DNA from: an uncultured Clostridia bacterium
Lineage (GTDB): Bacteria > Acidobacteriota > Aminicenantia > UBA2199
DNA length: 64,000 nucleotides
Assembly (NCBI GenBank): GCA_964502145.1
Contig: CAZCVI010000029.1
Location: 9,431 to 73,430, forward strand
Reading direction: 5' to 3'
Below are positions 1 to 64,000 of this stretch, in pieces. Both the position numbers and the translations under genes were made by a program. The notes below the pieces were generated by a model that did no database searches, was not told the origin of the DNA, and worked only from the letters and a program-made list of their open reading frames with translations. How positions within the stretch are numbered: position 1 is the first letter of the stretch; each line of letters opens with the position of its first letter.

Positions 1-82
1 AATCCATCCATGTAGGAGTTCAAAATCTTAAACCCAATTAAACGAATGAAAATTAGCAGACCTTTTCATCTGACTAAAAGGT

Positions 83-128
83 ATTCGTGGTCATTCGTGG
101 AAATTCGTGGGGAAGGAATCTTTTTATC
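83..128. repeat. Phased word repeat ATTCGTGG x3 (83-90, 93-100, 103-110; exact 10-bp period) followed by a GGAATCTTTTTATC box
   Basis: Read directly: gtATTCGTGGtcATTCGTGGaaATTCGTGGggaaggaatctttttatc. The same word recurs at 43008-43033. It lies 40-70 bp upstream of the -35 at 151. Confidence 0.85.
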
Positions 129-150
129 TTAATTGTGAACTTATTTTATC

Positions 151-179
151 TTGCAAAGCCCATGGTTTTCTTTTATAAT
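151..179 (+). promoter_or_regulatory. Sigma70-type promoter (TTGCAA-N17-TATAAT) for the TPR-CHAT gene
   Basis: TTGCAA at 151-156, 17-nt spacer, TATAAT at 174-179. GGGAGG RBS lies before the ATG at 239. Confidence 0.6.
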
Positions 180-238
180 ACTAAGTGGTAACCAGTCAAA
201 GGGTTAACCGTAGGAAAACAAACCAGCGGGAGGTAACG

Positions 239-3200
239 ATGCGTCAAAAGCACAGGGGATGGGTGGCTGTTTTGGCTGTAATGATGCTCATCTGCTTTAG
301 CGGGTCTTTTTTGGCTTTTGGGCAAGAGAGCCAGCAGGAGCAATCCGAGGTGAAAGAGGAGTTATCACCAGATGAAGTGTGGGCGCAAAAAGGTGAAGAA
401 TTCTTTAAGAAGGAAGATTACCCGGCGGCCATTGAGTGCTATCATAAGGCAATTAAACTAAACCCCAAAGAGATTTCGTGGCCACTGAAGTTGTCTGATG
501 TATTGTATTCCTTTGAAAAATTTCCAGAAGCGTTACAAATATTGGATGAGGCCTGGAAGGTTTTTCCAGAGGCAGAGGATCGTAAGAAAATGAATATTGC
601 ACAGGCGGATGTCCATTTATGGTGGGGAGTACATCTGGGTAAGAACTATAAATATGCTGAGGAAATCACCCATTATGAGTTGGCCTTACCTCTATACTGT
701 GCAGTAGGAGACCGTGGGAGTGAAGCTGCCACCCTAAACAACATCGGGTTGGTGTATTATTATCTTGGTGAGAAAGAAAAAGCGTTGAGCTATTATGAGC
801 AAGTCTTACTTATATGCCGCGTTATAAGAGATCGCGGAGGTGAAGCTACCACCATGTATAACATCGGTTCGGTGTACAATGATCTTGGAGAGAAAAAAAA
901 AGCTTTGAATTATTTTGAGCAAGCTTTGCCCATCAGTCGCGCTATAGGAGACCTGAGTGGTGAAGCCAACACACTTAACAACATTGGTTCCGTGTATGAC
1001 GATTGGGGAGAGAAAAAAGAGGCATTGAACTATTATGAACAAGTATTACTCATCTATCGCTCATTAGAAAACCGCAGTGGTATAGCGATCACCCTAAACC
1101 ACATGGGGCGCGTGTATGATGATCTGGGTGAAAAAAAGGAATCGCTACACTATTATGAGCAATCATTATCACTCCGACGAGCCATAGGTGATCGCAAGGG
1201 TGAAGCGACCACCCTAAACAACATCGGTTCTGTGTATGATGACCTTGGTGATAAAGATAAAGCACTGAGTTATTATGAACAAGCCTTACCACTTCGTCGA
1301 GCTGTAAGCGATCGCGAGGGTGAAGCGACTACATTGAACAATATGGGCATATTGTACTCTTCCCTTGGAAATAAAGAAAGCGCGTTGCTCTATTATCAAC
1401 AAGCTTTACCCCTGTATCGCGCTGTAGGAGACCGCGGCGGTGAAGCCACCACCCTGAATAACATCGGTTTTATATATGATTCTCTGGGTGAGAAAGAAAA
1501 AGCACTGAGCAATTATCAGCAAGCATTACCCATTTTTGTTGCTGTAGGAGATCGCAAAGGAGAAGCCATCACCCTGAACAACATCGGTCCCGTTTATTAT
1601 GATTTGGGTGAGAAAGAGAAAGCGTTGATCTATTTTCAGCAAGCCTTACCCCTTCATCGTGCTGTGGGCGACCGCGAGAGTGAAGCCACCACCCTGAATA
1701 ACATCGGTATGGTGTATTATTCCCTGGGTGAGCAAGAGAAAGCCCTGAGCTATTATGAGCAGGCATTACCAATCTCTGTTGCTGTTGACGACCGTGCCGG
1801 TGAAGCTGTTATGCTCAGTAACCTTATGGTTCATTGGAATGACAGGAAATATGTTTCCCTGGCCATTTTTTATGGGAAACAATCCATCAATACCCGTCAA
1901 CAACTACGGGAAAATATTGTTAACTTGGACAAAGAGATTAAAAATAACTACCTTAAAACAGCAAGAGATACCTACCGCTTTCTAATTAATCTCCTCCTTA
2001 AACAACGCAGATTTGATGAAGCCCTTCAAGTTCTGGATATGCTCAAAGCCGAAGAGTACTACCAATTCATTCAGAAAGACAGTACCAACACAATTCTAAA
2101 TCTCCAATACCAACCTCCCGCTTTCACTCCTTTTGAAGCTCAATGGCAGCAACAATTTAATACCCATTTAGAAAACATATCCAAAATAAGCAACCCTCTC
2201 CATGAACTATTAATCACTAAAAAAGAAGCCGACCAAAATCGCCTCACCTCGCTGCAAAACCAACTCAACGAAGCCAATAAAGCCTATGATCAATTCCTCC
2301 TTCAATTAAAAGTTTCTTCTGCTGAATACGATCAAAAAGTAGAAAAAGGAGAAAGTATTGGTCTGAACCTTGCCTCACAACCACACTCCGTTCAATCCAA
2401 TCTCCAATTTTTGGATAAAAATGAAGAAGGCAAAAGTGTCACCCTGCACTATTATATTTTTGAAAATACCATTTATATCCTTCTCACCACTCCCAACTCC
2501 ACCATTCAAACCCTGCGGACAAGTGATTTCAATCCAGCGATACTATCCCCTTTGATTGAAAACTACAAAACCACCATTAAAGATATGAGCACACGCAGTG
2601 CTGAATCAAACAGTCCCACCCCATCCGAACTCGCCTTTTTAACTTCCACTGAACTCTATAACCTCCTTTTCAAACCCATTGAAAAAGATATCCAGGACTA
2701 CGGCGCAACGAATCTTATGGTCTATCTTGATGGCGAATTACGGTATATCCCCTTCTCTGCCCTTTATGATGGTCAACACTATCTCGTACAACGATACCGT
2801 ATTTCTCTTCTTACCACATCCAGTATGCTCCGCCTTCACGAAGAACCCACGCAGAATTTAAAAATACTGGGTTTGGTAGCCAGTAAAAGCAGTGTTGGCT
2901 TCCCTGCTCTTCCCGATGCCAAGGATGAAATCACTTCTATTGTGAAGGAGAACAGCAGCGATCACGCTGGGTTCATTGAGGGTATAGTCTTGATGGACGA
3001 AGCCTTCACCAGAGCCTCTATGTTCCAGCAGTTAAAAACCGCAGACTTTCCTCTCGTACACATTGCCAGTCATTTTAAATTCAGTGCTGAAAATGAAGCA
3101 GAGAATTACCTTCTGCTGGGGGATAAGCAAAAGTTGACCTTAAAAGATATCTACGTGGAAGATCATTTATTTCAAAAGGTAGATATGCTCGTTTTGGCCG

Positions 3201-3520
3201 CATGTCAAACCGCCATGGGCACCAGTAGCGGTGTGGAAATTGATAGTTTCGGAGAACTGGCGCAACGAAGCGGTGCCAAATGCGTGGTGGCTTCCTTGTG
3301 GAACGTGGCAGATAATAGTACCAAAGATTTGATGGTGGCCTTTTACCGGAACCTGAAAGAAAACCGTTTCACCAGTAAAATTGAAGCACTCCGTCAAGCA
3401 CAACTGGAACTGGCAGGCTTGGATGATCTTATGCTTCCCTCTCCCATTAAACGGAATAAATCAGTGTATGCCTCCCCCTACTACTGGGGACCTTTTATTA
3501 TGATGGGCAATTGGCGGTAA
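239..3520 (+). CDS. Exported TPR-repeat / CHAT-domain protease (signal peptide, ~10 TPR_12-like repeats, helical linker, C-terminal CHAT)
   Basis: ORF 185..3520; the ATG at 239 follows GGGAGG. The N-terminus MRQKHRGWVAVLAVMMLICFSGSFLAFG resembles a Sec signal. 40-aa repeats read GDRxGEATTLNNIGxVYxxLGEKxKALxYYEQALPL. CHAT His and Cys motifs are LVHIASHFKF and MLVLAACQTA. Confidence 0.85.
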   Translation: MRQKHRGWVAVLAVMMLICFSGSFLAFGQESQQEQSEVKEELSPDEVWAQKGEEFFKKEDYPAAIECYHKAIKLNPKEISWPLKLSDVLYSFEKFPEALQILDEAWKVFPEAEDRKKMNIAQADVHLWWGVHLGKNYKYAEEITHYELALPLYCAVGDRGSEAATLNNIGLVYYYLGEKEKALSYYEQVLLICRVIRDRGGEATTMYNIGSVYNDLGEKKKALNYFEQALPISRAIGDLSGEANTLNNIGSVYDDWGEKKEALNYYEQVLLIYRSLENRSGIAITLNHMGRVYDDLGEKKESLHYYEQSLSLRRAIGDRKGEATTLNNIGSVYDDLGDKDKALSYYEQALPLRRAVSDREGEATTLNNMGILYSSLGNKESALLYYQQALPLYRAVGDRGGEATTLNNIGFIYDSLGEKEKALSNYQQALPIFVAVGDRKGEAITLNNIGPVYYDLGEKEKALIYFQQALPLHRAVGDRESEATTLNNIGMVYYSLGEQEKALSYYEQALPISVAVDDRAGEAVMLSNLMVHWNDRKYVSLAIFYGKQSINTRQQLRENIVNLDKEIKNNYLKTARDTYRFLINLLLKQRRFDEALQVLDMLKAEEYYQFIQKDSTNTILNLQYQPPAFTPFEAQWQQQFNTHLENISKISNPLHELLITKKEADQNRLTSLQNQLNEANKAYDQFLLQLKVSSAEYDQKVEKGESIGLNLASQPHSVQSNLQFLDKNEEGKSVTLHYYIFENTIYILLTTPNSTIQTLRTSDFNPAILSPLIENYKTTIKDMSTRSAESNSPTPSELAFLTSTELYNLLFKPIEKDIQDYGATNLMVYLDGELRYIPFSALYDGQHYLVQRYRISLLTTSSMLRLHEEPTQNLKILGLVASKSSVGFPALPDAKDEITSIVKENSSDHAGFIEGIVLMDEAFTRASMFQQLKTADFPLVHIASHFKFSAENEAENYLLLGDKQKLTLKDIYVEDHLFQKVDMLVLAACQTAMGTSSGVEIDSFGELAQRSGAKCVVASLWNVADNSTKDLMVAFYRNLKENRFTSKIEALRQAQLELAGLDDLMLPSPIKRNKSVYASPYYWGPFIMMGNWR
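670..1830 (+). repeat. About 10 tandem 120-bp coding repeats (TPR units); boundaries approximate
   Basis: The block ggtgaagcNaccaccctRaaYaacatcggt recurs every 120 nt. It generates spurious antisense ORFs (806..1042, 1089..1292, 1569..1772). Confidence 0.8.
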
Positions 3521-3746
3521 GACAGGAGTATACAATTTTCTATGTAAATCTGTGGTGATCTTTTTCTCAGTATAATCTTGTAGCGATTTATATAGAGAAG
3601 GACCGAGATCATTACCACACACCGTACCACCCACTTTTTTTCTGGTCAGGATAGAGATCAAAAAATCTTTGATATCTGTTTTGATTGGTCTTTGTTTATT
3701 ACCAATACTATGGTATCATTAATTATTATTGTGAAAGGTATATTCT

Positions 3747-5123
3747 ATGAATACAGAATCTTGCGTTGATTTTTGTTGGAATGATTTATTGAGCTATATG
3801 GCTAAAAAGAGAGTTGTCCCTGTTATTGGAGAAGGTCTTTATTGGGTGCGAAAAAAATCAAACAGACAGGCCGGAGATTTCCTACTCTACCCATACCTTG
3901 CAAAATTATTTATTAAGGAAATGGGACTTGATAAGCAAATTTCTAATGAGATTGAAGAAACTTTTTCTCTTGCTGTATTTAGATCCCAAGAGCAAAATCC
4001 AGGAAAAGATATAGGTAATTCTGTGGATGATTTTCTTTCTGAACAATTAAACCACCTGACTCCCATTCCCAACGGACCACTATGGAAATTAGCCCGGATG
4101 AAAAACCTTGGATTGTTTATCAACACCACCCATGATAATTATCTCGAACGTATTTTGAAAAGAGTCCGAAATCATCCCGTTGAAACCATCCATTATTCAA
4201 TTAGAAAAAAATGGACGAATGAGATTGAACGCACTCTTTTTAAAAAACTGGAAGCAGGGCAATGTTCGATTATCTTTAATATTTACGGAAATGCAACCCG
4301 AAGCATTGAACCGGCCTACACAGAAAAAGATATTCTTGAGACGATTGTTTCTTTTCAAGAGGATATTTACAATGACCCAAATAATGTTTTTTTTCAAACT
4401 CTTCAAAGCTCGCATCTTTTATTTTTGGGGTGTAGGTATGATGATTGGTTGTTTCGCTTTTTTATCAGAACCATGTCCAACAAGGAATTTTCCATGCAGA
4501 AGGGGGCATTCAACAGACAGTTTATTGGAGATGACTTTAATACTTTTAGATGTGGTGACTTGTGGCGTTTTTTAAAGGCTCATTCCAGTGAAGTATTTTA
4601 TTCCGAGCGAAATGTGGCATTGGTAGATACGTTATTTGAAAAAAATTTTCCTGATCATGTTATTCGGAGGAAAGAATTCCCCAGACAAATTTTTTTAAGT
4701 TTCCATGGACAAGATCGTGAAACTGTAATCTGCTTGGCTAAACACCTACGAGAAGATGGCATCCATGTCTGGCTGGATCAATGGGAATTATCCTGTGGTG
4801 AGAATGTAGATAGAACCATAGTTGAAGCTATCGCTACCCGGCCTATATTTATCCCTATTGTATCCCACGCTACCCACGAGCTTCTATCAGGAAACGACAA
4901 TACATTAAAATATCATATTAAAGAATGGGAATGGGCTTATAGCAATCATATAAAAGGAGAAAAGCCTATTCATATCTTACCAGTAATCATCGATGATACC
5001 AAATGGATGTATGATTCATTTAAGCAATTGGTTCATTTAAAAATTCCCGGTGGTCAACGGACTGGGGATTATGAAAGACTACGATTAGGTCTGCTTGAAA
5101 TTATAGAACAGTTAGAAGGATAA
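3747..5123 (+). CDS. SIR2-like (SIR2_2/DSR-type) domain fused to a C-terminal TIR domain; no signal peptide
   Basis: The ordered motifs VPVIGEGL, INTTHDNYLE, IFNIYGN and LLFLGCRYDDW fit the SIR2_2 pattern. The C-terminus IFLSFHGQDRE...IHVWLDQWEL..GENV...IFIPIVS fits the bacterial TIR pattern. Confidence 0.75.
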   Translation: MNTESCVDFCWNDLLSYMAKKRVVPVIGEGLYWVRKKSNRQAGDFLLYPYLAKLFIKEMGLDKQISNEIEETFSLAVFRSQEQNPGKDIGNSVDDFLSEQLNHLTPIPNGPLWKLARMKNLGLFINTTHDNYLERILKRVRNHPVETIHYSIRKKWTNEIERTLFKKLEAGQCSIIFNIYGNATRSIEPAYTEKDILETIVSFQEDIYNDPNNVFFQTLQSSHLLFLGCRYDDWLFRFFIRTMSNKEFSMQKGAFNRQFIGDDFNTFRCGDLWRFLKAHSSEVFYSERNVALVDTLFEKNFPDHVIRRKEFPRQIFLSFHGQDRETVICLAKHLREDGIHVWLDQWELSCGENVDRTIVEAIATRPIFIPIVSHATHELLSGNDNTLKYHIKEWEWAYSNHIKGEKPIHILPVIIDDTKWMYDSFKQLVHLKIPGGQRTGDYERLRLGLLEIIEQLEG

Positions 5124-5127
5124 GATC

Positions 5128-8100
5128 ATGAAAATGGCCTCAACCCACTCAAATCCCTTTAAAGGTCTTAATTATTACGAGGAAGAGGATAGCAATATTT
5201 TCTTTGGACGAGAAAACGAATCCGAAGCATTGACAGAACTGGTGAAATTGAATCGGCTGACACTGGTTTTTGGGAAGTCAGGTATTGGCAAAACATCACT
5301 GCTCAATGCAGGACTTTTTCCATTGTTGCGAAAAATAAATTTTTTACCCATCCGCATCCAGTTTAATCATCTGGTTGACAGGATGTCCAGCGATGGAACG
5401 TCTCTTTTGAACCAAATCAAACAAGCGATTACCCAAGAACTCAATAAGCACGACATCTTACTTATGAAAAAGGGTGAAGATGTGACTGCTGATGCCATAA
5501 GTAATGAAGAATCATTGTGGGAGTACTTCCGCCGGGTTGATTTTAAAGCTTCTAAGCCAAATGAGAATGATCTATCCAATGGTGTGACTCCTGTTCTGAT
5601 ACTGGATCAGTTCGAGGAGTTTTTTAGACTAAAAAAACATGATCCCCAGCGGCAATTTCTTATGGATGAATTATTCTGGCTGGTAGAGGACCAAGTTCCT
5701 CCCCACATTGAAGAGAGAATTTTAAGCAAGCGAGAGAGTTATCCCTATCTCCGTGAACATCCTGTTTTTCGTGTGCTGCTTAGCTTCAGGGAAGAGTATC
5801 TGCCGCATTTGAATGAATTTAAAAAGCGGATTCCTTCACTACACCGCGTATTGTTCCAAATTACGCACTTGAATGGTCTCCAAGCCCGTGAAGTTATGGA
5901 GAAAACCGGGGCATTTTCAGATGAATCCATAAAAAAAGATATTCTGAAACAGTTTTATCCCGATGATATTGACCAAGAAAACATCTGTGAAGAAAAGCTG
6001 GAAATTGAAACCGCTTTATTCAGCTTGTTATGCGATCAGGTTTACGAAAAGGGTGTTGGTGTTCTGACCAATCAAGCCAGAGATGAAATACTAACCGAAT
6101 TTTACCAACAGACTTTATGCAAACTACCGAACTGTGAGCAATTGACTGAATGGATAGAGAACCATTTATTAACAGAAGACGGGGCTCGAACCCCCCGTGT
6201 TTTGGAACGAGATTTTTCTATGCGGCAAGGTATTGAAGCAGCCATCAATGAAAAACTCCTGCGTAAGATGTACATTGGAGAGAAAGAGCATGTCGAGATC
6301 ATTCATGATGTCTTGGCCCCGATAATTCAGCAACAGAAAGTTCAGCGGTTAGAAGAGCAGAAACGGAGATCTGAAGAGCAGAAGCGGTTAGATACTGAAA
6401 AAGATTTGGCAATGAAAAGAGAGTTACGGCAAAAACGACGATGGATGACAATTATTTCTATATGTGCCATTATTGCTGTTGCTTTTGCAATATTCGCATT
6501 TCTCCAGATGAAAGTGGCTAAAAAAAATGAGCACGAAGCCATAGCTCAAAGAATTAGGGCGGATAAAGAGAAAAAAATTGCTGATGAACAAGCCCAAAAG
6601 TTGAATGAGCAGAAAAACGTTGCACAAGAAAATGAAAAAATAGCCAAAGAAAATGAACAAAAAGCCACTGCTGAAAAAGTAAAATTGAAGCGTCTTTCAA
6701 ATGAATACGATGCTCTGAACAAGGAGGGACGGAAGTCTAATGCTCTTGGAGAAACAGAAAAAGCATTAAAAGCTTTTGGAGACGCCCTGTCAAAAGCGAG
6801 AGCCGCTGGCAACACCACATATGTAGCAGACACCCTGAACAACATCGGTATGGTGTATTCTTCCCTGGGTGAGAAAGAAAAAGCCCAGAGCTATTATGAG
6901 CAAGCCTTGTCCCTCCGACGCGCCATAGGAGACCGCGGTGGAGAAGCCACCACCCTGATCAACATCGGTAGCGTGTATTCTTCCTTGGGTGAGCAAAAGA
7001 AAGCCCTGAGCCATTATGAGCAAGCCTTACCTATAGTTCGTGCCGTAGGAGACCTTAGCGGTCAAGCCACCACCCTGAACAACATCGGTTCCTTGTATGA
7101 TTCCCTGGGTGAGAAAAAGAAAGCCCTGAGTAATTATGAGCACGCCTTACCAACCTTTGTCTCTATTGGTGACAGGCGTGGCGAAGCCACCACTCTGAAC
7201 AACATCGGTAGCGTGTATGATTCCCTGAATGAGAAAGAGAAAGCTCTGAACTTTTATGAGCAAGCCTTACCTACTTTTATAGCTGTGGGTGACCATACAG
7301 GTGAAGCCTCAGTTCTTAAAAACCTAATGAGCTTATTTAATAGTTTGAATAATAAACCAGTAGCAATTTTTTTTGGAAAACAGACTGTCAACTGTTATCA
7401 GCATCTTAGAAAAAATATCACCACCCTCTCCCAAAAGACCCAACACACCTATCTCAAATCCGTTCAAGATACCTACCACTATCTGATAGATATCTTGTTC
7501 CAGCAAAACCGCATAGGTGAAGCACTGGTGGTGACGGATATGCTCAAAGATGAAAACTATTTCAGTTTTATTCGTAGAGATCACCCCATCAGTAAAAGTA
7601 CTCCTCATTTCCAAAAAATTGACTATACTCAATTCGAACAAGAATGGTTGAAAAAATATAATGAAACTCTGAAAAATATCACCTTTGTTAGCAAGCAATA
7701 CCAGGAACTGGTTCTGGTGGCATCTAAAAATAAAAATGACCAAAATTTTCTGCATCAACTGGAGGTTCAACTAAGTGAATCCAGACGATCCTTTGAGAAG
7801 TATCTCCACCAATTAAAAAACACGGACATGTATTACCCAAAAATAAACTTTAATGAAACTGAAATCCGTTCCGTCTCTGAAAAAATCCAAGCTATTCAAT
7901 CCACTCTTCGCTATTTAGATGAAGCAGAAGGGGGCAAAAGTATTACTCTGCATTATTTTTTATCTGTTGATAAAATTAATATTATTCTTACCACACCTTT
8001 TACGCAAGTTCTTATCCCAATAACCTGCGATCAAAAGATAATGAACAACCTGATAATGACCTATCACCAATCAATTGGTAATGGTGGATATGTCCGCGGG

Positions 8101-9021
8101 GTAAAAATCTTAACGCAAAGCATGGAAGAGATTGCAGGACCAACCTCAAAAAAAATCTATGATTTCATCTTTATGCCTGTTGAGAGGGATCTCAAAAATT
8201 ATGGTGCAACAAATATTATGGTTTATCTGGATGGTGTATTACGGGATATTCCTTTCGCAACCCTTTGGGATGGTAAGAGCTTTCTGGTGCAACGTTTCCG
8301 ACTTTCTAATATTACTACATCCAGCTTACTAAATATTAAGGATGAACCCTCACCAAATTTTAAAATCCTGGGTATGGGTACACCCGAGGGTGGTCTGATA
8401 TTTGCCCCATCACCTGGTATTGCTGATGAAATCCAGGCTATCGTCAATGATAAAAGTAGTGGATACCATGGTATGATTGAGGGTAAAGTCTTGGTAAATA
8501 ATACTTTTACAAAAAATAACATGATAGCGCAACTCAAGTCTGGACAGTATCCCCTTGTGCATATTGCTAGTCATTTTCAATTCAACCCAAGTAGTGAAAA
8601 TGAAAGCTTTATGTTACTGGGAGATGGCAACAAAATGACTTTATCTGAAATTCGTAGGGAGAATAATTTATTTTATAATGTAGATATGTTGGTATTATCC
8701 TCATGCCAGACAGCAACAGGTAGCGGCAATGGCGAGGAAATTGACGGTTTCGCTGAATTAGCTCTTATAAGCGGTGCCAAATGCGTGGTGGGTTCCTTGT
8801 GGAACGTAGGAGATAACAGCACCAAAGAATTGATGGTGGCGTTTTACCAAAACCTTACGGAAAAACGTTTCACCAGCAAAATTGAAGCACTCCGTCAAGC
8901 ACAACTGGAAGTGTCCGGCTTGGATGATCTCCTGCCTGCCACTCCCATTAAACATAATAAAACAAAATATGCCTCTCCTTATTATTGGGGACCTTTTATT
9001 ATGATGGGCAATTGGCGGTAA
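5128..9021 (+). CDS. nSTAND-type P-loop NTPase - single TM helix - coiled coil - TPR repeats - CHAT protease
   Basis: N-terminus: NPFKGLNYYEEEDSNIFFGRE...LVFGKSGIGKTSLLNAGLFPLL (Walker A) and VLILDQFEEFF (Walker B). TM helix: MTIISICAIIAVAFAIFAFLQM, after KRELRQKRRW. A Lys/Glu coiled coil follows, then about 5 TPR units. CHAT motifs are LVHIASHFQF and MLVLSSCQTA. The start lies 4 nt after the upstream stop. Confidence 0.85.
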   Translation: MKMASTHSNPFKGLNYYEEEDSNIFFGRENESEALTELVKLNRLTLVFGKSGIGKTSLLNAGLFPLLRKINFLPIRIQFNHLVDRMSSDGTSLLNQIKQAITQELNKHDILLMKKGEDVTADAISNEESLWEYFRRVDFKASKPNENDLSNGVTPVLILDQFEEFFRLKKHDPQRQFLMDELFWLVEDQVPPHIEERILSKRESYPYLREHPVFRVLLSFREEYLPHLNEFKKRIPSLHRVLFQITHLNGLQAREVMEKTGAFSDESIKKDILKQFYPDDIDQENICEEKLEIETALFSLLCDQVYEKGVGVLTNQARDEILTEFYQQTLCKLPNCEQLTEWIENHLLTEDGARTPRVLERDFSMRQGIEAAINEKLLRKMYIGEKEHVEIIHDVLAPIIQQQKVQRLEEQKRRSEEQKRLDTEKDLAMKRELRQKRRWMTIISICAIIAVAFAIFAFLQMKVAKKNEHEAIAQRIRADKEKKIADEQAQKLNEQKNVAQENEKIAKENEQKATAEKVKLKRLSNEYDALNKEGRKSNALGETEKALKAFGDALSKARAAGNTTYVADTLNNIGMVYSSLGEKEKAQSYYEQALSLRRAIGDRGGEATTLINIGSVYSSLGEQKKALSHYEQALPIVRAVGDLSGQATTLNNIGSLYDSLGEKKKALSNYEHALPTFVSIGDRRGEATTLNNIGSVYDSLNEKEKALNFYEQALPTFIAVGDHTGEASVLKNLMSLFNSLNNKPVAIFFGKQTVNCYQHLRKNITTLSQKTQHTYLKSVQDTYHYLIDILFQQNRIGEALVVTDMLKDENYFSFIRRDHPISKSTPHFQKIDYTQFEQEWLKKYNETLKNITFVSKQYQELVLVASKNKNDQNFLHQLEVQLSESRRSFEKYLHQLKNTDMYYPKINFNETEIRSVSEKIQAIQSTLRYLDEAEGGKSITLHYFLSVDKINIILTTPFTQVLIPITCDQKIMNNLIMTYHQSIGNGGYVRGVKILTQSMEEIAGPTSKKIYDFIFMPVERDLKNYGATNIMVYLDGVLRDIPFATLWDGKSFLVQRFRLSNITTSSLLNIKDEPSPNFKILGMGTPEGGLIFAPSPGIADEIQAIVNDKSSGYHGMIEGKVLVNNTFTKNNMIAQLKSGQYPLVHIASHFQFNPSSENESFMLLGDGNKMTLSEIRRENNLFYNVDMLVLSSCQTATGSGNGEEIDGFAELALISGAKCVVGSLWNVGDNSTKELMVAFYQNLTEKRFTSKIEALRQAQLEVSGLDDLLPATPIKHNKTKYASPYYWGPFIMMGNWR
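6820..7330 (+). repeat. About 5 tandem 120-bp TPR-coding repeats, the same family as 670-1830; boundaries approximate
   Basis: Recurrent gaagccaccaccctgaacaacatcggt blocks. They explain the antisense ORF 6790..7023. Confidence 0.75.
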
Positions 9022-9120
9022 GACACACCTCCTCTCCTTCATTTGACCCACCAAAGGCAAAACATTTTAAACTTGCAATGCCATACGTCTTTGTTTTATA
9101 ATAAACATTCAGAGGAACAC

Positions 9121-11487
9121 ATGATTAATAAAAGCGTTTCAATAAACAATTTAATCTTTAACCACAAGAGAGTATGGATTTTAATCCTGGTGCCCTTCTT
9201 CTTTCTAAACATGAATGATATGATATTCCCCCAGACCCGACGCGCTCTGCTGGTGGGAATTTCCCAATACTCCCACTCTGAACTGACCACTTTTCCCGAA
9301 TGCAGAAAGGAAAACATAGACAACCTTCCCGGTACCGTGGCAGATATAACCAATATGAAGCAATTGCTGATGAGCCGCTTTCACTTTTTGGAGAGTGAAA
9401 TTACTGTATTGTCAGAACGTGATGCCACCCGCCAAAACATCCTACAGAATTTTAAGGAACAACTCATTGACCCTGCAAAGGAAGGCGATATCTGTCTCTT
9501 TTATTTTTCCGGTCACGGTTCCCAGATTACCAATTCCTTATCCAATCAGAGTAATAAGCAGGACGAAACACTCGTCCCGTATGACTGGTACACGGGCAAT
9601 CGTGACCTTCGCGACAAAGAGTTAAAGCGACTGTTTAACCTGGTACTCGATAAAAAAGCATATCTCACTGTAATTGTCGATGCGTGTCACAGTGGTTCCA
9701 TTGCCCGCGGCCCTATTGAAAAGGGAACCTATCGCCAAGCTCCCCCCAATCTTTGCGACGTGGCAGAACCACCAGACAATGCCCCAGACCCCGCTGCCCG
9801 CGGCGCTGTGATTCTTGCCGCTGCCCAAGAGTCGGAACTGGCCCGCGAAATTGCAGTGGATAATGTGAACGACAAGGGCAAACATTATGAAGGGTTGTTT
9901 ACCTGGGCATTGCGTTCTACCTTGTTGACCTGTTCCCCGGATGAAGCCATTCATAACGTCATGCTGCGCGTCGAAGCCTTGATGCACAGCGAAGGATTAA
10001 AACAGATAAATAAGTATAGCTTCCCAGACCTCCAAACGAAACCCGAAATACGAAACTGGCCGCTCTTTTGCCTCAAACCAGGTGAAGCGATGGGTATGGC
10101 TTTTGCGGTTAAAGCCATCCATGGAAATACTATTATTATTAATGGCGGTTTGGCTGCGGGAATTCTGGAAAACTGCGAACTGCAAAAAGCAGGGAACCCT
10201 GCTGCCCCTGTTCACGTTCGCGTATCGCAAAGCGTACAGAACCTGAATGAATGCCAAACCACTGTGTTTCAAGGTGAAGTAAAAAATATAAAAGTCGGTG
10301 ATCTGTTTACAGTTGAAAAATGGGTCATGCCCCGTGAGTCGCGGATGAGGGTCTGGTTTCCCACCGCTCCTTTTTCCGCTGCGGAATTAATGCAATTGGC
10401 CAAATCAATCACCACTCCTGAATTATTACAACAGGTGGAGTGGCTAAACGACCCCACCAGCAAATCCCCGGATTATACGATGTATTGGAACAGTTCATCA
10501 TGGCAATTATTAACCCCCAAGGGCAAGATCATCTCGCTAGGAAAAAAACCGAAAACGGATGATGTGCTGCAACAAATCAAGACCATTACTCCGCAACCGC
10601 AAGGCAAACCGCTGTTTTATTTGCAACTCCCTTTGCCTGTTTCTTTGAGTAACCAGATAAAGGAGTGTGTGCGTGCGTACCAAGACACGGTGAATATCCT
10701 TGATTCCTCCAAAGGCACTATTTATTTCCTCACCGGGCGTTGGCACCAGGAAAAACTGGAATATGCCTGGCGTGTCCCGGATGTGTTCAAAGATGAGGAA
10801 AAGGGGTTTGGCTTGCCGTTAAGAACCCAGTGGCTGGATGCCTCTTCACCGGGTGATATGGATGATATAAAAAACACGATTGTTTTTCCGCTGCGTGATC
10901 TCTTATTAAAACTGGTAAAAATCAGGGCGTGGTTGCAATTGCAAACGCCCCCACCCGCTCAGAATAGGCGTGTTTTTCCTTATGAATTGGGATTACGAAG
11001 AGTGGGAACGCAAGAGTTTAAAACCTCTGGTCCACTGTTATGTAATGACATCTACGGATTTGTGTTGCGTGCCACTGATGATATACATTCCGGGAATAAA
11101 GAAAAAAGGTATGCGTATGCCTTTATTATTGATAGTGATGGCGAAAGCAAGCTGTTGTTTCCCACTCAAGAACAGGGCAATTCAGAGAATGAATTTCCAG
11201 CTACCGATGAATGGCCGCAGGAAATTCAGATGGGTAAAAATGATTTATTTACCATAACCCCTCCTGTGGGAATGGATACCTATATTGTTTTGACCACGAC
11301 GGAAAAGATATCCAACCTCAGCGTATTTAATTTTGATGGCGTGCGATCACGTGGTGAAATCCAGTCTCCCCTGGAACGGTTGCTGGCTGATCTCAGTTCA
11401 GCCACTCGTGGAGAGGATTCCAGTTCGTCCCTTATTTCCAACTGGTCCATTAAACATATGCCTGTATTAAGTAAAAAAGAAGAATAG
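9121..11487 (+). CDS. Caspase-family (peptidase C14) protein with an N-terminal hydrophobic anchor/signal and a DUF4384-like C-terminal domain
   Basis: ORF 9043..11487; I prefer the ATG at 9121 (MINKS...). Hydrophobic segment VWILILVPFFFLNM. Motifs RRALLVGISQYS, FYFSGHGSQ (His) and VIVDACHSGS (Cys). C-terminus RYAYAFIIDSDGESKLLFP...DTYIVLTT resembles DUF4384. Confidence 0.8.
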   Translation: MINKSVSINNLIFNHKRVWILILVPFFFLNMNDMIFPQTRRALLVGISQYSHSELTTFPECRKENIDNLPGTVADITNMKQLLMSRFHFLESEITVLSERDATRQNILQNFKEQLIDPAKEGDICLFYFSGHGSQITNSLSNQSNKQDETLVPYDWYTGNRDLRDKELKRLFNLVLDKKAYLTVIVDACHSGSIARGPIEKGTYRQAPPNLCDVAEPPDNAPDPAARGAVILAAAQESELAREIAVDNVNDKGKHYEGLFTWALRSTLLTCSPDEAIHNVMLRVEALMHSEGLKQINKYSFPDLQTKPEIRNWPLFCLKPGEAMGMAFAVKAIHGNTIIINGGLAAGILENCELQKAGNPAAPVHVRVSQSVQNLNECQTTVFQGEVKNIKVGDLFTVEKWVMPRESRMRVWFPTAPFSAAELMQLAKSITTPELLQQVEWLNDPTSKSPDYTMYWNSSSWQLLTPKGKIISLGKKPKTDDVLQQIKTITPQPQGKPLFYLQLPLPVSLSNQIKECVRAYQDTVNILDSSKGTIYFLTGRWHQEKLEYAWRVPDVFKDEEKGFGLPLRTQWLDASSPGDMDDIKNTIVFPLRDLLLKLVKIRAWLQLQTPPPAQNRRVFPYELGLRRVGTQEFKTSGPLLCNDIYGFVLRATDDIHSGNKEKRYAYAFIIDSDGESKLLFPTQEQGNSENEFPATDEWPQEIQMGKNDLFTITPPVGMDTYIVLTTTEKISNLSVFNFDGVRSRGEIQSPLERLLADLSSATRGEDSSSSLISNWSIKHMPVLSKKEE

Positions 11488-11497
11488 GAGAATAAAC

Positions 11498-12679
11498 ATG
11501 AGAAGAGCAAGACATGGTTTCAGTAAAGTAGTAGTGGTATTTTTTCTAATGTTGTTTTTCACCATTGTTGGTTCTGCGCAAACAGAAGAGAACACCAAAG
11601 CCAAAGGCACCATTATTTTTAATTTCATTCAACCCGCCGCTACGGTTCCATCCCAAGGAGCACCCAATCCCGATGCCCCCCAAACCACTTCTGCCCAACC
11701 GGCCCAAACGGTTACAGATACCACCGGCCCCACCTGGTTCTTTATTCCCGGCAAAAGTTATAAAGAGATATTAACGGCATTCCAGTATAACCCCGATAGT
11801 TTTGCAAATGAACGTTCAAACATAATAAACTTTTTGAATGCCTTAAAGAAAAAATATCCCAAAGGAACAGATCGGCGCTGGTTTGGTTCCCGGGGTGATG
11901 TATTGGATGCCGTGGTATTCTATAATCCTTCAACGCCCACATCAGCAGCAGTCGCAACAACAGAGGGAAAACCGACTTGTTGCTGCTGTGGAAAACAGGT
12001 CGCGCAGGTAAATCCATCGGCACAGGAGAATCAAAAAACCATGGCGGCGAAGTTTACCTTTAAAGAGGATAAACGCAAAACCAGAATCGCAGGCGATTTG
12101 AATACCTTGATTAAATTGATTTTTAAGGTAAGTGCCAAAGGGGGAGAGGATATAACCATCGCTCAAGAACAACATACATTAAAAGAGCGTTCTGCTTTAC
12201 TGACCGTTTCCGTGAGTGTGGGCGAAAAACAAACCACTGCGGTCGTCTTAACCACTGGTCCACAAGAACATTGGTTCCTTTCTGCTGACTTGTTGGTGAA
12301 CAAGATTTCCGAGGTTAAACTGGTGGAAAAAGATAAAGTCAACACCATCGAACCCAAAGAAACACCCAAAAGCTTTTTTCTAGGAGTGAACTTTCTGTTG
12401 GGTGACATTCTTAAAGAGAAGCAGGTCTTTTGGAAGTATTTTTTTGTAAAAGGAATGCTAAAGATTTCCAAGACACCTTGGGATGGGTATGGCGTGGGGT
12501 TAGGGTTTCGTTTTCCCCAATGGCGTATCTTGGGCGTGGACATCTCTGCACTGTCCATTTTTGGCGCGATGGTGTGGACCAAGGAGGAGAACGCCGACAA
12601 GAGTGTCAAGTTCACCAAGCGGCAAATGCTAATGGGTATCAGTTACAATTTGGACAGGGCTTTGGATTGGGTTAAATAG
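11498..12679 (+). CDS. Secreted hypothetical protein: signal peptide, Pro/Thr/Ala-rich linker, CCCC motif, beta-rich C-terminal half
   Basis: AGGAG RBS. N-terminus VVVVFFLMLFFTIVGSAQ. KPTCCCCGKQ motif. Starts 10 nt after the caspase gene stop. No family recognised. Confidence 0.6.
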   Translation: MRRARHGFSKVVVVFFLMLFFTIVGSAQTEENTKAKGTIIFNFIQPAATVPSQGAPNPDAPQTTSAQPAQTVTDTTGPTWFFIPGKSYKEILTAFQYNPDSFANERSNIINFLNALKKKYPKGTDRRWFGSRGDVLDAVVFYNPSTPTSAAVATTEGKPTCCCCGKQVAQVNPSAQENQKTMAAKFTFKEDKRKTRIAGDLNTLIKLIFKVSAKGGEDITIAQEQHTLKERSALLTVSVSVGEKQTTAVVLTTGPQEHWFLSADLLVNKISEVKLVEKDKVNTIEPKETPKSFFLGVNFLLGDILKEKQVFWKYFFVKGMLKISKTPWDGYGVGLGFRFPQWRILGVDISALSIFGAMVWTKEENADKSVKFTKRQMLMGISYNLDRALDWVK

Positions 12680-12860
12680 TAGAAATAGGGTGGAAATAGA
12701 GAGACGGCACATTACTTGGTGATTGGTCCGGTGGAACAAGCTGAATATCCTGGAATGGCGGAAGTTTTAAAACACGCGCCTAAATCCTTTAAAAAAGTAT
12801 TCTCCTTGCCGACGTTTAAGGTTTATCAGGTGGAGAAGTAGTTTTCCCCGATATTATTTT

Positions 12861-12880
12861 GTCCAGCATTGTCCGGCATG
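12861..12880. repeat. 10-bp direct repeat GTCCAGCATT / GTCCGGCATG abutting the -35 element
   Basis: Read directly at 12861-12870 and 12871-12880. The -35 starts at 12888. Confidence 0.7.
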
Positions 12881-12887
12881 TTTTGTC

Positions 12888-12916
12888 TTGACCGGTGGTG
12901 CAGTCTATTGTATAAT
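12888..12916 (+). promoter_or_regulatory. Sigma70-type promoter TTGACC-N17-TATAAT(GCA)
   Basis: TTGACC at 12888-12893, TATAAT at 12911-12916. GAGGAG RBS lies before the ATG at 12966. Near-duplicate of the promoter at 14105. Confidence 0.7.
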
Positions 12917-12965
12917 GCATTTTAGCGTCATATAAAACCATCACAATAAAAGAGGAGCTACTCTG

Positions 12966-13991
12966 ATGACGATAGATCAAAAAAGTAAAATAAAAAAGTT
13001 AATACTGGTATTATTCCTAGTGCTGTTATTTTTTCCCTTTTGTAGCGACCCGCTTCCCGTGGATCCCCCTCCGCCGCCGCCTCCCCCTCCACCGCCGCCG
13101 CCCGTATTGACCGAGCATCGGGTGCCTGTTTATTTCACCAACAATGGGTTCAGCCGCTGTGATCTTTTCACCGCGTTTCTTGTACTGGAGCCAAAAGTAA
13201 CCACCGGTGAAGAATCGGATATCAATAACTATAATGTATCTATAAAGGAAGTGGTCAATCTTACCCGTACACCGGTGGTGGATGAATTTGCCGTGGATTT
13301 TATCGCCCCGGATAAACTTCTTTTTGTAATAGCCGACGAAGGTTTGAACGATAGCAATATTGGGAACACTGAAATTGCGTTTATGAATATGTCAGATCGA
13401 ATTGTGCATCCCATCACCCCCATAAAAGGGGAATATAGCGGTGATAACTGGGACCCCCACTGGGTGGATAGTAACACCATTGTCTGGAGTCATCTGGGGC
13501 GTCTGGTGCAGTATGATTTACTGACCGGAACGATAACCGATCCCCTCATTCCCGAACTTGAAGGCGTGGTGTATGATCCGGTGTACCTTTTTCCGGCCAA
13601 AGAAAAGATTCTTTATAATGCGCGGAGATCGGGGAAAAAGAACAGTTATTCCTATTCCTTTATAACTCATGAAGAAAAGCAATGCCTCCCCCCGGCCTAT
13701 TTCAATGTATATAAAGATGATAATCCCTCGTGGTATAACGGTGAAAAAATTGTTGGTCATTACTTTGAAAATGAGCGGGGGCGTTTATATACCAGGGACG
13801 GTGACAACTTTTTAGTCATCACCGATGCCACCCATGATTTCCGTTATGTTGTGGGCACCCAAATCATCGGGCAGTGGTTTTTTGTATTTTCTGAATGGTC
13901 TGACATGGAAAATATCCGCCTATGGATGGCCAATGAAAATGGCACGTGGCTTCAAGACCTTAATCAAGGTGGTGACGAGTTGTCTTTCTAA
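12966..13991 (+). CDS. Lipoprotein with a poly-proline linker and a beta-propeller-like (TolB/PD40-like) domain; paralog of 30357..31667
   Basis: Signal plus Cys (LLFFPFCS), P14 tract, and motifs GDNWDPHWVDSNTIVWSH, GRLYTRDGDNFLVITDATHDFRYV and LWMANENGTWLQDLNQGGDE shared with the paralog. Confidence 0.7.
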   Translation: MTIDQKSKIKKLILVLFLVLLFFPFCSDPLPVDPPPPPPPPPPPPPVLTEHRVPVYFTNNGFSRCDLFTAFLVLEPKVTTGEESDINNYNVSIKEVVNLTRTPVVDEFAVDFIAPDKLLFVIADEGLNDSNIGNTEIAFMNMSDRIVHPITPIKGEYSGDNWDPHWVDSNTIVWSHLGRLVQYDLLTGTITDPLIPELEGVVYDPVYLFPAKEKILYNARRSGKKNSYSYSFITHEEKQCLPPAYFNVYKDDNPSWYNGEKIVGHYFENERGRLYTRDGDNFLVITDATHDFRYVVGTQIIGQWFFVFSEWSDMENIRLWMANENGTWLQDLNQGGDELSF

Positions 13992-13998
13992 AAAACAC

Positions 13999-14061
13999 GT
14001 GGACGATATGGGCTTTGTGGACCGCAAGTAAAAGCATTTTTTTGTCCACATCGTCCACAAC
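13999..14061 (+). repeat. Imperfect inverted repeat (GTGGACGAT...GTGGAC / GTCCAC ATCGTCCAC) ending in GTCCACATC GTCCACAAC 9-bp word repeats; possible terminator or regulatory stem
   Basis: 13999-14007 and 14017-14022 are complementary to 14050-14058 and 14044-14049. The word GTCCACATC recurs five times at 45802-45846. Confidence 0.55.
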
Positions 14062-14104
14062 GATTTCAAAACAGTGGCGGTGAATTCAGGTCGTTCCCAT
14101 CATA

Positions 14105-14133
14105 TTGACCCATCCTGTAGTCTGGTGTATAAT
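14105..14133 (+). promoter_or_regulatory. Sigma70-type promoter TTGACC-N17-TATAAT(GCA)
   Basis: TTGACC at 14105-14110, TATAAT at 14128-14133, AAGGAG RBS, ATG at 14157. Confidence 0.7.
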
Positions 14134-14156
14134 GCACTTTTAAAGGAGATACACCA

Positions 14157-16679
14157 ATGACCATACAGCAAAAAAGCAATAAAAAAATAGAAATCCTGGC
14201 GGCAATTGTTCTTTTGCTGTTTTCCATGGGTTTACGCGTTAATGCACCCCGTGCTGATTTGCCTTCTCATATCACCTTTAGCGGCAGCATTCTGACCGAT
14301 GAAGGCAATCAATGCCACAACTCGCGCAGCAAAACTCTTTTTAACGAATGGTATCCCGATGACTGGCGCGTCACCAATTACAACCCCGTGCTGCCCTATT
14401 TTAAACTGGCCATGTTCAAAGTATTTGGCGTTGGCATGTTGCAACTGCGCTCCGTCAATTACATTTTCGCCTTTTTTTCCCTGCTCTTCTTTTTCTTCCT
14501 CCTTAAATCCTATTTTAAAGAGAACCCTAAATTCGCATTATTAGGGTTGCTGCTACTGGGCATTAATTTTCTCTATGTCATGTACAACAAGATCGGAACC
14601 TATGAAACCTCGATCACCTTCTGGGTTATTATGACCCTTTATTTTATAGAAAAGTACCGCACCAAACAGAAACCTCTCTTTTTATTCCTGTCCGGTGCAA
14701 CCGCAGCCATGGGGTTTATCTTCAAAAGCATCATGGCTTATTTGCTTCCCCTGCCCTTTGCCGCTGTGATTCTGATGCATCTTTTCCCTTTAAACTCCGC
14801 ACCCGGAACTGAACTTACAGGCCAGGGTTTTTCCTTCAAAAAAATGGGCCGAGATTTGGTGTTTGTTTTAGGTGGGTTGTTGGTGTGCTGGGTGCCCTGG
14901 TACTTGCTTCATTATCTTCCCAATCGAGACTGGATTATCAATGGCCCTGGGAAATTTATGGGCGTCATGATTTTACCCGACAATATCACCCAAGCATGGC
15001 AGAATTTTCTTTCTTTTCCGTGGCGTGAGCAGTTTTATAAGATTCCAGTGGTTTGGATTGGTTCTTTGATCTATATCCCGGTTTTTATCCGGCGCTTATT
15101 CCAGCGACGGGCCACCGTGTTAGAAATCGCTACTATTCTTTTTTTCTTTGCCCATACCTTTATGTTTTTATTCATGTCTTATCGTCCTTCCCGCTATTTT
15201 GTACCCGTGATACCTGCCATCGTGTTGATGACCGTGTTACTTTTTGAACGGTGGTATGCCACATCCCAATCCATTGGAACCGTGCCACCGTCCCCCGTGT
15301 ATGGTGTATGGGGGAAAAGGATGATTTATATTATCTATATATTAGACATAATCTGGCTCACTGGTTTCGCTTATTTTTGTGCTGTGCCCGTGTTTCGTCG
15401 CTTGGTTGGGCTCAATCCTTGGCGTCCAACCCCCACCTTGTTGTATTGGCTTGTCGCCGTGGTGCTTGTTTCCGCCGCTTATTATTGCAAACCTTTCCTG
15501 AGCCGTGTTTATGGCCGTTCAACCAATCCTGCCAAATGGCAAGCCCGTAAACTAACCACACCCTTGATTTTCCTTTTGATTCTGCTCTCCTTGGCGGTGA
15601 ATCTCGGCTTTTATTGGGATTGGTACACCAAGCGGACCTATACCATTTATAACATGGGTGTAGAGTGGCAGAAAAAATTGGATCATGCCTATATTGCAGG
15701 TATGACTGCCGCAGCCTCGGTATTGGAAACCCGGCACAAAACCTTATGGCTCTATCCCAACTTTGTTAATTGGGAAAAGGATACGCTGGAAAAGTACCCG
15801 GTCACGCACGCCCTGTTAGGAACCGATATGAGCGGGGAGATCATTAATTTTTTCAATCAGTGGCCCGAACGAATGAATCAACGCGCCGCACTGGTAAAAA
15901 TCTATCCTATAAAAGATTATTTCTTGCATTTTTATTCCTTTGTGGACCCTTATATTCGGAATTTTCAGGAAGCCGGCCCACAGGAGTACCGATTGACTGT
16001 CATCAATCCCTCTGCAAAACCAATCCAAACGCGAGTAGGGGAGGTCTATCGCTTACCAACTGCCCCGGACGTGCGCGTAATCCGAGGGAAACAGTATTTT
16101 CAATTAAAACCCGGAGAGAATCAGATTCAGGTTTCCATGACAGAGAGTGGCCTATCACTTCCTCCCGATGCGATTGATGTGCTGCTTTTTTTGGATTATT
16201 CGGGGCCTTTTGGACCCGTGGACCAGCCCCTGCGTTATGAAGGTGAAAACTTCCGCATGAGAACCGGTATTAATAAATGGGAACCTTCAGCCTCCAATCG
16301 GAATGTCCGGTATTTTGAGCGTCGCATTTCCGCCCCTGGTTTTTTAAGTTATGGGCCGTCCGTACCTTTTGCTCCCGGTGTTTTTATTGTGAATTTCAAA
16401 CTGGCTTTTAGTGATATAAAATCCAAACTGCGGCCCCTGTGCAAATTGGATATCTATGCCGTGGAAGACAGGAAACCTCTGGCTGAACTTACTCTCAAGG
16501 GCAGCGATATTAATCGTGCCACTAACGGGGCGGATGGTTATGGGTCTTACCAACTTAGTACAGTTGTACCCCAGACCAAAACCTTGGAGTTTCGTGTCCA
16601 AACCGAGGTTTTAGCCAATGTCGCTTTTGACTATGTTGATGTCATTTATTATCAGGGTATCTTTTTGCCGAAGAAATAG
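14157..16679 (+). CDS. Polytopic GT-C-fold glycosyltransferase (GT39/ArnT/PMT-like) with a ~300-aa C-terminal soluble domain
   Basis: More than 10 hydrophobic helices. The first loop carries an acidic TDEG motif after TM1, as in ArnT/PMT enzymes. The C-terminal ~300 aa are hydrophilic. Confidence 0.7.
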   Translation: MTIQQKSNKKIEILAAIVLLLFSMGLRVNAPRADLPSHITFSGSILTDEGNQCHNSRSKTLFNEWYPDDWRVTNYNPVLPYFKLAMFKVFGVGMLQLRSVNYIFAFFSLLFFFFLLKSYFKENPKFALLGLLLLGINFLYVMYNKIGTYETSITFWVIMTLYFIEKYRTKQKPLFLFLSGATAAMGFIFKSIMAYLLPLPFAAVILMHLFPLNSAPGTELTGQGFSFKKMGRDLVFVLGGLLVCWVPWYLLHYLPNRDWIINGPGKFMGVMILPDNITQAWQNFLSFPWREQFYKIPVVWIGSLIYIPVFIRRLFQRRATVLEIATILFFFAHTFMFLFMSYRPSRYFVPVIPAIVLMTVLLFERWYATSQSIGTVPPSPVYGVWGKRMIYIIYILDIIWLTGFAYFCAVPVFRRLVGLNPWRPTPTLLYWLVAVVLVSAAYYCKPFLSRVYGRSTNPAKWQARKLTTPLIFLLILLSLAVNLGFYWDWYTKRTYTIYNMGVEWQKKLDHAYIAGMTAAASVLETRHKTLWLYPNFVNWEKDTLEKYPVTHALLGTDMSGEIINFFNQWPERMNQRAALVKIYPIKDYFLHFYSFVDPYIRNFQEAGPQEYRLTVINPSAKPIQTRVGEVYRLPTAPDVRVIRGKQYFQLKPGENQIQVSMTESGLSLPPDAIDVLLFLDYSGPFGPVDQPLRYEGENFRMRTGINKWEPSASNRNVRYFERRISAPGFLSYGPSVPFAPGVFIVNFKLAFSDIKSKLRPLCKLDIYAVEDRKPLAELTLKGSDINRATNGADGYGSYQLSTVVPQTKTLEFRVQTEVLANVAFDYVDVIYYQGIFLPKK

Positions 16680-16754
16680 CCGGGCTTGTTTTTTTTATTC
16701 TTGACTTAATTTTGGAAATCAGTAAACTGTATGGTGTGATATCTCGAATTAAAT

Positions 16755-16812
16755 ATGATAGAATGAAATAAGATAGAATGAACTATGATAGAATTAAATA
16801 TGATAGAATGAA
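16755..16812. repeat. Four 15-bp phased repeats (core GATAGAAT at 16757, 16772, 16787 and 16802) directly upstream of the RBS
   Basis: atGATAGAATgaaataaGATAGAATgaactatGATAGAATtaaatatGATAGAATgaaat. The RBS AAGGAG lies at about 16823. Confidence 0.85.
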
Positions 16813-16835
16813 ATTTGAATTAAAGGAGAAACGCC

Positions 16836-17231
16836 ATGTTTTTAAAGAATCTTAATGAAGAGCAGCAAGTCTCGTTTTTAGCAATAGCCATGAAGATTAT
16901 CGGAGCCGATGGTCGTCTTGATCCCGCCGAACGGCGTATGATCGAAGCCATGAGAGTTGAAATGGGATTGTTCCATGAAGCTAAATTGCCTACCGGGGTG
17001 ATTGAGGAATTGGCTAAGCCCTTTGATACGCATCGGGCGCAAGTGACAGTCCTCTTGGAAGGTATTCTTCTCGCTTATGCTGACAATGATTTCTCCGGTG
17101 CCGAGCAAAAAATACTGCGGGCTTTGGCCATCATCTGGGGGATTTCAGAGGAAGAAGCCACTGAATTAGAAAACTGGGTGCAGGAATACAACAAAATATT
17201 GAAAAAAGCCGAGCAGTTTTTTTCAAAATAA
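16836..17231 (+). CDS. TerB-like (tellurite-resistance TerB / DjlA N-terminal type) domain protein
   Basis: IGADGRLDPAERRMIEAM and a second half-repeat ADNDFSGAEQKILRAL, a pattern typical of TerB-fold proteins. Confidence 0.55.
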   Translation: MFLKNLNEEQQVSFLAIAMKIIGADGRLDPAERRMIEAMRVEMGLFHEAKLPTGVIEELAKPFDTHRAQVTVLLEGILLAYADNDFSGAEQKILRALAIIWGISEEEATELENWVQEYNKILKKAEQFFSK

Positions 17232-17238
17232 TCAGGCT

Positions 17239-17266
17239 GTAGAGACGTTGCGCGCAACGTCTCTAC
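17239..17266 (+). terminator. Perfect 28-nt palindrome GTAGAGACGTTGCG/CGCAACGTCTCTAC (hairpin; REP-like element)
   Basis: Read directly, 8 nt after the stop. A degenerate second copy lies at about 17293-17320 and a related one at 22550-22576. There is no strong T-run. Confidence 0.55.
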
Positions 17267-17389
17267 TTAACCTGCCCCGCGATTAAAATGGGGTATAGAG
17301 ACGTTGTGTACAGCGTCTACCAAATATCGCTCATAGTCTCGCCTACCTTTTTCCTTCTTGTCCAATAAAAAAATAATTCACGTTTTCCC

Positions 17390-17418
17390 TTGATTTCTTA
17401 AATTATTTCAATTATAAT
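17390..17418 (+). promoter_or_regulatory. Sigma70-type promoter TTGATT-N17-TATAAT for small peptide gene A
   Basis: TTGATT at 17390-17395, TATAAT at 17413-17418. The ATG at 17419 abuts the -10 element, so it is unlikely to be the start. Confidence 0.65.
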
Positions 17419-17445
17419 ATGACCATAAAAAAAGGAGGATTTAAA

Positions 17446-17676
17446 ATGACAAAATTAAGAAATATCAATGAGAAAAAATGTTTCGACCTGTTGAATGAGT
17501 TTGTTAACAGTGTCAATGTGGACGGAAATAACCCTACTCTGAAAGAAAAAAAAGAACATGCTCTCGCCGCTCTGAGTCAGTTGTCCGTCACCGCTGGAAA
17601 ATCGGATTTTATTTATAATCCTAACGAAGTTATCTCGCCCGGATGTGAAAGACAAGCACTGGCGCTAGTCCCGTAA
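17446..17676 (+). CDS. Small protein A (76 aa): conserved helical N-terminal ~45 aa, divergent Cys-containing C-terminus; candidate precursor peptide or small regulator
   Basis: AAGGAGG RBS before the ATG at 17446 (ORF track start 17419). Paralog of 17951..18166 (MT.L.N.N.K.C..LL.EF...L.EKKE.A.AA..QL). Confidence 0.6.
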   Translation: MTKLRNINEKKCFDLLNEFVNSVNVDGNNPTLKEKKEHALAALSQLSVTAGKSDFIYNPNEVISPGCERQALALVP

Positions 17677-17689
17677 GCGATGGAAATTC

Positions 17690-17718
17690 GTAGGGGCAAA
17701 CTTCATGTTTGCCCCTAC
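17690..17718 (+). terminator. Hairpin GTAGGGGCAAAC-ttcat-GTTTGCCCCTAC downstream of peptide gene A
   Basis: 12-bp perfect stem starting 14 nt after the stop, followed by GTTTGAAATTC (weak T-tract). Confidence 0.6.
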
Positions 17719-17892
17719 GTTTGAAATTCAAGTTTTACTTTTTTATTTATCTCATATCTCCCATAACTCCCAGACTTCTCATTATTCCCATTTTATCTAC
17801 CATACTCTAAAAATTTTTACAGTCAATTCAGGATGACTGACACGGTAGGAAGAAAAAATTTAAAAAAAAATAAGTTAAACATGGCTTACCTC

Positions 17893-17921
17893 TTGATTTT
17901 ATTAGCTATCTCAAGTATTAT
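17893..17921 (+). promoter_or_regulatory. Sigma70-type promoter TTGATT-N17-TATTAT for small peptide gene B
   Basis: TTGATT at 17893-17898, TATTAT at 17916-17921. AGGAGG RBS, ATG at 17951. Confidence 0.6.
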
Positions 17922-17950
17922 AAAACCAGATAAAATCAGGAGGAGTTAAA

Positions 17951-18166
17951 ATGACCGATTTAAAGAATGCAAATGCAAAACAGTGCATGACACTGTTAAA
18001 GGAATTCATTGATGCCATCCCCGTGGCAGAAACAGATGGAAAACTCAATGAGAAAAAAGAAAATGCTGTGGCGGCATACGACCAGTTAACCTCGATTCTT
18101 AGTGAGACATCGGTAAAATTAGCCATTGATATTGTGGATTGCGTAGCTCAAGCCCGAGGATGCTGA
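17951..18166 (+). CDS. Small protein B (71 aa), paralog of A, with C-terminus ...DIVDCVAQARGC
   Basis: Strong RBS, own promoter, conserved N-terminal region and a different C-terminal ~25 aa. Confidence 0.6.
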   Translation: MTDLKNANAKQCMTLLKEFIDAIPVAETDGKLNEKKENAVAAYDQLTSILSETSVKLAIDIVDCVAQARGC

Positions 18167-18206
18167 TTCATACCACTAGTAACAGTTCACATTAATAATC
18201 TCCCAA

Positions 18207-21200
18207 ATGATTAGTAAGTGGGGAATAAGAGTTCTTTTTCTCATTTGTTACTTTTTAGCTCGAAGCGCTATGGATGCCTGGGCTCTTGAGCCTGAAAAAT
18301 TTATAAGCCAGTATAAACTCGATGGATGGCAGGCAGAACGTGGACTTGAACAAAATTCCATTTATACTATTTTACAAACTCATGAGGGTTACATCTGGCT
18401 GGGGACTTTGGATGGATTGGTCCGCTTTGATGGAATTCATTTCAATGTCTTTGACAAGCAAAATACCGGGGGGTTAAAAGGCAATCAAATCAGGTCTCTC
18501 TTTGAAGATCGCAACCGTGTGCTCTGGATAGGGACCGATGGCGGTTTGTCCCGCATGATGGATGGCCAATTTACCCCCTGCCCGGTCAAGGGAGATCGTT
18601 TATTTAATGACATCACAGCTATTTGCGAAGACAAGAGGGGTACCCTGTGGATTGCCTCCAAGGTTAATGGTCTATCTATCATTGAAGGAAATACACTTGT
18701 ACCTTTTTCCCCTGTCGAACGAAAAGAAAGCATTCAAGTATATTCAATTTTAACAGATAAGAAAGGGAATGTTTGGTTTGGTCTACTCAGTGGTGTTACC
18801 AAACGAACCACCACCGGGGAATTTATTGTTTATGGCGAAAAGTCCGGTCTGACATGCAAATATGTATATGCCATATGTGAACGAGACAACGGTCAATTGT
18901 GGCTGGGCAGTGAAAAGGGATTGTACCTTTATCAAGAACAAAATCAGACTTTTATTCACTATGGCCTTGAAGCAGGTCTCCCCAATATCCAGGTACTTTG
19001 TCTTTATGAGGACCGTGGTCATTGCCTGTGGGGCGGTACCGACGGTGGCGGGGTGTTTCGCTTCAAGGAAGGCCGAATGGAAACCCTTTCTATCGGTGAC
19101 GGGTTGGCATGTGGTTTTGTCTACTCTATCCGTGAAGATAGGGAAGGTTCTCTGTGGTTGGGGACTCTGGAAGGCGGGTTGCACCGGTTAGGGGATACTA
19201 AATTTACGACTTTTACCACCAGGGAGGGACTCCTGGGCGAAGACATCCGCTCTCTCGATAGTGCCCCGGATGGTGGCATCTTTATTCGCACCCAAAGTGG
19301 TATAAACCATCTAAACAGAAACATATTTAGTTATACACGAGCGACTGGTAATGGCCCATATTCTTCTTTGGAAGTCGATAGAACTGGCGGACTTTGGTTT
19401 GATGTAAAACAAGGACTCCGCAGACTCAAGAATGGGCTGGAACAGTTATTTATTCCTACCGATGGATTTATTAACACTACGATTACTGAATTAACAGAGG
19501 ACAGGACAGGTGCTGTCTGGATTGGTACAACTACCGGTTTGTGGCGCTACAATAATGGGAAGTTCGCGCCGGTTTCTCAAAACGACGGCTCATTTTTCCC
19601 CGCTATTTCGAGGCTTTACCTGGATGATGAGGATTCTCTGTGGCTCGGGACTGCAAACGGCGCTATTTTTAAGCGGGCCCATGCCACATTCAGTCAACAC
19701 AGCCCCATGGAAACCCTTGTGAATAATAATTCCATCGATTGCATTTATAAAGACAAAGAAGGTGTTCTGTATGTGGGCTCCCGACTGGGACTTCATCGTT
19801 TAGCCAATGGAAAATTCACTCATTTTTCCACTCACAATGGGATGGTGGATAACTTTGTCTCCAATATATTTGAAGATGACAGGGGGAATATCTGGATGGG
19901 TGGGCGGACCGGTATTTTCTACGTTGAAAAAAAAGAATTGGCTGCCGTGGCAACGGGGAAATCCACGAGAATACATCCGCAGACTTACAATGAAGAGGAT
20001 GGCATGAAAAGCCGCTGGTGTCAATCCAGAGGTACGAAGAGCCACGACGGTAAACTCTGGTTTCCCACCACTAAAGGCGTGGTAGTCGTGGACCCTGCCA
20101 ATCTTAAAAAGAACAACCTGCCACCCCCGGTGATTATCGAAGAATTAATAGTGGATGGCGAAAATAGTCTGGCAAAGGGTAGACTTGCCTATGTGAAAAA
20201 CGGCAAACCACTGGTAATCCCACCGGGGAAGAAACGCTTGGAGTTTTTTTATACCGCCCTGAGTTTTATTAATTCCAAGAAAATCAAATTCAAATTAAAA
20301 TTGGAAGGGTATGACAACGATTGGATCGACGTGGGCAATACCCGCAAAAATACATACACTGCCCTGCCACCCGGACATTACACCCTGCGGGTCACGGCTT
20401 GCAACAGCGATGGGGTCTGGAATACACAAGGCGCATTCTTCCCTTTTTATATGAAACCCTATTATTACCAGACCACCTGGTTTTACGTGCTCATCGCATT
20501 TATTTCGGCACTGCTGTTTTTTTCCCTGTACCGCTACCGGGTGGGTCAGTTGCAAGCCCGGGAGAAAGAACTCAGCCGTCTGGTAGATATTCGCACCCAA
20601 TCATTGCATGAACGTACCATGCAATTGGAAATCGCCCACCATGACCTGAGATTGTCCCACCAGATTATCCAAGAAAAAAACCAGCACATCCTGTCCAGTA
20701 TTCAATACGCCCGCAAAATCCAACAGGCTATTCTACCTACTGATAACCGGTTGAAAGGCATTATTGAGGATTATTTTATTTTTTTCAAACCCCGGGATAT
20801 TGTGTCCGGTGATTTTTATTGGTTCAGCCAACGGGATGGTAAATATTATCTGGCCGTGGTGGATTGTACGGGTCATGGTGTTCCCGGTGCTTTGTTATCT
20901 ATGATCGGCAATATGAAACTCAATGCGATTATCGAGGAAATAGCGAACCCGGACCCAGCGCGTATGCTTCTGGAACTGCACCACGGCGTCCGTCACGCTT
21001 TAAAACAGGAGAGCGGCGACAGTGAAAGCAATGACGGTATGGATGTGGCCATGTGTATGATTGATCTGACGCAGGATACCTTTACCTTTGCCGGGGCCAG
21101 ACGCGCCCTTTTTTATGTCCAAGATGCCCAATTAATGGAGATTAAAGGCAGCCGCGATTCAGTGGGTGGGAACAGCACGGAGAAAACCCCGGTCTTTAAC

Positions 21201-21461
21201 AACCAAACTATCCCGATAAAAACGGATACGATCCTCTATATCAGCAGCGATGGTTTCGCCGATCAAAATAACCCCAAAAATAAAAAATACGGCACCACCC
21301 GTTTCAAACAGTTCCTTCTTGCCATTTCCACTCAAGCCATGGCCCAGCAAAAACAGGCCCTGGAGGAGGAGTTGGCTAAATATCAGGGCAATGAGGAGCA
21401 ACGCGATGACATTACGGTCATTGGCTTAAAATTGAGAGAAAAAAGGTCAACGATAATATAA
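18207..21461 (+). CDS. Membrane sensor: periplasmic two-component-regulator propeller repeats + Y_Y_Y domain, TM helix, coiled coil, cytoplasmic PP2C/SpoIIE phosphatase
   Basis: Signal peptide. Repeated G.WIGT..GL..F/Y units. Y_Y_Y-like segment GYDNDWIDVGNTRKNTYTALPPGHYTLRVTACNSDGVWN. TM helix TWFYVLIAFISALLFFSLY. SpoIIE motifs ARKIQQAILP, SGDFYWF and VVDCTGHGVPGALLSM. Confidence 0.8.
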   Translation: MISKWGIRVLFLICYFLARSAMDAWALEPEKFISQYKLDGWQAERGLEQNSIYTILQTHEGYIWLGTLDGLVRFDGIHFNVFDKQNTGGLKGNQIRSLFEDRNRVLWIGTDGGLSRMMDGQFTPCPVKGDRLFNDITAICEDKRGTLWIASKVNGLSIIEGNTLVPFSPVERKESIQVYSILTDKKGNVWFGLLSGVTKRTTTGEFIVYGEKSGLTCKYVYAICERDNGQLWLGSEKGLYLYQEQNQTFIHYGLEAGLPNIQVLCLYEDRGHCLWGGTDGGGVFRFKEGRMETLSIGDGLACGFVYSIREDREGSLWLGTLEGGLHRLGDTKFTTFTTREGLLGEDIRSLDSAPDGGIFIRTQSGINHLNRNIFSYTRATGNGPYSSLEVDRTGGLWFDVKQGLRRLKNGLEQLFIPTDGFINTTITELTEDRTGAVWIGTTTGLWRYNNGKFAPVSQNDGSFFPAISRLYLDDEDSLWLGTANGAIFKRAHATFSQHSPMETLVNNNSIDCIYKDKEGVLYVGSRLGLHRLANGKFTHFSTHNGMVDNFVSNIFEDDRGNIWMGGRTGIFYVEKKELAAVATGKSTRIHPQTYNEEDGMKSRWCQSRGTKSHDGKLWFPTTKGVVVVDPANLKKNNLPPPVIIEELIVDGENSLAKGRLAYVKNGKPLVIPPGKKRLEFFYTALSFINSKKIKFKLKLEGYDNDWIDVGNTRKNTYTALPPGHYTLRVTACNSDGVWNTQGAFFPFYMKPYYYQTTWFYVLIAFISALLFFSLYRYRVGQLQAREKELSRLVDIRTQSLHERTMQLEIAHHDLRLSHQIIQEKNQHILSSIQYARKIQQAILPTDNRLKGIIEDYFIFFKPRDIVSGDFYWFSQRDGKYYLAVVDCTGHGVPGALLSMIGNMKLNAIIEEIANPDPARMLLELHHGVRHALKQESGDSESNDGMDVAMCMIDLTQDTFTFAGARRALFYVQDAQLMEIKGSRDSVGGNSTEKTPVFNNQTIPIKTDTILYISSDGFADQNNPKNKKYGTTRFKQFLLAISTQAMAQQKQALEEELAKYQGNEEQRDDITVIGLKLREKRSTII

Positions 21462-21478
21462 GGAAGAGGTCAACACGC

Positions 21479-22552
21479 ATGAAACTTTCAAATTTAAGTT
21501 TTATTTTAACCGATGATTGTAATTTTCGATGTTCCTATTGTTTTCAAACCAAAGACAAAAAATATATGAACCCGGCCAGTGTCGAAAAAGCGGCCCGTTT
21601 TTTTTACCCCTATCTCGATAGCAAGAGCAGTATTATTTTTTTTGGAGGCGAACCCCTGTTGTCCTTTGACAATATCCAGCATGCCGTTGCCCTTTTTAGC
21701 CAGTTGAACCAGGTGGAGAACAAGGAGATTTCCTATTATCTCACCACCAACGGCAGTCTTGTGACCCCGGCGATACTCCATTATTTTGATCAGCATAAAT
21801 TTGATCTCATGCTGAGTTTTGACGGGTTTAGCCAGGAGAGTGCCCGCCATCCCGATAGTCTGGACAGTTGTCGCCGACTGATAGAGGCGGTTAAGAATTA
21901 TCCCGGCATTCATTTTTCCACCAACAGTGTTTTTGATCATGAAACCGTTTCCACTCTTTCCGATTCCCTCCAGTCTATTATTGAAGCCGGTGTGACCGAA
22001 TTGTTGCTCAGTCTCTCTTCTATCCAGCCGTGGAGCGAAGCCCAACTGCACACCCTGGAAGAACAGTTGGAAAAACTAACCGCTTATATGTTAGATTATT
22101 ACCGCCAGCACCGTATTATCCCAGTTACCGCGTTCCAACCCAGGGTCAAGTCCGGTCGTTTTGTTTGTGTCGCCGGGCACAACCGCATGAATATTGATCC
22201 CGAAGAGGGCCTCTGGGGATGCCATTTATTTTATGATCTACTTAAAGAACGAAAGGAGAGCGATGATTTTAAAGGCTACTCTTTCGGCAAGCTGGATGAC
22301 TTTATACTCCATCACGAAACCATTTATCCCAAGGTGATGGAATATTATGCCGACCTCCGGCAAGAACGGTTTTTCACCGAGGAGAAATTTTGTTTTATCT
22401 GTAAAGACGTTGATACCTGTAGCACGTGTCCAGTGAACGCGGCTTACAACACCGACATGATTGGAAAAATCCCCCTGCTGCTGTGCCGTCAAAACAAAAT
22501 ACAACACCGCGTGAAACAAAAATTCCTCAAAAACCTGGAACAAATGACCTAG
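21479..22552 (+). CDS. Radical SAM enzyme with a SPASM-type C-terminal Cys cluster (peptide-maturase / anSME-like)
   Basis: CNFRCSYC (CxxxCxxC) at the N-terminus and FFGGEPLL. C-terminal CFICKDVDTCSTCPVNA...LLLCRQ. Starts 17 nt after the sensor gene. Confidence 0.8.
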   Translation: MKLSNLSFILTDDCNFRCSYCFQTKDKKYMNPASVEKAARFFYPYLDSKSSIIFFGGEPLLSFDNIQHAVALFSQLNQVENKEISYYLTTNGSLVTPAILHYFDQHKFDLMLSFDGFSQESARHPDSLDSCRRLIEAVKNYPGIHFSTNSVFDHETVSTLSDSLQSIIEAGVTELLLSLSSIQPWSEAQLHTLEEQLEKLTAYMLDYYRQHRIIPVTAFQPRVKSGRFVCVAGHNRMNIDPEEGLWGCHLFYDLLKERKESDDFKGYSFGKLDDFILHHETIYPKVMEYYADLRQERFFTEEKFCFICKDVDTCSTCPVNAAYNTDMIGKIPLLLCRQNKIQHRVKQKFLKNLEQMT

Positions 22553-22576
22553 AGAAGTAACGCGCACTGTCTCTAC
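22550..22576 (+). terminator. Hairpin TAGAGAAGT-aacgcgc-ACTGTCTCTA related to the 17239 palindrome
   Basis: Overlaps the stop codon of the rSAM gene and shares the GTCTCTAC arm with 17239-17266. One bulge in the stem. Confidence 0.4.
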
Positions 22577-22641
22577 CCCCCATTTTATATCGGATTTTCT
22601 AAGGCCAGCATAAAAAAAACACTGAATTTGCATAATGTAGC

Positions 22642-22669
22642 TTGACAATTATGGGGCAAGCTATATAAT
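22642..22669 (+). promoter_or_regulatory. Sigma70-type promoter TTGACA-N16-TATAAT
   Basis: TTGACA at 22642-22647, TATAAT at 22664-22669, upstream of the GT2 gene. Confidence 0.6.
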
Positions 22670-22699
22670 ATTCTTTAACGACGAAAAACGAGGACAATT

Positions 22700-23446
22700 A
22701 TGACGACGAAAAAACTGGTGGATATCTTGTTGCCCGTTTACAATGAACAAGGTGTGCTGGAAAAGAGTGTCACCACCTTGCGGAAGTTTTTGCAGGACAA
22801 TGTAACTGATTTTGATTGGGTGATTACCATTGGCGATAACGCCTCCATTGATAAAACAATGGAAATTGCCACCGCGCTGGAAAAACAGTATGAAGATGTG
22901 CGCGTGTTTCACCTCGGACAAAAGGGACGCGGTCGTATGGTCAAGTACGCTTGGGAAAAAAGTGCAGCCGATATACTTACCTATATGGATATTGATCTTT
23001 CCACTGATTTGAACTCGTTTGCCCCCATGGTCCGTGCTATTATCGAAGGGAATGATGTCGCCATTGGTTCCCGGCAGTACAAGGGCGCAGATGTTGACCG
23101 CGGCTTCAAACGCGAAGCGATTTCCAGGGGATATATCTGGATACTCAAATTATTGCTCGGTTTTCCCTTTACCGATGCCCAGTGCGGGTTCAAAGCCGTA
23201 TCCAAACGATTCGTCAATGAATTGTTTCCCTATATCGAGGATGACGAATGGTTTTTCGATACCGAGTTGTTGTACCTCGCCCATCGCAATGGCTATAAAG
23301 TCAAAGAACTCCCGGTCCGCTGGATCGAGGACACTGATTCCCGGGTCAAAATATTGCGCACCGCGTGGCTGGATGTTAAGGGCGTATTCCGTATGCGGAA
23401 ATATGAAAAGCTGGGCAAAATTCTCGTCGCGCCACAAAAACAATGA
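22700..23446 (+). CDS. Family 2 glycosyltransferase (polyprenyl-phosphate sugar synthase / DPM1-like size and motifs)
   Basis: ILLPVYNEQ, GDNASID and YMDIDLSTD (DxD) motifs. 248 aa. Confidence 0.8.
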   Translation: MTTKKLVDILLPVYNEQGVLEKSVTTLRKFLQDNVTDFDWVITIGDNASIDKTMEIATALEKQYEDVRVFHLGQKGRGRMVKYAWEKSAADILTYMDIDLSTDLNSFAPMVRAIIEGNDVAIGSRQYKGADVDRGFKREAISRGYIWILKLLLGFPFTDAQCGFKAVSKRFVNELFPYIEDDEWFFDTELLYLAHRNGYKVKELPVRWIEDTDSRVKILRTAWLDVKGVFRMRKYEKLGKILVAPQKQ

Positions 23447-24852
23447 AACCGTCGCTATTTATTACCGGTGCCGGTGGCTTTTTAGGTCGCCAGGTATTGG
23501 CCAAATTGGATTTCTCATTATACCAAACCGTCTACTGTCTGGCCCAAAAAATCGATGACGTGGTGCTCCCCGATACTCTCCCGCAATCCGCGGCAGTGGA
23601 AATATTAACCGGTGATCTCTTGCATGTTTCCACCTATCAATCCGTTTTGGAAAAGGTAACTACCGTGATCCATCTGGCCGCTATTACGGGTAAAGCCAAC
23701 CCCAAAGTGTATTTTGAAGTTAATGCTTACGGCACCATGCTGCTTTTAGACCGTTGCAAACAAGCCGGGGTCAAACAATTCTTGTTTGTCAGTTCTATTG
23801 CCGTTTCCTTTAAAAACAAGCAGCGTTATTATTACGCTCACTCCAAGGAGCAGGCCGAGGCGTATGTCCAGAGCAGTGGTTTGAATTATACTATCCTGCG
23901 TCCCACCATGCTATTAGGAAACGGGTCGCCCGTGTTCGCGGGTCTCGCCAAACTCACTGGTTTACCCCTGATTCCCGTGTTTGGCCGGGGTGACAGTGAG
24001 ATTCAGCCCGTGGATGTGGTGGATGTGGCCAAAGCGATTATCCGAATTGAAAGCGAATCGCGTTACCACAATGAAATCCTGGAAATCGGCGGCCCGGAAA
24101 CAATTACCATGGATGATTTTTTGAAAAAGATCGCCCGTGCCCGTGGTACAGAAAACCCCCGCTTGTTGCACCTGCCGATTGGTTTTATCGCCTCTGTTCT
24201 GTCGCTGTTGGAGCGCGTCGTTTATCCACTGCTGCCCATTACCGTGGGGCAATTGGCCACTTTTCGCAATAATAGTATTGCCGAACCCAATACCCTGGTG
24301 CGCAAGATGAATGCGCTGATGATCAATCTCGACAACCAGATCGCCCAGAGCCTCCAGGTGGAAGAACCCGCCGATATTTCCCCCGTTTTAGCAGGCGAGT
24401 GCCGTGTTTTTTGTCGTTATCTGACCCATCTTACCCCCAATGCCTATGTCTTAGAGAAATACGCCTTGTATCATCGGGTGATGAATCCAGCACCCGCAGA
24501 TTTTCACGATGCCTTATTATTAAAGCTTGCCCGTCGCGGTTTCTTTTTGACACGGTTTGCTGATGCCTATTCCCGCTTCTTTCGGTCCAATTCTATCGTC
24601 AGAAAGAAGCTTGCTTATCTGATGGCCATCCTTGAAGTCACCCCGCCCTATTTTCGCTATTATGATAACGCCGATAAAAACAGCACACTTCTTTTTATCG
24701 TGAAACTCGGGTTCAAGGGTATCACTTTGGCCTTTCATTTATTCTTTTCTTTTTTATTTCTTTTCCCGATCCAGGTACTCTGCCGTGGGCAAGCCAAGCA
24801 GAAAGACAAGCAGAAATCCCCGCTGACCCAGGAGAACTCATGGCCAGAATAA
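23443..24852 (+). CDS. NAD(P)-dependent epimerase/dehydratase (SDR) fused to an uncharacterised C-terminal region ending in a membrane segment
   Basis: ITGAGGFLGRQV Rossmann motif and YAHSK (YxxxK). C-terminal hydrophobic segment ITLAFHLFFSFLFLFPIQVL. ATGA overlap with the GT2 stop. Confidence 0.75.
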   Translation: MKPSLFITGAGGFLGRQVLAKLDFSLYQTVYCLAQKIDDVVLPDTLPQSAAVEILTGDLLHVSTYQSVLEKVTTVIHLAAITGKANPKVYFEVNAYGTMLLLDRCKQAGVKQFLFVSSIAVSFKNKQRYYYAHSKEQAEAYVQSSGLNYTILRPTMLLGNGSPVFAGLAKLTGLPLIPVFGRGDSEIQPVDVVDVAKAIIRIESESRYHNEILEIGGPETITMDDFLKKIARARGTENPRLLHLPIGFIASVLSLLERVVYPLLPITVGQLATFRNNSIAEPNTLVRKMNALMINLDNQIAQSLQVEEPADISPVLAGECRVFCRYLTHLTPNAYVLEKYALYHRVMNPAPADFHDALLLKLARRGFFLTRFADAYSRFFRSNSIVRKKLAYLMAILEVTPPYFRYYDNADKNSTLLFIVKLGFKGITLAFHLFFSFLFLFPIQVLCRGQAKQKDKQKSPLTQENSWPE

Positions 24853-26477
24853 CCCTTGTTGGTTCCGGTGCTGCCGGTGTGCATTTTGCTCTGAGTGCCC
24901 TGAAAAATGGGCATCAGGTTACCATGCTGGATGTGGGTTACACTGGGCCGCAACCCGTGAACCCCGGACAATCTTTTGTCCGTTTGAAATGCAGTCTTAA
25001 AGATCCGGTCGACTATTTTCTCGGTGAAAAATTCCAGAGTGTTGTATCTCCAGAAAACGACAAGGAGATTTACGGCTTTCCCCCCAACAAACAGTATGTA
25101 TTTACTGTGCCCCCTGGTTTTAAAGAGCATGCCAGTGGTTTTGAACCCCTCTTTTCTTTTGCTGCCGGCGGTCTCGCCCAGGCATGGACTGGTGGGTCTT
25201 ATCCTTTTAATGACGAGGAATTAAAAGAGTATCCCTTTGATTATGCTGCTATCGAACCCTATTATGCCGAGATTGCCCAACGTATTGGCGTTATTGGCAC
25301 ACAGGACGATCTCTCCTCCTATTATCCGCTGCACAAGAACCTGCTCCCGCCCCTGCAATTTGATAACCACTCCCAATTACTCGTGGACCGCTATCAGAAG
25401 AAGCGTGAGAAAGTCCTGCAAAAGTATGGTATTTCCCTTGGGCGGTCCCGTGTTGCGGTATTGAGTCGCGATTTTAATGGGCGGCCTGCCTGTGATTTAT
25501 CCGGGCGCTGTATTTGGGGGTGTCCCACCAATGCCCTTTATGTTCCCGCCATTACCCTCGAACAATGCCGTGCATTTCCTGCCTTTACCTATCTGCCCAA
25601 CCATTGGGTCAGTTATTTTAAATACGATGCCCAGCAACGGATCACCCATGTGGTTGCCAGTCGCCCCGGACAGAGCACCCAGCATGAATTTCCCGTGCAA
25701 CTCTTGGTTTTGGCTGCCGGGACGTTGTCCACTTCTAAAATTTATCTTGATTCTATTTTTCAGAATACCGGCCAGATTCAGCAGTTGCATGGCTTAATGG
25801 ATAACCGTCAGGTTTTGGTGCCGTTTATCACTCCTGCCATGCTGGGCAAAGACTACAACCCCGATTCTTACCAGTACCATCAGTTGGCTATAGGATTTAA
25901 ATGGGGCGAAACCCAGGAATACATTCATGGTCAGGTCACCACCTTAAAAACGGCCCTGATGCAGCCCGTGTTTCAGACTATGCCGCTTGATTGGCACACC
26001 GCCACCTTTTTGGGCCGGAATTTGCATGCCGCGTTGGGCGTGGTGAATATAAATTATTGCGATACCCGGCGGGAGGGCAACACTATTTCCATTTCCCATC
26101 CCGATAGTGCCAACACCATCCCCTCCACCCTCGAAATCGCTTATACGCCACCAGCAGGGGAAAAGAAAAAGATGGCGGACACCATGAAACAGGTAAAAAA
26201 ATTCTTGGCCGCACTCGGTGCTATTGTGCCTCCCGGTCAAGCCCATATGCGACCCATGGGCGCCAGCGTTCATTATTCCGGCACCCTGCCCATGACCGCC
26301 CAGACCGCCCAATCGAACATATCCAACCCCCACACCCTTTCCCCCACGTGCAAGAGCCACAGTTTTGAGAATCTTTATGTGGTAGATGGAGCCGCTTTTC
26401 CTTTTTTACCCGCCAAGAACCTGACCTTCTCGCTGATGGCCAATGCCGCACGGGTCGCCGATTCCATTTCTTTGTGA
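24840..26477 (+). CDS. GMC-family FAD-dependent oxidoreductase
   Basis: VGSGAAGVHFAL (GxGxxG) and C-terminal NLYVVDGAAFPFLPAKNLTFSLMANAARVA, typical of the GMC C-terminal domain. Overlaps the upstream gene by 13 nt. Confidence 0.75.
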   Translation: MARITLVGSGAAGVHFALSALKNGHQVTMLDVGYTGPQPVNPGQSFVRLKCSLKDPVDYFLGEKFQSVVSPENDKEIYGFPPNKQYVFTVPPGFKEHASGFEPLFSFAAGGLAQAWTGGSYPFNDEELKEYPFDYAAIEPYYAEIAQRIGVIGTQDDLSSYYPLHKNLLPPLQFDNHSQLLVDRYQKKREKVLQKYGISLGRSRVAVLSRDFNGRPACDLSGRCIWGCPTNALYVPAITLEQCRAFPAFTYLPNHWVSYFKYDAQQRITHVVASRPGQSTQHEFPVQLLVLAAGTLSTSKIYLDSIFQNTGQIQQLHGLMDNRQVLVPFITPAMLGKDYNPDSYQYHQLAIGFKWGETQEYIHGQVTTLKTALMQPVFQTMPLDWHTATFLGRNLHAALGVVNINYCDTRREGNTISISHPDSANTIPSTLEIAYTPPAGEKKKMADTMKQVKKFLAALGAIVPPGQAHMRPMGASVHYSGTLPMTAQTAQSNISNPHTLSPTCKSHSFENLYVVDGAAFPFLPAKNLTFSLMANAARVADSISL

Positions 26478-26488
26478 GGTAGCCAGCT

Positions 26489-27409
26489 ATGAAGCGTAAT
26501 TTTTTCTTATTTTTGACTCTACTCGTGTTTCTTGGTTTAGGAAGGGAAGTGTTTGCCCAGGAGCTCCCCGATGCTTCCGCCAAAGAGAAAAAATACCGCA
26601 TTGAATTTGCGTTTGGTATGACCAGGAGCAATCCCCAATCCATTTACGTCCGGGATTCTGGTATTGAGCAACTCATTGGGCAATACGCCCGGTTTTATAA
26701 CCTCACCTCTTCCTTTACCGGTGCGTTCAAGCAAAGTAAACTCCTTATCCCCTTTAATCTTGCCTTCCACTATCAACTAAAAAAGAAATTATTCTTGCGA
26801 GCTGGGATTGATTATTCTTTTGGCAAAAATTCTTCCAACAAACTATTTCAGGTGGCTTGGCCCGAATTTAACGAGTCTCACGATTATCTATTAAAAGACC
26901 GAGTCTCTTATATTATGCCGCAGGTTGGTATCGGTTATCGTTTTAATTCTTTAGCTTTATATGGTGCCCTGGGTCTTGGGTTTGTCAGTTTTTCTCATAC
27001 CGAAACACTCCATTATAGCGAACCTAGTTACAGCCATAACATTGAGGAAACCTTTAAAGCCACCAGCACCGCCCCCGGTTTTATCTTTGGTGCCAAATAC
27101 CAGTTGCCTATTCCCAAAAAAATGGCCGACAAATCCTTCCGCTTGTTTGTCAAGTTAGAGGCCGTAATATTAAAAGCCAGCACTTTAAAAGGCAGTAAAA
27201 CCAAAATTGCCTCCAACTCTATTGGTGAAAACATCACCCAAACCATCACTGGAACCTTTTACCAATATGACTGGAATCCTTACGGTGGTCAGGCCATTCC
27301 GTATTGGGATGTTTGTGAAACGTTACCCGCCGCCGCCAGCATTTCTAATCCCAAGAAGATGGCCCTCAATCTCAGCGGAATCCGTTTAATGCTCGGCTTC
27401 TCTTTTTAA
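26489..27409 (+). CDS. Outer-membrane beta-barrel protein
   Basis: Signal peptide FLGLGREVFAQE, alternating-hydrophobic strands, and C-terminal LMLGFSF (terminal Phe). Confidence 0.65.
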   Translation: MKRNFFLFLTLLVFLGLGREVFAQELPDASAKEKKYRIEFAFGMTRSNPQSIYVRDSGIEQLIGQYARFYNLTSSFTGAFKQSKLLIPFNLAFHYQLKKKLFLRAGIDYSFGKNSSNKLFQVAWPEFNESHDYLLKDRVSYIMPQVGIGYRFNSLALYGALGLGFVSFSHTETLHYSEPSYSHNIEETFKATSTAPGFIFGAKYQLPIPKKMADKSFRLFVKLEAVILKASTLKGSKTKIASNSIGENITQTITGTFYQYDWNPYGGQAIPYWDVCETLPAAASISNPKKMALNLSGIRLMLGFSF

Positions 27410-27471
27410 CTTCTTTTTATATCGCCATTGTTCCCCTAAATCCCATCTTGCACAGTGATTTAAAGTTTTAA

Positions 27472-27511
27472 GGATGAATTCAGGTTTCCCTGGATTCACC
27501 ATCATTTTTTT
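27472..27511 (+). terminator. Rho-independent terminator (GGATGAATTCAGG-tttc-CCTGGATTCACC + T7)
   Basis: About 12-bp stem with one bulge and one G-U pair, followed by ATCATTTTTTT. Confidence 0.65.
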
Positions 27512-27564
27512 AAAGCACCACGGATAATTGTGGCAAGCTGGACAAAATTCAAAGGTTTTGGGAA

Positions 27565-27588
27565 GTCCAGTATGTCCAGATAGTCCAG
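27565..27588. repeat. GTCCAG x3 at 9-bp period
   Basis: GTCCAGtatGTCCAGataGTCCAGtc, read directly. Confidence 0.8.
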
Positions 27589-27703
27589 TCTTTCCTCAAA
27601 CGTGATGGTGAATTCAGATTTCGTTTCATCCTTGCTTTTTCTCCTTTTTTGTGGTAAATTAACACTGGATAGATAAATGTCATAAAGATAAGGAGGTATC
27701 CCA

Positions 27704-28303
27704 TTGCGAAAAGATGATTTAACTGCCGATGATTTCCTCTATATAGCCAAAGAACGTGATATCTGGAGCGAAGTCGAACTGATGGAACAAACGATATTTA
27801 TAAATGGCGAGAAAAGCGGGATTAAAAAAGGTCACAAGATTGGCAAAGAAGAAGGCATAGAAGAGGGAAAAATAGAGGGCGAAAAAATTGGCATTGAAAA
27901 AGGGAAAAAAGAAATGGCAAAAATGCTGAAAGAATCTGGTATTGATGCAGAACTCATCGCCCTATCCTCCGGCCTTTCAAAAGCAGAGATCGCACAACTC
28001 TATCGAGCCAGTCGCACTCCTTCTCCCATGGAAAACTTTTCCCTCCTCCCAGTAAAAACGGTTGATCAAGCTTTCGCCGACTTGTTGTCCAGTTTTTCCG
28101 CTCTGGATAAGCAGGACGAAACAGATAAATTGATGCGCCATGCAGGCATAAGTACAACGCAAGCCGGAAGTACTGCCCTGAGGCACATTCGTTCTACCCA
28201 GGATGTCTGCGAAACCCTACCCGACACCACCGGTATTTATAATCCCGTTCAATTATCCCCCAATCTCAACGGTAGCCATCTCATGCTGGGTATTTCTTTT
28301 TAA
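27704..28303 (+). pseudogene. Mosaic ORF assembled from fragments: Rpn/transposase-like C-terminal tail, FADLL-motif fragment (paralogous to the 29228 gene) and a duplicated OMP C-terminus
   Basis: TTG start after AAGGAGG. GIEEGKIEGEKIGIEKGKKEMAKMLKESGIDAELIALSSGLSKAEIAQL resembles the tail of Rpn-family proteins. FADLLSSFSALDKQDETDKLMRHAGIS matches FADLLASFSENDTQGDVAQFMDKAGIT. DVCETLPDTTGIYNPVQLSPNLNGSHLMLGISF matches DVCETLPAAASISNPKKMALNLSGIRLMLGFSF. Confidence 0.55.
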
Positions 28304-28321
28304 CCCGAGAACAACTGCACC

Positions 28322-28972
28322 ATGAACGCCAACGACTCCAAACAAACACGGATTGATCAAGCTTATTTGCAAATCAAAAAAATTTACCAGAACCAAGGGC
28401 AACTATACTCCTTTTATAATTTTTACCGCCACTTAACCTGCCCCATCCGGCGAATCTTCCACCTCATTCCAGAGGGGCAGGATTATATCGATGTGGGCTG
28501 TGGATTTGGATTTATTTCCCTGTGGACCGCCCTCGTTTTTCCCAGTGCCACTGTTCTTGGCATGGATGTTGTCAAGTCCAGAATTGATTTTGCCTCTAAA
28601 ATGACCCGTGATATCCAGAATCTTCGTTTTATAGTGAAAGATGTGCGTACCGATCCCATTGATCACGCTGAGGTCGTCCTGCTCATTGACCTGTTTCACC
28701 ATGTCCCCTTTGAGAACCAATTCCCTTTCCTGCAACAACTCCTTGAAAAAAAACCAAAAACCGTGGTGTTTAAAGATATTGATCGCACCCCCTGGTGGAA
28801 GTTCAGGGTCAATTATGTCCAAGATTTCCTCTTTACCCGCGAAGCCACCTATTGCCGCCATAAAGATGAATACATGAATTTTTTCCGTCAGAATGGCTAT
28901 CAAGTGGAATACTTTGATCTCAAAAAAGGGTACATGTATTCCCACTACCTCATCCGCGCCACCAAAGCCTAG
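28322..28972 (+). CDS. Class I SAM-dependent methyltransferase
   Basis: Motif I YIDVGCGFGFISL, then VLGMDV and LLIDLFHH. Confidence 0.75.
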   Translation: MNANDSKQTRIDQAYLQIKKIYQNQGQLYSFYNFYRHLTCPIRRIFHLIPEGQDYIDVGCGFGFISLWTALVFPSATVLGMDVVKSRIDFASKMTRDIQNLRFIVKDVRTDPIDHAEVVLLIDLFHHVPFENQFPFLQQLLEKKPKTVVFKDIDRTPWWKFRVNYVQDFLFTREATYCRHKDEYMNFFRQNGYQVEYFDLKKGYMYSHYLIRATKA

Positions 28973-29100
28973 CCTTTCTTTCTGCTATACGGAAATATTT
29001 TCCCTGCTTTAATCCCACGTTTCTTTTTGCCAGACCCAATTTCCCCGTTAAAATAGACAGTATACCTTCTTAGCACAGAAATCTCTTTTTTTTTAGTTCT

Positions 29101-29116
29101 TGGCACAATTATTGCT
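29101..29116 (+). promoter_or_regulatory. Sigma54 (-24/-12) promoter TGGCAC-N5-TTGCT
   Basis: TGGCACaattaTTGCT, an exact match to the GG-N10-GC consensus core, about 110 nt upstream of the ATG at 29228. Confidence 0.65.
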
Positions 29117-29227
29117 CTTAAAACAAGGAGCTTACTTCACTACCGACCCAGGTACTTATTCCCTGGGCAATTGGACCCCTGTAAGCCTGTAGAAAATTGA
29201 GTTGCTTTAGCAATAGAAGGAGGAAAC

Positions 29228-30151
29228 ATGTATGAGAACATGTCATCGCTGAACCTTTTGGGTTTGAATGAAATATTAGCCACTGGCCGGGTTTCCTGGG
29301 GTCAGTCCACTGATGGAAATGAGAAAACCAGGACTTCGGCCTTTGCCGATCTGTTGGCCAGTTTTTCCGAAAATGATACGCAGGGAGACGTGGCCCAATT
29401 TATGGATAAAGCGGGTATCACTATGCCAGCAGGTTGTTCTTTGCAACAGCTTTATCTGGATGCCATGTTAAAAACCATGAGCACCGATTTTTCCACTGCC
29501 GATACCACGGCTAGCACCAGCACTGCTACCACCGACACTACCACTACTAGTCAAAGTGGGACAACCACAGGCACTACAACCAGTTCCTCCCGGTCGCAAC
29601 AGGAAATCGTGTTAACTGTGGGCAGTGAAAATGCCGAGCTTTTAACCCAGATCAACAACGCCACCAGCTTGGATGAACGGTTGAAGTATGGCACGGCAAT
29701 GCGGGACAAAATTGTGACCGCTCTTCGCGCCGAGGGATACTCCGTGGAAACTACCGGTTCCATTGATAAAATTTCTATCAATGGCCAGGTAATCGATGTG
29801 ATGCAAAACTTGAAAACCCTGGGCATGAATAGTCGTATTCAATACTTGGAAACTCAAAACGGTGGTAATTCCAACGTCAACAATGAAATCACTACCGCCA
29901 TATTAGAAGCCGCCCAGACCGGGATAAATTCACTCTTACAACTCCGCGCTTCCACTGACCCCAGCCAACGGCAGCAACTGGCCTTAACTATCCGTACCCA
30001 AATTGTTGAACAACTCAATGCCAAGGGCTATAACTGTACCGGTGTGTTTGGCAGTGCCGATAAAATTACCCTCAATGGCAACACCTATGACTTTTTGAGT
30101 GGCTTAAATTCCAATAGCTCACAAACCCATTTCCAAGCCCTGAAGGTGTAA
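29228..30151 (+). CDS. Hypothetical protein with a Thr-rich linker and two internally duplicated ~45-aa modules
   Basis: GGAGG RBS. TTASTSTATTDTTTTSQSGTTTGTTTSSS linker. Repeats MRDKIVTALRAEGYSVETTGSIDKISINGQVIDVMQNL and IRTQIVEQLNAKGYNCTGVFGSADKITLNGNTYDFLSGL. Confidence 0.6.
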   Translation: MYENMSSLNLLGLNEILATGRVSWGQSTDGNEKTRTSAFADLLASFSENDTQGDVAQFMDKAGITMPAGCSLQQLYLDAMLKTMSTDFSTADTTASTSTATTDTTTTSQSGTTTGTTTSSSRSQQEIVLTVGSENAELLTQINNATSLDERLKYGTAMRDKIVTALRAEGYSVETTGSIDKISINGQVIDVMQNLKTLGMNSRIQYLETQNGGNSNVNNEITTAILEAAQTGINSLLQLRASTDPSQRQQLALTIRTQIVEQLNAKGYNCTGVFGSADKITLNGNTYDFLSGLNSNSSQTHFQALKV

Positions 30152-30321
30152 CGGCTTAAATATCAGAAAATTTCTCCAAGCGGAACACTGGATATTAACC
30201 TTTGAAAGAATCGCGGAATGTCAGCCATTCTCCTTTTGCGCATGGTTTGGGCGAACCCGAACCTTATGTTCACCCGCGCCAAAAAAGCCAAAAGGAGAAT
30301 GGCAGGCAGAATGTTTTTTTA

Positions 30322-30350
30322 TTGCCAATACCAGTATTTTATTATATAAT
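30322..30350 (+). promoter_or_regulatory. Sigma70-type promoter TTGCCA-N17-TATAAT
   Basis: TTGCCA at 30322-30327, TATAAT at 30345-30350. The ATG at 30357 is only 6 nt downstream, so the mRNA is leaderless or the real start is the ATG at 30384. Confidence 0.6.
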
Positions 30351-30356
30351 ATCCCT

Positions 30357-31667
30357 ATGTCTATCAAAAAAAAGAAAATAAGAATGAAAAAAGGAATAAT
30401 CTTGGTGATTTTTTTGGTACTGGTGAGTCTATGGGGTTGTAAAACCAGTTCTGATATTGTAGACCCTACTCCCCCGCCACCCCCCCCGCCTCCGCCACCT
30501 TTGCAGGAACAATTGATCGGTAAGATGTTTTATGCAGATCGGGCCGCCAACCTCACCTACGATATTTTTACCGCTGACCTTTACATCGTTCCCAAAACCA
30601 CCACCGCCACCTCCAAGACCCAGGAATCCGGCGAATTTGAGGATACCCTGGCCAACGCCCAGCATACCCACCGGACCGATATCGCCGAGGAATCCATCCA
30701 CTTAAAACCGGACCGTGGTACCCTGGTGCGTCAAGGCATTCATAAGTACCGCCATATCCAGTTCAAAGATAGAATCCTCGACCGCGCCGTTATCCGAACC
30801 GCCGCGACCATTGATATCTCCCTCTATGATTTTGCCGTGCGCAACGTCTCCAACATGACCAACTCTAATGTCGATGACTTTGCCGTGAATGTGAACCATA
30901 ACAATCAAATCGTCTTTGTCACCGCGCCCGATGGCCTGGATGTGGATCGCAGCAATACCGAGATCGTGATCATGGATATCACCGACCGCGTCCGTCGCCC
31001 ATTGACCCCCATTAGCGGGCGATACTCCGGGAACAACTGGGACCCGGACTGGAAAAACGACTATACCATTGTCTGGAGCCATAACAACCAGTTCATGGAA
31101 GTCAATATCCAAACTTTGCAGGTCAGCGGTTCACTGCTCCCTGAAATTACCACCCCCCTCTATGATCCCGTCTATTCCCCCGATGGTACCAAGATACTCT
31201 TCAATACCTGGATCGGTTCCAAGAAGAACAGCTTCTTAAAAAACCTCGTTACCGGTTTAATAGAACCCGTGCTGCCCGCCGATTATTACGCTGTTCACCA
31301 GGACGATAATCCCACCTGGGTTTTTTCCAATACCCGTATTGTTGGACATATCTTCATGGATGGTCGTGGACGTTTGTATACCCGCGATTTTACCAGTGGC
31401 TCCTTCCTTATTATCACCGACAATAGCCGCGATTTCCGCTACGTGCGCCCCATCTTGGTCAGCTCCACCCTCTATTTTATTTTTTCCGATTGGACTGATA
31501 AAAACCACGTCGCCCTGTGGATCGCCAATGAAAACGGGAACTATCTGCGTGAACTCAATCAAACCGGCGATGAAATCGTGTTTCTCTCTCTCGGTTTCGC
31601 CCCACCCCAAACCGACGCAGAAATGGACACCATTACCCGGCTCTATCTGGGGCAATTCCATTTTTAA
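30357..31667 (+). CDS. Lipoprotein with a poly-proline linker and beta-propeller-like domain; paralog of 12966..13991 with a ~100-aa insertion
   Basis: LVSLWGC lipobox-like motif and a P12 tract. Motifs GNNWDPDWKNDYTIVWSH, GRLYTRDFTSGSFLIITDNSRDFRYV and LWIANENGNYLRELNQTGDE. An alternative start at 30384 is possible. Confidence 0.7.
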   Translation: MSIKKKKIRMKKGIILVIFLVLVSLWGCKTSSDIVDPTPPPPPPPPPPLQEQLIGKMFYADRAANLTYDIFTADLYIVPKTTTATSKTQESGEFEDTLANAQHTHRTDIAEESIHLKPDRGTLVRQGIHKYRHIQFKDRILDRAVIRTAATIDISLYDFAVRNVSNMTNSNVDDFAVNVNHNNQIVFVTAPDGLDVDRSNTEIVIMDITDRVRRPLTPISGRYSGNNWDPDWKNDYTIVWSHNNQFMEVNIQTLQVSGSLLPEITTPLYDPVYSPDGTKILFNTWIGSKKNSFLKNLVTGLIEPVLPADYYAVHQDDNPTWVFSNTRIVGHIFMDGRGRLYTRDFTSGSFLIITDNSRDFRYVRPILVSSTLYFIFSDWTDKNHVALWIANENGNYLRELNQTGDEIVFLSLGFAPPQTDAEMDTITRLYLGQFHF

Positions 31668-31774
31668 ATAATTAGAGAAGTGCCCTTTTTCCAACAATAT
31701 ATGGTATAATACCCAATGTATCAAAGTTTATAAAACAATAACAATAAAACAAGTTAATGTGGAGGTTAAAAGTA

Positions 31775-33559
31775 ATGAAGATAACAAAAGAAAGAGTGTT
31801 CTTAAAAACCCTCTTAACCATGATATGCATCTCGTTTGTGCTGTTCCCCGCTGTCCTTACAGCGGCTGAAAATTGGGTTGGTCCCATTCCTGTGGCCAAC
31901 AAATCGGGACACTTTTATTTCAAACCCGAAATCGGATTCTCTCCCAGTGGAGCGGTATATATCGTGTATCGCGAAAAAGACCCCGCTGGTAATTCCGATA
32001 TTATCCTGTGTTTTTATGATGGCAAAACCATGACCTATCAGAACGTATCCAATGGGGCCAGCTTCTTTGGTGGCTATAGAGCCTATGAATCCGATCTCTC
32101 CATCACCGAGGATGGGAAAGTGCATGTGGCCTGGACCATCTTTGATCGTAACGCCCCTGGCGTTCATCATGTCAAATACCGTTACCTTGATGGCACCACG
32201 TGGTCACCCATTATTAATCTCCATTCCGTGAACATGCGAACCGACGATGATATGATGGACCTGCGCGTGGAAGTAGACAGCAAAGGCAACGTCCATTGCG
32301 TGTACCAGGAAGAAGTCGCCATGAGATGCTGGTACGTAGCCAAATATGGGGCTACCGTCCTCCCCCCGGTTGCACTTCAAGGTGGAGCTCAAACCAAACA
32401 CCCGGACTTGGCCGTGGACGACAACTATGTTCACGCTATCTGGATGTATAAAATTGGTTTCCCCTATACCATCAATTACCAAAAATGGGAAAACAAGATC
32501 AATGGTGCCCGCGGCCCAGTTCAACAACTTACCTTCCCCAAGGGCGAGTCCTCCAGTCAAAAGTCCCGTATTGATCTTGACAGCCAGGGCTTTTTGCACT
32601 TTGCCGAGTTCTATAAAACCGATATCCTGAAAAAATTAAAATATTATAAAGAGTTACCCGGTGGCGGCTTCACCACTCCCGTGAATGTCACCGACCCAAA
32701 CAACCTGATGCTCTATCATTGGGCTGCTCTGGAAGTAAAAGACAATTCGATTTTTACCAGCGTCCAATTGGGTGGTTCTTTGGGTGGTGATGGGCTCTTT
32801 TATAACTGGCAGAAAAACGGTGTGTGGGGAGGCTATGCTGGCATTCCTAACACCGGTGGTTGCGTGCATCAGAGTGCCGACCTCTCCGCTGATGGTCAGA
32901 TCGCCGCGATTGCTTACGGTGTCACCGAAAGCGCCATCATGCTTGTCAGTACCGCACCCATTTCTGATACCGGTGGTTTAAAAGCTGAATTCACCACTCC
33001 CAGCCATATTTTTGCTGGTTCGGCTGCTACATTTGATGCGTCTCAATGCGTGACCTTGAACCCCACATTCCAAATTGCTTCCTATGAGTGGGCTTTTGGT
33101 GATGGTGTTATCCAATCCACGGGTACTTCTTCCATCACCCATAACTATTCAATTCCCGGCCAGACTGTTCCCGTTAGTCTCAAGATTACCGCTACCACCG
33201 GACAAATGGGACGGATCACCAAGGATGTGCAGATTCACGCGTTATACAGCGGTCTAATCACCGCTATTACCAGCAAAAGAATCCGCACTCTCCTGTACAA
33301 TCGCATGGCCAATTTGGTGGAATGGACAGCCAATCCTAAAAATGTGGCGGCTGGGTATCCCACTATCGTCAGCTATGAAATCTGGAGAGCCATTGACCAG
33401 GGCGTGGTCGGCAATCCTCAGTTTCAACTCCTCGGTCAAGTTGATGCCAACGTAAACCGGTTCCTGGATTACCAGGGGGTTGAAGAAAACGTGCGCTATA
33501 TGTACGCTATCGTCAGTGTGGACAGTGCCGGGCACAAAAGCCCTTATAGCAACCAATAG
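31775..33559 (+). CDS. Secreted surface protein: beta-propeller-like repeat region + one PKD domain + Fn3-like C-terminal domain; paralog of 35550..37601
   Basis: GGAGG RBS before the ATG at 31775 (ORF track start 31757). Signal peptide. Repeated ..VH.AW.. strands. PKD segment YEWAFGDGVIQSTGTSSITHNYSIPGQTVPVSLKITA. C-terminus YMYAIVSVDSAGHKSPYS. Confidence 0.7.
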   Translation: MKITKERVFLKTLLTMICISFVLFPAVLTAAENWVGPIPVANKSGHFYFKPEIGFSPSGAVYIVYREKDPAGNSDIILCFYDGKTMTYQNVSNGASFFGGYRAYESDLSITEDGKVHVAWTIFDRNAPGVHHVKYRYLDGTTWSPIINLHSVNMRTDDDMMDLRVEVDSKGNVHCVYQEEVAMRCWYVAKYGATVLPPVALQGGAQTKHPDLAVDDNYVHAIWMYKIGFPYTINYQKWENKINGARGPVQQLTFPKGESSSQKSRIDLDSQGFLHFAEFYKTDILKKLKYYKELPGGGFTTPVNVTDPNNLMLYHWAALEVKDNSIFTSVQLGGSLGGDGLFYNWQKNGVWGGYAGIPNTGGCVHQSADLSADGQIAAIAYGVTESAIMLVSTAPISDTGGLKAEFTTPSHIFAGSAATFDASQCVTLNPTFQIASYEWAFGDGVIQSTGTSSITHNYSIPGQTVPVSLKITATTGQMGRITKDVQIHALYSGLITAITSKRIRTLLYNRMANLVEWTANPKNVAAGYPTIVSYEIWRAIDQGVVGNPQFQLLGQVDANVNRFLDYQGVEENVRYMYAIVSVDSAGHKSPYSNQ

Positions 33560-33607
33560 TGAATCGGAAACCTGTACTTCGATAATACAAATGAGGAGAA
33601 TTTCCAT

Positions 33608-35299
33608 ATGAATTTAAAAACCTTTTTGACTCTAATATTTGCTTTTCTGATTGGCACCTCGATTCTGTTCGGTGTGGCAGCGGATGAAGCAAAAGCTCTA
33701 AAATGTCCCGGTAAAGTAAACGTGTTGGTATCCACGGTGGCCCCCACTTCTTTCGTCCAATACAATACCCTAAACGTCGCCCTGGTCCCAGCCAAATTCC
33801 AGTCATTGGTGAGCACGGTTCCTTGTGCCATCGCGAAAATTCAAACTGCCGCGGGCGCCGAGGTGAAAGCTGGCGATGTTATCCTGGAACTGGATAGCAA
33901 AGACATTAAAGAAACAATCGCGAAAGCCAATCTTGATATAAAAAAATGGCAGAAAGTCCTTTCAAAAAAATCCACTAAAAAAGCCGCCCAAAAAGAAGCG
34001 GCAGAGAACCTGAAAAACTCCCAGGAACTCTTGGCGCAGAAACAAGCGCAATTAAAAAATGGCATCTTCACCGCCACTTTTGACGGTTTTGTCGAAGTGA
34101 TGAATGTAAATGAAGGCGATCACATCAGCGACGGTTTCCTCATGGCTACTGTCGTGGATGCCACCCAGGTTGTCGCCGCCATCCCTGCCACTGAAGCTGA
34201 CAAGCTCAATGCCGGCCAGACTGTGTCCGTAGAAATTCCAGAATTGGGAAAAAAGCTGGCAGGCACCGTGCAAAAAAGTGATCAAGCCTATCTCCTGATC
34301 GACAACTCCGGTAAACAGATTAAAAAAGGAATGCATGCCGTTTTTAGTGTGGCTGTTAAAAATCATGAAAACGTGCTGGTTCTTTCGGACTCTCAAATCC
34401 TCAAGGATAGTACCGGATACTATATTTATACAGTCAACGGCAAACTGGCTAGAAAAACCAGTATTACTATCGGTCCAGTCACCCACAATATGGTCTTGGT
34501 ATCGGAAGGCATCGCCAATGGCGACGAAGTGGTTAGCGCTGAAATTCTCGACCCCAAAAAAGGACTGTTGAAAGAGAAAATAACCTGCCTCGAAGATAAT
34601 AAAAAGATTGTGATCATGGAAAAACATGCCACTGCCAACCAGTATATAGCGCGGAAAAAAGCAGCCAAACCCGCTGCCGTTGTTCCTGAAATTGCACCCC
34701 CAGTTAAAGCCAAACCCGTGGCAGCAAAACCAGAAGTTAAAAAAGAAGTTAAGAAAGAAAAGAAAAACGTGTATCCTGTTGCTCCCCGGAAAGTTTCCAA
34801 GTTCGCTATCGGTGCCACTATCAACTACTCCAAAATGAATACCAATTTTGACGATGTGTATGGTCGTCTCACTGGTTTTGGCCTGGACCTCTCCTATACT
34901 CTTACCAAAGCATTGGATATCTGGTTAAGTGCCAGTTATGCTACCAAAAAAAGCACGTTGGAAGATTTCCCCGAAACCCCAATGGAATTTACCCTTCTCC
35001 CTGTTTCTCTTGATCTCCGTTATTTCCTCAAAAGAGGGCAGAAGCTGGATATTTATGTCGGTACTGGTTTTACCTACTATTCCTTTGAAGATATCTCCCC
35101 CTTGAGCGAAGTGAAGAGCAGTGCTATTGGCATCAATCTGGTGGGGGGTACCTATTACCATCTCTCCCGCCACCTCTCCTTGCACGCGGCCTTCCGTTGG
35201 AGTACTGCCAAGAAAGATATCGTGGCCGAACCTGCGCCGGATTTCAAACTGGATCTCAGCGGTATTGATCTACTGCTGGGAGTTTCGTATGGATTCTAA
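33608..35299 (+). CDS. Fusion of a periplasmic adaptor (HlyD/RND membrane-fusion-protein-like) region to a C-terminal outer-membrane beta-barrel domain via a Lys/Pro/Ala linker
   Basis: Signal peptide. Lipoyl-like AGAEVKAGDVILELD and FDGFVEVMNVNEGDHISDG flank a coiled coil. Beta-barrel and MP-like VLVLSDSQILKDSTGYYIYTVNGKLARKTSITIG. Linker AAKPAAVVPEIAPPVKAKPVAAKPEVKKEVKKEKK. OMP-like end LLLGVSYGF. Confidence 0.65.
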   Translation: MNLKTFLTLIFAFLIGTSILFGVAADEAKALKCPGKVNVLVSTVAPTSFVQYNTLNVALVPAKFQSLVSTVPCAIAKIQTAAGAEVKAGDVILELDSKDIKETIAKANLDIKKWQKVLSKKSTKKAAQKEAAENLKNSQELLAQKQAQLKNGIFTATFDGFVEVMNVNEGDHISDGFLMATVVDATQVVAAIPATEADKLNAGQTVSVEIPELGKKLAGTVQKSDQAYLLIDNSGKQIKKGMHAVFSVAVKNHENVLVLSDSQILKDSTGYYIYTVNGKLARKTSITIGPVTHNMVLVSEGIANGDEVVSAEILDPKKGLLKEKITCLEDNKKIVIMEKHATANQYIARKKAAKPAAVVPEIAPPVKAKPVAAKPEVKKEVKKEKKNVYPVAPRKVSKFAIGATINYSKMNTNFDDVYGRLTGFGLDLSYTLTKALDIWLSASYATKKSTLEDFPETPMEFTLLPVSLDLRYFLKRGQKLDIYVGTGFTYYSFEDISPLSEVKSSAIGINLVGGTYYHLSRHLSLHAAFRWSTAKKDIVAEPAPDFKLDLSGIDLLLGVSYGF

Positions 35300-35323
35300 A
35301 TAAATATCAAATAGATTTACCTG

Positions 35324-35357
35324 CAAAGGGTAAGGGAATTTTTTCCCTTACCCTTTG
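35324..35357 (+). terminator. Hairpin CAAAGGGTAAGGGA-attttt-TCCCTTACCCTTTG
   Basis: 14-bp perfect stem starting 25 nt after the stop at 35299. Confidence 0.65.
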
Positions 35358-35549
35358 TAATTTATAATCAAAAAACAAGGGTAAACACACCGTTTGCCTC
35401 TAAGTTCCCCCACCTTCATCCCTTTATTTGCAGTGCCTGCGGTATATTTTTCTCGCTTTTTTTTCGCCAAAATGGTTGTATTCATATGCTGAATGAGTTA
35501 TATATAATACGTTATATTAAAAGTATGAATTTAAAACATAGGAGTTGCA

Positions 35550-37601
35550 ATGAGAATAGAATGGATAAAAAAAATGCAGCGGGATTCGGCGTCCCAATTT
35601 AAGATCGTTTGTTTAGGTTTATTATTCCTTTTTTCCGCTTTTTTATATGGGGAAGAGACCCTGGTTTTGGTAGCACAGGAGAGCAATGTTGTTTATTATA
35701 AACCCGAGGTCAAAATCAGTCCCACCGGTGATGTGTACGTGGTGTATCAAGCCAAAAACAATGCCACTGGTCGAAGTGAAATCTATTTGAGTAAATATGG
35801 AATCAATGGGAGTGTTGCTTTTGTCAAAAATCTTTCCGAATCCTCGGCTTATTCCTATGAGCCAGAGATTGATATTCGAGGGAATGGGGATATTCATGTG
35901 GCATGGTGCGATCAATCCGGCGATACCCATGTGATCAAGTACCGTTATTTTAATGGTAGTACTTGGTCTGGAATCTATACCTTTGGACAGGTAAGTATTG
36001 GGGAGAATATTGAGGATTTGCGTTTAGCTGTGGATGAAGCAGGTAATGTATTCGTAGTTTTCATGTATTGGCCCGATGCTAAATGTATTTTTATCAGCAA
36101 GTATGGAGATAGCATTACTTTTGAGCATTTCCCCGAGGGTGGGCGTCTCAAGCATGCCGATGTGGATGCCGATGGAAATTATGTTCATATCGTTTGGCAG
36201 TATCGGCCCAATGGTGGGGATGAGTACACCATCGGGTATCAGCGGCGCGGCAACCGCTTAAACAGTGCCTGGGAGAATTGGATCGATGTGCGCTACAGCG
36301 GCACCCAGCGTCCCCGCATGTGTTTGGACAATACCGGCGTGCCGCATGTGGTATTTTTCCATAATCTCGGTTCCACCCGGAAGTTGTGGTACAAGAAAAG
36401 AACGGGCAATGAATTCGGGGATTTGCAGGTCATGTCCAGTCCTGACAAGTTCGAGACCTACCATTATTGCGATATCAGTGCGGTCAATCCAGACAATATG
36501 CTGGTGACTATGCAGCGTGGTGGTTCGGAAGGAGGCACCAACATCAATTATAATTGGAAAAAGAATGGTGTATGGACCGGTTTTTCTTCCTTTTCCAAGA
36601 GTTATGGTCCCAATCCTTCCAAGCAGAGTATAGACCTTGCGCCCGGGCGTTTTTTCGCAGCTATTGCATTTGCCGATCGCGATGAGCGTGTCTATCTATT
36701 ATTGGTAGAAGAGTCTGGCAATCCCATTGGTGGTGCCCCTAGTGCCAGCTTCATCTATTCGCCCCAATCGGGAAATGTGCCCTTGCCCGTCACCTTTGAT
36801 GCGTCCCTTTCCAGTGATCCGGGGGGTAGTATTACCGCGTACAATTGGAATTTTGGCGATGGTTTCACCGGCACCGGTAGAACCATCAGTCATACTTATA
36901 CCGCCGAGGGTGAATATACTGTAGCTTTAACCGTGACCGACAATGAAGGTAAGACCGGCACTATCTCCCATGTTGTAGTGGCAGTTCAGCCTAATTTACC
37001 ACCAGTCGCCGCCTTTTCTTTTTCCCCCAAAAGTGGAATTTTCCCTCTTACCGTTTTATTTGATGCTTCCGCGTCTTCTGATCCCGATGGTATAGTCGCG
37101 CAATATGAATGGGAATTCGGTAATGGTGATTCGGGAACAGGGAGGGTTGTGACCCACACCTTTACCGAAGAAGGAGCCAATAAGATTGTCTTGACCGTGT
37201 ATGATAATGATGGCGATTCTGCTTCTGCTTCAGGAACCGTGAATGTGTTTGGTTTGTTGCCGCCCTTGAATATTGCCTTTGAATCTATCGCCAACCGCAG
37301 TCTTTTTACGCTGCAATACGTCTACAAAATTACCTGGAACCACAATCCTGGCAATGCCGCGTTGGGTGCGGATGTGGTTAAATATAATATCTATCGCAAG
37401 CGACCCGCCGATAAATATTATGCCTTTTTAGCTACCGTGTCTGCTGCTGAAAACAATCGGTACCTTGATCGTTTAGGCAATGTTGCCGAGGAGTATGTTT
37501 ATACAGTTACCGGGGTAGACACGTTGGGCCGGGAAAGTAAAATATCTTCCACTTCAGCGCAGAACAAATCGTCTAAAGATAGGGAAGTGATTCGAAAATA
37601 A
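35550..37601 (+). CDS. Secreted surface protein: beta-propeller-like repeat region + two PKD domains + Fn3-like C-terminal domain
   Basis: AGGAG RBS. PKD segments YNWNFGDGFTGTGRTISHTYTAEGEYTVALTVTDNEGKTG and YEWEFGNGDSGTGRVVTHTFTEEGANKIVLTVYDNDGDS. The N-terminal region is paralogous to the 31775 gene. Confidence 0.75.
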   Translation: MRIEWIKKMQRDSASQFKIVCLGLLFLFSAFLYGEETLVLVAQESNVVYYKPEVKISPTGDVYVVYQAKNNATGRSEIYLSKYGINGSVAFVKNLSESSAYSYEPEIDIRGNGDIHVAWCDQSGDTHVIKYRYFNGSTWSGIYTFGQVSIGENIEDLRLAVDEAGNVFVVFMYWPDAKCIFISKYGDSITFEHFPEGGRLKHADVDADGNYVHIVWQYRPNGGDEYTIGYQRRGNRLNSAWENWIDVRYSGTQRPRMCLDNTGVPHVVFFHNLGSTRKLWYKKRTGNEFGDLQVMSSPDKFETYHYCDISAVNPDNMLVTMQRGGSEGGTNINYNWKKNGVWTGFSSFSKSYGPNPSKQSIDLAPGRFFAAIAFADRDERVYLLLVEESGNPIGGAPSASFIYSPQSGNVPLPVTFDASLSSDPGGSITAYNWNFGDGFTGTGRTISHTYTAEGEYTVALTVTDNEGKTGTISHVVVAVQPNLPPVAAFSFSPKSGIFPLTVLFDASASSDPDGIVAQYEWEFGNGDSGTGRVVTHTFTEEGANKIVLTVYDNDGDSASASGTVNVFGLLPPLNIAFESIANRSLFTLQYVYKITWNHNPGNAALGADVVKYNIYRKRPADKYYAFLATVSAAENNRYLDRLGNVAEEYVYTVTGVDTLGRESKISSTSAQNKSSKDREVIRK

Positions 37602-37654
37602 TCTGTGCAAACCAGCCGGATACTAAACCCACCATCAAGTTAATGGGAGTTATG

Positions 37655-37686
37655 GGGGGTAGTGGCGTAATGCTTTACCCCCTTTT
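37655..37686. terminator. Hairpin GGGGGTA-N14-TACCCCC + TTTT between convergent genes
   Basis: Stems at 37655-37661 and 37676-37682, T-run at 37683-37686. Confidence 0.5.
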
Positions 37687-37689
37687 CTC

Positions 37690-39261
37690 TTACACCCACA
37701 CCATGAAGATTTGTTTTTCCCCTATAATGAGTGTCTCATTCGCGCCTATTTTATTGCTTTGGCGGCGGGAATCGTAAATAATGAGAAAGCCAAGGTTTTG
37801 GTTCTGGCGGTCCAGATAATCCGTTAGTTGCTTCAAGCCTTTCCGGTGCGATTCCTCGCCATACCACTTTTTTAATTCAATAATGTATTTTTGGCTCCCG
37901 TAAGTCACCGCGATGTCCAACCTTTTTTCCTCGGAAATTTCTACTTCCTTGAAATCATAGCCTTTGCCATTAATAATGGGTCTTAAGAAGGTCAGGAAGA
38001 GCAATCTACCGTTTCGTTCCAGAAACACCAGGTCTTTTTCAGAATACTGCTCCTTCAGAAAAGTTTGGAAACGTAGCAGCACTTCCCTCATATTCAGTGC
38101 GCCGCCATTTTCCAAGAAATGGTCCCTGAAATTATAATTCCCCATGTTTGAGGAGGTTTTCACCTTGGAGGCCATATAATTGTAAATACGCTGCTCATAT
38201 AATCGGTTGTGAATCCGTACCCGGCCATTTTCATCGCGAAAAACGCCATGGGTCACCCCTTTTTCGATAAGCGGATTATCTAAATTGTACCCGATGTCTT
38301 CCCCTTCCAACACTATGCGGTAAACCATGTCGTAGAGGGACGGATTGTTTTCGAGGTTTTTGATTAAGCTTTGAAAATTGGTATTATCCTCTTTTAACAA
38401 GTTATTGGCTGCCGTATCAATATCCACTAATTCCCAGCGCTCCAAAGGGTGGATGTCTTCATCTATAATCTTGCACAACCGGGAAACGAGGAAGGGATAA
38501 CCGGAAGTTAAATAGTGCAATTTCGCAGCGGCTTCCTTAATAGTGAGCTGGATGTTGTTTTGGGTCAGAAAATCATGGAGTAAACTTTCGATTTCACTGC
38601 TGCTGAGGCTCAGGTCGCCGGGAAAATTAATCGCAATGTTCCAAGGGCTGTTGTATTGTTGTTCAGCATCCGCTCTGACTTTAAGTTTTAAATTTTTCAC
38701 ATCATGGACGCCTGCCAGTATCACTGAAAAAAAGGTGGAATCCTGGCCTTTATTGCGTAACAGGTATTTGGCCCGCAACATCCCCAAAAAAACAAGGAAC
38801 AACTGGTTGTTGCTGGATTTATCCACTTCATCAATCGCAACGACAATCTTTTGACCAGTGGCGGTTATTTCAGTAATCACTTTGGAAAGGTCTTTGAGGG
38901 AGTGGGTTGTTTTAATTTGCTGTGAAAGGTAATGGGATAATGGGTGCTCTGTATGTTTAAACTTTTCCAGTAGCATTTCAATAAAAGTGGGCGCAAATAG
39001 TTCTTCACTGGCAAAAATGTTATCAGAAATTCCTTCGAAGCTGATATCAAAGACCAGATAGCCCATTTTTTCCAATTCAATTCCCAGCAGGTACAACAAG
39101 GTTGTTTTGCCGTATTGTCGTGGGCGGTTGATGGTGAAGTACTTGCCTTTTTCCACCAGTTTAATCAAACTGGCGATCTTGGTAGACCGATCGGCCATAT
39201 AATGCAAATGAGGTACACACAAGCCAGCATCGTTAAATTCTTTTCTGCTTTCGTTTATCAT
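37690..39261 (-). CDS. Predicted AAA-ATPase with a C-terminal PD-(D/E)XK nuclease-like domain (the AAA-ATPase_like + PDDEXK_9 architecture)
   Basis: FNDAGLCVPHLHYM, YFTINRPRQYGKTTLL (P-loop), VVAIDEVDK (Walker B). C-terminus RLDIAVTYGSQKYIIELKKW. Confidence 0.7.
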   Translation of the reverse strand: MINESRKEFNDAGLCVPHLHYMADRSTKIASLIKLVEKGKYFTINRPRQYGKTTLLYLLGIELEKMGYLVFDISFEGISDNIFASEELFAPTFIEMLLEKFKHTEHPLSHYLSQQIKTTHSLKDLSKVITEITATGQKIVVAIDEVDKSSNNQLFLVFLGMLRAKYLLRNKGQDSTFFSVILAGVHDVKNLKLKVRADAEQQYNSPWNIAINFPGDLSLSSSEIESLLHDFLTQNNIQLTIKEAAAKLHYLTSGYPFLVSRLCKIIDEDIHPLERWELVDIDTAANNLLKEDNTNFQSLIKNLENNPSLYDMVYRIVLEGEDIGYNLDNPLIEKGVTHGVFRDENGRVRIHNRLYEQRIYNYMASKVKTSSNMGNYNFRDHFLENGGALNMREVLLRFQTFLKEQYSEKDLVFLERNGRLLFLTFLRPIINGKGYDFKEVEISEEKRLDIAVTYGSQKYIIELKKWYGEESHRKGLKQLTDYLDRQNQNLGFLIIYDSRRQSNKIGANETLIIGEKQIFMVWV

Positions 39262-39519
39262 GGTTTAATAATAATACAAAATCCTCTTTTTTTCAATTCC
39301 CAGAGCCTTTGGATTCACCGCCAAATTTATTAAACCACGAAGCGCAAAAACCTCCAGTCCTATCTCAAATATAAATTCTTTGCACAACACAAATAAAAAA
39401 CACAAGAACCATCCCATACAAGTGTCACCATTTTTGTAAACTTTACTATTTAGTTTTCTGTATTTCAATATATTATTATACTACTTAATAAACATTCTGG
39501 GCGTCACCGGGAATGAGAT

Positions 39520-39562
39520 AAAAAATTGGAAAGATAGATGCCGCTTAAACACCTATCTTTCC
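39520..39562 (-). terminator. Rho-independent terminator of the precursor-peptide gene (GGAAAGATAG-N15-CTATCTTTCC then T-run on the minus strand)
   Basis: Stems at 39528-39537 and 39553-39562. AAAAAATT at 39520-39527 on the plus strand gives a U-tract on the minus strand. Confidence 0.6.
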
Positions 39563-39616
39563 GGCAACAATTTTTAATGGGTGAATATACCCATTATTTT
39601 TTTTTGGGTTTAGGGG

Positions 39617-39868
39617 CTAATCAATGGGAACAGTAGTCGGATGCGGGTGGACGAAATCATAACCAGGAGAGTGTGAATGAGTTGCCTCATTTGCACTATA
39701 ATTCGCTGTAGTCGATGTGCCACCCGGTTGATTTTCATAGATACATGCACATGCACAACCAAGGTTTGTGCAAACCCCACCTGCTATCGCAGCCCAGATG
39801 TCATTCATCTCGATACCGGAAATAACAGTTTCGTTTTTGACATTCATTAAACTTAATCTTCGTTTCAT
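39617..39868 (-). CDS. RiPP precursor peptide, GG-Bacteroidales-type leader (ends ...AAIAGG) with a Cys-rich core
   Basis: GGAGG RBS. Leader MKRRLSLMNVKNETVISGIEMNDIWAAIAGG. Core VCTNLGCACACIYENQPGG... with a His/Pro-rich tail. Lies directly downstream of the pseudo-rSAM and rSAM genes. Confidence 0.75.
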   Translation of the reverse strand: MKRRLSLMNVKNETVISGIEMNDIWAAIAGGVCTNLGCACACIYENQPGGTSTTANYSANEATHSHSPGYDFVHPHPTTVPID

Positions 39869-39907
39869 GAAGACCTCCTTCTATTTAAACTTGGGTAAGA
39901 TACCCAG

Positions 39908-41203
39908 TTATTTGCCATTATAGTTAAGTACTGTGCATAGGTCATTCCTTCTGAGAACAAACTCATAATTGGATATCTCCTCACATATCACATTGTATAA
40001 ACACCCCTTACACGGCGATAAATTGGGTCGCACTCTTAACCAGTTCCTCCCATGATACAACTCCTTGAAAATGAGATCATGGATTATATGGTTATGGATA
40101 TTTCCCAGTTTGGGAGTGTTGAGATTGGAATAGACATCCCCATTGCTCATTATGGTGAGTTTCCCGAAGAAATTCGAGTTTACTACCATCCTGGCAACAA
40201 TCTCCCGTTGTGACGGCCTGGCAGCGGTTATGTCCTCGGGATGAATAAACACGGCATCTTTAAAGAAATCCATATTACTTCCATTATAATAGGGCTTTAA
40301 CAAAAAGTCTCTCAATCCAAAGCGACCGGGAATCGAATCACAATAATTCAGCTCATCCATACCGGAAATTAAAAATGTTAGCTTTACATTTCCCTGCTCC
40401 CCGGCAAAACGGACCGCTGTTTCTAGGTTCTGGTCCTGAATCGGAAACGTAACGAGCAAATTAATCCAAGATTTGCCTTCGTTATCCTTAATCAAACCCA
40501 ATTTTTCCAGGTTATTTAATGCATCGAGATAATGGAGATGATAGGCTTTTACCCGGGAAGTATTGTCAAAGAACACAACCATATCTTCAAACCGTGAATG
40601 ATCAAGTATATTCCCACCGATTATATTGATTGATGCAAGACCACTATTTTCCAGGGAGTTACAAAGCATTTTGATGGTATCGAGGGATAATTCCTGTGGA
40701 GTTCCCCGCCTCTCGAAATAAGGAAATAATACCTGTTTATAAAGCAATGGCGGCAACGGTTCATAAACACTCGAATGGCTATGGGAACTGTTGTTTATAT
40801 AGATGGAGACTTCCCTTAAATAAGAAAGGATGGCTTTACCTTCCAGGTTATGGTCTCTCCGTTTTTGCTTTATATCTGCCTGTAAATTGATAATGGATTT
40901 GAGTTGAATGGGTTTTCCGTAAGAAAGCACGACATCTTCCATATCTCCCATAAACCGGGTCTTAATCTCCTGTACGAAGCAACTGATCCGGGGATGATTA
41001 AGTTCCTTCCGAGTTATAGGGATGACAAGCAGGTTTTCCGGACGCAACATTTTTTTTAAAATGTGTAGAATATCCGGCTCATCGGTATATTCGAGTTTAG
41101 AACCGGAAAGGGTATTGTAAAGCAAGGCTTTATTTCCTATTATAGAAACATGTACATACGGTTCTATCCACAGCCACCATTTTCTATCAATATCGTTACT
41201 CAA
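39908..41203 (-). CDS. Pseudo-radical-SAM protein (rSAM homolog lacking CxxxCxxC), as in GG-Bacteroidales peptide systems
   Basis: No CxxxCxxC motif. NIIGGNILDHSRFEDMVVFF aligns with GFYGGEPLMNIEFIKEIVNF of the neighbouring rSAM. C-terminal PCKGCLYNVICEE. 8-nt overlap with the upstream gene. Confidence 0.65.
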   Translation of the reverse strand: MSNDIDRKWWLWIEPYVHVSIIGNKALLYNTLSGSKLEYTDEPDILHILKKMLRPENLLVIPITRKELNHPRISCFVQEIKTRFMGDMEDVVLSYGKPIQLKSIINLQADIKQKRRDHNLEGKAILSYLREVSIYINNSSHSHSSVYEPLPPLLYKQVLFPYFERRGTPQELSLDTIKMLCNSLENSGLASINIIGGNILDHSRFEDMVVFFDNTSRVKAYHLHYLDALNNLEKLGLIKDNEGKSWINLLVTFPIQDQNLETAVRFAGEQGNVKLTFLISGMDELNYCDSIPGRFGLRDFLLKPYYNGSNMDFFKDAVFIHPEDITAARPSQREIVARMVVNSNFFGKLTIMSNGDVYSNLNTPKLGNIHNHIIHDLIFKELYHGRNWLRVRPNLSPCKGCLYNVICEEISNYEFVLRRNDLCTVLNYNGK

Positions 41204-42731
41204 CGGTCACATCCTCCATAATTTTGGTATAGACTTTGGGCTCACGCTCGAAAGCAGAGAGAACCTGAGCAATAAATTCCTGGAAATCCGAATAATTTCG
41301 GTAATACTTACACGTAATGCTGCCCTCTTTTTGAATTAAATTAAATATACACGTAGGACATGCTTCACGGTCATAACAATATCTGCATTGCTCCCCGAGC
41401 TGTTTAAAGTAATCATTGTATTTTGTGGAAATGGCAGTAAAATCGATATCGACCTTTTCACGCGTTACTGTTCCGAGGTAAAATTGATGGGCGATATTCT
41501 CGCAGGGTAGCAACTTCCCACTGGCTGAGACAAAAATTCGTTTTCCAAAAGGCAAACACGTTCCTGTGGGATATACCCTGTGAATTTTTTTGGTGGACAG
41601 TAAATGATTATAATTCTCATAAACGAAACCGCTGTATTTTAACAAAAATAAACTCATCATCTGTACGTCTGGATGCTTCAAGAACAGTTCTTTTTGGATT
41701 CCGAGGTCGTCTTCGAGTTCTCCGTATATGTTCTCTTTAATGGTGGAATACATTTCCCAGAAGTTATTTTGCTCGGCATCTTTGATTCCCACATTTTTTA
41801 ATTGGCCCACCCTCGGGATTTTGTCATACTTTTCCTTAAAAAAATCGAGGAGCTTTACTACACTGTTCTTCGTATGCACCACTGCATTAAAATGGACGCG
41901 CTCTCGAAAATAATCAGGGTATTTTTCCCGGAAGGCTTCAATATTTGCAATAATATGAGGATACGCGGGTTCACCGTTCTTCAAAACCCGGAAACAATTA
42001 TGCTCTTCATTGCCATCGAGACTCAATAATAAATTGAAACTATTCTCGACAAGGAAATCCATATGCTTCGATAAAAGCAATGCATTTGTGGTCATGGAAA
42101 ATTGGAAACGGTTGTGTTCGAGCTTGAGGGTTTTAGCAAAGTTGACGATCTCTTTGATGAACTCGATATTCATCAACGGCTCTCCCCCATAAAATCCTAA
42201 ATAAATGACCCTGCCGTGCGAAATATTCAAGGGTGAATTCCAATACAGGAGTAAATACTCGATAAATTTTTTAGCTGCTTCAATATCCAGGTCCTTTTCA
42301 GTTCGTTCGTCATAGTAGCCATAAAAACGTCCATAACCGCAATATTCGCATTTGAGATTGCAACGTTCGGTGACTTCAAAAGTCACTTGCATGGAATTGG
42401 CGAGTGTGTATTCTACCGTTTCAGGTTTAATGGGGGCAGGAGTTTCAGGAGCGTCCACAAAAGGTTCAAAGTAACCGCTATTCTTTAAGAACAAATATTT
42501 CTGGAAATAATATTCGATTTCCTGCTTTGGAACTTTTCCGTATTCCTCTATCTCGATGAATTCGTCATCAGTGTTATCCAACTTTTGACGGATATCGATT
42601 CCTTTTTCAACCATATCGAGGATGTAGTAAAGAAGATAGTTACATAATAGGTTACTATTCTTATTCCTATCAAAAACAAAACGGTTTCCGAGATTGGTTT
42701 TTGAGAGTATAAATGATTTGAGTGGGTTCAT
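41196..42731 (-). CDS. Radical SAM peptide maturase with a SPASM-like C-terminus (GG-Bacteroidales-family type)
   Basis: CNLKCEYC (CxxxCxxC), YGGEPLMN, and C-terminal CRYCYDREACPTCIFN. GGGAG RBS. Confidence 0.8.
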   Translation of the reverse strand: MNPLKSFILSKTNLGNRFVFDRNKNSNLLCNYLLYYILDMVEKGIDIRQKLDNTDDEFIEIEEYGKVPKQEIEYYFQKYLFLKNSGYFEPFVDAPETPAPIKPETVEYTLANSMQVTFEVTERCNLKCEYCGYGRFYGYYDERTEKDLDIEAAKKFIEYLLLYWNSPLNISHGRVIYLGFYGGEPLMNIEFIKEIVNFAKTLKLEHNRFQFSMTTNALLLSKHMDFLVENSFNLLLSLDGNEEHNCFRVLKNGEPAYPHIIANIEAFREKYPDYFRERVHFNAVVHTKNSVVKLLDFFKEKYDKIPRVGQLKNVGIKDAEQNNFWEMYSTIKENIYGELEDDLGIQKELFLKHPDVQMMSLFLLKYSGFVYENYNHLLSTKKIHRVYPTGTCLPFGKRIFVSASGKLLPCENIAHQFYLGTVTREKVDIDFTAISTKYNDYFKQLGEQCRYCYDREACPTCIFNLIQKEGSITCKYYRNYSDFQEFIAQVLSAFEREPKVYTKIMEDVTVE

Positions 42732-42750
42732 GATTCTCCCTATTCATGTA

Positions 42751-42773
42751 GTAGATTATTGTAGATTATTGTA
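42751..42773. repeat. GTAGATTATT x2 (+GTA) 10-bp direct repeat
   Basis: Read directly at 42751-42760 and 42761-42770, about 20 nt upstream of the minus-strand rSAM start. Confidence 0.8.
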
Positions 42774-43007
42774 AATCCAATTAAGCCATTTTTGAATCAT
42801 TTGGTTGCTATCTGTCCCAGTCAGCTCATTTTGTGGAAGAAATATATATTAGACCATAAAATAGGGGGGATGTCAATGAAAAATAAAAAATATCGGCAAT
42901 TCTCATTTTGATTTATTAAAAATGATGAATGGCAAAGCGTTAAAAAAAACCGGCTCCTTCGAATTGGCATGAATATTTTACACTCCCCCCCTTTTTTTTT
43001 AGAGAAA

Positions 43008-43089
43008 ATTCGTGTTAATTCGTGTAATTCGTGGGCAAAAAAATCTTTTTCCGAATCTGGATAATCATTTTAATCTGTGTAATCTGTGG
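43008..43089. repeat. Word-repeat block: ATTCGTG x3 (43008, 43018, 43027), ATCTTTTT box (43043-43050), AATCTGTG x2 (43072, 43081)
   Basis: aaATTCGTGttaATTCGTGtaATTCGTGggcaaaaaaATCTTTTTccg...ttAATCTGTGtAATCTGTGgtt. The same words occur at 83-128, 3547-3566 and 37600-37607. Confidence 0.85.
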
Positions 43090-43124
43090 TTAAAAAAATA
43101 ACACCTGGGAATTTTAACCTCGAC

Positions 43125-43153
43125 TTGACTTTTTTGGGGGTTTTGTTTACTAT
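43125..43153 (+). promoter_or_regulatory. Sigma70-type promoter TTGACT-N17-TACTAT
   Basis: TTGACT at 43125-43130, TACTAT at 43148-43153. GGAGG at 43161, ATG at 43171. Confidence 0.6.
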
Positions 43154-43170
43154 AAGACCAGGAGGAAATA

Positions 43171-44763
43171 ATGGCTTGCTTTATGAAATGGTTGATTTTC
43201 CCCTGTATGGGCTTGTTACTTCTCTTCTGCTGCACTGGGGACGGGGTAACTGAAGAGAAAAAGGTGCGGGCTTACTTGACGACAATGGCTTGGTACCCGG
43301 ACTCTGCGCCTGAATTAAAAGAGCTGCTGGATGGGTTTTTTAAGAAAACGAAAGCACACGGTTACACGGGAAAAGTAGTGGGGTTGATTTCGCCACACGC
43401 GGGACTTTCGCACTCGGGGCTGTGCGCGGCGAGTGGCTTTAAACAATTGGCGGGAAGGAAGGATATTGAACGGGTTATTCTGCTGGGTGTGTCTCATCGG
43501 AGCGGATTTTATGGGGCGGCGGTAGGAGATTTTACGCACGAAAGCACGCCGCTGGGTTTAATTGAGGTGGATACGGAGATCACGGGGAAACTGGCGAAAG
43601 AAAGACTGTTCAAAAAAGATAATGCACTGATGCAAAAGGAACACTCACTGGAAAATGTACTGCCCTTTCTACAATACATGATGAATGAACAAAAAAACAC
43701 GGGCTATAAAATCGTGTCGATCCTGTTCAGCCACATGACAGAAAAAGATGTGCAAAAAGCGGCGGTCATTATTAATAAATATGTGACGGATAAAACCCTG
43801 CTGATTGCAAGCTCAGATTTCACGCACTATGGGAGCAACTACGGCTATGTACCTTTTGTGAAAGATATCAAAAACAACCTGACGGCACTGGATACAGGGA
43901 TGATCAAGACGATTACACAACTGGACCTGAAAGGCTACAGGAACTACATGGAAAAAACGGGGATCACGATGTGTGGGTTTGTGCCGGTGGGGGTTTTGCT
44001 GCATATTCTGGCTGGGAAAGGCTACACGGGCACGGTAATGGATTATTACAAATCGGCGGACGGCACGAACGACTACTCCTTGAGCGTGAGTTACGCGGCC
44101 ATTGTTTTTTACGATAAAAATGCGAAGAAAAAAAATAGGGAGAATAAAATGACAACAGATAAGAGGGATAAAACGGAAAATACGGAAACGAATCCATTAA
44201 AACTTACGAAAACAGACGAGGAGGTATTACTGAAACTGGCCCGCCAAACGCTGGAGGATTATTTCGCTGGGAAAAAGGACTCGCTGGGCGATATTGAAAG
44301 GCAATACGGGTTCTCAAAAGGATTGCAGGAAAACGCGGGGGTCTTTGTGACGCTACGGGAAGAAGGCGACCTGCGGGGCTGCATTGGTGCGATTGTGGGC
44401 CGGGAACCTCTCTGGCAAGGAGTGCGCAGCAATGCGCTGAATGCGGCACTACACGATCCACGATTCAACCGGGTGGAAAAGAACGAATTGAAAAAGATTG
44501 CTATTGAAATCTCGGTGATGACGCCGCTTCAAGAAATCACAGATTATAAAACTATTCGCGTGGGCATAGACGGGGTGATTATTCGCAAAGGAAACTATCA
44601 AGCAGTGTTCCTGCCACAAGTGGCGACTGAAACGGGCTGGAATTTAGACGAATTCCTGGGCCATTTGTGCCAAAAAGCGGGACTACCCATGAATGCATAT
44701 CAAGCGGAAGGAATGGAATTTCTGATTTTTCAAGCATTGGTGTTCGGGGAAAAGGAAGAATAA
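43171..44763 (+). CDS. Fused AmmeMemoRadiSam system protein B (Memo-like) + protein A (AMMECR1) with an N-terminal hydrophobic signal-like segment
   Basis: N-terminus WLIFPCMGLLLLFCC. Memo motifs AWYPDS and GLISPHAGLSHSG. AMMECR1 motif GVFVTLREEGDLRGCIGAIVG. Confidence 0.8.
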   Translation: MACFMKWLIFPCMGLLLLFCCTGDGVTEEKKVRAYLTTMAWYPDSAPELKELLDGFFKKTKAHGYTGKVVGLISPHAGLSHSGLCAASGFKQLAGRKDIERVILLGVSHRSGFYGAAVGDFTHESTPLGLIEVDTEITGKLAKERLFKKDNALMQKEHSLENVLPFLQYMMNEQKNTGYKIVSILFSHMTEKDVQKAAVIINKYVTDKTLLIASSDFTHYGSNYGYVPFVKDIKNNLTALDTGMIKTITQLDLKGYRNYMEKTGITMCGFVPVGVLLHILAGKGYTGTVMDYYKSADGTNDYSLSVSYAAIVFYDKNAKKKNRENKMTTDKRDKTENTETNPLKLTKTDEEVLLKLARQTLEDYFAGKKDSLGDIERQYGFSKGLQENAGVFVTLREEGDLRGCIGAIVGREPLWQGVRSNALNAALHDPRFNRVEKNELKKIAIEISVMTPLQEITDYKTIRVGIDGVIIRKGNYQAVFLPQVATETGWNLDEFLGHLCQKAGLPMNAYQAEGMEFLIFQALVFGEKEE

Positions 44764-45746
44764 TGACTGAAACAAAAATTACCCGCCGCTCATTTAACAA
44801 AAGGATGGTACTGGCAACGGCGGGTCTTGCGGGAGTTTTAAGTGTTCCCTATCTGGTTATGCCAACAGGAGGGAAAAGCCGGGTGATTATTGCGCGCTCG
44901 GAAATGTTAAAACGCATGCATAATCAACTGGCAAAAGAACGGGTCGCGCCGTTTCTGGACCGGGCTGTACAGAAATTAACGGGACAAAATTCGCGCGGGG
45001 CAGCATGGAAATCTTTGGTTTCACCAGGGGAACGGGTGGGGATTAAATTGAGTTGTTTGCCTGGACCGGGGTTGTCTTCGTCTTATGGTCTGGTGATGGC
45101 GATTGTAGATGGATTAATGGCGGGAGGAGTGAAAGAGAACAATATTCTGCTCTGGGAACGAACGGATAGAGAATTGGTGCGGGCAGGTTTTGCGCTGAGT
45201 GGTTCGGGGTTACGAGTGCAAGGCACGGATGCTTATGACGGGGATGGGTATGGGGATAATATTGAGTTTGCATACAGTGTGGGCACACGATTCAGTCGTA
45301 TTATGGAGGAAGTGGACGCGCTAATTAATGTGCCGGTACTAAAAGACCACGATTTGTCAGGGGTGTCGATCAGTATGAAGAATTTTTACGGGGCGATTTA
45401 CAATCCGAACAAATTCCACCGCAACAATTGCAACCCGTATATCGCGGAACTAAACTCGCATAGCTTAATCAAGGACAAATTGCGTTTGATTGTCTGCGAT
45501 GGGTCGCGTATCCAGGTTAATAATGGCCCGGCGTATTTCCCACGGTATGCGGTGGAGTACGGGGCGATCCTGGTAAGCCAAGATCCAGTGGCGCTTGATT
45601 TTGCGGGCTGGCAAATCATTGAAAAAGAACGGCAAAGACTGCAATTACCGACTCTAAAAGCAGTGGAACGAGAACCGAAATACATCCTCACAGCAGAAAC
45701 ATTAAAATTAGGCACAACACGCGGGGAATGTGTGTACATTGAATAA
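44763..45746 (+). CDS. DUF362-family protein with a twin-arginine (Tat) signal
   Basis: The ATG overlaps the upstream TAA (TAATG). MTETKITRRSFNKRMVLATAGLAGVL. DUF362-like VPVLKDHDLSGVSISMKNFYG. The ORF track start at 44667 is rejected. Confidence 0.7.
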   Translation: MTETKITRRSFNKRMVLATAGLAGVLSVPYLVMPTGGKSRVIIARSEMLKRMHNQLAKERVAPFLDRAVQKLTGQNSRGAAWKSLVSPGERVGIKLSCLPGPGLSSSYGLVMAIVDGLMAGGVKENNILLWERTDRELVRAGFALSGSGLRVQGTDAYDGDGYGDNIEFAYSVGTRFSRIMEEVDALINVPVLKDHDLSGVSISMKNFYGAIYNPNKFHRNNCNPYIAELNSHSLIKDKLRLIVCDGSRIQVNNGPAYFPRYAVEYGAILVSQDPVALDFAGWQIIEKERQRLQLPTLKAVEREPKYILTAETLKLGTTRGECVYIE

Positions 45747-45754
45747 GGATCACC

Positions 45755-46963
45755 ATGAAAACAACTATTTCATCGTCCAGTAAGTCGAATAAATCCAGCT
45801 TGTCCACATCGTCCACATCGTCCATATCGTCCACACTGTCCACATCTTCCACTGGCTTCACGCGGCGCTCATTTATTAAGGCGAGTGCGTTAACGGCCTG
45901 CTCACTGTGCGCGGGATTTATGCCGGTATTGGGGGGTGGGAAACAAGAACAGAGCGCATTTATTCGTGAAGCGCGCTATTATGAAAAACAAACAGAGAAA
46001 CGCTTGACCTGTAAATTATGCCCGCACGAATGCCGGGTAGCGGATTTGGAACGAGGCACCTGCGGGGTACGGGAAAATAATGGGGGCACGTATTACACGC
46101 ATGTTTATGGGAACCCATGTTCAATGCACATCGATCCGATTGAAAAAAAACCGCTCTTTCATTATTTTCCGACAACCCAAGCGCTGTCAATAGGAACAGC
46201 GGGATGTAATTTCGCATGCAAATTCTGCCAGAACTGGGAAATCTCGCAAAAACGCCCGGAACAGGTGCAGAGTCAAAAAGTGTACCCGGCGGAACTTATT
46301 AAGCTGGCACAAGAGAACAAATGCAAGACGGTGGCACACACATACACGGAACCGGTTATCTTTTTTGAGTATATGCTGGACTGTGCGATCGAAGGGAAAA
46401 AACGGGGGGTGCGGAACGTGATGATCTCGAACGGTTTTATCCAGGAAAAACCAATGCGGGAAGTGTGCCAGTACCTGGGAGCGGTAAAAATTGATTTGAA
46501 AGCGTTTACGGAGAAGTTCTATAGCACGATGTGCGAGGGAAAATTAAAACCGGTGCTGGATACGTTACTGGTATTAAAAGAGGTGGGCATCTGGTTTGAA
46601 TTGGTGGTATTGGTGATTCCAACGCTCAATGATAGCCAGGCGGAGTTAACGGGGATGACGCGGTGGATCGTGAAAGAACTGGGCGGGAATGTACCGCTGC
46701 ATTTTTCACGTTATTACCCGACATTCATGTTAAAAAACATCCCACCAACACCACCGGAAACATTACACAGGGCGCGACGGATTGCACTGGATAACGGGGT
46801 GAAATTTGTTTATATTGGCAACATGGTCTCAGATGCAGAGAACACGTTCTGCCCAGCCTGCGGTAAAGTGCTTATTGAACGACTGCGCTACTCGGTAGAT
46901 ATTGTGGGAATGAAAAAAAATACATGCAAATACTGCGGGGAAACGATCCCGGGGGTCTTTTAA
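45755..46963 (+). CDS. AmmeMemoRadiSam system radical SAM enzyme with a Ser/Thr-rich N-terminus and a Tat-like motif
   Basis: CNFACKFCQNW (CxxxCxxC) and an upstream CKLCPHEC cluster. TRRSFIKASALTACSLCAG near the N-terminus. Confidence 0.8.
   Translation: MKTTISSSSKSNKSSLSTSSTSSISSTLSTSSTGFTRRSFIKASALTACSLCAGFMPVLGGGKQEQSAFIREARYYEKQTEKRLTCKLCPHECRVADLERGTCGVRENNGGTYYTHVYGNPCSMHIDPIEKKPLFHYFPTTQALSIGTAGCNFACKFCQNWEISQKRPEQVQSQKVYPAELIKLAQENKCKTVAHTYTEPVIFFEYMLDCAIEGKKRGVRNVMISNGFIQEKPMREVCQYLGAVKIDLKAFTEKFYSTMCEGKLKPVLDTLLVLKEVGIWFELVVLVIPTLNDSQAELTGMTRWIVKELGGNVPLHFSRYYPTFMLKNIPPTPPETLHRARRIALDNGVKFVYIGNMVSDAENTFCPACGKVLIERLRYSVDIVGMKKNTCKYCGETIPGVF
45802..45855 (+). repeat. 9-bp word repeat GTCCACATC x5-6 inside the 5' coding region (encodes STSSTSSISSTLSTSS)
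   Basis: GTCCACATC GTCCACATC GTCCATATC GTCCACACT GTCCACATC TTCCACTGG. The same word is found at 14044-14061. Confidence 0.85.
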
Positions 46964-46987
46964 AACACGACGGTTTTTTTCGCTCAC

Positions 46988-47875
46988 TCAATCATTGTGA
47001 TCGGGCTGCATGCTTTCGTCTTCCTCATTGAAATTATAATCGGGAACATTTGGAACCTGATCCTTCTCATTGTCGGGCATGTTTTGGGCATCATGAATTT
47101 TTTCGCTAGTTTCTGCACTGGTATCATGCGAATCATCGTCTGCATCATCATCTGAATCGTCTTGGGGTTCGTCTTCTATTATTTCGTCATCGTCTCTATC
47201 GTAGATGATGGAATCTTCCTCGTTATCCAAGAACTCCTCTTCCTCGTCTTCGAGTTCATAGGAGATGATGGCTTCTTCTTCATCGGCGACATTGCCATTG
47301 ACGTATTCAAAGGTTTTCCCGACGGTAAAATCGTGGCGATTGCCCAGTCCCTGTCCTTTGATCACAACGGTCTTAAATTTATCTTTGTTGCGATCTTTAC
47401 CTTTATCTTTGCCGCGATCCTTGCCGCGATCTTTACCACGATCCTTGCCGCGATCCTTGCCTCTATCTTTCCCTCTATTTTTATCTTTGCCGCGCTCTTT
47501 GCCTTTGTTTTTATCTTTGTCTATATCGGTGTCTTGTGCCTGGTTGTGATCTTTTTCTTTTTCCGCGGCTTTGGCTTTTTCGGCTTCTATGGCTTTTTCA
47601 GCTTCTATGGCTTTTTCTTTCTCTTTTTCAAGAAGTTTCTTTTTATCTAGGCCACCCTCTTTAAGGGATCTCTCGTAGTCTCTTCTTTCCTGGGTATGGC
47701 CCAAGACATAGGCTTTAATTTTTTGCGAGACATCAAAGGCCGGAGTTTTTACGGAAACAAAATCCCCGGTGGTGAGGGTAATGATGGTGGTTCTATCCAT
47801 GGTACTTTCTATTGATTTAATGGCGTCGGTATTCAAGAGAATTTCAACACCGTCGGTTCGTATCACTCGGATCAT
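46988..47875 (-). CDS. FlbD/SwrD-like N-terminal domain fused to a long basic (KDRG)n repeat and an acidic tail
   Basis: MIRVIRTDGVEILLNTDAIKSIESTMDRTTIITLTTGDFVSVKTP matches the FlbD pattern (M..L.R.NG....LN...I..IE....T.I.L..G....V). This is followed by GKDRGKDRGKDRGKDRGKDRGK and a D/E-rich C-terminus. Confidence 0.6.
   Translation of the reverse strand: MIRVIRTDGVEILLNTDAIKSIESTMDRTTIITLTTGDFVSVKTPAFDVSQKIKAYVLGHTQERRDYERSLKEGGLDKKKLLEKEKEKAIEAEKAIEAEKAKAAEKEKDHNQAQDTDIDKDKNKGKERGKDKNRGKDRGKDRGKDRGKDRGKDRGKDKGKDRNKDKFKTVVIKGQGLGNRHDFTVGKTFEYVNGNVADEEEAIISYELEDEEEEFLDNEEDSIIYDRDDDEIIEDEPQDDSDDDADDDSHDTSAETSEKIHDAQNMPDNEKDQVPNVPDYNFNEEDESMQPDHND
47381..47520 (-). repeat. Tandem 12-bp coding repeat (plus-strand unit GCGATCCTTGCC; KDRG on the minus strand), degenerate at both edges
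   Basis: gccgcgatccttgccgcgatctttaccacgatccttgccgcgatccttgcc, read directly. Confidence 0.8.
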
Positions 47876-47987
47876 TGTTTCATAGCTCCTGCACTATATT
47901 TCCAAAATGCATATATCATAATGTGTATATCAGCATGCGTAAATAATAACATAATAATACCACTTTTTCGCCTGTTTGACAATCATG

Positions 47988-48719
47988 CTAGTCGTTTTTG
48001 AGGAAAAAGACTTCGGAGAGTTTTTCATAATTGAAAAACTTGTCAATAATCTTCAAGGCATTGTACGCGGCGTCTTGTTCGGCTTTGCGTTTATTTTTTC
48101 CTGTGCCGCGCCCGATTTCATTGTTTTCGAGGTACACGGCAACAGTAAAAATGAGGTCCGGGGGCTTGCCAGTCTCCTCGATAATTTTATAATAGGGAAG
48201 GTTGATGTTTTTCTTTTGTATGACTTCTTGAAGCTCGGATTTATAATCATTGATTTTGATTTCTTTCTCATTGAAACGACTGAGGTAATCTTTGAAGTAC
48301 TCAATGATGATAGAAGCGGTGACCTTGTAATTGGAATCAACATACATGGCACCAACAATGGCTTCCAAGAGGGAAGCACTGATCTTGTTGTTGCTCCTGC
48401 CGTCGTTCTTCTCCTCGCCTTTCCCAAGAAACACATAATCACAAAGATTAATGGATTGGGAAATGATGGACAGAGAATTGGTAGAGACGAGATGGGCTTT
48501 TATCTTGGACAACTCGCCCTCATTAAGGGTAGGAAATTGTTTGAAAAGATAATCGGTAATAATCAGACTGATGACAGAGTCACCGAGGAACTCGAGTTTT
48601 TCATTATCAGGGAGTCCTTTTTTTACGCCCTCGTTATAGGATTTATGAATCAAGGCATTGCGTAGCAGTTCTTTATTTTTGAATGTATAATTGAGTTCTT
48701 TTTCTAGCTCTTCCAGCAT
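47988..48719 (-). CDS. rnc: Ribonuclease III
   Basis: NEKLEFLGDSVISLIITDYLF signature, a C-terminal dsRBD-like region and typical size (243 aa). Confidence 0.9.
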   Translation of the reverse strand: MLEELEKELNYTFKNKELLRNALIHKSYNEGVKKGLPDNEKLEFLGDSVISLIITDYLFKQFPTLNEGELSKIKAHLVSTNSLSIISQSINLCDYVFLGKGEEKNDGRSNNKISASLLEAIVGAMYVDSNYKVTASIIIEYFKDYLSRFNEKEIKINDYKSELQEVIQKKNINLPYYKIIEETGKPPDLIFTVAVYLENNEIGRGTGKNKRKAEQDAAYNALKIIDKFFNYEKLSEVFFLKND

Positions 48720-48731
48720 GGGTTTTCCTGT

Positions 48732-50675
48732 TTATAACACTTTAAGAATGATAAAAGTCAGGTCATCACGATTGATGGTTGACTCGGAGAATTTAATACT
48801 AAAATCAAGTATCTTCTGTTTGATGACTTCGACGCCAAGGCGATGGTTATCGCAGAGAATGCGTTTTAAATTGGTGATACCGAGCATTTCTTCGTCTTCA
48901 TTCATGATTTCGGAGAGGCCGTCAGAAAAGAGAAAGAGGATATCACCGGGGAAATAATCCATTTCAATCTCTTTTATCTTGCTCTCGGAGAAATTAATGA
49001 GTCCAATGGCCATACCCTGAGGGAAAAGTTCGCTGCATTTATTTTCTTTGGCGCTGTAAAAGAGGGCGGGGGTGTGACCGGCACGGGCGAGGACGAATTT
49101 CTTCTCAGGAATTTTGAATTGGGCTTCATTCATGGTGATAAACGTGACGCGGTCAAAAGAGGATTTTAAGCTATGGTGGCATTCGGCAATAAGCGCGGCA
49201 GGCGACATGACTTCGCGTTGGAGATGATTGATAACACCTTTTAATTCAGCCATATAAAACGCGGCGGAAGCACCTTTCCCTGAGACATCGGCAACAAGGA
49301 TCGAGAGGTACGCATCTTTTTGGTAGAAATAGTCGAAATAATCACCGGCGATTTCAGCGGCAGGGATATTTACGGCTGCCAGTTCGAATTCAGGGGTTTG
49401 GAACGAATCGGGGGGCAATAATTTTAATTGAATACTGCGGGCAATACGCAGTTCTTCTTCAAGACGTTGTTTTTCCTTCTCATCAATGAGCAGGCGGTCA
49501 ATACCAGAGGCCATTTCATTGAAAGATTCGGCAAGATATTGCAATTGGTCACCGGAACGGGTTTTAATACGAAAGGAAAAATCACCGTTCCGGATCCGCT
49601 GGGTTCCTTTCGTTAATTGGTTGACGGCGCGAGTGATCACGCGAACCATACGCACACCAATGAGAAATGAAATAAAAATGAGTGTCACAAACAGAAAAGA
49701 AAAAGAGAGGACAAGTTGGCGGGTAGTATGATGGGCGGGACTGGAAATAGTAGATACTATCTTTTTATAAATCTTGCCAAAATCCATGGACAACACAAAA
49801 TCACCATCGCGTTTTAAGGGCTGGTTATCAATAATGGTATTAAAATCAAAAAAACTATAGGTAAACACGGCGAGCGGAGTAGCGTTATCTATGGTCTGGG
49901 TATTTGCGGCCTCGGTGATGATGGTGGACGTTTTACCAGTGAGGCGGGAGGTGGACATGGCGTTTTTAGGATGGATGGAGTGGGTCGCAGCCATTTTGGC
50001 GTAATAGGGCGCGGGGCGTTTATAAATAATTTTAAAATCGCTGATCACTGATAACGCATCGAGAAATTGTTGATTGATCTCATACGCCACCAGCACAGCG
50101 AGGGTCTCGGTTTTATTCAATGCACCGAGATAAAGCTTTTCATCCACTAAAAAATAACCGCTATATTCACCCATGATCAGCTTGGCAGTATTAATATTTT
50201 TGGGGAATTTAAAAAACGGTTGAAAGGTAGCGCCTTTTTTTTCCCAGAAGACTGTGATAAAAGGCATCATGTTGATCTTTTCAAAACCTTCGACCTCTTT
50301 AAGCATCAATTGGGAGTCATTATACTTTAAATAGTAGGCGCTGATGGTTTCGAGTTTATTCACACGATCGGTCATCATATTGCCAATGATAATACCACCG
50401 TATTGGGTGATGACCACGGAACTGATGAGGTAGAAAAAAAACGTGATGAACAAAATGGGGGTAGCCACAAGGAATAAGGCGGAAAAAATGAGCCGGTTTC
50501 TGATCTGCCAGAGGAGTTTTTGTCTGACGTAAACCATCAGCCTGATAAGTGAAACAAGAATAAACGCCCACAACATGAGTTTAAAAACAAGGGGGGGAAA
50601 CAAGAAATAGGACAATACTGTCAATAATAACAATAAGGCAATCAGGATATCTGTTTTCTTCCACCGAGTCAGCAT
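48732..50675 (-). CDS. Membrane sensor with HAMP domain and PP2C/SpoIIE phosphatase domain (RsbU-like)
   Basis: N-terminal TM helices. HAMP segment VITRAVNQLTKGTQRIRNGDFSFRI...LAESFNEMASGI. SpoIIE motifs IAGDYFDYF and ILVADVSGKGASAAFYMA. Confidence 0.8.
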   Translation of the reverse strand: MLTRWKKTDILIALLLLLTVLSYFLFPPLVFKLMLWAFILVSLIRLMVYVRQKLLWQIRNRLIFSALFLVATPILFITFFFYLISSVVITQYGGIIIGNMMTDRVNKLETISAYYLKYNDSQLMLKEVEGFEKINMMPFITVFWEKKGATFQPFFKFPKNINTAKLIMGEYSGYFLVDEKLYLGALNKTETLAVLVAYEINQQFLDALSVISDFKIIYKRPAPYYAKMAATHSIHPKNAMSTSRLTGKTSTIITEAANTQTIDNATPLAVFTYSFFDFNTIIDNQPLKRDGDFVLSMDFGKIYKKIVSTISSPAHHTTRQLVLSFSFLFVTLIFISFLIGVRMVRVITRAVNQLTKGTQRIRNGDFSFRIKTRSGDQLQYLAESFNEMASGIDRLLIDEKEKQRLEEELRIARSIQLKLLPPDSFQTPEFELAAVNIPAAEIAGDYFDYFYQKDAYLSILVADVSGKGASAAFYMAELKGVINHLQREVMSPAALIAECHHSLKSSFDRVTFITMNEAQFKIPEKKFVLARAGHTPALFYSAKENKCSELFPQGMAIGLINFSESKIKEIEMDYFPGDILFLFSDGLSEIMNEDEEMLGITNLKRILCDNHRLGVEVIKQKILDFSIKFSESTINRDDLTFIILKVL

Positions 50676-50753
50676 TATCCTATTATAGTCTTAAATGGCA
50701 TAAAAAACAATAGGGAGGGGGGAGTTAAATTTTGCGTTTTTTTTTGCGCTTGA

Positions 50754-50782
50754 TATTGCGCATAAAGTGGCATTCCTGTATA
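50754..50782 (+). promoter_or_regulatory. Sigma70-type promoter TTGCGC-N17-TATAAT
   Basis: TTGCGC at 50754-50759, TATAAT at 50777-50782. GGAGG at 50794, ATG at 50805. Confidence 0.5.
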
Positions 50783-50804
50783 ATCGTGTTTTTACGGAGG
50801 AATT

Positions 50805-52199
50805 ATGAATGAATTGAATGAAATAAAAGAAGAGATTTTCAGAGAATATGATATTCGGGGCATTGTGGAAACGGAATTGCAAGACGATGTGGTAGACCGT
50901 ATTTCCTCGGCTTTTGCCACTATTTTTGTCAATGCCGGAAAACAAAAGATCGTGGTGGGCATGGATGGACGTCCGAGTTCGCAACGGTTAAAAGATATTA
51001 TGGTTCAGAGTTTGAGCCGTTATGGTTTGGATGTGTTGGATATTGGTTTGGTGCCAACGCCGGTGATGTATTACGCGGTATTCAAGCGTAATTTGGATGG
51101 TGGGGTGATGATCACGGCGTCTCATAATCCAGGGGAATACAATGGCTTCAAAGGATTGGTTGGAAAAGAGGCGCAATCGGGTAGTCAGGTCAAGGAGATT
51201 TATCAGATTGCAGTAGGGGGAAAGTTCCCGCCGGAAAAGCAAGGCTCGGTGGTCACCGAAGATATTCTTCAGGAATACATGGATTATATCTGCACGAACA
51301 TCCACTTACAGAAGAAGATCAAAGTGGTGGTAGATGCAGGCAATGGCACGGGTGGGATTACTGCACCAACACTGTACAGGAACCTGGGGGCGGAAGTGAC
51401 TGCGCTTTTCTGCGATGTAGATGGGATGTTTCCCAATCATCATCCGGATCCAACCAAAGAGGAAAACTTAAAAGATTTAATCGCGAAGGTTAAAGAGATG
51501 GATGCGGATATTGGTATTGGTTTGGATGGCGATGCTGACCGTATTGGAGTGGTGGATAAGATGGGCACGATTTTGTGGGGTGACCAGATGACGGTCTTGT
51601 TTGCGCGCGACATTTTGGCGAAGAATCCGGGCGCGAAAATTATTTCGGAGGTGAAAGCTTCGGAAGTATTGTACTCTGAAATCGCGAAACATGGTGGAGT
51701 GCCGATCATGTGGAAGACAGGGCATTCGTTGATTAAGAAAAAAATCGTGGAGGAAAACGCGGCGATGGCGGGTGAGATGAGTGGTCACATCTTTTTTAAT
51801 GATCGTTGGTTTGGGTTTGACGATGCGGTGTATGCGGGCGCACGATTAATGGAAATCCTGGCTGCTTCGCCGCTTTCTTTAACAGAGATGATCGCGAGTA
51901 TTCCTAAAGCGTATAACACACCGGAAATAAGGGTGGATACAACGGAAGAAGCAAAATTTGAAATCGTTGAGGCTTTGTTGAAGTATTATCAGAAGAGTTA
52001 TAAGGTGATTGCTATAGATGGAGCGCGGGTGAAGTTTCCTTTTGGGTGGGGTTTAGTGCGGGCGTCTAATACGCAGCCGTCGCTGGTGGTTCGTTTTGAA
52101 GCGGATTCCCCGGCGCATTTGCAAGAGATTCGCGACATGGTGGAACCCGTGATCGAAGAAACACGGAAAGAAATCGAAGCGAAACATCAAAAAAGGTAA
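50805..52199 (+). CDS. Phosphomannomutase/phosphoglucomutase (alpha-D-phosphohexomutase family)
   Basis: ITASHNPGEYNGFK active-site loop, GLDGDADR metal-binding motif and GEMSGH sugar-binding motif. Confidence 0.85.
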   Translation: MNELNEIKEEIFREYDIRGIVETELQDDVVDRISSAFATIFVNAGKQKIVVGMDGRPSSQRLKDIMVQSLSRYGLDVLDIGLVPTPVMYYAVFKRNLDGGVMITASHNPGEYNGFKGLVGKEAQSGSQVKEIYQIAVGGKFPPEKQGSVVTEDILQEYMDYICTNIHLQKKIKVVVDAGNGTGGITAPTLYRNLGAEVTALFCDVDGMFPNHHPDPTKEENLKDLIAKVKEMDADIGIGLDGDADRIGVVDKMGTILWGDQMTVLFARDILAKNPGAKIISEVKASEVLYSEIAKHGGVPIMWKTGHSLIKKKIVEENAAMAGEMSGHIFFNDRWFGFDDAVYAGARLMEILAASPLSLTEMIASIPKAYNTPEIRVDTTEEAKFEIVEALLKYYQKSYKVIAIDGARVKFPFGWGLVRASNTQPSLVVRFEADSPAHLQEIRDMVEPVIEETRKEIEAKHQKR

Positions 52200-52292
52200 C
52201 CCCGGCCCCCATTCCATTCCCTCTTCCTAGGCAAAAGTTTTAGGAGTCCAGAACCCTTTTTTAAAAGGGTTCTGGCCGCCGGAGGCATTTCT

Positions 52293-53216
52293 TTAGAGAC
52301 GGAAGTTGAGGCTTTTTTCGATGATTTGAAATTGGGCGGGGGTGGTTTGGCCGACTTCGCCATCGTATTGGATGTTGATAGGTTCGGAGTCTTCTGAGTA
52401 AACGTCGATAGTGCGGGCGTGTTTGATGGTGACTTTGGGGTGTTTGTGGATATTGCCGGTATAGAGGTGCCTGGAGTTGCGGATGATTTCGAAGCGGGAC
52501 ATATCTTCGATGAGGACAAGATCAAAGTAACCGTCATCGGGTTCTGCTTGGGGGGCGATTTGCATACCGCCGCCGAAGATGCGACCGTTGGCAATGGCGC
52601 CGATAAGGAAACGGTGGGAGATTTCTTCTTTGTGGTCAATAATAATTCTGACTTTTTTACTTTTGTAAGTTTGAATAGTAGAGAGGAGGCCTTTATAATA
52701 AGATAGGGCGTTGCGTTTTTCCGGGGGAATTTGGGAGATATGGCGTACTACTTCAGCGCCGAGTCCAAAATCGGCGACATTGAGAAAGTATGTACTGGGT
52801 TGGGGGGACCCAAAGGTAATACGACCGACATCGAATTTTCTTTTTTTAGAATTTTTGATTTGTTGGATAGAGAGTCTGAAGTCGCGGGGAATTTTCATAA
52901 AGCGGACGAAGTCTGAACCGGTGCCGGAGGGAATAATGGCAAGAGAAGCATCGTTGTTGATTGCTTCGCGGGAATCGGATTTAAAGAAACCGTTGGTGAT
53001 TTCATTGAGGGTGCCGTCGCCGCCGACGCCGATGATTAAATCGAAGCCTTCTTTTAGCAGTTGGCGGGCGATTTCGGTGGCGTGGGTGGGTTTTTCAGTG
53101 AAAATGTATTTGTATTCATGGAAATAATGTTTGATAACCTCGCGAATATCGCTCCAGCGGGCCCGCGTTTTGCCTCTGGCGGAGAAAGGGTTGACGATGA
53201 CGTGGACTTTTTCCAT
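52293..53216 (-). CDS. Diacylglycerol-kinase-family lipid kinase (YegS/BmrU-like)
   Basis: HVIVNPFSARGK and IIGVGGDGTLNEITNG. I prefer the ATG at 53216 (MEKVHV). The ORF track start at 53330 would add a (P-I-I/L)n segment encoded by the 9-bp repeat. Confidence 0.7.
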   Translation of the reverse strand: MEKVHVIVNPFSARGKTRARWSDIREVIKHYFHEYKYIFTEKPTHATEIARQLLKEGFDLIIGVGGDGTLNEITNGFFKSDSREAINNDASLAIIPSGTGSDFVRFMKIPRDFRLSIQQIKNSKKRKFDVGRITFGSPQPSTYFLNVADFGLGAEVVRHISQIPPEKRNALSYYKGLLSTIQTYKSKKVRIIIDHKEEISHRFLIGAIANGRIFGGGMQIAPQAEPDDGYFDLVLIEDMSRFEIIRNSRHLYTGNIHKHPKVTIKHARTIDVYSEDSEPINIQYDGEVGQTTPAQFQIIEKSLNFRL

Positions 53217-53220
53217 GGTT

Positions 53221-53292
53221 ATGGGAGGGATGGGAATAATGGGAATGATGGGAAGTATGGGAAGTATGGGAATGATGGGAGTGATGGGAAAA
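53221..53292. repeat. Eight tandem 9-bp units ATGGGARNN (minus strand: NNYTCCCAT)
   Basis: ATGGGAGGG ATGGGAATA ATGGGAATG ATGGGAAGT ATGGGAAGT ATGGGAATG ATGGGAGTG ATGGGAAAA, read directly. Abuts the ATG at 53216. Confidence 0.9.
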
Positions 53293-53389
53293 GAATAGAC
53301 GCGTTTGGAAGTATTGATTGGGGGCTGCATGTGGCGAGCTGTTTTTGGAAAAGGTTGGGGGTGTTGGAGGTATAGGGGATGTTTTTCAT

Positions 53390-54094
53390 TTAATCGATGA
53401 TAGTTACGGAGCTTTTGACAGCGTTAACAGGATAGGAATCGGTGATCATGATTTTCCCATCGGTGGTGCGGTATTGGTATATTTTAGTGCTGGTTTTTGC
53501 GGAATAGGCGCCAGAGTAAGACATACCCATGTATTGCATGATGCGTTTGATGTAGTTACGGGTTTCATTGTAAGGGGGAACACCCTTGTATTTTTTCACA
53601 GCTTCTTCACCTGCATTGTACGCGGCAAGAGTGAGGGGGATGTCGCCATCATATTTATCATAGAGGTATTTCAAGTGTCGAATGCCTGCTTCCAGGTTTT
53701 GATGGGCATTGTAGCGGTTGACTACACCGTATAAGTTGGCAGTTTCTTGCATGAGTTGCATGATCCCCACTGCGCCTTTAGGGGATACGGCAAGCGTATT
53801 AAAGGAGGATTCGGCACGGGCTACGGCCACTACAAGTGCTTCTTGAACACCATATTGTGCGCAGAAAAGACGGATTTTTTCGAGGTAAAGGGCGGGAATC
53901 ACATGGCTACGCGACCGGGTGGCAGAGGAACGCCGCGACTTATTGAATAACTTCTTGTAATCACCGTAGGAACTTGCATAATCATTGGAAATATTGAGTG
54001 TGCCATCTTTCTCCTGGCGAACGATGATTTGCGCGCGCACGGTGACGGTGGCAAGCAGCAAGATCATAACTAAACCGGCTGTTGTTTTCTTCAT
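53390..54094 (-). CDS. Lytic transglycosylase (SLT domain) with signal peptide
   Basis: VARAESSFNTLAVSPKGAVGIMQLM (catalytic Glu-Ser, GxMQ) and AAYNAG. Confidence 0.85.
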   Translation of the reverse strand: MKKTTAGLVMILLLATVTVRAQIIVRQEKDGTLNISNDYASSYGDYKKLFNKSRRSSATRSRSHVIPALYLEKIRLFCAQYGVQEALVVAVARAESSFNTLAVSPKGAVGIMQLMQETANLYGVVNRYNAHQNLEAGIRHLKYLYDKYDGDIPLTLAAYNAGEEAVKKYKGVPPYNETRNYIKRIMQYMGMSYSGAYSAKTSTKIYQYRTTDGKIMITDSYPVNAVKSSVTIID

Positions 54095-54124
54095 TCTTTT
54101 TATTTGTCTGTTTATGTTCTCTGT

Positions 54125-56766
<2,642 letters not shown>

Positions 56767-56770
<4 letters not shown>

Positions 56771-58008
56771 AAATCTTCCAGTTCCAGCAGGTTGTGGTCT
56801 TTGTATGTATCGGCATTAGGCTGGTTTTTATTAGTGCCATAACCCATATCGCCACCCAAGCTGGTAATTTCACTGCCGGAATTATTACCGATATCCGACA
56901 TTCTTTTTTCCATTTCTTCCATTGACATATCCTTGGTTGATTGCAAGCCGATTTTTTTAAGTTTGAATTCATCCGGGTTACTCGTCCATTTGAGCGCTTC
57001 GTCGTAAGTGATGAGGCCTTTTTGAAAGAGGAAGTAGAGCGATTGATCAAAGGTTTGCATGCCATATTGCGAGACACCCGCAGAAATCGCGTCTTTGAGC
57101 AGCTTGGTTTTTTCTTGATCCATGATACATTCCTGAATATAAGAAGTAGTGATCAAAATTTCCACCGCAGGAACGCGGCCTTTTTCATCCGCACGGGGAA
57201 TCAGGCGCATAGAGATCACCGATTTTAACACCGCGGCCAATTGAATACGAATCTGTTTTTGTTGGTGCGGCGGAAAGATCGAGATAATGCGGTTGATTGT
57301 TTCCGGTGCATCCAGAGTATGCAGCGTCGAGAGCACAAGGTGGCCCGTTTCGGCAGCCATGAGAGCTGTTTCGATAGTTTCCATATCGCGCATTTCACCC
57401 ACCAGGATAACATCCGGGTCTTCACGAAGCGAGGCACGCAACGCCTTGGAAAAACTTTCCGTATCTTGTCCGATTTCACGTTGATTCACAATGCTTTTTT
57501 TATCCCGGTGGAGGTATTCGATAGGGTCTTCAATAGTAATGATATGTTCCAGGCGGTGGGTATTGATAAAATCAATCATAGCCGCCAAGGAAGTTGATTT
57601 TCCGCTGCCCGTCGTTCCCGTGACCAGGATCAGACCGCGACGTTCATTGGCGATGCGTTCAATGACCACCGGAAGATTGAGGTCTGAAATAGTTTTCACC
57701 TGCGTAGGAATAACCCGCATGACAATACCAACCGCACCCCGTTGATGGAACACATTGCAGCGAAACCGACCAAGACCAGCCACACTGTAAGCCATATCCA
57801 GTTCATGTTCTCTTTTGAATCGTTCCTTTTGGATATCGTTCATCATCGAATAAGACATAGCAATGGTATTTTCTTGCATGAGGCGTTTTAGTTCTACCAG
57901 CGGTTGCAGTGCTCCATTAACGCGCAGTATCGGGTGATTACCCACTTTCAGATGCAAATCCGAAGCACCCCGTTCAACTGATATTTTTAATAGATCGTCT
58001 ATATTCAT
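56767..58008 (-). CDS. pilT: Type IV pilus retraction ATPase PilT-like, with a ~50-aa C-terminal extension
   Basis: GASDLHL, LVTGTTGSGKST (Walker A), ILVGEMRD and HLVLSTLHT. AGGAG RBS before the ATG at 58008 (ORF track start 58029). The stop overlaps the alaS start (ATGA). Confidence 0.85.
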
Positions 58009-58120
58009 GCTGATCTCCTGACGTATCATATGCTAGTACCATATTATTATATCTCTTTTTGAAAAAATATCAAGAAAAGAAGAAAAATGGTTGAAATTTT
58101 TTTCCATTTTTCCTACTCGC

Positions 58121-58149
58121 TTGACAATACTTTTTAAAACCTTTATGAT
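58121..58149 (+). promoter_or_regulatory. Sigma70-type promoter TTGACA-N17-TATGAT
   Basis: TTGACA at 58121-58126, TATGAT at 58144-58149. Upstream of the PilZ gene and divergent from pilT. Confidence 0.6.
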
Positions 58150-58181
58150 AATACAATCCTTTAGTAGACAGGAATAAAATC

Positions 58182-58709
58182 ATGAATAATTCAACCGGTG
58201 TTGTGATATTTAGTCTGGTGTTGATTGGGTTGATCCTTTTGGTCATAGTCATCTATGTGTATTTAGAGAAAAAAAAAAAGGCAGTGATCAGCAAGAATTT
58301 CAAATCCTTTAGCGAGAATTATCAATCCTCGCAGAAGAATTTGCGGGCTGTGCCACGGGTCAATATCCCAGAAGCTATAGAAGTACTCATGACTCTCACG
58401 GACAGCGATTTTTTCGGCTTACGAGCACGCATAATAGACATGTCTTTGTCCGGGTTTTCGGTCAAACCGGATTTCCCATTAAAAAAATTACCCCTGAATA
58501 TGAAGGTCAACAATGTACTGGTCGTGACCCCGATCAATACGTTTGCAGTCAAAGAGATGAAAACAATTCGTATTGACCATCACTTTGAAAAGCGATTGAT
58601 GGCGTTTCATATTCAACAGATTGATGTGGATCAATTTGAGAACCTAAAACGGTTTATGGGGCATCTGGATGAGTTTCAACATAAAAATCACCTGTCTAAT
58701 GAAGAGTGA
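58182..58709 (+). CDS. Membrane-anchored PilZ-domain protein (putative c-di-GMP receptor)
   Basis: N-terminal TM helix. RAVPRVNI...(RxxxR-like) and DMSLSGFSV (D.S.GG-like) motifs. Confidence 0.6.
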   Translation: MNNSTGVVIFSLVLIGLILLVIVIYVYLEKKKKAVISKNFKSFSENYQSSQKNLRAVPRVNIPEAIEVLMTLTDSDFFGLRARIIDMSLSGFSVKPDFPLKKLPLNMKVNNVLVVTPINTFAVKEMKTIRIDHHFEKRLMAFHIQQIDVDQFENLKRFMGHLDEFQHKNHLSNEE

Positions 58710-58733
58710 AGGTGGATGATTAAGGATTAAAAA

Positions 58734-60185
58734 ATGAAGATTGCAGACATGGATTTTCCATTGAAGCCTTTTTTTATAGATATATTTAAAAACAACGTGT
58801 ACGTGGTAGGCGGGGTAGTCCGTGATTTTTTGCTATACGGTTCTATCGGGGAAAGCCCGGACATTGATTTGATGGTCGTGGGTCACACTTACGAAGAGAT
58901 CGAAGAAAAGTTAAAACCCCACGGCAAAACCAACACGGTAGGCAAGAGTTTTGCAGTAGTCAAGTTCACCAAAGATAATTATACCTATGATCTCTCCGTG
59001 CCCAGGCGCGACATGAAGCGGGACGGCGAGCACTATGGGCACAAGAACTTTGTGATTGAGTATGGACCGCATATTCGTTTAGAAGAGGATCTCTCCCGGC
59101 GCGATTTTACCTGTAATTCCATTGCCGTTAGGTTGGCAGATAACGAGGTTGTGGACCCTTTTGATGGCATGGGTGCAATAAAGGCCAAACGGATAGTAAT
59201 GACCGGGCCCGAAACATTTGTCGATGATCCCTTGCGGATTTTGCGGGCCGCGCGGTTTGCTTCAGTTCATCAGTTTATAGTCGATGAGGCCATATATATA
59301 TGTGCCAAAGATGTGCCCTTGGATGAATTAAGCAAAGAACGGGTGACCGAAGAGTGGTTTCGCCTATTACTGGAATCCGAGCGACCGTCATTGGGCATGA
59401 ACGAGTATTTTAAATTAAATGTATTGGAAAAACTGTTCCCCCCTTTTTTTCCTTTGCCATTGATCATTCAGGATGCGATTTTTCATCCCGAACAAGATGA
59501 GTATGGTCATCACACCGTGTGGTTTCACGTGATGGTGGCCCTTGATATTGCCAAGAAATTGAGCCGGATCTACCAGTTGAGCGAAGAACGGACATTGGCA
59601 TTGTTATTGGGCGTGTTGTTTCATGATGTAGGCAAGGCTGTGACCACTCGCTGGGAATTCAAGCGTGGACGGATGACCATTACGTCTATGTTTCATGATT
59701 CCAAAGGCGTGGAGATCGCCCAAGAATTTTTAAGTAGTTTGAAGATTGAGACACGCTTAAATTTCCCGTTGAAAAAGACAGTATTGAATTTAGTGCAGGC
59801 CCATCATCGCGTATTCGAGTTGTACCGGCATCGTGATGAAATTGGCTTCAAAGCATTTTCGCGTTTGGTACGGGACTTGGAAGACCAGGATTTATTATTA
59901 TTGTTACTTGATTTTGCCGATCGGCAGTCACGCGAACCCAACCCGCTCAGTTTTACGGAAGTAGATGAGATTACCCGCTGGTATTTCCGCCGCAAGGAAG
60001 AACTCAGCATCAGTATGGAAAGTATTCAACCCCTGGTCATGGGTCGGGATTTGCTTGTTTTAGGGATTAAACCCGGTGTGCAGATGGGCGCGTATTTGAA
60101 ACAATTGTACGAGCGACAGTTAGATGGTGAGTTTCATACCAAAGAGGAAGGCTTAACGATTTTCCAACAGATCAAAGAATTATGA
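58734..60185 (+). CDS. Poly(A) polymerase/CCA-adding-enzyme-family nucleotidyltransferase with an HD domain
   Basis: VVGGVVRDFLL..PDIDLMV head-domain motif, RRDFTCNSIA and HD motif LFHDVGK. Confidence 0.75.
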   Translation: MKIADMDFPLKPFFIDIFKNNVYVVGGVVRDFLLYGSIGESPDIDLMVVGHTYEEIEEKLKPHGKTNTVGKSFAVVKFTKDNYTYDLSVPRRDMKRDGEHYGHKNFVIEYGPHIRLEEDLSRRDFTCNSIAVRLADNEVVDPFDGMGAIKAKRIVMTGPETFVDDPLRILRAARFASVHQFIVDEAIYICAKDVPLDELSKERVTEEWFRLLLESERPSLGMNEYFKLNVLEKLFPPFFPLPLIIQDAIFHPEQDEYGHHTVWFHVMVALDIAKKLSRIYQLSEERTLALLLGVLFHDVGKAVTTRWEFKRGRMTITSMFHDSKGVEIAQEFLSSLKIETRLNFPLKKTVLNLVQAHHRVFELYRHRDEIGFKAFSRLVRDLEDQDLLLLLLDFADRQSREPNPLSFTEVDEITRWYFRRKEELSISMESIQPLVMGRDLLVLGIKPGVQMGAYLKQLYERQLDGEFHTKEEGLTIFQQIKEL

Positions 60186-60197
60186 TTCGTTTTATTT

Positions 60198-60458
60198 CTA
60201 TTTTTTAAATCTTGCCAATACCGTGCCGCTTTTGATTGAGCATTGACACATCAAGCGGTGAGATTCTTTCATTTCCATATCGATTTCAGATTCCGTCAGC
60301 GCGTTGAGGTTTTCTATTCCTTCTTCAATAACCACCTCGCACGTACCACAAGCCCCTTGCCCGCAACCGATAGCTAAACCCATCTCTTCAGCCGCATCCC
60401 GGAGCATGGAGCCGTCTTCCACTTCCATTTTTTGATCTTCAAGTTCTAATATTGCCAT
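60198..60458 (-). CDS. [2Fe-2S] ferredoxin-like protein
   Basis: GGAGG RBS before the ATG at 60458 (ORF track start 60542 rejected). CGQGACGTCEV...CQC cysteine pattern. Confidence 0.7.
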   Translation of the reverse strand: MAILELEDQKMEVEDGSMLRDAAEEMGLAIGCGQGACGTCEVVIEEGIENLNALTESEIDMEMKESHRLMCQCSIKSGTVLARFKK

Positions 60459-60584
60459 AATTCTAAACCTCCGTACTGGGACTCGCTTCAATAAATAAGC
60501 TCCAAAAAAATTTTGCTTGAATGAAGATAGAAAATACCACATCGAACAAACAAAGTCAAGTTGTTTTTCCTTTCATTTTTTCTC

Positions 60585-60613
60585 TTTACAATTGCTGGAA
60601 GTTTTTCTAAAAT
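60585..60613 (+). promoter_or_regulatory. Sigma70-type promoter TTTACA-N17-TAAAAT
   Basis: TTTACA at 60585-60590, TAAAAT at 60608-60613. AGGAG RBS, ATG at 60655. Confidence 0.5.
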
Positions 60614-60654
60614 AGTAGTGATCAAAAGAGTAATCGAAAAATAGGAGAAAGATT

Positions 60655-62289
60655 ATGACAATACAAGAGAAAGCCGATGTTTTTTTAGATAAATATTTGG
60701 CCGAGTACCAGGCCGCCTATAAAAAGCAAGCGGCAGCCTATTGGCAGGCAGCCAATTCCGGTACAAAAGAGGATTTTGAGGCCTATGCCGCAGCAGACCT
60801 CGCCATAAAACAATTGCACAGCGACCCGCACCGTTACGCCGAAATTCTCGCCCTTCTGGCAGACAAAGAGACACTGCACCCCTTAACCGCACGTGCTCTG
60901 ACCGTGGCCGAAACCGATTTCAAAGGCAACCAACTGCCCGACGACTTGCTGGAGAAACTGGTAAGTATGTCCACTGCTATTGAAGAGATTTTTAATAACT
61001 TCCGTGGCCAAATGGACGGCCAAGAATACTCCAACAACGACTTGCTGGACCTGATGAAAAAAGAAACGGATTCACAAAAGCGACAAAAAATCTGGGAAAC
61101 ACTAAAACAGGTGGGCGAAGAGATCGGTCCGAAATTAAAAGAACTGGCTAAAGTACGCAACGTCGCTGCAAAACAATTGGGCTACACCAATTATTGGGAA
61201 ATGGAAATACGTCTGCAAGAACATGATCCCGCTGAAATCCTGGAGATATTTGCCAACTTGGACCAGGAAACAACAGAACCTTTCAAACAGATGAAAATGA
61301 GTCTGGACAAAGAACTCGCCGCACGTTTCAACCTGACCCCCATAGAGATAATGCCCTGGCATTATGATAATCCTTTTTTTCAGGCCGCACCGCCTTCGGC
61401 TAAAGTGAATCTGGATGAATTTTATGAGAAAAAAACCAGCGCAGAGATAGTGGCTATGGTTAAAAAATTCTATTTTGATTTGGGTATGCCCGTGGATGAT
61501 ATTGCGGCTCGTTCTGATATGTATGAACGGCCCGGGAAACAACAACACGCCTTTTGTCTTTCCTTGGATATGGCCGGGGATACGCGGGTGCTGATGAATG
61601 TCAAACCCACCTGTGAATGGATGGATACCTCGTTGCATGAAATGGGGCATGGTATATATTATAAGTATAGCGATTGCAGTTTACCTTTTAATTTACGTGA
61701 AGCCGCCCATACCTTTACTACTGAAGCCGTAGCCATGTTGTTTGGTGCATTGGGGAAGAACCCTCTCTGGTTAACCACCTATGCGGGCGCCCAAAAACAA
61801 CGCGTTGCCGCATTGGAAGAAGATATTTTGGAACAGCGTAGGCGCGAGCAGTTGATTTTCGCCCGGTGGACTTTGGTTATGCTTCATTTTGAAAAGGAAA
61901 TGTACGAGAACCCAGACCAAGATTTAAATACCCGTTGGTGGGATTTAGTCGAGCGCTTCCAGTTTCTCAAACGTCCCCAGTCTCGTTTTGTTGCCGATTG
62001 GGCAGCCAAAGCCCATTTTGCGATTGCGCCGGTTTATTATCACAACTACATGTTGGGTGAACTTTTTGCCGCCCAGTTACGCGCCACCCTCGTTAAACTC
62101 GCCAAACATCAGGGTCCGACACATACTTTGAATTATACCGCTCATCATGTTTTCGCCGATTTTTTCAAGGAGAAAATCTTCAGACCCGGTTCCCGGTTCC
62201 CCTGGCCTGAATTTGTAAAACAAGCCACCGGCGAAGCCTTAACCGCAAAATATTTCGCCGCCGAAGGCACAATGTCTCCAAGCGTCTAG
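60655..62289 (+). CDS. Zinc metallopeptidase with HEMGH motif (M2/ACE-like or M3-like gluzincin)
   Basis: SLHEMGHGIYY (HExxH) and a downstream Glu in REAAHTFTTEAVA. 544 aa, no signal peptide. Confidence 0.65.
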   Translation: MTIQEKADVFLDKYLAEYQAAYKKQAAAYWQAANSGTKEDFEAYAAADLAIKQLHSDPHRYAEILALLADKETLHPLTARALTVAETDFKGNQLPDDLLEKLVSMSTAIEEIFNNFRGQMDGQEYSNNDLLDLMKKETDSQKRQKIWETLKQVGEEIGPKLKELAKVRNVAAKQLGYTNYWEMEIRLQEHDPAEILEIFANLDQETTEPFKQMKMSLDKELAARFNLTPIEIMPWHYDNPFFQAAPPSAKVNLDEFYEKKTSAEIVAMVKKFYFDLGMPVDDIAARSDMYERPGKQQHAFCLSLDMAGDTRVLMNVKPTCEWMDTSLHEMGHGIYYKYSDCSLPFNLREAAHTFTTEAVAMLFGALGKNPLWLTTYAGAQKQRVAALEEDILEQRRREQLIFARWTLVMLHFEKEMYENPDQDLNTRWWDLVERFQFLKRPQSRFVADWAAKAHFAIAPVYYHNYMLGELFAAQLRATLVKLAKHQGPTHTLNYTAHHVFADFFKEKIFRPGSRFPWPEFVKQATGEALTAKYFAAEGTMSPSV

Positions 62290-62350
62290 GTCATCTTTGT
62301 GCGTTAGTCTTTTTAATTTATGGACTTTTTTCGCCGTGGGCGTTTAAAAA

Positions 62351-62379
62351 TTGCCAATAGTTCCTTTTTATGGTATGAT
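62351..62379 (+). promoter_or_regulatory. Sigma70-type promoter TTGCCA-N17-(TGg)TATGAT
   Basis: TTGCCA at 62351-62356, TATGAT at 62374-62379 with TG two nt upstream. GGAGG RBS, ATG at 62408. Confidence 0.6.
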
Positions 62380-62407
62380 TAAACAATTCAGAATGGAGGA
62401 ATAGGCT

Positions 62408-64000
62408 ATGATTACGCGGGTAAAGCTTGACTATTTTAAGCGGTTTCAAGAAGAAACATTTATTCTGGACAACACCATCATTCTGGCGGGTCCGAATAAC
62501 AGTGGTAAAACCACTCTATTGCAAGCGATTTCAGTTTGGAACTTAGTCTTACAAAAATGGCTTTCCGCCCATTCTGGATCTGCCAATGGCAAACACAGGG
62601 CGGGCGTGCCTATTTCCAGGCAAGATTTCACTTCCATTCCCATGCGCGAAATGAACTTGCTCTGGTCTGATCGTGATACAGGGTACAGCAAAGATGAAAA
62701 ACCTGGCTTCAAACCGGGCTATCCGAAACTGGCCGCTATTTCCATTTACGGAGAAACACCGGGTCACGGCGAGTGGCACTTAAAAGCGACACTACGATAT
62801 GCCAATAAAGAATTAATCTACGTCAAACTAACCGATGAACAATCGAATCCCATTGACGAAATCCCCCCGGCTGCGAAAGAGTTAAAAATCGTTCATGTTC
62901 CCCCTTTTTCGGGAATTGGCGCAGAGGAAACAGGATTGCAATTGGGATATCAGAACCGTTTGATAGGCCAAGGAAAACCGGGCGATATATTGCGCAATCT
63001 ACTCTTGGAAGTATTTAAAAAAAAAAGTCCCACCACCACCGATTGGAACTCGTTAACAACTGATATAAAAGAGTTGTTCGGTTATGAATTACTCGAACCA
63101 ATATATTCAGAGGAGACAGATCCCTTTATTCGTATTGAATATCGTGAAGTTTCGGGAAATTTTCGTAAACCCTTTGATATTGCGTCGGCGGGAAGTGGAT
63201 TTCATCAAGTGTTGACATTATTCGGGTTCCTTTATGCGCGGGAAGCATCGGTATTGTTGTTGGATGAACCGGATGCGCATCAGCATGTGATTTTGCAGCG
63301 ACAGGTATATGATCGGTTACGTGGTACAGCGGCAAGAAAGGGGTGTCAATTAATCGTTTCCACCCATTCCGAGATTATTCTTGAAGATACAGCCCCGGAA
63401 CACATCCTTTCCTTTTACGGTCGTCCCCATCGTCTTGCCGTAAACACCCATCGTGACCAAGTACGTGAAGCACTGAAACGTCTCTCTTCGTCTGATCTAT
63501 TGGCAGCAGAAAATAAGCGGAATATCCTTTATGTTGAAGATGAATCAGATTTCAAAATTCTCAATCAATTAGCCATAAGAGCGGAACATAAGATGAAGGA
63601 TTTTTTTGCAAAACCATTTTACTATGCCATACACGGACGGGATGTTCGAGAAGCAAAAAACCATCTGTTTGCCCTCAAATCCATCCATCCGAATATTCGC
63701 GGAGTGCTGCTTTTGGATGGTGATAATAAAAATCTCTCGGAACACGAAATCTCTGCGGACGATTTGCAGATTCTCAGGTGGCAGAGATATGAAATAGAAA
63801 ATTATTTTTTTTATCCGGTAGCGTTATACCGTTTTATTGAAAGTGCCGTACCGCATTTATCTTCCGGTGTCAGCAGAAATGTAGCAGAAGAATACCTGCA
63901 TCAGAATCTTTCTCCTGAAGCGATAATGAACCCTTTGGGTGATGATGACTATTTGGTAAGAATTCCTTTCAGTAAAAAATTATTACCCGTGATGCTTGAA
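62408..64000 (+). CDS. ABC/AAA-type ATPase with a C-terminal TOPRIM-like region (OLD-family / PARIS-fusion-like), 3'-truncated by the window end
   Basis: Not in the ORF track because no stop falls within the window. I translated 531 codons with no stop. Motifs: ILAGPNNSGKTTLLQAI (Walker A), GSGFHQVL, VLLLDEPDAHQH (Walker B/D-loop), VSTHSEIIL (H-loop), then ILYVEDESDFKIL and GVLLLDGDNKN (Glu ... DxD, TOPRIM-like). Confidence 0.7.
   Translation, partial: MITRVKLDYFKRFQEETFILDNTIILAGPNNSGKTTLLQAISVWNLVLQKWLSAHSGSANGKHRAGVPISRQDFTSIPMREMNLLWSDRDTGYSKDEKPGFKPGYPKLAAISIYGETPGHGEWHLKATLRYANKELIYVKLTDEQSNPIDEIPPAAKELKIVHVPPFSGIGAEETGLQLGYQNRLIGQGKPGDILRNLLLEVFKKKSPTTTDWNSLTTDIKELFGYELLEPIYSEETDPFIRIEYREVSGNFRKPFDIASAGSGFHQVLTLFGFLYAREASVLLLDEPDAHQHVILQRQVYDRLRGTAARKGCQLIVSTHSEIILEDTAPEHILSFYGRPHRLAVNTHRDQVREALKRLSSSDLLAAENKRNILYVEDESDFKILNQLAIRAEHKMKDFFAKPFYYAIHGRDVREAKNHLFALKSIHPNIRGVLLLDGDNKNLSEHEISADDLQILRWQRYEIENYFFYPVALYRFIESAVPHLSSGVSRNVAEEYLHQNLSPEAIMNPLGDDDYLVRIPFSKKLLPVMLE

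Follow-up and report, generated by a model that had tools for sequence, protein, structure and literature searches.

Each characterized member of the Avs and bNACHT families is a single protein that resides in the cytosol and binds phage proteins, the Avs chain consisting of an N-terminal effector, a STAND NTPase and a C-terminal TPR sensor. TM-bearing bNACHTs may, it has been suggested, read intramembrane or periplasmic signals (10.1101/2022.07.19.500537). In the nSTAND1-centered conflict systems, as presented in the passages of Kaur, Burroughs, Iyer and Aravind considered here (eLife 2021; PMC8195603), a PF20703 NTPase switch is combined with variable C-terminal sensor repeats and with a TIR, SIR2 or peptidase effector, and DGR-diversified nSTAND1 sensors are treated in the sections used of a further study (PNAS 2024; PMC10907252). 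In type IV Thoeris, according to the excerpt relied on here, TIR activity leads through N7-cADPR to a caspase-like protease (10.1101/2024.10.24.620036).

The locus compared with these systems lies in a 64-kb stretch of DNA, the whole of which is called the window below. It consists of five co-directional ORFs on the + strand, g1 to g5 (185/239 to 3520, 3747 to 5123, 5128 to 9021, 9043/9121 to 11487, and 11498 to 12679), and both the shared direction and the close spacing reported in a first-pass annotation of this DNA agree with the ORF coordinates, down to the individual stop/start pairs. The domain calls of that annotation are upheld by Pfam, by motifs and by AlphaFold/Foldseek modeling, and the features are these:

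239 to 3520, + strand: g1, predicted exported TPR-CHAT protease (signal peptide, Pfam, motifs)
3747 to 5123, + strand: g2, predicted cytoplasmic effector, fusion of a SIR2-like domain (aa 1-300) and a TIR domain (aa 315-434) (Pfam, AF2 model)
5128 to 6417, + strand: g3, cytoplasmic part, nSTAND1 STAND NTPase (Pfam, motifs)
6442 to 6510, + strand: g3, single TM helix, aa 439-461, WMTIISICAIIAVAFAIFAFLQM (hydropathy)
6511 to 9021, + strand: g3, ectodomain, predicted extracytoplasmic (Pfam, TM position)
9121 to 11487, + strand: g4, predicted exported or membrane-anchored metacaspase-like protease (Pfam, leader)
11498 to 12679, + strand: g5, predicted exported beta-rich protein (signal peptide ending in IVGSA and followed by QT)

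To judge from gene adjacency, the core of the region is a conserved and widespread two-gene cassette, g2+g3. In about 30 of the 42 fetched loci having downstream sequence, the next gene after SIR2-TIR encodes an nSTAND1 homolog (E 1e-84 to 1e-163), with frequent overlap of stop and start, and the same pairing is found in 4/4 distant representatives (NTPase identity 33-37%; ectodomains TPR, unknown or WD40), which supports the functional pairing of SIR2-TIR with nSTAND assumed in the first-pass annotation. The cassette is also present in Paraburkholderia caribensis MBA4, which makes it testable in a cultured organism. Neither a PADLOC v2 model nor a description in the literature was located for the pair. 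Most genes flanking the cassette have housekeeping or sensory roles, such as those for AcrB, PAS histidine kinases, tRNA synthetases and SpoIIE, and therefore lend weak support to a defense island. Some copies adjoin toxin-antitoxin and eCIS genes, and several MAGs carry two copies.

The cassette shares with the nSTAND1 conflict systems all three elements named above, and the combination of C-terminal sensor repeats with an associated effector, taken from Kaur et al. (2021), is present, the effector being separately encoded rather than fused. As far as the passages considered go, it differs from those systems in that its effector is a separate upstream gene, with no N-terminal fusion or EAD-linked partner, and in that a TM helix separates the NTPase from the sensor; neither the cassette nor a TM topology for nSTAND1 is described in the passages of PMC8195603 and PMC10907252. 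No adaptor domain shared between NTPase and effector was found. With Avs/AVAST and bNACHT proteins the cassette has in common a STAND switch and SIR2/TIR-type effectors, the SIR2-like fold of g2 resembling the SIR2 of Avs5 (9jap), but it comprises two genes, with a single-pass membrane topology and an NTPase of a different clade. Assignment to Avs/AVAST was rejected, there being no match to an Avs model in PADLOC, an effector on a separate gene and a TM helix after the NTPase.

The effector, g2, with 88 homologs, matches TIR_2 at 64.6 bits and SIR2_2 at 26.3 bits, just over the cut-off of 24.5, and its AF2 model (pLDDT 86.8) bears out the SIR2-like and TIR fusion originally called: the N-terminal half matches the folds of ThsA (8btp, E 2e-11), KomC, Avs5-SIR2 and SIR2/HerA, and the C-terminal half matches TIR structures. 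Its best fold matches in the SIR2-like half are filament-forming SIR2 proteins; sequence profiles of this region recovered no solved SIR2. While the SIR2 Rossmann fold is thus present, the catalytic Asn and His appear to be missing. The motifs FINTTHD and IYG stand where canonical SIR2 proteins have TTNYD (or TQNID) and HG, and in the family alignment, with positions set by motif and predicted-strand register rather than by residue-level structural superposition, the canonical Asn position is occupied by T in 25 and A in 15 of 43 sequences and the canonical His position by Y in 28 and F in 14 of 43 (F/L in distant members), Gly181 being invariant across the alignment. E393 of the TIR domain is conserved without exception, in 43/43 sequences as well as in distant members, and alignment places it on the catalytic Glu of solved TIRs, including the Glu of the Cat1 WxxE motif; fold and conserved Glu together are those expected of a TIR NADase or signal synthase. 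The description of g2 as a double NADase is therefore doubtful, given the family-wide replacement of the canonical SIR2 residues, and the SIR2-like domain is probably an assembly or nucleotide-binding scaffold, a SIR2 fold that seems to have become a partner of TIR without catalytic activity of its own. Effectors of this type also occur fused to Roc-COR GTPases, as expected if the effector is portable among NTP-dependent switches. Type I Thoeris, in which ThsB (TIR) and ThsA (a SIR2 or TM effector with a SLOG or Macro sensor) are separate proteins, likewise unites TIR with a ThsA-like SIR2 fold in one system, and weak matches to ThsB HMMs were seen, but in g2 the two domains are fused, the SIR2 Asn and His are missing and the partner is a STAND NTPase. 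This candidate was rejected, no SLOG or Macro domain being found by Pfam and no ThsA model being matched in PADLOC even at E<=1.

The partner, g3, begins with its NTPase module, without an N-terminal effector domain. The module matches PF20703 at 95.6 bits (cut-off 27.1; aa 10-271), a family also matched by the relatives checked. Its representative relatives number 23,733 (1,328 at E<=1e-30), and both Walker motifs are intact, A as GKSGIGKT (K55) and B as VLILDQ (D160). The TM helix, preceded by KRELRQKRR, has a hydropathy of 2.81 over 19 aa and leads into a juxtamembrane coiled coil (aa 462-545), TPR repeats (about 546-760; TPR_12 is also matched), a linker and a CHAT domain (1006-1295; Pfam 196.4 bits) with the motifs HIASH (H1145/H1149) and CQT (C1193). 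The entire nSTAND-TM-coiled coil-TPR-CHAT architecture proposed at first thus stands on Pfam, motifs and hydropathy. Every full-length partner and 118/136 nearest representatives likewise have one TM helix directly behind the NTPase, with 7.5 K/R in the N-terminal flank and 4.1 K/R in the C-terminal flank, which is also basic. Hydropathy and this charge bias, on which the topology is based, favor the trans-membrane layout already suggested for g3. A sensor located outside is further supported by the family from which the TPR-CHAT part derives, as a crude heuristic finds a signal-peptide-like N-terminus in 26/63 of its full-length members.

What follows the TM helix is variable. WD40 was found in 18/18 other partners checked, and further nSTAND1 representatives have ectodomains that are TPR, BTRD1 or unmatched to any known domain. 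In one pair of loci (L017 and L019), the effectors are 86% and the NTPases 88% identical, and the ectodomains only 28%. In g3, the position occupied by WD40 propellers in relatives is taken by the coiled coil, TPR and CHAT, so that an entire TPR-CHAT protease of the g1 family appears to have taken over from the usual ectodomain. Among the 150 nearest nSTAND1 representatives, the window copy is the only one with a CHAT ectodomain, and none of the 171 CHAT homologs of its TPR-CHAT part carries nSTAND1, each being a stand-alone TPR-CHAT protein. This uniqueness, along with the fact that all the fusion copies seen come from one organism, would fit a chimera created during assembly or a gene in decay, the real arrangement being a WD40-less cassette and a separate TPR-CHAT gene. 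We regard this as very improbable: g3 is an uninterrupted ORF of 1297 codons with Walker A/B, TM helix, TPRs and CHAT dyad all intact, its juxtamembrane coiled coil is common to close relatives, and a Logan contig (L001) that was assembled separately and seen in 3 samples has the identical nSTAND1-TM-TPR-CHAT junction.

The stand-alone protein of the locus, g1, has an ORF that opens at GTG 185, and its start is most likely ATG 239, which is preceded by a GGGAGG Shine-Dalgarno sequence. Its N-terminus is a hydrophobic leader, with the signal peptide MRQKHRGWVAVLAVMMLICFSGSFLAFG followed by QE, and it matches TPR_12 (338 bits, about 8 TPR_12 units) and CHAT (198.6 bits), with the motifs HIASH (H941/H945) and CQT (C989), which agrees with its prediction as an exported TPR-CHAT protease. 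Both g1 and g3 thus have the profile and the His/Cys dyad of CHAT (clan CD) proteases. The similarity of g1 to the g3 ectodomain (50.7% identity over 775 aa) is matched by that of outside homologs (52%), and g1 appears to be an ordinary member of the large stand-alone TPR-CHAT family, many members of which are apparently exported. One relative in this family adjoins CHASE2 and a second TPR-CHAT. A TPR-CHAT of the Craspase type (Csx29), which is associated with a type III-E CRISPR effector and array, was also considered and rejected: none of 4,227 Rfam models, presumably including the CRISPR repeat families, matched anywhere in the window, no sequence match to solved Csx29 chains was found, and for g1 the signal peptide also disfavors this assignment.

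The remaining genes, g4 and g5, appear to be an independent conserved pair, separate from the cassette. The profile and the His-Cys dyad of Peptidase C14 are both found in g4 (83.5 bits, domain aa 40-304; SGHG, H132, and DACHSG, C189), it matches PDB metacaspases, metacaspase-9 among them, at E 4e-13, its middle region is conserved and its N-terminus is a hydrophobic leader. The caspase dyad and hydrophobic N-terminus of the earlier description are thereby confirmed; the DUF4384-like tail (aa 659-728) scores 22.6-23.2 bits, below the Pfam cut-off of 27. As to g5, it has no Pfam, PADLOC or NCBIfam match, and its AF2 model, of low quality (pLDDT 62.7), matched no known fold significantly. Its signal peptide stands as called, and the CCCC motif noted with it falls in a window-specific insertion that is absent from 13/13 homologs (35-43% identity). 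These homologs always follow a g4-like caspase and never occur near TIR, STAND or CHAT, and full-length g4 homologs with cleavable signal peptides lie directly upstream of g5 homologs in L044, L045/L046 and L047.

The first-pass annotation had taken all five genes for one candidate system. Their conservation as a unit is not borne out, as SIR2-TIR loci occur without CHAT, caspase or g5 (no homolog of any of the three in 42 SIR2-TIR loci) and g4-g5 loci without TIR, STAND or CHAT; g1, g4 and g5 keep this company only here, an outcome that the annotation itself had named as refuting its proposal. Conservation of neighborhoods instead suggests that the island is a composite, made up of three modules inherited separately, A (g2+g3), B (g4+g5) and C (g1), and the co-location of B and C with A may reflect a shared, unconserved theme of envelope proteases. 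Given the shared direction and tight spacing of the five genes, all three modules may co-operate in this lineage, and along the lines of the first-pass annotation a single trans-envelope system can be imagined in which the exported g1 CHAT, the tethered g3 CHAT and the exported g4 caspase with g5 would form a periplasmic proteolytic cascade, which the nSTAND NTPase would sense or control and which would be coupled to NAD+ depletion in the cytoplasm. In its favor are also the export signals or TM tether carried by all three clan-CD proteases, the physical fusion of a g1-family protease to the STAND switch in g3, and precedents for processing of PCaspase by SAVED-CHAT and for TIR-to-caspase signaling (cited in the excerpt of 10.1101/2024.10.24.620036 used here). 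We nevertheless consider it unlikely: no other locus among those with SIR2-TIR or with g5/g4 unites the modules, an AT-rich gap of 226 nt separates g1 from g2, the 99-nt gap before g4 (start 9121) contains a promoter-like site (9073-9102) and an AGGA ribosome-binding site, and g1 is no nearer to g3 than outside homologs are.

Two parallels to such a system, type IV Thoeris and the type III CRISPR SAVED-CHAT/PCaspase systems, resemble the locus in bringing TIR, CHAT and caspase-like proteases into one neighborhood, and provide a precedent for nucleotide- or cascade-activated clan-CD proteases. However, they are cytosolic, while the caspase and CHAT domains of the window have export signals or are placed on the far side of a TM helix, and therefore could not be directly reached by a cytoplasmic TIR product. 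Moreover, type IV Thoeris is a conserved operon of two genes, for a short TIR protein and a cytosolic caspase-like protease, while the TIR-caspase adjacency in the window is not conserved. Type IV Thoeris was rejected as an assignment, as g4 has an export leader and its homologs have cleavable signal peptides, and as there are loci with g4-like genes but no TIR, and with SIR2-TIR genes but no caspase.

Overall, we favor, with fair though far from complete confidence, a composite island whose core is a trans-membrane STAND receptor that senses outside and activates TIR inside. In such a receptor, the ectodomain would read a ligand or an event in the periplasm or envelope, the signal would cross the membrane and drive NTP-dependent oligomerization of the STAND modules, the oligomer would nucleate assembly of the SIR2-like-TIR protein, and the clustered TIR domains would break down NAD+ or produce a signal nucleotide, with arrest of growth or death as the outcome. 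Because WD40 is replaced by TPR-CHAT, the window copy may use TPR-CHAT as its sensor, perhaps one that pairs with free g1, or may also switch on extracytoplasmic proteolysis by induced proximity. A role in defense or abortive infection is suggested by domain precedent.

A different and rather improbable reading has no immune or death system here at all, the TM-nSTAND1 proteins being envelope signal transducers in development, surface remodeling or nutrient/stress sensing, the SIR2-like-TIR protein not a suicide NADase but a regulator or a synthase of signaling nucleotides, and g1 and g4-g5 ordinary secreted proteases that serve feeding or the turnover of proteins. The mainly housekeeping or sensory neighbors of the cassette, the CHASE2 sensors beside TPR-CHAT relatives, the doubled cassettes of several MAGs and the lack of a match in the phage collection or of a model in PADLOC would all agree with this. 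However, every bacterial case characterized so far of a TIR domain with the catalytic Glu, an effector of SIR2 fold or a STAND NTPase is part of a conflict system (family knowledge; Kaur et al., 2021, PMC8195603, in the passages considered), ectodomain swapping between near-identical cassettes, as in L017 and L019, is typical of receptor diversification, and toxin-antitoxin and eCIS genes are found beside some copies.

Returning to the trans-membrane STAND receptor, a more specific and only tentative proposal is that the cassette serves as a bacterial trans-membrane pattern-recognition receptor, in which an interchangeable extracytoplasmic domain, WD40, TPR or, in the window, TPR-CHAT, detects an attack on the envelope and STAND relays it through the membrane to a TIR enzyme of suicide or alarm. 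Possible attacks include phage adsorption, tail penetration, secreted toxins, and a competitor's protease or protease inhibitor, and the window copy would be a protease-baited or protease-armed version that works together with the exported clan-CD proteases beside it. The likeness to animal Toll-like receptors, by analogy only, lies in an extracellular repeat sensor, one TM helix and a TIR output inside; unlike in those receptors, there is no homology of the sensors, an NTPase switch is interposed, and TIR resides on a separate, probably enzymatic protein.

For experiments, the practical lesson is that the presumed five-gene system of the window is better split into its three modules beforehand. 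The cassette itself represents a natural experiment in sensor swapping, with WD40, TPR and CHAT ectodomains on one chassis. To our knowledge, the bacterial STAND/NLR-like immune sensors characterized so far detect phage proteins in the cytoplasm. A large family with the sensor outside and TIR inside, counting 1,328 representatives at E<=1e-30 and having the TM helix in most of the 150 closest, would, if real, open the prospect of envelope surveillance before, or without, genome entry, and the cassette would then present a deep functional parallel to Toll-like receptors, in its logic a prokaryotic hybrid of Toll-like receptor and NLR.

Five plus-strand open reading frames occupy window positions 185-12679 with the spacing given by the first-pass annotation, and its account of the genes, their intervals and their catalytic motifs was borne out, with three small corrections. 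The genes, with their Pfam matches, are:

g1: ORF opening at GTG 185, likely start ATG 239; plus strand; signal peptide, about eight TPR_12 repeats, CHAT (198.6 bits)
g2: 3747-5123; plus strand; TIR_2 (64.6 bits) and SIR2_2 (26.3 bits)
g3: 5128-9021; plus strand; nSTAND1 (95.6 bits), hydrophobic segment at aa 439-461, charged coiled coil, TPR_12 repeats, CHAT (196.4 bits)
g4: ATG 9121-11487; plus strand; hydrophobic leader, Peptidase_C14 (83.5 bits), DUF4384-like tail below cut-off
g5: 11498-12679; plus strand; signal peptide, without a family match

The g1 start is most likely ATG 239, eleven bases 3' of GGGAGG, rather than GTG 185, and the protein predicted from it opens with a signal peptide of classic form (MRQKHRGWVAVLAVMMLICFSGSFLAFG, then QE). 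Pfam recovers the CHAT, TIR_2, SIR2_2, nSTAND1 and Peptidase_C14 calls, with SIR2_2 barely above its cut-off (24.5 bits), but not the DUF4384 call for the g4 tail (22.6-23.2 bits, cut-off 27 bits). In motif checks, Walker A K55 and Walker B D160 of g3 are both intact, as are the catalytic H132 and C189 of g4, and HIASH and CQT are kept in the CHAT domains of both g1 and g3. For g5, Pfam, PADLOC and NCBIfam searches returned no family match, and its CCCC motif, earlier taken for a feature of the protein, sits in an insertion peculiar to the window and missing from all homologues, which speaks against a function. A search of the window against Rfam gave no matches. On the 5' side of g1 and of a promoter-like site (151-179), and adjoining them, lie three direct copies of ATTCGTGG (window 85-117; attcgtgg tc attcgtgg aa attcgtgg), which could be a regulator-binding array. 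The product of the downstream gene g6 (12966-13991) begins with a hydrophobic leader, also contains a poly-proline stretch and matches no family; the gene has a paralogue 17 kb downstream (30357-31667, E 2e-69).

As to the proposal that these genes make up one system, the genomic contexts of their homologues point to separate modules. Homologues of g2 (n=88), equal in length and architecture and 26-61% identical, come from MAGs of Aminicenantes/Acidobacteriota, Omnitrophota, Planctomycetaceae and Deferrimicrobium. When all ORFs of 42 loci around such homologues were compared with the domain pieces of seven window genes, the gene directly 3' of SIR2-TIR was homologous to the g3 NTPase (E 1e-84 to 1e-163) in every locus with downstream sequence (about 30), frequently with a stop/start overlap, and no homologue of the g1/g3 CHAT, the g4 caspase, g5 or g6 was found in any of the 42. 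When 1.84 billion cluster representatives were searched with the g3 NTPase module, the 23,733 relatives returned included 1,328 at E<=1e-30. Four representatives with 33-37% NTPase identity have C-termini that are TPR, unknown or giant WD40, and in all four the gene directly 5' codes for a SIR2_2+TIR_2 protein of 448-462 aa. Another example is presented by Paraburkholderia caribensis MBA4, a cultured soil betaproteobacterium, whose 2.56-Mb replicon (NZ_CP012748.1, about 378-381 kb; locus L054, 6725-10344) carries an unannotated SIR2-like-TIR gene followed by an unannotated nSTAND gene, the product of which has a TM helix near residue 433 and a short ectodomain of about 210 aa. This linkage, in about 30 loci, in four of four distant representatives and in MBA4, argues that the SIR2-like-TIR and nSTAND1 pair is a broad, old two-gene cassette.

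A third conserved gene was sought by all-vs-all clustering and rejected, as neighbours were patchy, the best family occurring in 8 loci. In 8 loci the cassette is flanked, on both sides in some, by members of one protein family that are 365-457 aa long and match nothing in Pfam (L006 4289-6934, L007 7960-9102, L011 4897-6015 and 11406-12515, L021, L023, L042 8549-9922 and 15216-16331); the only member read completely begins with a signal peptide. A second family, of about 170 aa, accompanies the first in 4 loci, the inspected member (L006) having a CxxC motif. In the periplasm, both could act as partners of the WD40 ectodomain or as its ligands. Four MAGs carry two diverged SIR2-like-TIR copies each, mostly differing in partners or ectodomains (L012/L005 in JBLMYT01, L003/L009 in JAPKZK01, L002/L010 in JAUPLE01 and L008/L011 in JAGLQA01), which suggests a receptor repertoire diversifying within genomes.

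A different association is seen for g4 and g5. Among the 13 homologues of g5 (35-43% identity), all contexts retrieved (L044, L045/L046 and L047) have the g5-like gene directly 3' of a full-length g4 homologue (protease 1e-79 to 1e-88, middle 1e-57 to 1e-69, tail 1e-35 to 1e-39), frequently with one or two extra Peptidase_C14 paralogues, some with Lcl_C, and these loci contain no TIR, SIR2, nSTAND or CHAT. By these contexts g4 and g5 are evidently a second, independent module, and with the two sets of loci each lacking the partners of the other, the five genes do not hold together as one conserved unit. In g4-like proteins the signal peptide ends just ahead of a shared QTRRALLVGI, and the protease of g4 is metacaspase-like (E 4e-13). 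The g5 model is poor (AF2, pLDDT 62.7) and beta-rich, and Foldseek returned nothing significant with it, only scattered outer-membrane barrels at E>0.07; an outer-membrane beta-barrel would be a guess. In L044 (2585-11011) and L045 (3497-10716), two or three genes for large, paralogous Peptidase_C14 proteins stand in an array that a g5 homologue closes. Lcl_C domains are present in two of the L044 trio, and L045 has an Lcl_C protein immediately before its array; this module of exported caspases expands by tandem duplication.

The 99-nt gap 5' of g4 contains TTGCAA-18-TATAAT and an AGGA ribosome-binding site, a hint of separate transcription that is only suggestive, because the promoter/terminator scan of the region gave counts at chance level (30 vs 30.1; 13 vs 14.2). 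Two identical-looking 'terminator' hairpins (3473-3490 and 8974-8991), one at each CHAT C-terminus of g1 and g3, were dismissed as a scan artefact, being the conserved coding sequence for SPYYWGPF.

The remaining gene, g1, is a third module, separate from g2+g3 and from g4+g5. Its closeness to g3 (50.7% identity over 775 aa) is no better than that of outside homologues, so that a recent local duplication of g1 into g3 was rejected, and the two TPR-CHAT regions represent one family rather than recent local copies. Of 63 full-length family members, 26 have a signal-peptide-like N-terminus by a crude heuristic; many of the rest begin within a TPR, suggestive of truncated gene calls. One g1-type homologue (P0115) adjoins a second TPR-CHAT gene and a CHASE2 protein, with no cassette there.

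By its sequence, the NTPase of g3 is a genuine nSTAND1 under the definition given in PMC8195603. The full-length nSTAND partners in the fetched loci have exactly one strongly hydrophobic segment each, of 19-23 residues, located at aa 405-465 and directly following the NTPase module; g3 likewise has one (aa 439-461), and a TM helix follows the NTPase in 118 of the 136 closest representatives that are 520 aa or longer. The 15 residues N-terminal to the helix contain on average 7.5 K/R (net +5.5), and the C-terminal 15, also basic, 4.1 K/R (net +2.1). Because the N-terminal flank is the more basic and the NTPase requires cytoplasmic NTP, we infer an N-in/C-out orientation. The trans-envelope STAND/TIR arrangement proposed earlier for all five genes is therefore retained for g2 and g3, by virtue of the conserved TM helix, and not as a five-gene system.

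The ectodomain is variable. All 18 other partners that were checked have a WD40 propeller there, and among the closest representatives it is WD40 (about 70), TPR (about 6), BTRD1 repeats or nothing recognisable, CHAT being found in g3 only. Since the nearest g3 relatives (56-62% NTPase identity) carry WD40 or propeller-like domains, the TPR-CHAT ectodomain is, by comparison, a derived state. In one pair, L017 and L019, the effectors are 86% and the NTPases 88% identical, versus 28% for the ectodomains, and such swaps are recurrent in the cassette. An assembly artefact as the origin of the g3 fusion was rejected: the ORF is uninterrupted and the junction is repeated in a separately assembled contig, in three samples. 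Residues 761-1297 of g3 matched 171 proteins (best 52% identity); the 120 matches listed of these are all TPR-CHAT proteins that stand alone, 600-940 aa long and without PF20703. A domain that comes from a family with many exported-looking members, and sits behind a TM helix, gives independent support for an outside location.

As to the effector, the AF2 model of g2, built from 43 sequences, is confident (pLDDT 86.8, pTM 0.78). Its N-terminal half matches ThsA (8btp, E 2e-11; 7uxt), KomC, the Avs5 SIR2, SIR2/HerA and FAM118B, and its C-terminal half many TIR structures. In a profile alignment to solved TIRs, E393 (KYHIREWEWAY) aligns with the WxxE Glu of Cat1, and this position is E in 43 of 43 sequences and in distant cassettes, including that of Paraburkholderia. 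The profile of the SIR2-like domain (A2) gave no PDB hits even at E<=10, and for this reason its catalytic register was mapped by motifs and AF2-predicted strands, not by superposition, using the motifs known for sirtuins and ThsA. The motif closing the second Rossmann strand is FINTTYD, and the position of the catalytic Asn of TQNID/TTNYD, two residues ahead of an invariant Asp, is occupied by T (25 sequences) or A (15); the strand expected to end in HG ends in (Y/F/L)G, the Gly being invariant. In g2 the two positions would be T128 and Y180, against N112/H152 in ThsA (6LHX) and, for the His, H146 in KomC. With the canonical Asn and His replaced in this register and the TIR Glu invariant, the 'double NADase' of the first-pass annotation is unlikely. 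The domain has near-invariant motifs of its own, PAYTEKDILET and LLFIGCGYDDWLFRFFIR, and its top structural neighbours are filament-forming SIR2 assemblies; TIR enzymes require oligomerisation. We read it as a possible scaffold or ligand-binding module, non-catalytic or non-canonical.

The SIR2-like-TIR part behaves as a portable effector of NTP-dependent switches, with fusions to Roc-COR GTPases occurring in L005 and L022 as well. These are C-terminal Roc-COR-A-COR-B fusions (L005 505-3780; L022 415-3777, with a weak SduA_C match too), and that of L005 still precedes a TM-nSTAND1-WD40 gene, giving two NTP switches in one cassette. In L009 (9128-11347), L010 (155-2365), L030, L032 and L033, an N-terminal extension of about 280 aa (total about 737 aa), with weak TPR matches in L009, L010 and L030, precedes SIR2-like-TIR, and no nSTAND gene lies downstream; a protein of about 790 aa without Pfam matches follows in L009, L010 and L030, L009 adding a 1471-aa protein. 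A phage collection search found no g2 relatives.

No description of a SIR2-TIR and TM-nSTAND1 pair was found in the literature, PADLOC v2 gave only generic TIR or P-loop matches for g2 and g3, and NCBIfam offered nothing system-specific. Envelope-facing STAND sensors are not a new idea, as TM-bearing bacterial NACHT proteins have been suggested as readers of membrane or periplasmic signals (10.1101/2022.07.19.500537) and periplasmic sensor domains are discussed in DGR papers (PMC10907252). For Thoeris types I and IV and for Avs, the diagnostic features that were checked are absent from the locus. Unlike in type IV Thoeris (10.1101/2024.10.24.620036), the caspase here is exported, and a cytoplasmic TIR product could not reach it directly. 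Those of Craspase-type TPR-CHAT are likewise absent, in a comparison limited to Rfam and to solved Csx29 chains (no match in either).

The observations are the linkage of the genes, the identity of their domains, the conservation of the TM helix, the variability of the ectodomain and an invariant TIR Glu; alongside these, a mechanism may be outlined, in which an extracytoplasmic cue would be read by the ectodomain and would license NTP-dependent oligomerisation of the cytoplasmic STAND modules; the oligomer would template SIR2-like-TIR assembly, TIR active sites would form, and NAD+ would then be consumed or a signal nucleotide made. In g3, the whole TPR-CHAT ectodomain may serve as a sensor, through pairing with free g1, for instance, or through being targeted by a foreign inhibitor or protease; or it may be a second effector, switched on outside by induced proximity.

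In conclusion, the locus appears to be a protease-bearing variant, unique to the window, of a widespread, uncharacterised trans-membrane STAND/TIR cassette, lying in what seems an island that it shares with two further modules, both of exported clan-CD proteases. We consider this modular reading and the mechanism outline, taken together, somewhat probable. For the cassette family, the MBA4 copy provides a tractable model organism.

Follow-up and report, generated by a model that had tools for sequence, protein, structure and literature searches.

The window analysed here, that is, the whole stretch of 64,000 nucleotides, carries at positions 5128 to 9021 an intact reading frame in which an nSTAND1 NTPase head, a transmembrane (TM) helix, a stalk, a TPR array and a CHAT domain succeed one another, between a SIR2-TIR gene and a caspase gene. 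The genome is a diderm one, the window encoding an OMP beta-barrel, an SLT transglycosylase and lipoproteins. The features are as follows:

239..3520, + strand: TPR-CHAT paralog of 1093 aa with a signal-peptide-like N-terminus (MRQKHRGWVAVLAVMMLICFSGSFLAFGQ), in the resident exported-protease cluster
3747..5123, + strand: SIR2_2 and TIR_2 protein of 458 aa (Pfam)
5128..9021, + strand: nSTAND1-TM-stalk-TPR-CHAT reading frame, intact, 1297 aa
5155..6300, + strand: NOD, residues 10-391, composed of P-loop NBD, helical domain and winged helix, predicted cytoplasmic (Pfam nSTAND1, AAA_16)
5200-5214, + strand: FFGRE, residues 25-29, the STAND GR[ED] motif N-terminal to the P-loop
5272-5295, + strand: Walker A GKSGIGKT, residues 49-56, of the STAND form GxxxxGK[ST]
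5593-5619, + strand: Walker B VLILDQFEE, residues 156-164, of the STAND form hhhhD plus acidic residues
6313..6441, + strand: basic juxtamembrane helix, residues 396-438, predicted on the cytoplasmic side
6442..6510, + strand: single TM helix W439-M461 (WMTIISICAIIAVAFAIFAFLQM), 23 uncharged residues, predicted signal anchor
6511..6717, + strand: helical stalk rich in K/E/A/Q/N (from its composition), residues 462-530, predicted periplasmic
6718..7362, + strand: TPR array, residues 531-745 (four Pfam TPR_12 matches at ~535-745, and other TPR models)
7363..8142, + strand: helical linker kept in TPR-CHAT proteins, residues 746-1005 (alignment with the paralog and homologs)
8143..9012, + strand: predicted CHAT caspase-like protease domain, residues 1006-1295 (Pfam CHAT PF12770, E 9e-58, 196 bits)
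8572-8574 and 8704-8706, + strand: His1149 and Cys1193, the CHAT catalytic dyad (alignment)
9121..11487, + strand: Peptidase_C14 (caspase) and DUF4384 protein with a hydrophobic N-terminus (Pfam)

The stop codon of the SIR2-TIR gene lies 4 nt before the start of the STAND gene, with GAAGGA 9 nt upstream of the ATG at 5128, and GGGAGG stands 6 nt ahead of the ATG of the reading frame at 239. The caspase gene has a promoter-like site of its own at 9073-9102, and probably forms part of the resident cluster of exported proteases and not of the STAND module.

The NTPase head and its membrane helix

The Pfam nSTAND1 model (PF20703) matches residues 10-271 with an E value of 6e-27, its score of 95.6 bits standing against a gathering threshold of 27.1, and covers model positions 1-210 of 379, whereas in the nSTAND1 relatives the match extends from position 1 to ~375. 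The motifs of the STAND definition, which is reportedly that of Leipe, Koonin and Aravind (2004), are all present, and FFGRE and LDQFEEFF had been quoted correctly in an earlier note on this DNA. Within them and around them, F25, G27, R28, G49, G52, G54, K55, D160, E163 and E164 are invariant in an alignment of 60 homologs. The AlphaFold model, built on a 60-sequence alignment, has an overall pLDDT of 84.6 and exceeds 90 throughout the NOD (10-391), with a beta-hairpin at 378-391; its P-loop, helical and winged-helix domains are those of a STAND NOD, and Foldseek matches it to ORC/Cdc6, SSO1545, Avs4, NLRC4 and SAMD9 (E 1e-8 to 4e-5). The head had been described as followed by some 400 aa of helical domain, but the model contains instead a single NOD of ~390 aa and then one continuous helix, from residue 396 to 502, that links the winged helix, the membrane segment and the stalk, with a block-mean pLDDT of at least 93 as far as residue 460, of 82 for 461-470, and falling beyond. 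An N-terminal effector-associated adaptor is absent from the protein.

W439-M461 is the only strongly hydrophobic segment in the protein, with a Kyte-Doolittle 19-residue mean of 2.81 against 1.26 for the best window elsewhere. The single hydrophobic helix of the earlier note therefore exists, although at 439-461 and not at 446-468, and the strongly basic stretch ahead of it is there as described, with seven K/R in the 15 residues preceding W439. The survey of homologs that had been proposed for this segment was carried out, and its outcome speaks firmly for the note, since the segment is retained: 116 of 120 protein homologs (31-56% identity) have a helix at this position behind the NTPase, and 79 of 81 head ORFs have one behind the head, the two that lack it being fragments. 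The latter set comes from loci drawn one genome per species and extends over Acidobacteriota, Bacteroidota, Verrucomicrobiota, Beta- and Gammaproteobacteria, Myxococcota, Desulfobacterota and Chlorobiales. Within the helix, S444, I449, A454, A457, F458 and Q460 are moderately conserved. What had been taken for a peculiarity, splitting one protein from its own sensor, is on these alignments the norm, and the predicted membrane helix is a regular feature of a large nSTAND1 clade that crosses phyla.

Topology of the two halves

The placing of TPR-CHAT outside the cytoplasm had been argued from the positive-inside rule, and for this protein taken alone the argument is weak, with 7 K/R in the N-terminal flank and 4 in the C-terminal one, a modest bias; at the level of the family it is strong. 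The mean K+R per 15 residues is 7.1 in the N flank and 4.1 in the C flank, with N exceeding C in 108 of 116 homologs, and the genome set replicates this (6.0 and 3.7; 69 of 78). Moreover, the free-standing relatives of the CHAT half begin with Met and a hydrophobic, signal-like N-terminus in 82 of 119 cases, many of the others being truncated fragments, and among representatives the count is 100 of 143. The continuous helix of the AlphaFold model, from winged helix to stalk, is a third indirect line in favour of the same orientation. An N-in/C-out arrangement, with the NTPase inside and TPR-CHAT outside, is accordingly what we hold to be highly probable.

Could both halves nevertheless be cytoplasmic, the helix being merely peripheral, re-entrant or a device of oligomerisation, and the protein an intracellular STAND of the ordinary kind that is attached to the membrane? 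The first seven residues after W439-M461 hold three Lys (KVAKK), so that basic residues follow the helix as well as precede it, and to our knowledge the STAND sensors characterised so far are intracellular. Nonetheless, a hairpin would need more than 23 uncharged residues, the segment is as hydrophobic as a bona fide span (the simple Hessa-scale sum is -3.6 kcal/mol, beside the Kyte-Doolittle mean given above), and both the charge asymmetry throughout the family and the signal peptides on relatives of the outer module speak against it; so does the charged, TolA-like stalk, whose length in the WD40-type homologs goes from 0 to ~150 aa, as would suit a periplasmic spacer. We regard this possibility as very improbable.

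With the N-in/C-out topology, the TPRs would lie beyond the predicted membrane span and not, as is usual for STAND proteins, in the compartment of the NOD. Since the TPR-CHAT half is most likely extracytoplasmic, any coupling between the two halves would have to pass through the membrane inside a single polypeptide.

The outer module and its probable source

The module that follows the stalk differs among the 80 related loci: it is WD40 in 25 of them, TPR in two (L029 and L062), and elsewhere includes tails of unknown type of ~290 or ~600 aa, with a CHAT tail in none of the 80. Such variability is what one would expect where a sensor sits. The protein at 5128-9021 departs from the non-enzymatic outer module of the clade (WD40, TPR or other) in that it joins CHAT to TPR. 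Its resemblance to the WD40 homologs extends to residue ~530-548, and the stalk, which measures ~70 aa and not the ~100 aa once ascribed to a coiled coil, is by alignment homologous to the repetitive stalk, variable in length, of the WD40-type relatives. On this comparison, TPR-CHAT has taken the place, in this lineage alone, of the WD40, TPR or other module that is usual in the clade, with a predicted junction just after the stalk, at ~530-548.

As for the source of the replacement, the TPR-CHAT half is 47-53% identical to free-standing homologs, and the reading frame at 239..3520 is 49% identical to residues 530-1297 of the STAND protein, which, together with an N-terminus that looks like a signal peptide, bears out its earlier description as a signal-peptide-bearing paralog of the outer part. 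The N-terminal signal peptide of the exported TPR-CHAT clade is replaced in the STAND protein by a head of 438 aa and an internal helix similar to a signal anchor. TPR-CHAT was apparently taken over from the exported CHAT and caspase genes that are clustered at this site; another locus (L088) has a comparable layout, with exported TPR-CHAT genes in tandem and an exported caspase gene after them. From its adjacency, the paralog may be a partner or a substrate of the STAND protein. The CHAT domain itself appears to be that of an active protease, as H1149 and C1193 occupy columns that are 100% conserved in an alignment of 120 sequences and both residues are kept.

A search among 1.84 billion representatives returned no second nSTAND1-TM-TPR-CHAT protein: the protein itself scores 2688 bits, its own paralog 1186 bits and all others at most 952 bits, and the other matches that carry a head are only one fragment and one protein without a TM helix. 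The fused architecture has been found in one genome only.

This singularity, like the absence of CHAT tails from the 80 related loci, would also agree with a recent chimera, neutral or defective, in which a mobile cassette of SIR2-TIR and nSTAND1-TM landed in an array of exported TPR-CHAT genes and its stalk was fused by recombination to a resident gene, the product being tolerated without an integrated function. The GC content points the same way (0.366 in the SIR2-TIR gene and 0.35-0.41 in head, TM and stalk, against 0.44 for the window), as do signs of gene conversion at the 3' ends of both CHAT genes and the deviation of the protein at 13 of 92 highly conserved CHAT columns. However, deviations of this kind are common to the nearest free-standing relatives, with 8-13 each; the frame remains open over 1297 codons, with the NTPase motifs and the CHAT dyad all intact; the junction is clean and falls at a domain boundary; and a C-terminal half that shares only 49% identity with its neighbour is not a fresh duplicate. 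A chimera devoid of function is, in our judgement, quite unlikely.

The SIR2-TIR partner, the direction of signalling and known systems

The protein encoded at 3747..5123, in which a scan for hydrophobic segments detects neither signal peptide nor TM helix, is likely to be a cytoplasmic NADase effector; the Glu at the WCxxEL position of its TIR domain is E393, invariant in five orthologs. A SIR2-TIR homolog stands directly upstream of the STAND gene in ~78 of 80 genome loci, often with an overlap of 4 nt, and in all four contexts of the closest STAND homologs, the orthologs being 46-53% identical, in line with the divergence of the heads. The locus studied here, with its SIR2_2 and TIR_2 gene immediately upstream on the same strand, conforms to this arrangement. 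On gene order and alignment, the SIR2-TIR protein, on which the earlier note was silent, is the conserved functional partner of the STAND protein, and the two constitute a predicted two-gene module found across phyla: SIR2-TIR together with nSTAND1-TM-stalk and a variable outer module. That the NTPase controls the SIR2-TIR protein is rather probable.

The explanation we favour, with somewhat better than even confidence in it as a whole, is a bitopic type II inner-membrane STAND NTPase, an NLR-like switch, with a long helix, a periplasmic TPR-CHAT module and a SIR2-TIR partner. Its steps would be: (i) a cue of the envelope or periplasm would bind to the outer module or modify it; (ii) this would change how the stalk and TM helices pack or oligomerise; (iii) such a change would license the NTP-dependent assembly of the cytoplasmic NODs; (iv) the assembly would nucleate and activate the SIR2-TIR NADase; (v) and finally, the active enzyme would deplete NAD+, leading to growth arrest or abortive infection. 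To signalling in this outside-in sense we would give about an even chance at best. A protease that faces outwards resembles an effector more than a sensor, which weakens the simple outside-in account for 5128-9021.

The opposite direction was also considered. The NOD would then respond to a cue from inside the cell, perhaps something that SIR2-TIR makes or the state that it is in, and NTP-driven oligomers would cluster the periplasmic CHAT domains, which would be activated by proximity as caspase-9 is on the apoptosome; the targets would be periplasmic, for example the exported TPR-CHAT paralog or the caspase-DUF4384 protein, with damage to the envelope as the outcome. CHAT is normally of effector type and retains its dyad here, it lies beyond the TPRs at the tip of the stalk, and three more exported proteins are encoded next door, two of them clan-CD proteases, in a grouping of exported TPR-CHAT tandem and exported caspase that recurs in L088. 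On the other hand, none of the 80 related loci has CHAT as its outer module and all 80 have a non-enzymatic repeat or a domain of unknown type there, the sole constant enzyme is the cytoplasmic SIR2-TIR, and CHAT, as a lineage-specific gain, cannot account for the conserved design. Such an inside-out protease switch we consider unlikely.

With regard to known systems, the free-standing exported TPR-CHAT proteins and Csx29 share with 5128-9021 the TPRs, the helical linker and the CHAT domain with its His/Cys dyad; the former have a cleavable-looking signal peptide where the STAND protein has an nSTAND1 head and a signal anchor. Csx29, of Craspase (type III-E CRISPR), is cytoplasmic and is activated by the Cas7-11/crRNA complex, and the adjacent gRAMP/Cas7-11 gene and CRISPR array of a Craspase are missing here, no cas family being present among the Pfam-scanned ORFs of the window. 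TolA has a membrane helix and then a long helical spacer, rich in Lys, Ala and Glu, which carries a C-terminal domain across the periplasm, but no cytoplasmic NTPase; drawn from the layout, the analogy would concern the stalk only.

The nSTAND1 family (PF20703) owes its name to Kaur, Iyer, Burroughs and Aravind (eLife 2021, PMC8195603), who place it in predicted conflict systems of multicellular bacteria, with adaptor or effector domains (bDLD3, EAD10) on its N-terminal side and repeats on its C-terminal side. Common to that family and to our protein are the head, the STAND motifs, the NBD-helical-winged-helix fold, the C-terminal repeats, and links to genes of TIR, SIR2 and caspase type; our protein differs in lacking the N-terminal adaptor and in having its repeats predicted outside the cytoplasm. 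The literature searched on nSTAND1 yielded no mention of a TM helix behind the NTPase, nor of a SIR2-TIR gene as a constant upstream partner. Kibby et al. (bioRxiv 10.1101/2022.07.19.500537) describe one category of bacterial NACHT proteins with TM domains in their C-terminal regions. The bNACHT and Avs proteins have the logic of the STAND switch in common with 5128-9021, and the NOD of Avs4 (8dgf) is a structural match, although they belong to a different NTPase clade, and those that have been characterised respond to phage proteins in the cytoplasm and have effectors fused at the N-terminus. None of the PADLOC/NCBIfam defence models matches the head at an informative score; the PADLOC 2.0 matches are to generic TPR and, weakly, to BovA (CHAT region) and mad8 (P-loop region, E 6.5e-4), and none is to a model specific to an anti-phage STAND system known so far, such as Avs1-5 or bNACHT. 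Similar in layout are the receptor-like ParA-TM-extracellular-sensor proteins with TIR partners (bioRxiv 10.64898/2026.10.19.760177), predicted to be type-II single-pass proteins with a cytoplasmic NTPase, a variable sensor that includes TPRs, and TIR-based effectors. They share with 5128-9021 the predicted type-II layout, the variable outer sensor and the TIR-based effectors, but their NTPase is a SIMIBI ParA and not an AAA+-type STAND, that is, another family with, presumably, another mechanism of assembly.

In summary, a predicted outward protease on a membrane-spanning STAND has been found, among the searches run, only in 5128-9021, whereas the predicted helix and its pairing with SIR2-TIR extend to the clade at large.

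The predicted membrane helix behind the nSTAND1 head

The STAND protein under study (P0001) has the following reading frame and Pfam domains:

Reading frame and domains of P0001
5128..9021, + strand: ORF of P0001, open across 1297 codons
Residues 10-271: nSTAND1
Residues ~535-745: TPR_12, four copies
Residues 1006-1295: CHAT

The STAND motifs are intact (FFGRE at 25-29, Walker A GKSGIGKT at 49-56, Walker B VLILDQFEE at 156-164), and in an alignment of 60 sequences their residues are without variation across the relatives. The sole strongly hydrophobic segment of the protein is W439-M461, 23 uncharged residues with a 19-residue Kyte-Doolittle mean of 2.81 (the top window elsewhere reaches 1.26) and a simple Hessa-scale sum of -3.6 kcal/mol; a basic stretch precedes it and a helix rich in K/E/A/Q/N, of ~70 aa, follows. 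The earlier note had described this ORF as a combination of STAND, TPR and CHAT domains with a hydrophobic helix, and Pfam and hydrophobicity uphold it with small corrections: the helix is present, although its position has to be moved to 439-461; the coiled segment behind it is also there, with its length reduced to ~70 aa; and what was taken for a head plus a helical domain of about 400 aa is a single NOD of ~390 aa.

An AlphaFold2 model of residues 1-560, built with the 60-sequence alignment (mean pLDDT 84.6, pTM 0.73), resolves the head into P-loop and helical domains plus a winged helix with its beta-hairpin at 378-391, after which one unbroken helix, 396-502, runs from the basic stretch through the hydrophobic span into the stalk. 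Block-mean pLDDT is at least 93 to residue 460, 82 at 461-470 and below 50 from ~485 onward, and the span is predicted, from the secondary-structure output alone, not to be packed into the globular head. In the PDB, Foldseek pairs the model with ORC/Cdc6 proteins, SSO1545, Avs4 (8dgf), NLRC4 (4kxf) and SAMD9, all from the ORC/STAND branch of AAA+ ATPases. For the head itself, neither PADLOC nor NCBIfam yielded an informative family.

When residues 1-520 were searched against 5.8 billion proteins, 395 matched at E ≤1e-5, and the best 120 of these 395 are almost all nSTAND1 proteins with WD40 repeats, or proteins of ~750 aa with nSTAND1 as the only domain match. A single hydrophobic segment (KD ≥1.8) occurs at residues ~385-460 in 116 of those 120. 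An independent scan of a collection with a single genome for each species turned up at least 563 loci, in Acidobacteriota, Chitinophagaceae, Verrucomicrobiota, Beta- and Gammaproteobacteria, Minicystis rosea, Desulfobacterota, Chlorobiales and others, and among the best 80 of these loci the helix stands directly behind the head in 79 of 81 head-bearing ORFs, the two exceptions being one split ORF and one contig-end fragment. The helix is therefore the family norm and not an oddity of P0001, and the contrary case raised in the earlier note, that homologs never keep the hydrophobic segment, is decisively excluded by both counts. Since nSTAND1 proteins without it also exist, such as P0380 (nSTAND1-TIR-NB-ARC-TPR) and P0073 (TIR-nSTAND1-FHA-nSTAND6-NACHT-pentapeptide), the helix marks a clade of nSTAND1 and not the whole family.

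In an Aminicenantes MAG (L008:5980-7847) the head ORF is broken into pieces of 199 aa and 421 aa, possibly as a frameshift, a pseudogene or an assembly error.

Topology and the stalk

Three indirect lines concur on an N-in/C-out orientation of P0001, which we regard as quite probable. The 15 residues N-terminal to the span hold on average 7.1 K+R in 116 homologs, against 4.1 on the C-terminal side, and the N flank is the richer in 108 of them; in the genome set the means are 6.0 and 3.7 and 69 of 78 sequences show the same bias, while P0001 on its own has a modest bias (7 vs 4 K/R). An NTPase requires cytoplasmic NTP, and a span of 23 residues is too short for a hairpin, so that the C-terminal part would lie on the opposite side of the membrane. 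Finally, a search with residues 740-1297 gave 481 matches at E ≤1e-10, and 82 of the best 119 of these CHAT-half relatives start with Met and a signal-like hydrophobic stretch, while the others include many plain fragments that begin within the TPRs or lie on short contigs; the same kind of start is found in 100 of 143 top matches from a representative library at 50% identity. The adjacent paralog encoded at 239..3520, 49% identical to P0001 over 811 columns, has the N-terminus MRQKHRGWVAVLAVMMLICFSGSFLAFGQ, with a Shine-Dalgarno GGGAGG ahead.

To judge from these sequence relationships, the C-terminal half of P0001 has an independent history, and because a TPR-CHAT module with mostly exported free-standing relatives sits right behind the predicted span, the protein can be taken as a natural reporter fusion. 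The extracytoplasmic placement of TPR-CHAT proposed in the earlier note agrees with the charge bias and with the exported CHAT relatives, so far as indirect evidence reaches. Since the window holds genes for an OMP beta-barrel, an SLT transglycosylase and lipoproteins, the host is diderm and periplasm is the apt term.

Similarity between P0001 and its WD40-type relatives extends past the helix to residue ~530-548, and the junction with TPR-CHAT therefore lies beyond the stalk. In these relatives a conserved Q-KNRAD-QY motif opens the post-membrane segment and repetitive K/E/Q/A units come after it; in the head homologs the stalk repeats are of ~22 aa each (…EKKRADEQYK.A..QK.IA.QNEQKA…), and its length in close relatives goes from ~0 (P0012, P0013) to ~150 aa (P0006, P0008, P0014). 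TolA has a composition analogous to that of this stalk, and by that analogy a spacer of variable length would fit a periplasmic location.

In BLASTP, the paralog's signal peptide (RQKHRGW...) also aligns to the P0001 TM (RQKRRW...). Derivation of the TM from this signal peptide was rejected, as the TM and the stalk are homologous to those of nSTAND1-WD40 proteins; the resemblance is most likely convergent, a basic n-region followed by a hydrophobic core in each sequence.

The SIR2-TIR partner and the history of the fusion

Genes near the STAND gene
3747-5123, + strand: SIR2_2+TIR_2 gene, stop 4 nt before the STAND start
11498-12679: exported protein, 393 aa, signal peptide
12966-13991: exported protein, 341 aa, putative lipoprotein with a 14-proline run following Cys

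The account of P0001 in the earlier note omits a conserved partner. A SIR2-TIR gene lies directly upstream in all four of the closest STAND homologs with a readable contig, and just upstream on the same strand in ~78 of the best 80 of the at least 563 genome loci, often with a 4-nt overlap; in the window, GAAGGA stands 9 nt upstream of the STAND ATG. The SIR2-TIR proteins of the closest homologs are 46-53% identical to the window copy, the same divergence as that of the heads. E393 of the TIR corresponds in the alignment to the glutamate of the Cat1 WCxxEL motif and is invariant in five SIR2-TIR orthologs; a PDB sequence search with the SIR2-TIR protein matched its TIR and returned none for the SIR2 part. 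In an Omnitrophota MAG (L001:505-3780) the gene directly before nSTAND1-TM-WD40 encodes a 1091-aa SIR2-TIR/Roc-COR GTPase fusion, where Roc-COR is a second switch joined to the effector.

As the SIR2-TIR gene is kept upstream across loci, the functional unit is SIR2-TIR + nSTAND1-TM-stalk-X, where X, the outer module, varies: among the 80 loci it is WD40 in 25, TPR in one Holophagae and one Bryobacteraceae genome, and an unannotated tail of ~600 aa in Proteobacteria or ~290 aa in Chitinophagaceae. CHAT is the outer module in none of these 80 related loci. A full HMMER pass of residues 1-1200 against 1.84 billion representatives gave 2688 bits for P0001, against 1186 for its own paralog and at most 952 for anything else, and among the matches listed the head was carried only by a 505-aa fragment and by the TM-less P0380, which confines the nSTAND1-TM-TPR-CHAT fusion to this genome within reach of the searches run. 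Such a fusion could possibly be a tolerated accident. Decay of its CHAT was considered and rejected: 13 of 92 conserved columns deviate, the joint highest of 120, and since the nearest free-standing relatives deviate in 8-13, this is a trait of the subclade and not pseudogenisation.

The simplest history would have a two-gene cassette move into a resident cluster of exported proteases (the TPR-CHAT paralog and, probably, the caspase-DUF4384 gene at 9121..11487), with its stalk becoming joined to a resident TPR-CHAT gene. GC is 0.366 in the SIR2-TIR gene (GC3 0.31), 0.35-0.41 in head, TM and stalk (TM and stalk together 0.35) and 0.44 on average in the window, and the low values over 3747-6717 would fit a horizontally acquired cassette. 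Over their final ~250 nt the two CHAT genes share 80-90% identity (3250-3527 vs 8751-9028), reaching 4 nt beyond the stop codon, whereas identity further upstream is 54-66%, a pattern suggestive of gene conversion between them.

Tandem exported TPR-CHAT genes are found elsewhere, three in locus L005, and two in L088, followed by an exported caspase in the same order as in the window (TPR-CHAT, ..., TPR-CHAT, caspase-DUF4384). In L088:1-19738 the two tandem genes and the exported caspase/FG-GAP gene adjoin Tubulin_2, VWA and protein-kinase genes, a neighbourhood resembling the tubulin-containing conflict systems already described (PMC7159879).

Promoter-like sites with identical hexamers (TTGCAA, 17 or 18 nt, TATAAT) precede the first TPR-CHAT gene (151-179) and the caspase-DUF4384 gene (9073-9102), a hint of regulation common to the resident exported proteases and separate from that of the SIR2-TIR/STAND pair. 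Taken as a whole, the scan for promoters and terminators did no better than shuffled sequence, and no operon boundaries are drawn for that reason. Pfam, PADLOC and NCBIfam assign neither of the two downstream exported proteins to a family, and neither is similar to the gene next to the L005 TPR-CHAT array. Two further NTPase genes of the window have defence-like Pfam matches, at 37690-39261 (- strand, AAA_35/AAA-ATPase_like) and 62408-64000 (+ strand, AAA_15/AAA_21, AbiEii-type).

Proposed signalling across the membrane

We favour a receptor reading of the SIR2-TIR/nSTAND1-TM system, mainly because it pairs a constant cytoplasmic NADase with interchangeable outer modules. The variable outer module would sense something in the envelope, the continuous stalk, TM and basic helix would couple this sensing to assembly of the NODs, and the assembled NODs would nucleate SIR2-TIR; TIR NADases need self-association, as in SARM1, plant TNLs and Cat1 filaments. 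The CHAT dyad is preserved in the outer part of P0001 (H1149, C1193), and for that reason it is also tenable that signalling runs from the inside out, or has a dual output, in which case clustering could activate a periplasmic protease (the predicted CHAT activity). In P0001 the outer position proves to be swappable and able to hold an enzyme, which makes the direction of signalling a testable question.

A more specific form of the receptor reading, which we consider improbable, is that of an integrated decoy on a transmembrane NLR-like receptor, where the STAND protein would have captured a copy of an attacked protease as its outer module. The periplasmic inhibitor or protease of an invader may target the resident exported TPR-CHAT and caspase proteases; when the bait is attacked outside the cell, the stalk and the TM helix would pass the signal on to the NOD in the cytoplasm, which would fire the SIR2-TIR NADase. 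This would parallel the plant NLR-ID receptors, but here across a membrane. If true, the fusion would double as a natural topology reporter, and the whole SIR2-TIR-linked clade (at least 563 loci, at one genome per species) would read the periplasm.

The concept of a membrane receptor has precedent, since the C-terminal categories of bacterial NACHT proteins include "those that have transmembrane domains" (Kibby et al., bioRxiv 10.1101/2022.07.19.500537) and receptor-like ParA-TM-sensor proteins with TIR partners have been reported (2026 preprint, bioRxiv 10.64898/2026.10.19.760177). The name nSTAND1 was given in the context of bDLD3/EAD10 systems (PMC8195603); the literature searched held no mention of a membrane helix or of a fixed SIR2-TIR partner for nSTAND1, and no description of the nSTAND1-TM architecture. 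Within that literature, the SIR2-TIR-linked clade and the TPR-CHAT fusion are undescribed.

The system is small, two genes, and could be transferred to laboratory E. coli. The fusion in P0001 supplies an independent genetic argument for the topology, in that the outer position has accepted a module with mostly exported free-standing relatives. NLR and STAND switches are textbook intracellular sensors; a large clade that crosses phyla, with its repeat module beyond a membrane helix and a fixed link to a SIR2-TIR NADase, would constitute a bacterial receptor that monitors the periplasm and exerts its lethal effect from the cytoplasmic side.

Follow-up and report, generated by a model that had tools for sequence, protein, structure and literature searches.

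The 'GG-Bacteroidales' radical-SAM RiPP system reportedly goes back to Haft and Basu in 2011. Represented by the models TIGR04148 (maturase), TIGR04149 (precursor) and TIGR04150 (partner, or 'pseudo-rSAM'), it has also been described in PMC4573289 and PMC10352776, the latter of which (2023) gives no assigned function for pseudo-rSAMs. The literature that we searched contained no account of the chemistry of the system, in line with a preliminary description of the DNA studied here, which had regarded it as undetermined.

In the 64-kb window (the whole stretch of DNA that was analysed), we found a genuine three-gene unit for a modified peptide, which codes for a maturase, a partner and a precursor on the minus strand (Table 1). 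It belongs to the TIGR04148/TIGR04150 family and is compact, with all three open reading frames (ORFs) apparently intact. As in the GG-Bacteroidales system, both enzymes score above the model cut-offs, the genes are adjacent and coupled, the leader is bacteriocin-like, and the peptide carries the core signature of the family. However, several features depart from the canon. The precursor does not match TIGR04149, whereas canonical precursors reach 34-44 bits; its leader is of the MKR[RK]LxL type and belongs to those ending in (A/L)-G-x; the peptide has an extra upstream cysteine, C33; and the window has no propeller, PCAT (C39-ABC exporter), HlyD, GLPGLI or glycosyltransferase genes. The maturase also has an N-terminal extension of ~100 aa that lies outside TIGR04148 and is unmatched by most Bacteroidales homologs. 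The host is not recognisably a member of the Bacteroidales, and the nearest named relatives of the operon genes come from Omnitrophota and Aminicenantes MAGs.

Table 1. Coordinates of the operon and its features, counted from the first letter of the window
Feature	Position	Strand	Basis or remark
Operon, three genes	39617..42731	minus	
Radical SAM/SPASM peptide maturase, 511 aa	41196..42731	minus	TIGR04148, 476.4 bits
Partner protein, 431 aa, TTG start	39908..41203	minus	TIGR04150, 341.4 bits
Precursor, 83 aa	39617..39868	minus	sequence as quoted in the preliminary description
Precursor leader, residues 1-31, MKRRLSLMNVKNETVISGIEMNDIWAAIAGG	39776..39868	minus	alignments with relatives; predicted cleavage site
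Precursor core/follower, residues 32-83	39620..39775	minus	profile of 50 homologous precursors, close-clade alignment, HMMER
Precursor stop codon	39617..39619	minus	
Promoter-like region upstream of the maturase, TTCAAA-17-TACAAT	42753..42796	minus	consensus scan 9/12, candidate only
Tandem 10-bp direct repeat, ACAATAATCT x2, overlapping the -10 hexamer	42772..42753	minus	read from sequence
Promoter-like site ATGACC-17-TATAAT, within the partner gene at its 3' end and shortly before the precursor	39917..39945	minus	consensus scan 10/12
Ribosome-binding site AAGGAGG, 5 nt before the precursor ATG	39874..39880	minus	read from sequence
Intrinsic-terminator-like hairpin, 15-bp stem, 5-nt loop, T-run	39528..39562	minus	terminator scan

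The operon and its two enzymes

All sequence-level statements of the preliminary description could be reproduced, including the order of the genes, the 8-nt overlap of the partner gene with the maturase stop, and the precursor with its own ribosome-binding site and terminator. The partner is translationally coupled to the maturase via this overlap, which also occurs in the relatives L001, L003 and L004, and 84 of 86 loci have a partner gene beside that of the maturase. The terminator-like hairpin starts 55 nt past the precursor stop codon and was taken as the end of the operon. At the other end, the tandem repeat that overlaps the putative -10 hexamer is a candidate operator, and the promoter predicted within the partner gene could drive a separate precursor transcript. 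An AAA-ATPase gene, without a match in a PADLOC scan, neighbours the operon. Multihaem/NrfD genes and a flagellar domain, FlbD, are found in the vicinity, in keeping with a host that is not recognisably one of the Bacteroidales, and an AlaRS gene is located at 54125..56770. Searches for rRNA, tRNA and Rfam families gave no match in the window.

The maturase, which contains the sequence TERCNLKCEYCGYG, was assigned to TIGR04148 (GG_samocin_CFB) with E=9e-143 over residues 102-508, well above the curated cut-off of 300 bits. Its radical SAM motif CX3CX2C is formed by C124/C128/C131, and seven cysteines (C392, C410, C449, C452, C458, C461 and C474) make up the SPASM set; triad and SPASM cysteines are 96-100% conserved in 91 homologs. 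With Pfam, Radical_SAM matched at 47 bits and SPASM weakly (15.7 bits vs a cut-off of 21.5). The closest maturase among GTDB representatives stands at 50%. After TIGR04148, the runner-up models were CcpM, lachnocin, RumMC (sactipeptide), PapB (ranthipeptide) and SCIFF/CteB. The Cys-rich peptide maturase CcpM (TIGR04068) is the second-best NCBIfam model, with 194.9 bits over residues 17-468 including the N-terminal domain, but its cut-off is 500 bits and the protein is not a member; the scores for SCIFF, PapB and RumMC are also far under their cut-offs (94 vs 425, 106 vs 340 and 127 vs 720 bits, respectively). Models of the cyclophane maturases YhhB, FxsB and AmcB gave 44-67 bits. The preliminary description had considered that the enzyme might fall into another family such as the anaerobic sulfatase maturases; the corresponding model gave only 73 bits, against 476 for TIGR04148.

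Among solved structures, CteB (5WGG), the SCIFF (thermocellin) maturase, is the best match by sequence (E=5e-19) and also the top match of the AlphaFold2 model (pLDDT 80.7), which it covers at full length (E=5e-18, 522 columns). Further matches of the model are anSME (E=1.5e-12) and the cyclophane maturase ChlB (E=5.5e-12); TM-scores of the structural matches are only about 0.45. From its predicted topology and the whole-chain structural alignment, the N terminus (residues ~1-100) would be an RRE-like domain, although RRE/PqqD sequence models found no match in the operon proteins. With CteB, SkfB, RumMC and PapB the enzyme shares a layout of RRE-like N-terminal domain, radical SAM barrel and SPASM domain, as well as a Cys-rich substrate. 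Unlike CteB and the sactipeptide maturases, however, this enzyme has a paralog without a SAM cluster as an obligatory neighbour, and thioether formation is proposed for it by analogy.

That neighbour, the partner, matches TIGR04150 with E=7e-102 over residues 10-425 (341 bits; curated cut-off, 250). It is a radical-SAM paralog in which, as had been stated before, the cysteine triad is missing: in an alignment of 77 sequences the triad columns are occupied by S140/S144/Y147, which hhalign places in register with the CX3CX2C of the maturase, and the GGE motif is replaced by GGN (G196-G197-N198). Because of both replacements, the partner is presumably unable to make the 5'-deoxyadenosyl radical. 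It keeps C398/C401/C407/C423, and the C-terminal cysteines are 97-100% conserved. The protein models with a SuiB/CteB-like fold of three domains (pLDDT 90.2, pTM 0.87), its best PDB matches being SuiB, CteB and SkfB over ~470 columns including the N-terminal domain. With the streptide maturase SuiB (E=1e-9) it shares a predicted RRE-like N-terminal domain of about 90 residues, barrel and C-terminal Cys domain, but the two are only 12-13% identical with a TM-score of about 0.45, and the partner has no SAM-cluster triad and four conserved C-terminal cysteines only.

The absence of the triad is not true of the whole homologous group, since CX3CX2C is intact in 42 of the 77 'pseudo-rSAM' partners, for example those of L008 and L014, while all keep the four C-terminal cysteines. 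Within this 77-sequence set, the triad was lost independently at least 10 times. Loss of the triad is common to a whole lineage comprising the window, L001, L003, L004 and L006, which implies that the gene has long been retained under selection. The family core signature was found in 17 of the 42 loci with triad-intact partners and in 19 of the 33 with triad-lost partners. No robust association was seen between the state of the triad and accessory genes, the length of the maturase or the type of core (propeller, p=0.03, uncorrected, in 8 tests). L091 does not continue the L001 partner gene at its 3' end, as had been considered, since the upstream ORF of L091 is a propeller and not a partner.

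The precursor peptide

Like the enzymes, the precursor belongs to the family, but it is not recognised by the family model. The preliminary description had matched the three-gene composition to the TIGRFAM system and proposed scoring against its models; this holds for the maturase and the partner, whereas the precursor, although homologous, had no match to TIGR04149 (cut-off, 25 bits) or PF14406 even at E<=10. Four canonical precursors, used as a positive control, gave 33.8-44 bits with TIGR04149, and peptides of the close clade gave 8-20.3 bits; the scores form a graded series from 44 to 8 bits. The clade conserves leader positions K2, L5, L7, E13 and M21 and the (A/L)-G-x end. The statement that the leader ends in GG is correct for the window peptide (G30-G31) but does not extend to the clade, as the aligned position reads AGS, AGA, AGL, LGG or AGG in close relatives.

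The four cysteines of the peptide, C33, C38, C40 and C42, form a Cx4CxCxC motif within 10 residues, which had been put forward as the distinctive feature of the core. Comparison with about 50 precursors beside homologous maturases gave a different picture: the whole family shares a signature, C-x-C-x-C-[YFW]-x3-GGSST-x2-N-x2-AN…SPG, of which CxCxC is the invariant beginning, and C33 is the only clade-specific cysteine of the four. The window peptide agrees with every conserved core column of the family profile (C38-A-C40-A-C42-I-Y44, G49-G50-T51-S52-T53, N56, A59-N60 and S67-P68-G69-Y70). The three cysteines of CxCxC rank with the best conserved positions of the core, above the aromatic [YFW] that directly follows them; this aromatic residue and SPG[YF] are conserved as well. 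The preliminary description had missed the conserved GGSST/N/AN/SPG positions, as well as the absent propeller and the retention of the triad in over half of the partners.

A word-seeded search found only the precursor itself, as if it were an orphan, which was overturned by synteny and by an exhaustive HMMER search of 1.84 billion representatives. The latter recovered homologous peptides down to E=1.5e-16, including canonical GG-leader peptides. Since these homologs exist and occupy the same position beside homologous maturases, the precursor is not a chance ORF, and the concern raised earlier that it might not be conserved next to such maturases can be set aside. The approximately 50 precursors beside maturases were collected at E<1e-2 with a custom HMM built from four clade members. 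Matches of the core, repeated 5-11 times, to three large proteins (P0135, P0150 and P0153) were spurious, these proteins being compositionally biased and devoid of CxCxC. A metagenome scan with the precursor alignment confirmed two loci, back-translated patterns being too strict, and no second copy of the precursor was found in the window.

Exporter, propeller and other accessory genes

No C39/ABC exporter is encoded in the 64-kb window, as previously reported: no ORF contains LSGGQ, tblastn of the window with 36 PCAT sequences from relatives gave no match, and Pfam annotation of the large ORFs revealed none. The roughly 5 kb that follow the 3' edge contain none either. The missing adjacent peptidase and exporter had been presented as unusual, but this is the majority state, PCAT being absent from the vicinity in 21 of the 34 relatives with enough flanking DNA; exporter absence has already been noted for Bacteroidales clusters (PMC10352776). 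PCAT genes occur in the other 13 of these relatives and HlyD in 11, and a C39_2-like gene is found near the L004 precursor. A DUF5128 β-propeller gene lies beside the precursor in four of six close-clade genomes and is absent from the whole 64 kb; 12 of the 34 relatives have neither PCAT nor propeller, and in L094 the maturase, partner and precursor genes follow each other as in the window, again without a propeller. Thioredoxin/ResA-like genes were found in three related loci. Since leader peptidase, exporter and propeller are all missing from the window, the visible genes are not enough to complete maturation and export.

Possible chemistry and significance

By analogy with CteB, it seems reasonably likely that this TIGR04148/TIGR04150 operon directs thioether crosslinking of cysteines, with a partner that does not use radical chemistry and with export provided in trans. 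The RRE-like domains at the N termini of the maturase, the partner or both would bind the leader of the 83-aa precursor. The maturase would cleave SAM at its C124/C128/C131 cluster, and the thiols of C38, C40 and C42, and probably C33, would be joined to carbons of downstream residues, with T51-S52-T53, N56 and N60, which follow the G49-G50 turn, as candidate acceptors; the product would be a nested, hairpin-like peptide held by thioether bridges. The partner would most likely be a non-radical helper, involved in peptide presentation or scaffolding or acting as an Fe-S redox partner. In favour of such a role are the triad columns in register with those of the maturase, the conserved C-terminal cysteines, the fold shared with SuiB, CteB and SkfB, and the occurrence of the core signature with both triad-intact and triad-lost partners. 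The leader would be removed near A29-G30-G31, and a peptidase/transporter encoded outside the window would export the peptide. The runner-up HMMs, CteB as the nearest structure and the conserved CxCxC lend indirect support to the thioether step.

The same operon could carry out other chemistry, such as a C-C cyclophane at Y44 or at the H or Y of HSPGY, epimerisation or Cys oxidation, and the cysteines might be metal or disulfide ligands instead of crosslink donors. The matches of the maturase model to ChlB and anSME are almost as good as those to other SPASM enzymes, the aromatic residue after CxCxC and SPG[YF] are conserved, and thioredoxin/ResA-like genes accompany three related loci. However, CteB leads in both the sequence and the fold comparison, the top-scoring HMMs after TIGR04148 are those of thioether formers and Cys-rich-peptide maturases while YhhB, FxsB and AmcB score low, and conservation is higher at the three cysteines than at the aromatic position; hence, we consider a different chemistry rather unlikely.

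It is very improbable that the operon is a decaying remnant that has lost propeller, exporter/peptidase and partner cluster and makes no product. None of the three ORFs is disrupted, maturase, partner and peptide keep every residue that is conserved in the family, and ribosome-binding site, coupling overlap and terminator are preserved. The traits that might indicate decay, namely a propeller absent from the 64 kb though present in most close-clade genomes, no PCAT in the window and a lost partner triad, recur among the relatives: four share the loss of the triad, 12 of 34 lack both PCAT and propeller, and L094 keeps the gene order without a propeller. The exporter missing from the 64 kb and the adjoining 5 kb, a leader end that is not a strict double glycine in the clade and the long follower from C42 to residue 83 would also fit a product that is not an exported bacteriocin but is retained in the cell or periplasm, for instance as a signalling or metal-binding peptide, with no C39 processing of the leader. 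We judge this very improbable, given the graded homology of the leader to bacteriocin-like leaders of the TIGR04149 type, the PCAT and HlyD genes of well-flanked relatives (13 and 11 of 34, respectively) and the C39_2-like gene near the L004 precursor.

Beyond CteB-like thioether crosslinking, a more speculative extension, which we regard as doubtful, is that the CxCxC core gives rise to a crosslink topology or bond type undescribed for sactipeptides and ranthipeptides and that the partner has a conserved non-radical role, in presentation or in an Fe-S-dependent step. Such a role would explain at least 10 losses of the SAM cluster from a gene that is always kept. If this were true, the three-gene operon, without propeller or exporter, would represent the minimal natural set of genes that suffices for the core chemistry.

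The operon is an additional member of a family known from genomes, the chemistry of which has apparently never been determined. The TIGR04148/TIGR04150 system is abundant in gut Bacteroidales and is found here also in uncultured Omnitrophota, Aminicenantes and other anaerobes. In the source genome the locus is otherwise ordinary, and standard annotation would name both enzymes and miss only the peptide. The window offers a compact maturase/partner/precursor unit of 3.1 kb, small enough for co-expression, and the family-wide core signature points to particular residues as candidate donors and acceptors. The radical SAM cluster is still present in over half of the partners and was lost repeatedly among the rest, which raises the question of which role of the partner outlives radical chemistry.

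Operon and maturase

Maturase, partner and precursor genes run in the same direction on the minus strand, all as set out in the preliminary description, whose quoted peptide sequence is exact. The 8-nt maturase-partner overlap recurs in relatives. The tandem repeat ahead of the maturase, a candidate regulator binding site, overlaps a promoter-like site and gives two TACAAT hexamers spaced by 10 bp.

In an NCBIfam scan, the maturase scored 476.4 bits against TIGR04148, the maturase model of the GG-Bacteroidales RiPP system (cut-off, 300). Every best alternative fell below its own cut-off: CcpM (195 bits), lachnocin rSAM (151 bits), RumMC (127 bits), PapB (106 bits), the SCIFF maturase (94 bits), and the anaerobic sulfatase maturase (73 bits). 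The check for placement elsewhere, for example among anSMEs, did not refute the assignment. Across 91 homologs, the CX3CX2C motif of the maturase and its seven SPASM cysteines show 96-100% conservation. The closest solved structure is CteB (sequence E=5e-19; fold E=5e-18 over 522 columns), and the next fold matches are anSME, ChlB, and TigE (~1e-11 to 1e-12). Residues 1-101 extend beyond the TIGR04148 model and have a predicted β-β-β-α-α-β-β-α fold, an RRE-like topology as modeled. In most Bacteroidales homologs the match is confined to residues ~101-511, and full-length matches come from Omnitrophota, Aminicenantes, "Clostridia"-MAG, and Desulfobacterales homologs.

The chemistry of this system had been called undescribed, and literature on the family accessions and related terms offered bioinformatic descriptions only, although work in journals outside the search is possible. 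A 2023 survey says explicitly that pseudo-rSAMs have no assigned function (PMC10352776). The operon is a genuine and compact representative of a known, chemically uncharacterised RiPP system, with a divergent precursor subfamily.

Features of the window and of related maturase loci (L numbers; other genomes)
Feature	Coordinates	Strand	Details
Maturase, radical-SAM, 511 aa	41196..42731	-	contains TERCNLKCEYCGYG
Partner, 431 aa	39908..41203	-	TTG start, 8-nt overlap with maturase stop codon
Precursor ORF, 83 aa	39617..39868	-	AAGGAGG 5 nt ahead of ATG
Hairpin, 15-bp, with T-run	39562..39528	-	3' of precursor
Tandem 10-bp direct repeat	42753..42772	-	ACAATAATCT x2 plus partial third unit, directly upstream of maturase
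AAA_35/AAA-ATPase-like gene	37690..39261	-	just downstream of precursor
HlyD-type ORF	33608..35299	+	
TPR+CHAT	185-3520	+	
SIR2_2+TIR	3747-5123	+	
nSTAND1+TPR+CHAT	5128-9021	+	
Caspase-domain protein	9043-11487	+	
Second radical-SAM gene	21479-22552	+	CX3CX2C
Fused Memo+AMMECR1 protein	43171-44763	+	
DUF362 protein	44667-45746	+	
Radical-SAM protein, AmmeMemoRadiSam-type set	45755-46963	+	
FlbD-domain protein, 295 aa	46988..47875	-	
Close-clade precursor-propeller pairs	L003:8785-12334; L004:3300-4499; L006:5771-6988; L091:1-1155		
LanC-like locus	L094:3666-9123		
ATPase-like relative	L008:9851-11425		
Other ATPase flanks	L013:17-4603; L001:2619-5465		weaker relatives or other STAND-like ATPases

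Precursor family

The leader of the precursor comprises residues 1-31, ending in G30-G31, and is followed by C33, C38, C40, and C42. A word-seeded search found no match beyond the peptide itself. Exhaustive HMMER over 1.84 billion representatives gave 26 matches at E<1e-3, the nearest (56% identity, E=1.5e-16) in L091, and clear homologs occupy the same position beside the closest maturase relatives (56-60% identity between maturases). An HMM built on four clade members retrieved ~50 small ORFs adjoining maturases from 85 maturase loci of species-representative genomes, canonical Bacteroidales precursors included. The precursor is genuine and is conserved beside homologous maturases, but it is divergent.

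Alignment of these ~50 ORFs gave a leader signature, KKLKLxxLxxxxLxxxEMxxxxGG, and a core signature, C-x-C-[GAS]-C-x-[YFW]-x3-G-G-S-S-T-x2-N-x2-A-N-x3-G-x2-S-P-G, all conserved positions of which are filled in the window peptide (C38, C40, C42, Y44, G49-G50, T51-S52-T53, N56, A59-N60, S67-P68-G69). CxCxC is therefore the family norm, and the CxxxxCxCxC core is not unusual as had been proposed; only C33 is limited to the clade of close relatives. Leaders of this clade start with MKR[RK]LxL and end in AGG, AGS, AGA, AGL, or LGG; the reported terminal GG is present in the window peptide, but strict GG is not what this clade conserves.

In a control scan with the curated precursor model TIGR04149 (cut-off, 25 bits), four canonical precursors scored 33.8-44 bits and close-clade peptides 8-20 bits; the window peptide registered no score at all. 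Its proposed fit to the TIGRFAM system holds through homology to the canonical peptides but not through a model match, and it is a homolog overlooked by TIGR04149.

Partner protein and proposed mechanism

Membership of the partner in the pseudo-rSAM family was confirmed by NCBIfam (TIGR04150, 341.4 bits; cut-off, 250). We aligned 77 partners from related loci (L006-L085 among them). Of these, 42 have an intact CX3CX2C together with a fourth Cys, exactly at window columns S140, S144, Y147, and P161, and the motif is lost in the other 35 with many differing residue patterns; the window partner does lack the triad, as reported (S140/S144/Y147). Some triad-intact partners score as Pfam Radical_SAM. 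A quick neighbour-joining tree, built after masking the triad region, requires at least 10 changes of triad status (shuffled labels: mean 25.5, minimum 19), and on it the motif was lost at least 10 times. One "lost" lineage unites the window with L001, L003, L004, L006, L019, and L046. C398, C401, C407, and C423 are kept at 97-100% among the 77 partners and are likely an auxiliary Fe-S site.

A weak profile-profile alignment of maturase and partner (probability 52%, E=1.4e-4) is nevertheless in register, pairing maturase C124/C128/C131 with partner S140/S144/Y147 and the GGE motif with GGN. The AlphaFold model of the partner (34 sequences) is confident (pLDDT 90.2, pTM 0.87), with an N-terminal β-rich/α domain, a barrel, and a C-terminal Cys domain. 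Its best whole-chain PDB match is SuiB (E=1e-9), with CteB and SkfB also matching whole-chain (both ~3e-6); all three are RiPP maturases. Triad loss, in-register alignment and maturase-like model together point to a radical-SAM paralog that is predicted to be unable to bind the SAM cluster and, as modeled, retains the overall maturase fold.

Membership of both enzymes in their families, peptide conservation and synteny, the conserved cysteine sets, partner triad loss, and the operon signals are shown; the mechanism that we propose is inferred. By analogy with CteB, thioether crosslinks would join C38, C40, and C42 (plus C33) to residues past the GG turn, with the partner acting as a putative non-radical helper. 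The leader would be cut near A29-G30-G31, and the peptide exported, by proteins encoded elsewhere. The conserved core is common to loci with triad-intact and triad-lost partners, which argues that partner radical chemistry would be dispensable for whatever step targets that core.

Gene neighbourhood

Clustering of neighbouring ORFs of all related loci gave as recurrent accessories a DUF5128-type six-bladed β-propeller (two sequence types), a C39-peptidase ABC exporter (PCAT), HlyD, a GLPGLI-family protein, a CarboxypepD_reg outer-membrane protein, a GT4 glycosyltransferase, and a thioredoxin-like protein. All are absent from the window by tblastn; none of its ORFs bears an ABC signature, and Pfam annotation of the window gave no C39 peptidase. 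The absence of an adjacent peptidase or exporter is thus real but ordinary: of the 34 relatives that have 5 kb or more of sequence on each side, PCAT is missing from 21, and PCAT and propeller are both missing from 12. Earlier work noted pseudo-rSAM clusters that have GG-like leaders but lack PCAT (PMC10352776).

Absence of the propeller sets the window apart from its close clade more sharply than absence of PCAT. In L003 (twice), L004, L006, and L091 it adjoins the precursor; the window and L094 are without it. Each of these precursors has a ~400-aa DUF5128/NHL-like propeller of its own (52% identity between L004 and L091), for which immunity, processing, or a receptor function are candidate roles. 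L094 has a 49%-identical maturase, a partner, and a clade-type precursor, then two unrelated GG-leader peptides and a LanC-like protein, a layout echoing the Bacteroidales rSAM+LanC-like clusters of PMC10352776.

The ATPase-like gene beside the operon (no PADLOC match) shares 49.5% identity across 523 aa with one abutting the partner gene in L008, an Aminicenantes MAG whose maturase is only 43% identical to that of the window. In L013 and L001 the system is flanked by weaker relatives or by different STAND-like ATPases. The association could be real, or the adjacency of a multi-copy family could be due to chance.

Elsewhere in the window, the HlyD-type ORF, with membrane-fusion domains and a C-terminal outer-membrane beta-barrel, lies among PKD/BNR surface proteins and has no tblastn homology to HlyD genes of related RiPP clusters. 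The conflict/defence-like row at 185..11487(+) gave TPR, TIR-type, and caspase model matches in PADLOC. The second radical-SAM gene, unrelated, is followed up to 28972(+) by GT2 glycosyltransferase, NAD-epimerase-like, GMC-oxidoreductase-like, and methyltransferase genes; 21479..28972(+) is possibly a cluster for modifying small molecules or glycolipids. The AmmeMemoRadiSam-type set of fused Memo+AMMECR1, DUF362, and radical-SAM genes (43171..46963) is transcribed divergently from the operon, and the FlbD-domain protein continues from its N-terminal flagellar domain into a repeat rich in lysine, glycine, and aspartate (GKDRGKDR…) and then a long acidic tail.

Overall, the preliminary description identified the system correctly, but the two features that it singled out as unusual are usual in this family. 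The operon is valuable as a minimal unit for testing and for the observations that it led to at the family level, namely, the core signature and a partner triad that was lost repeatedly.
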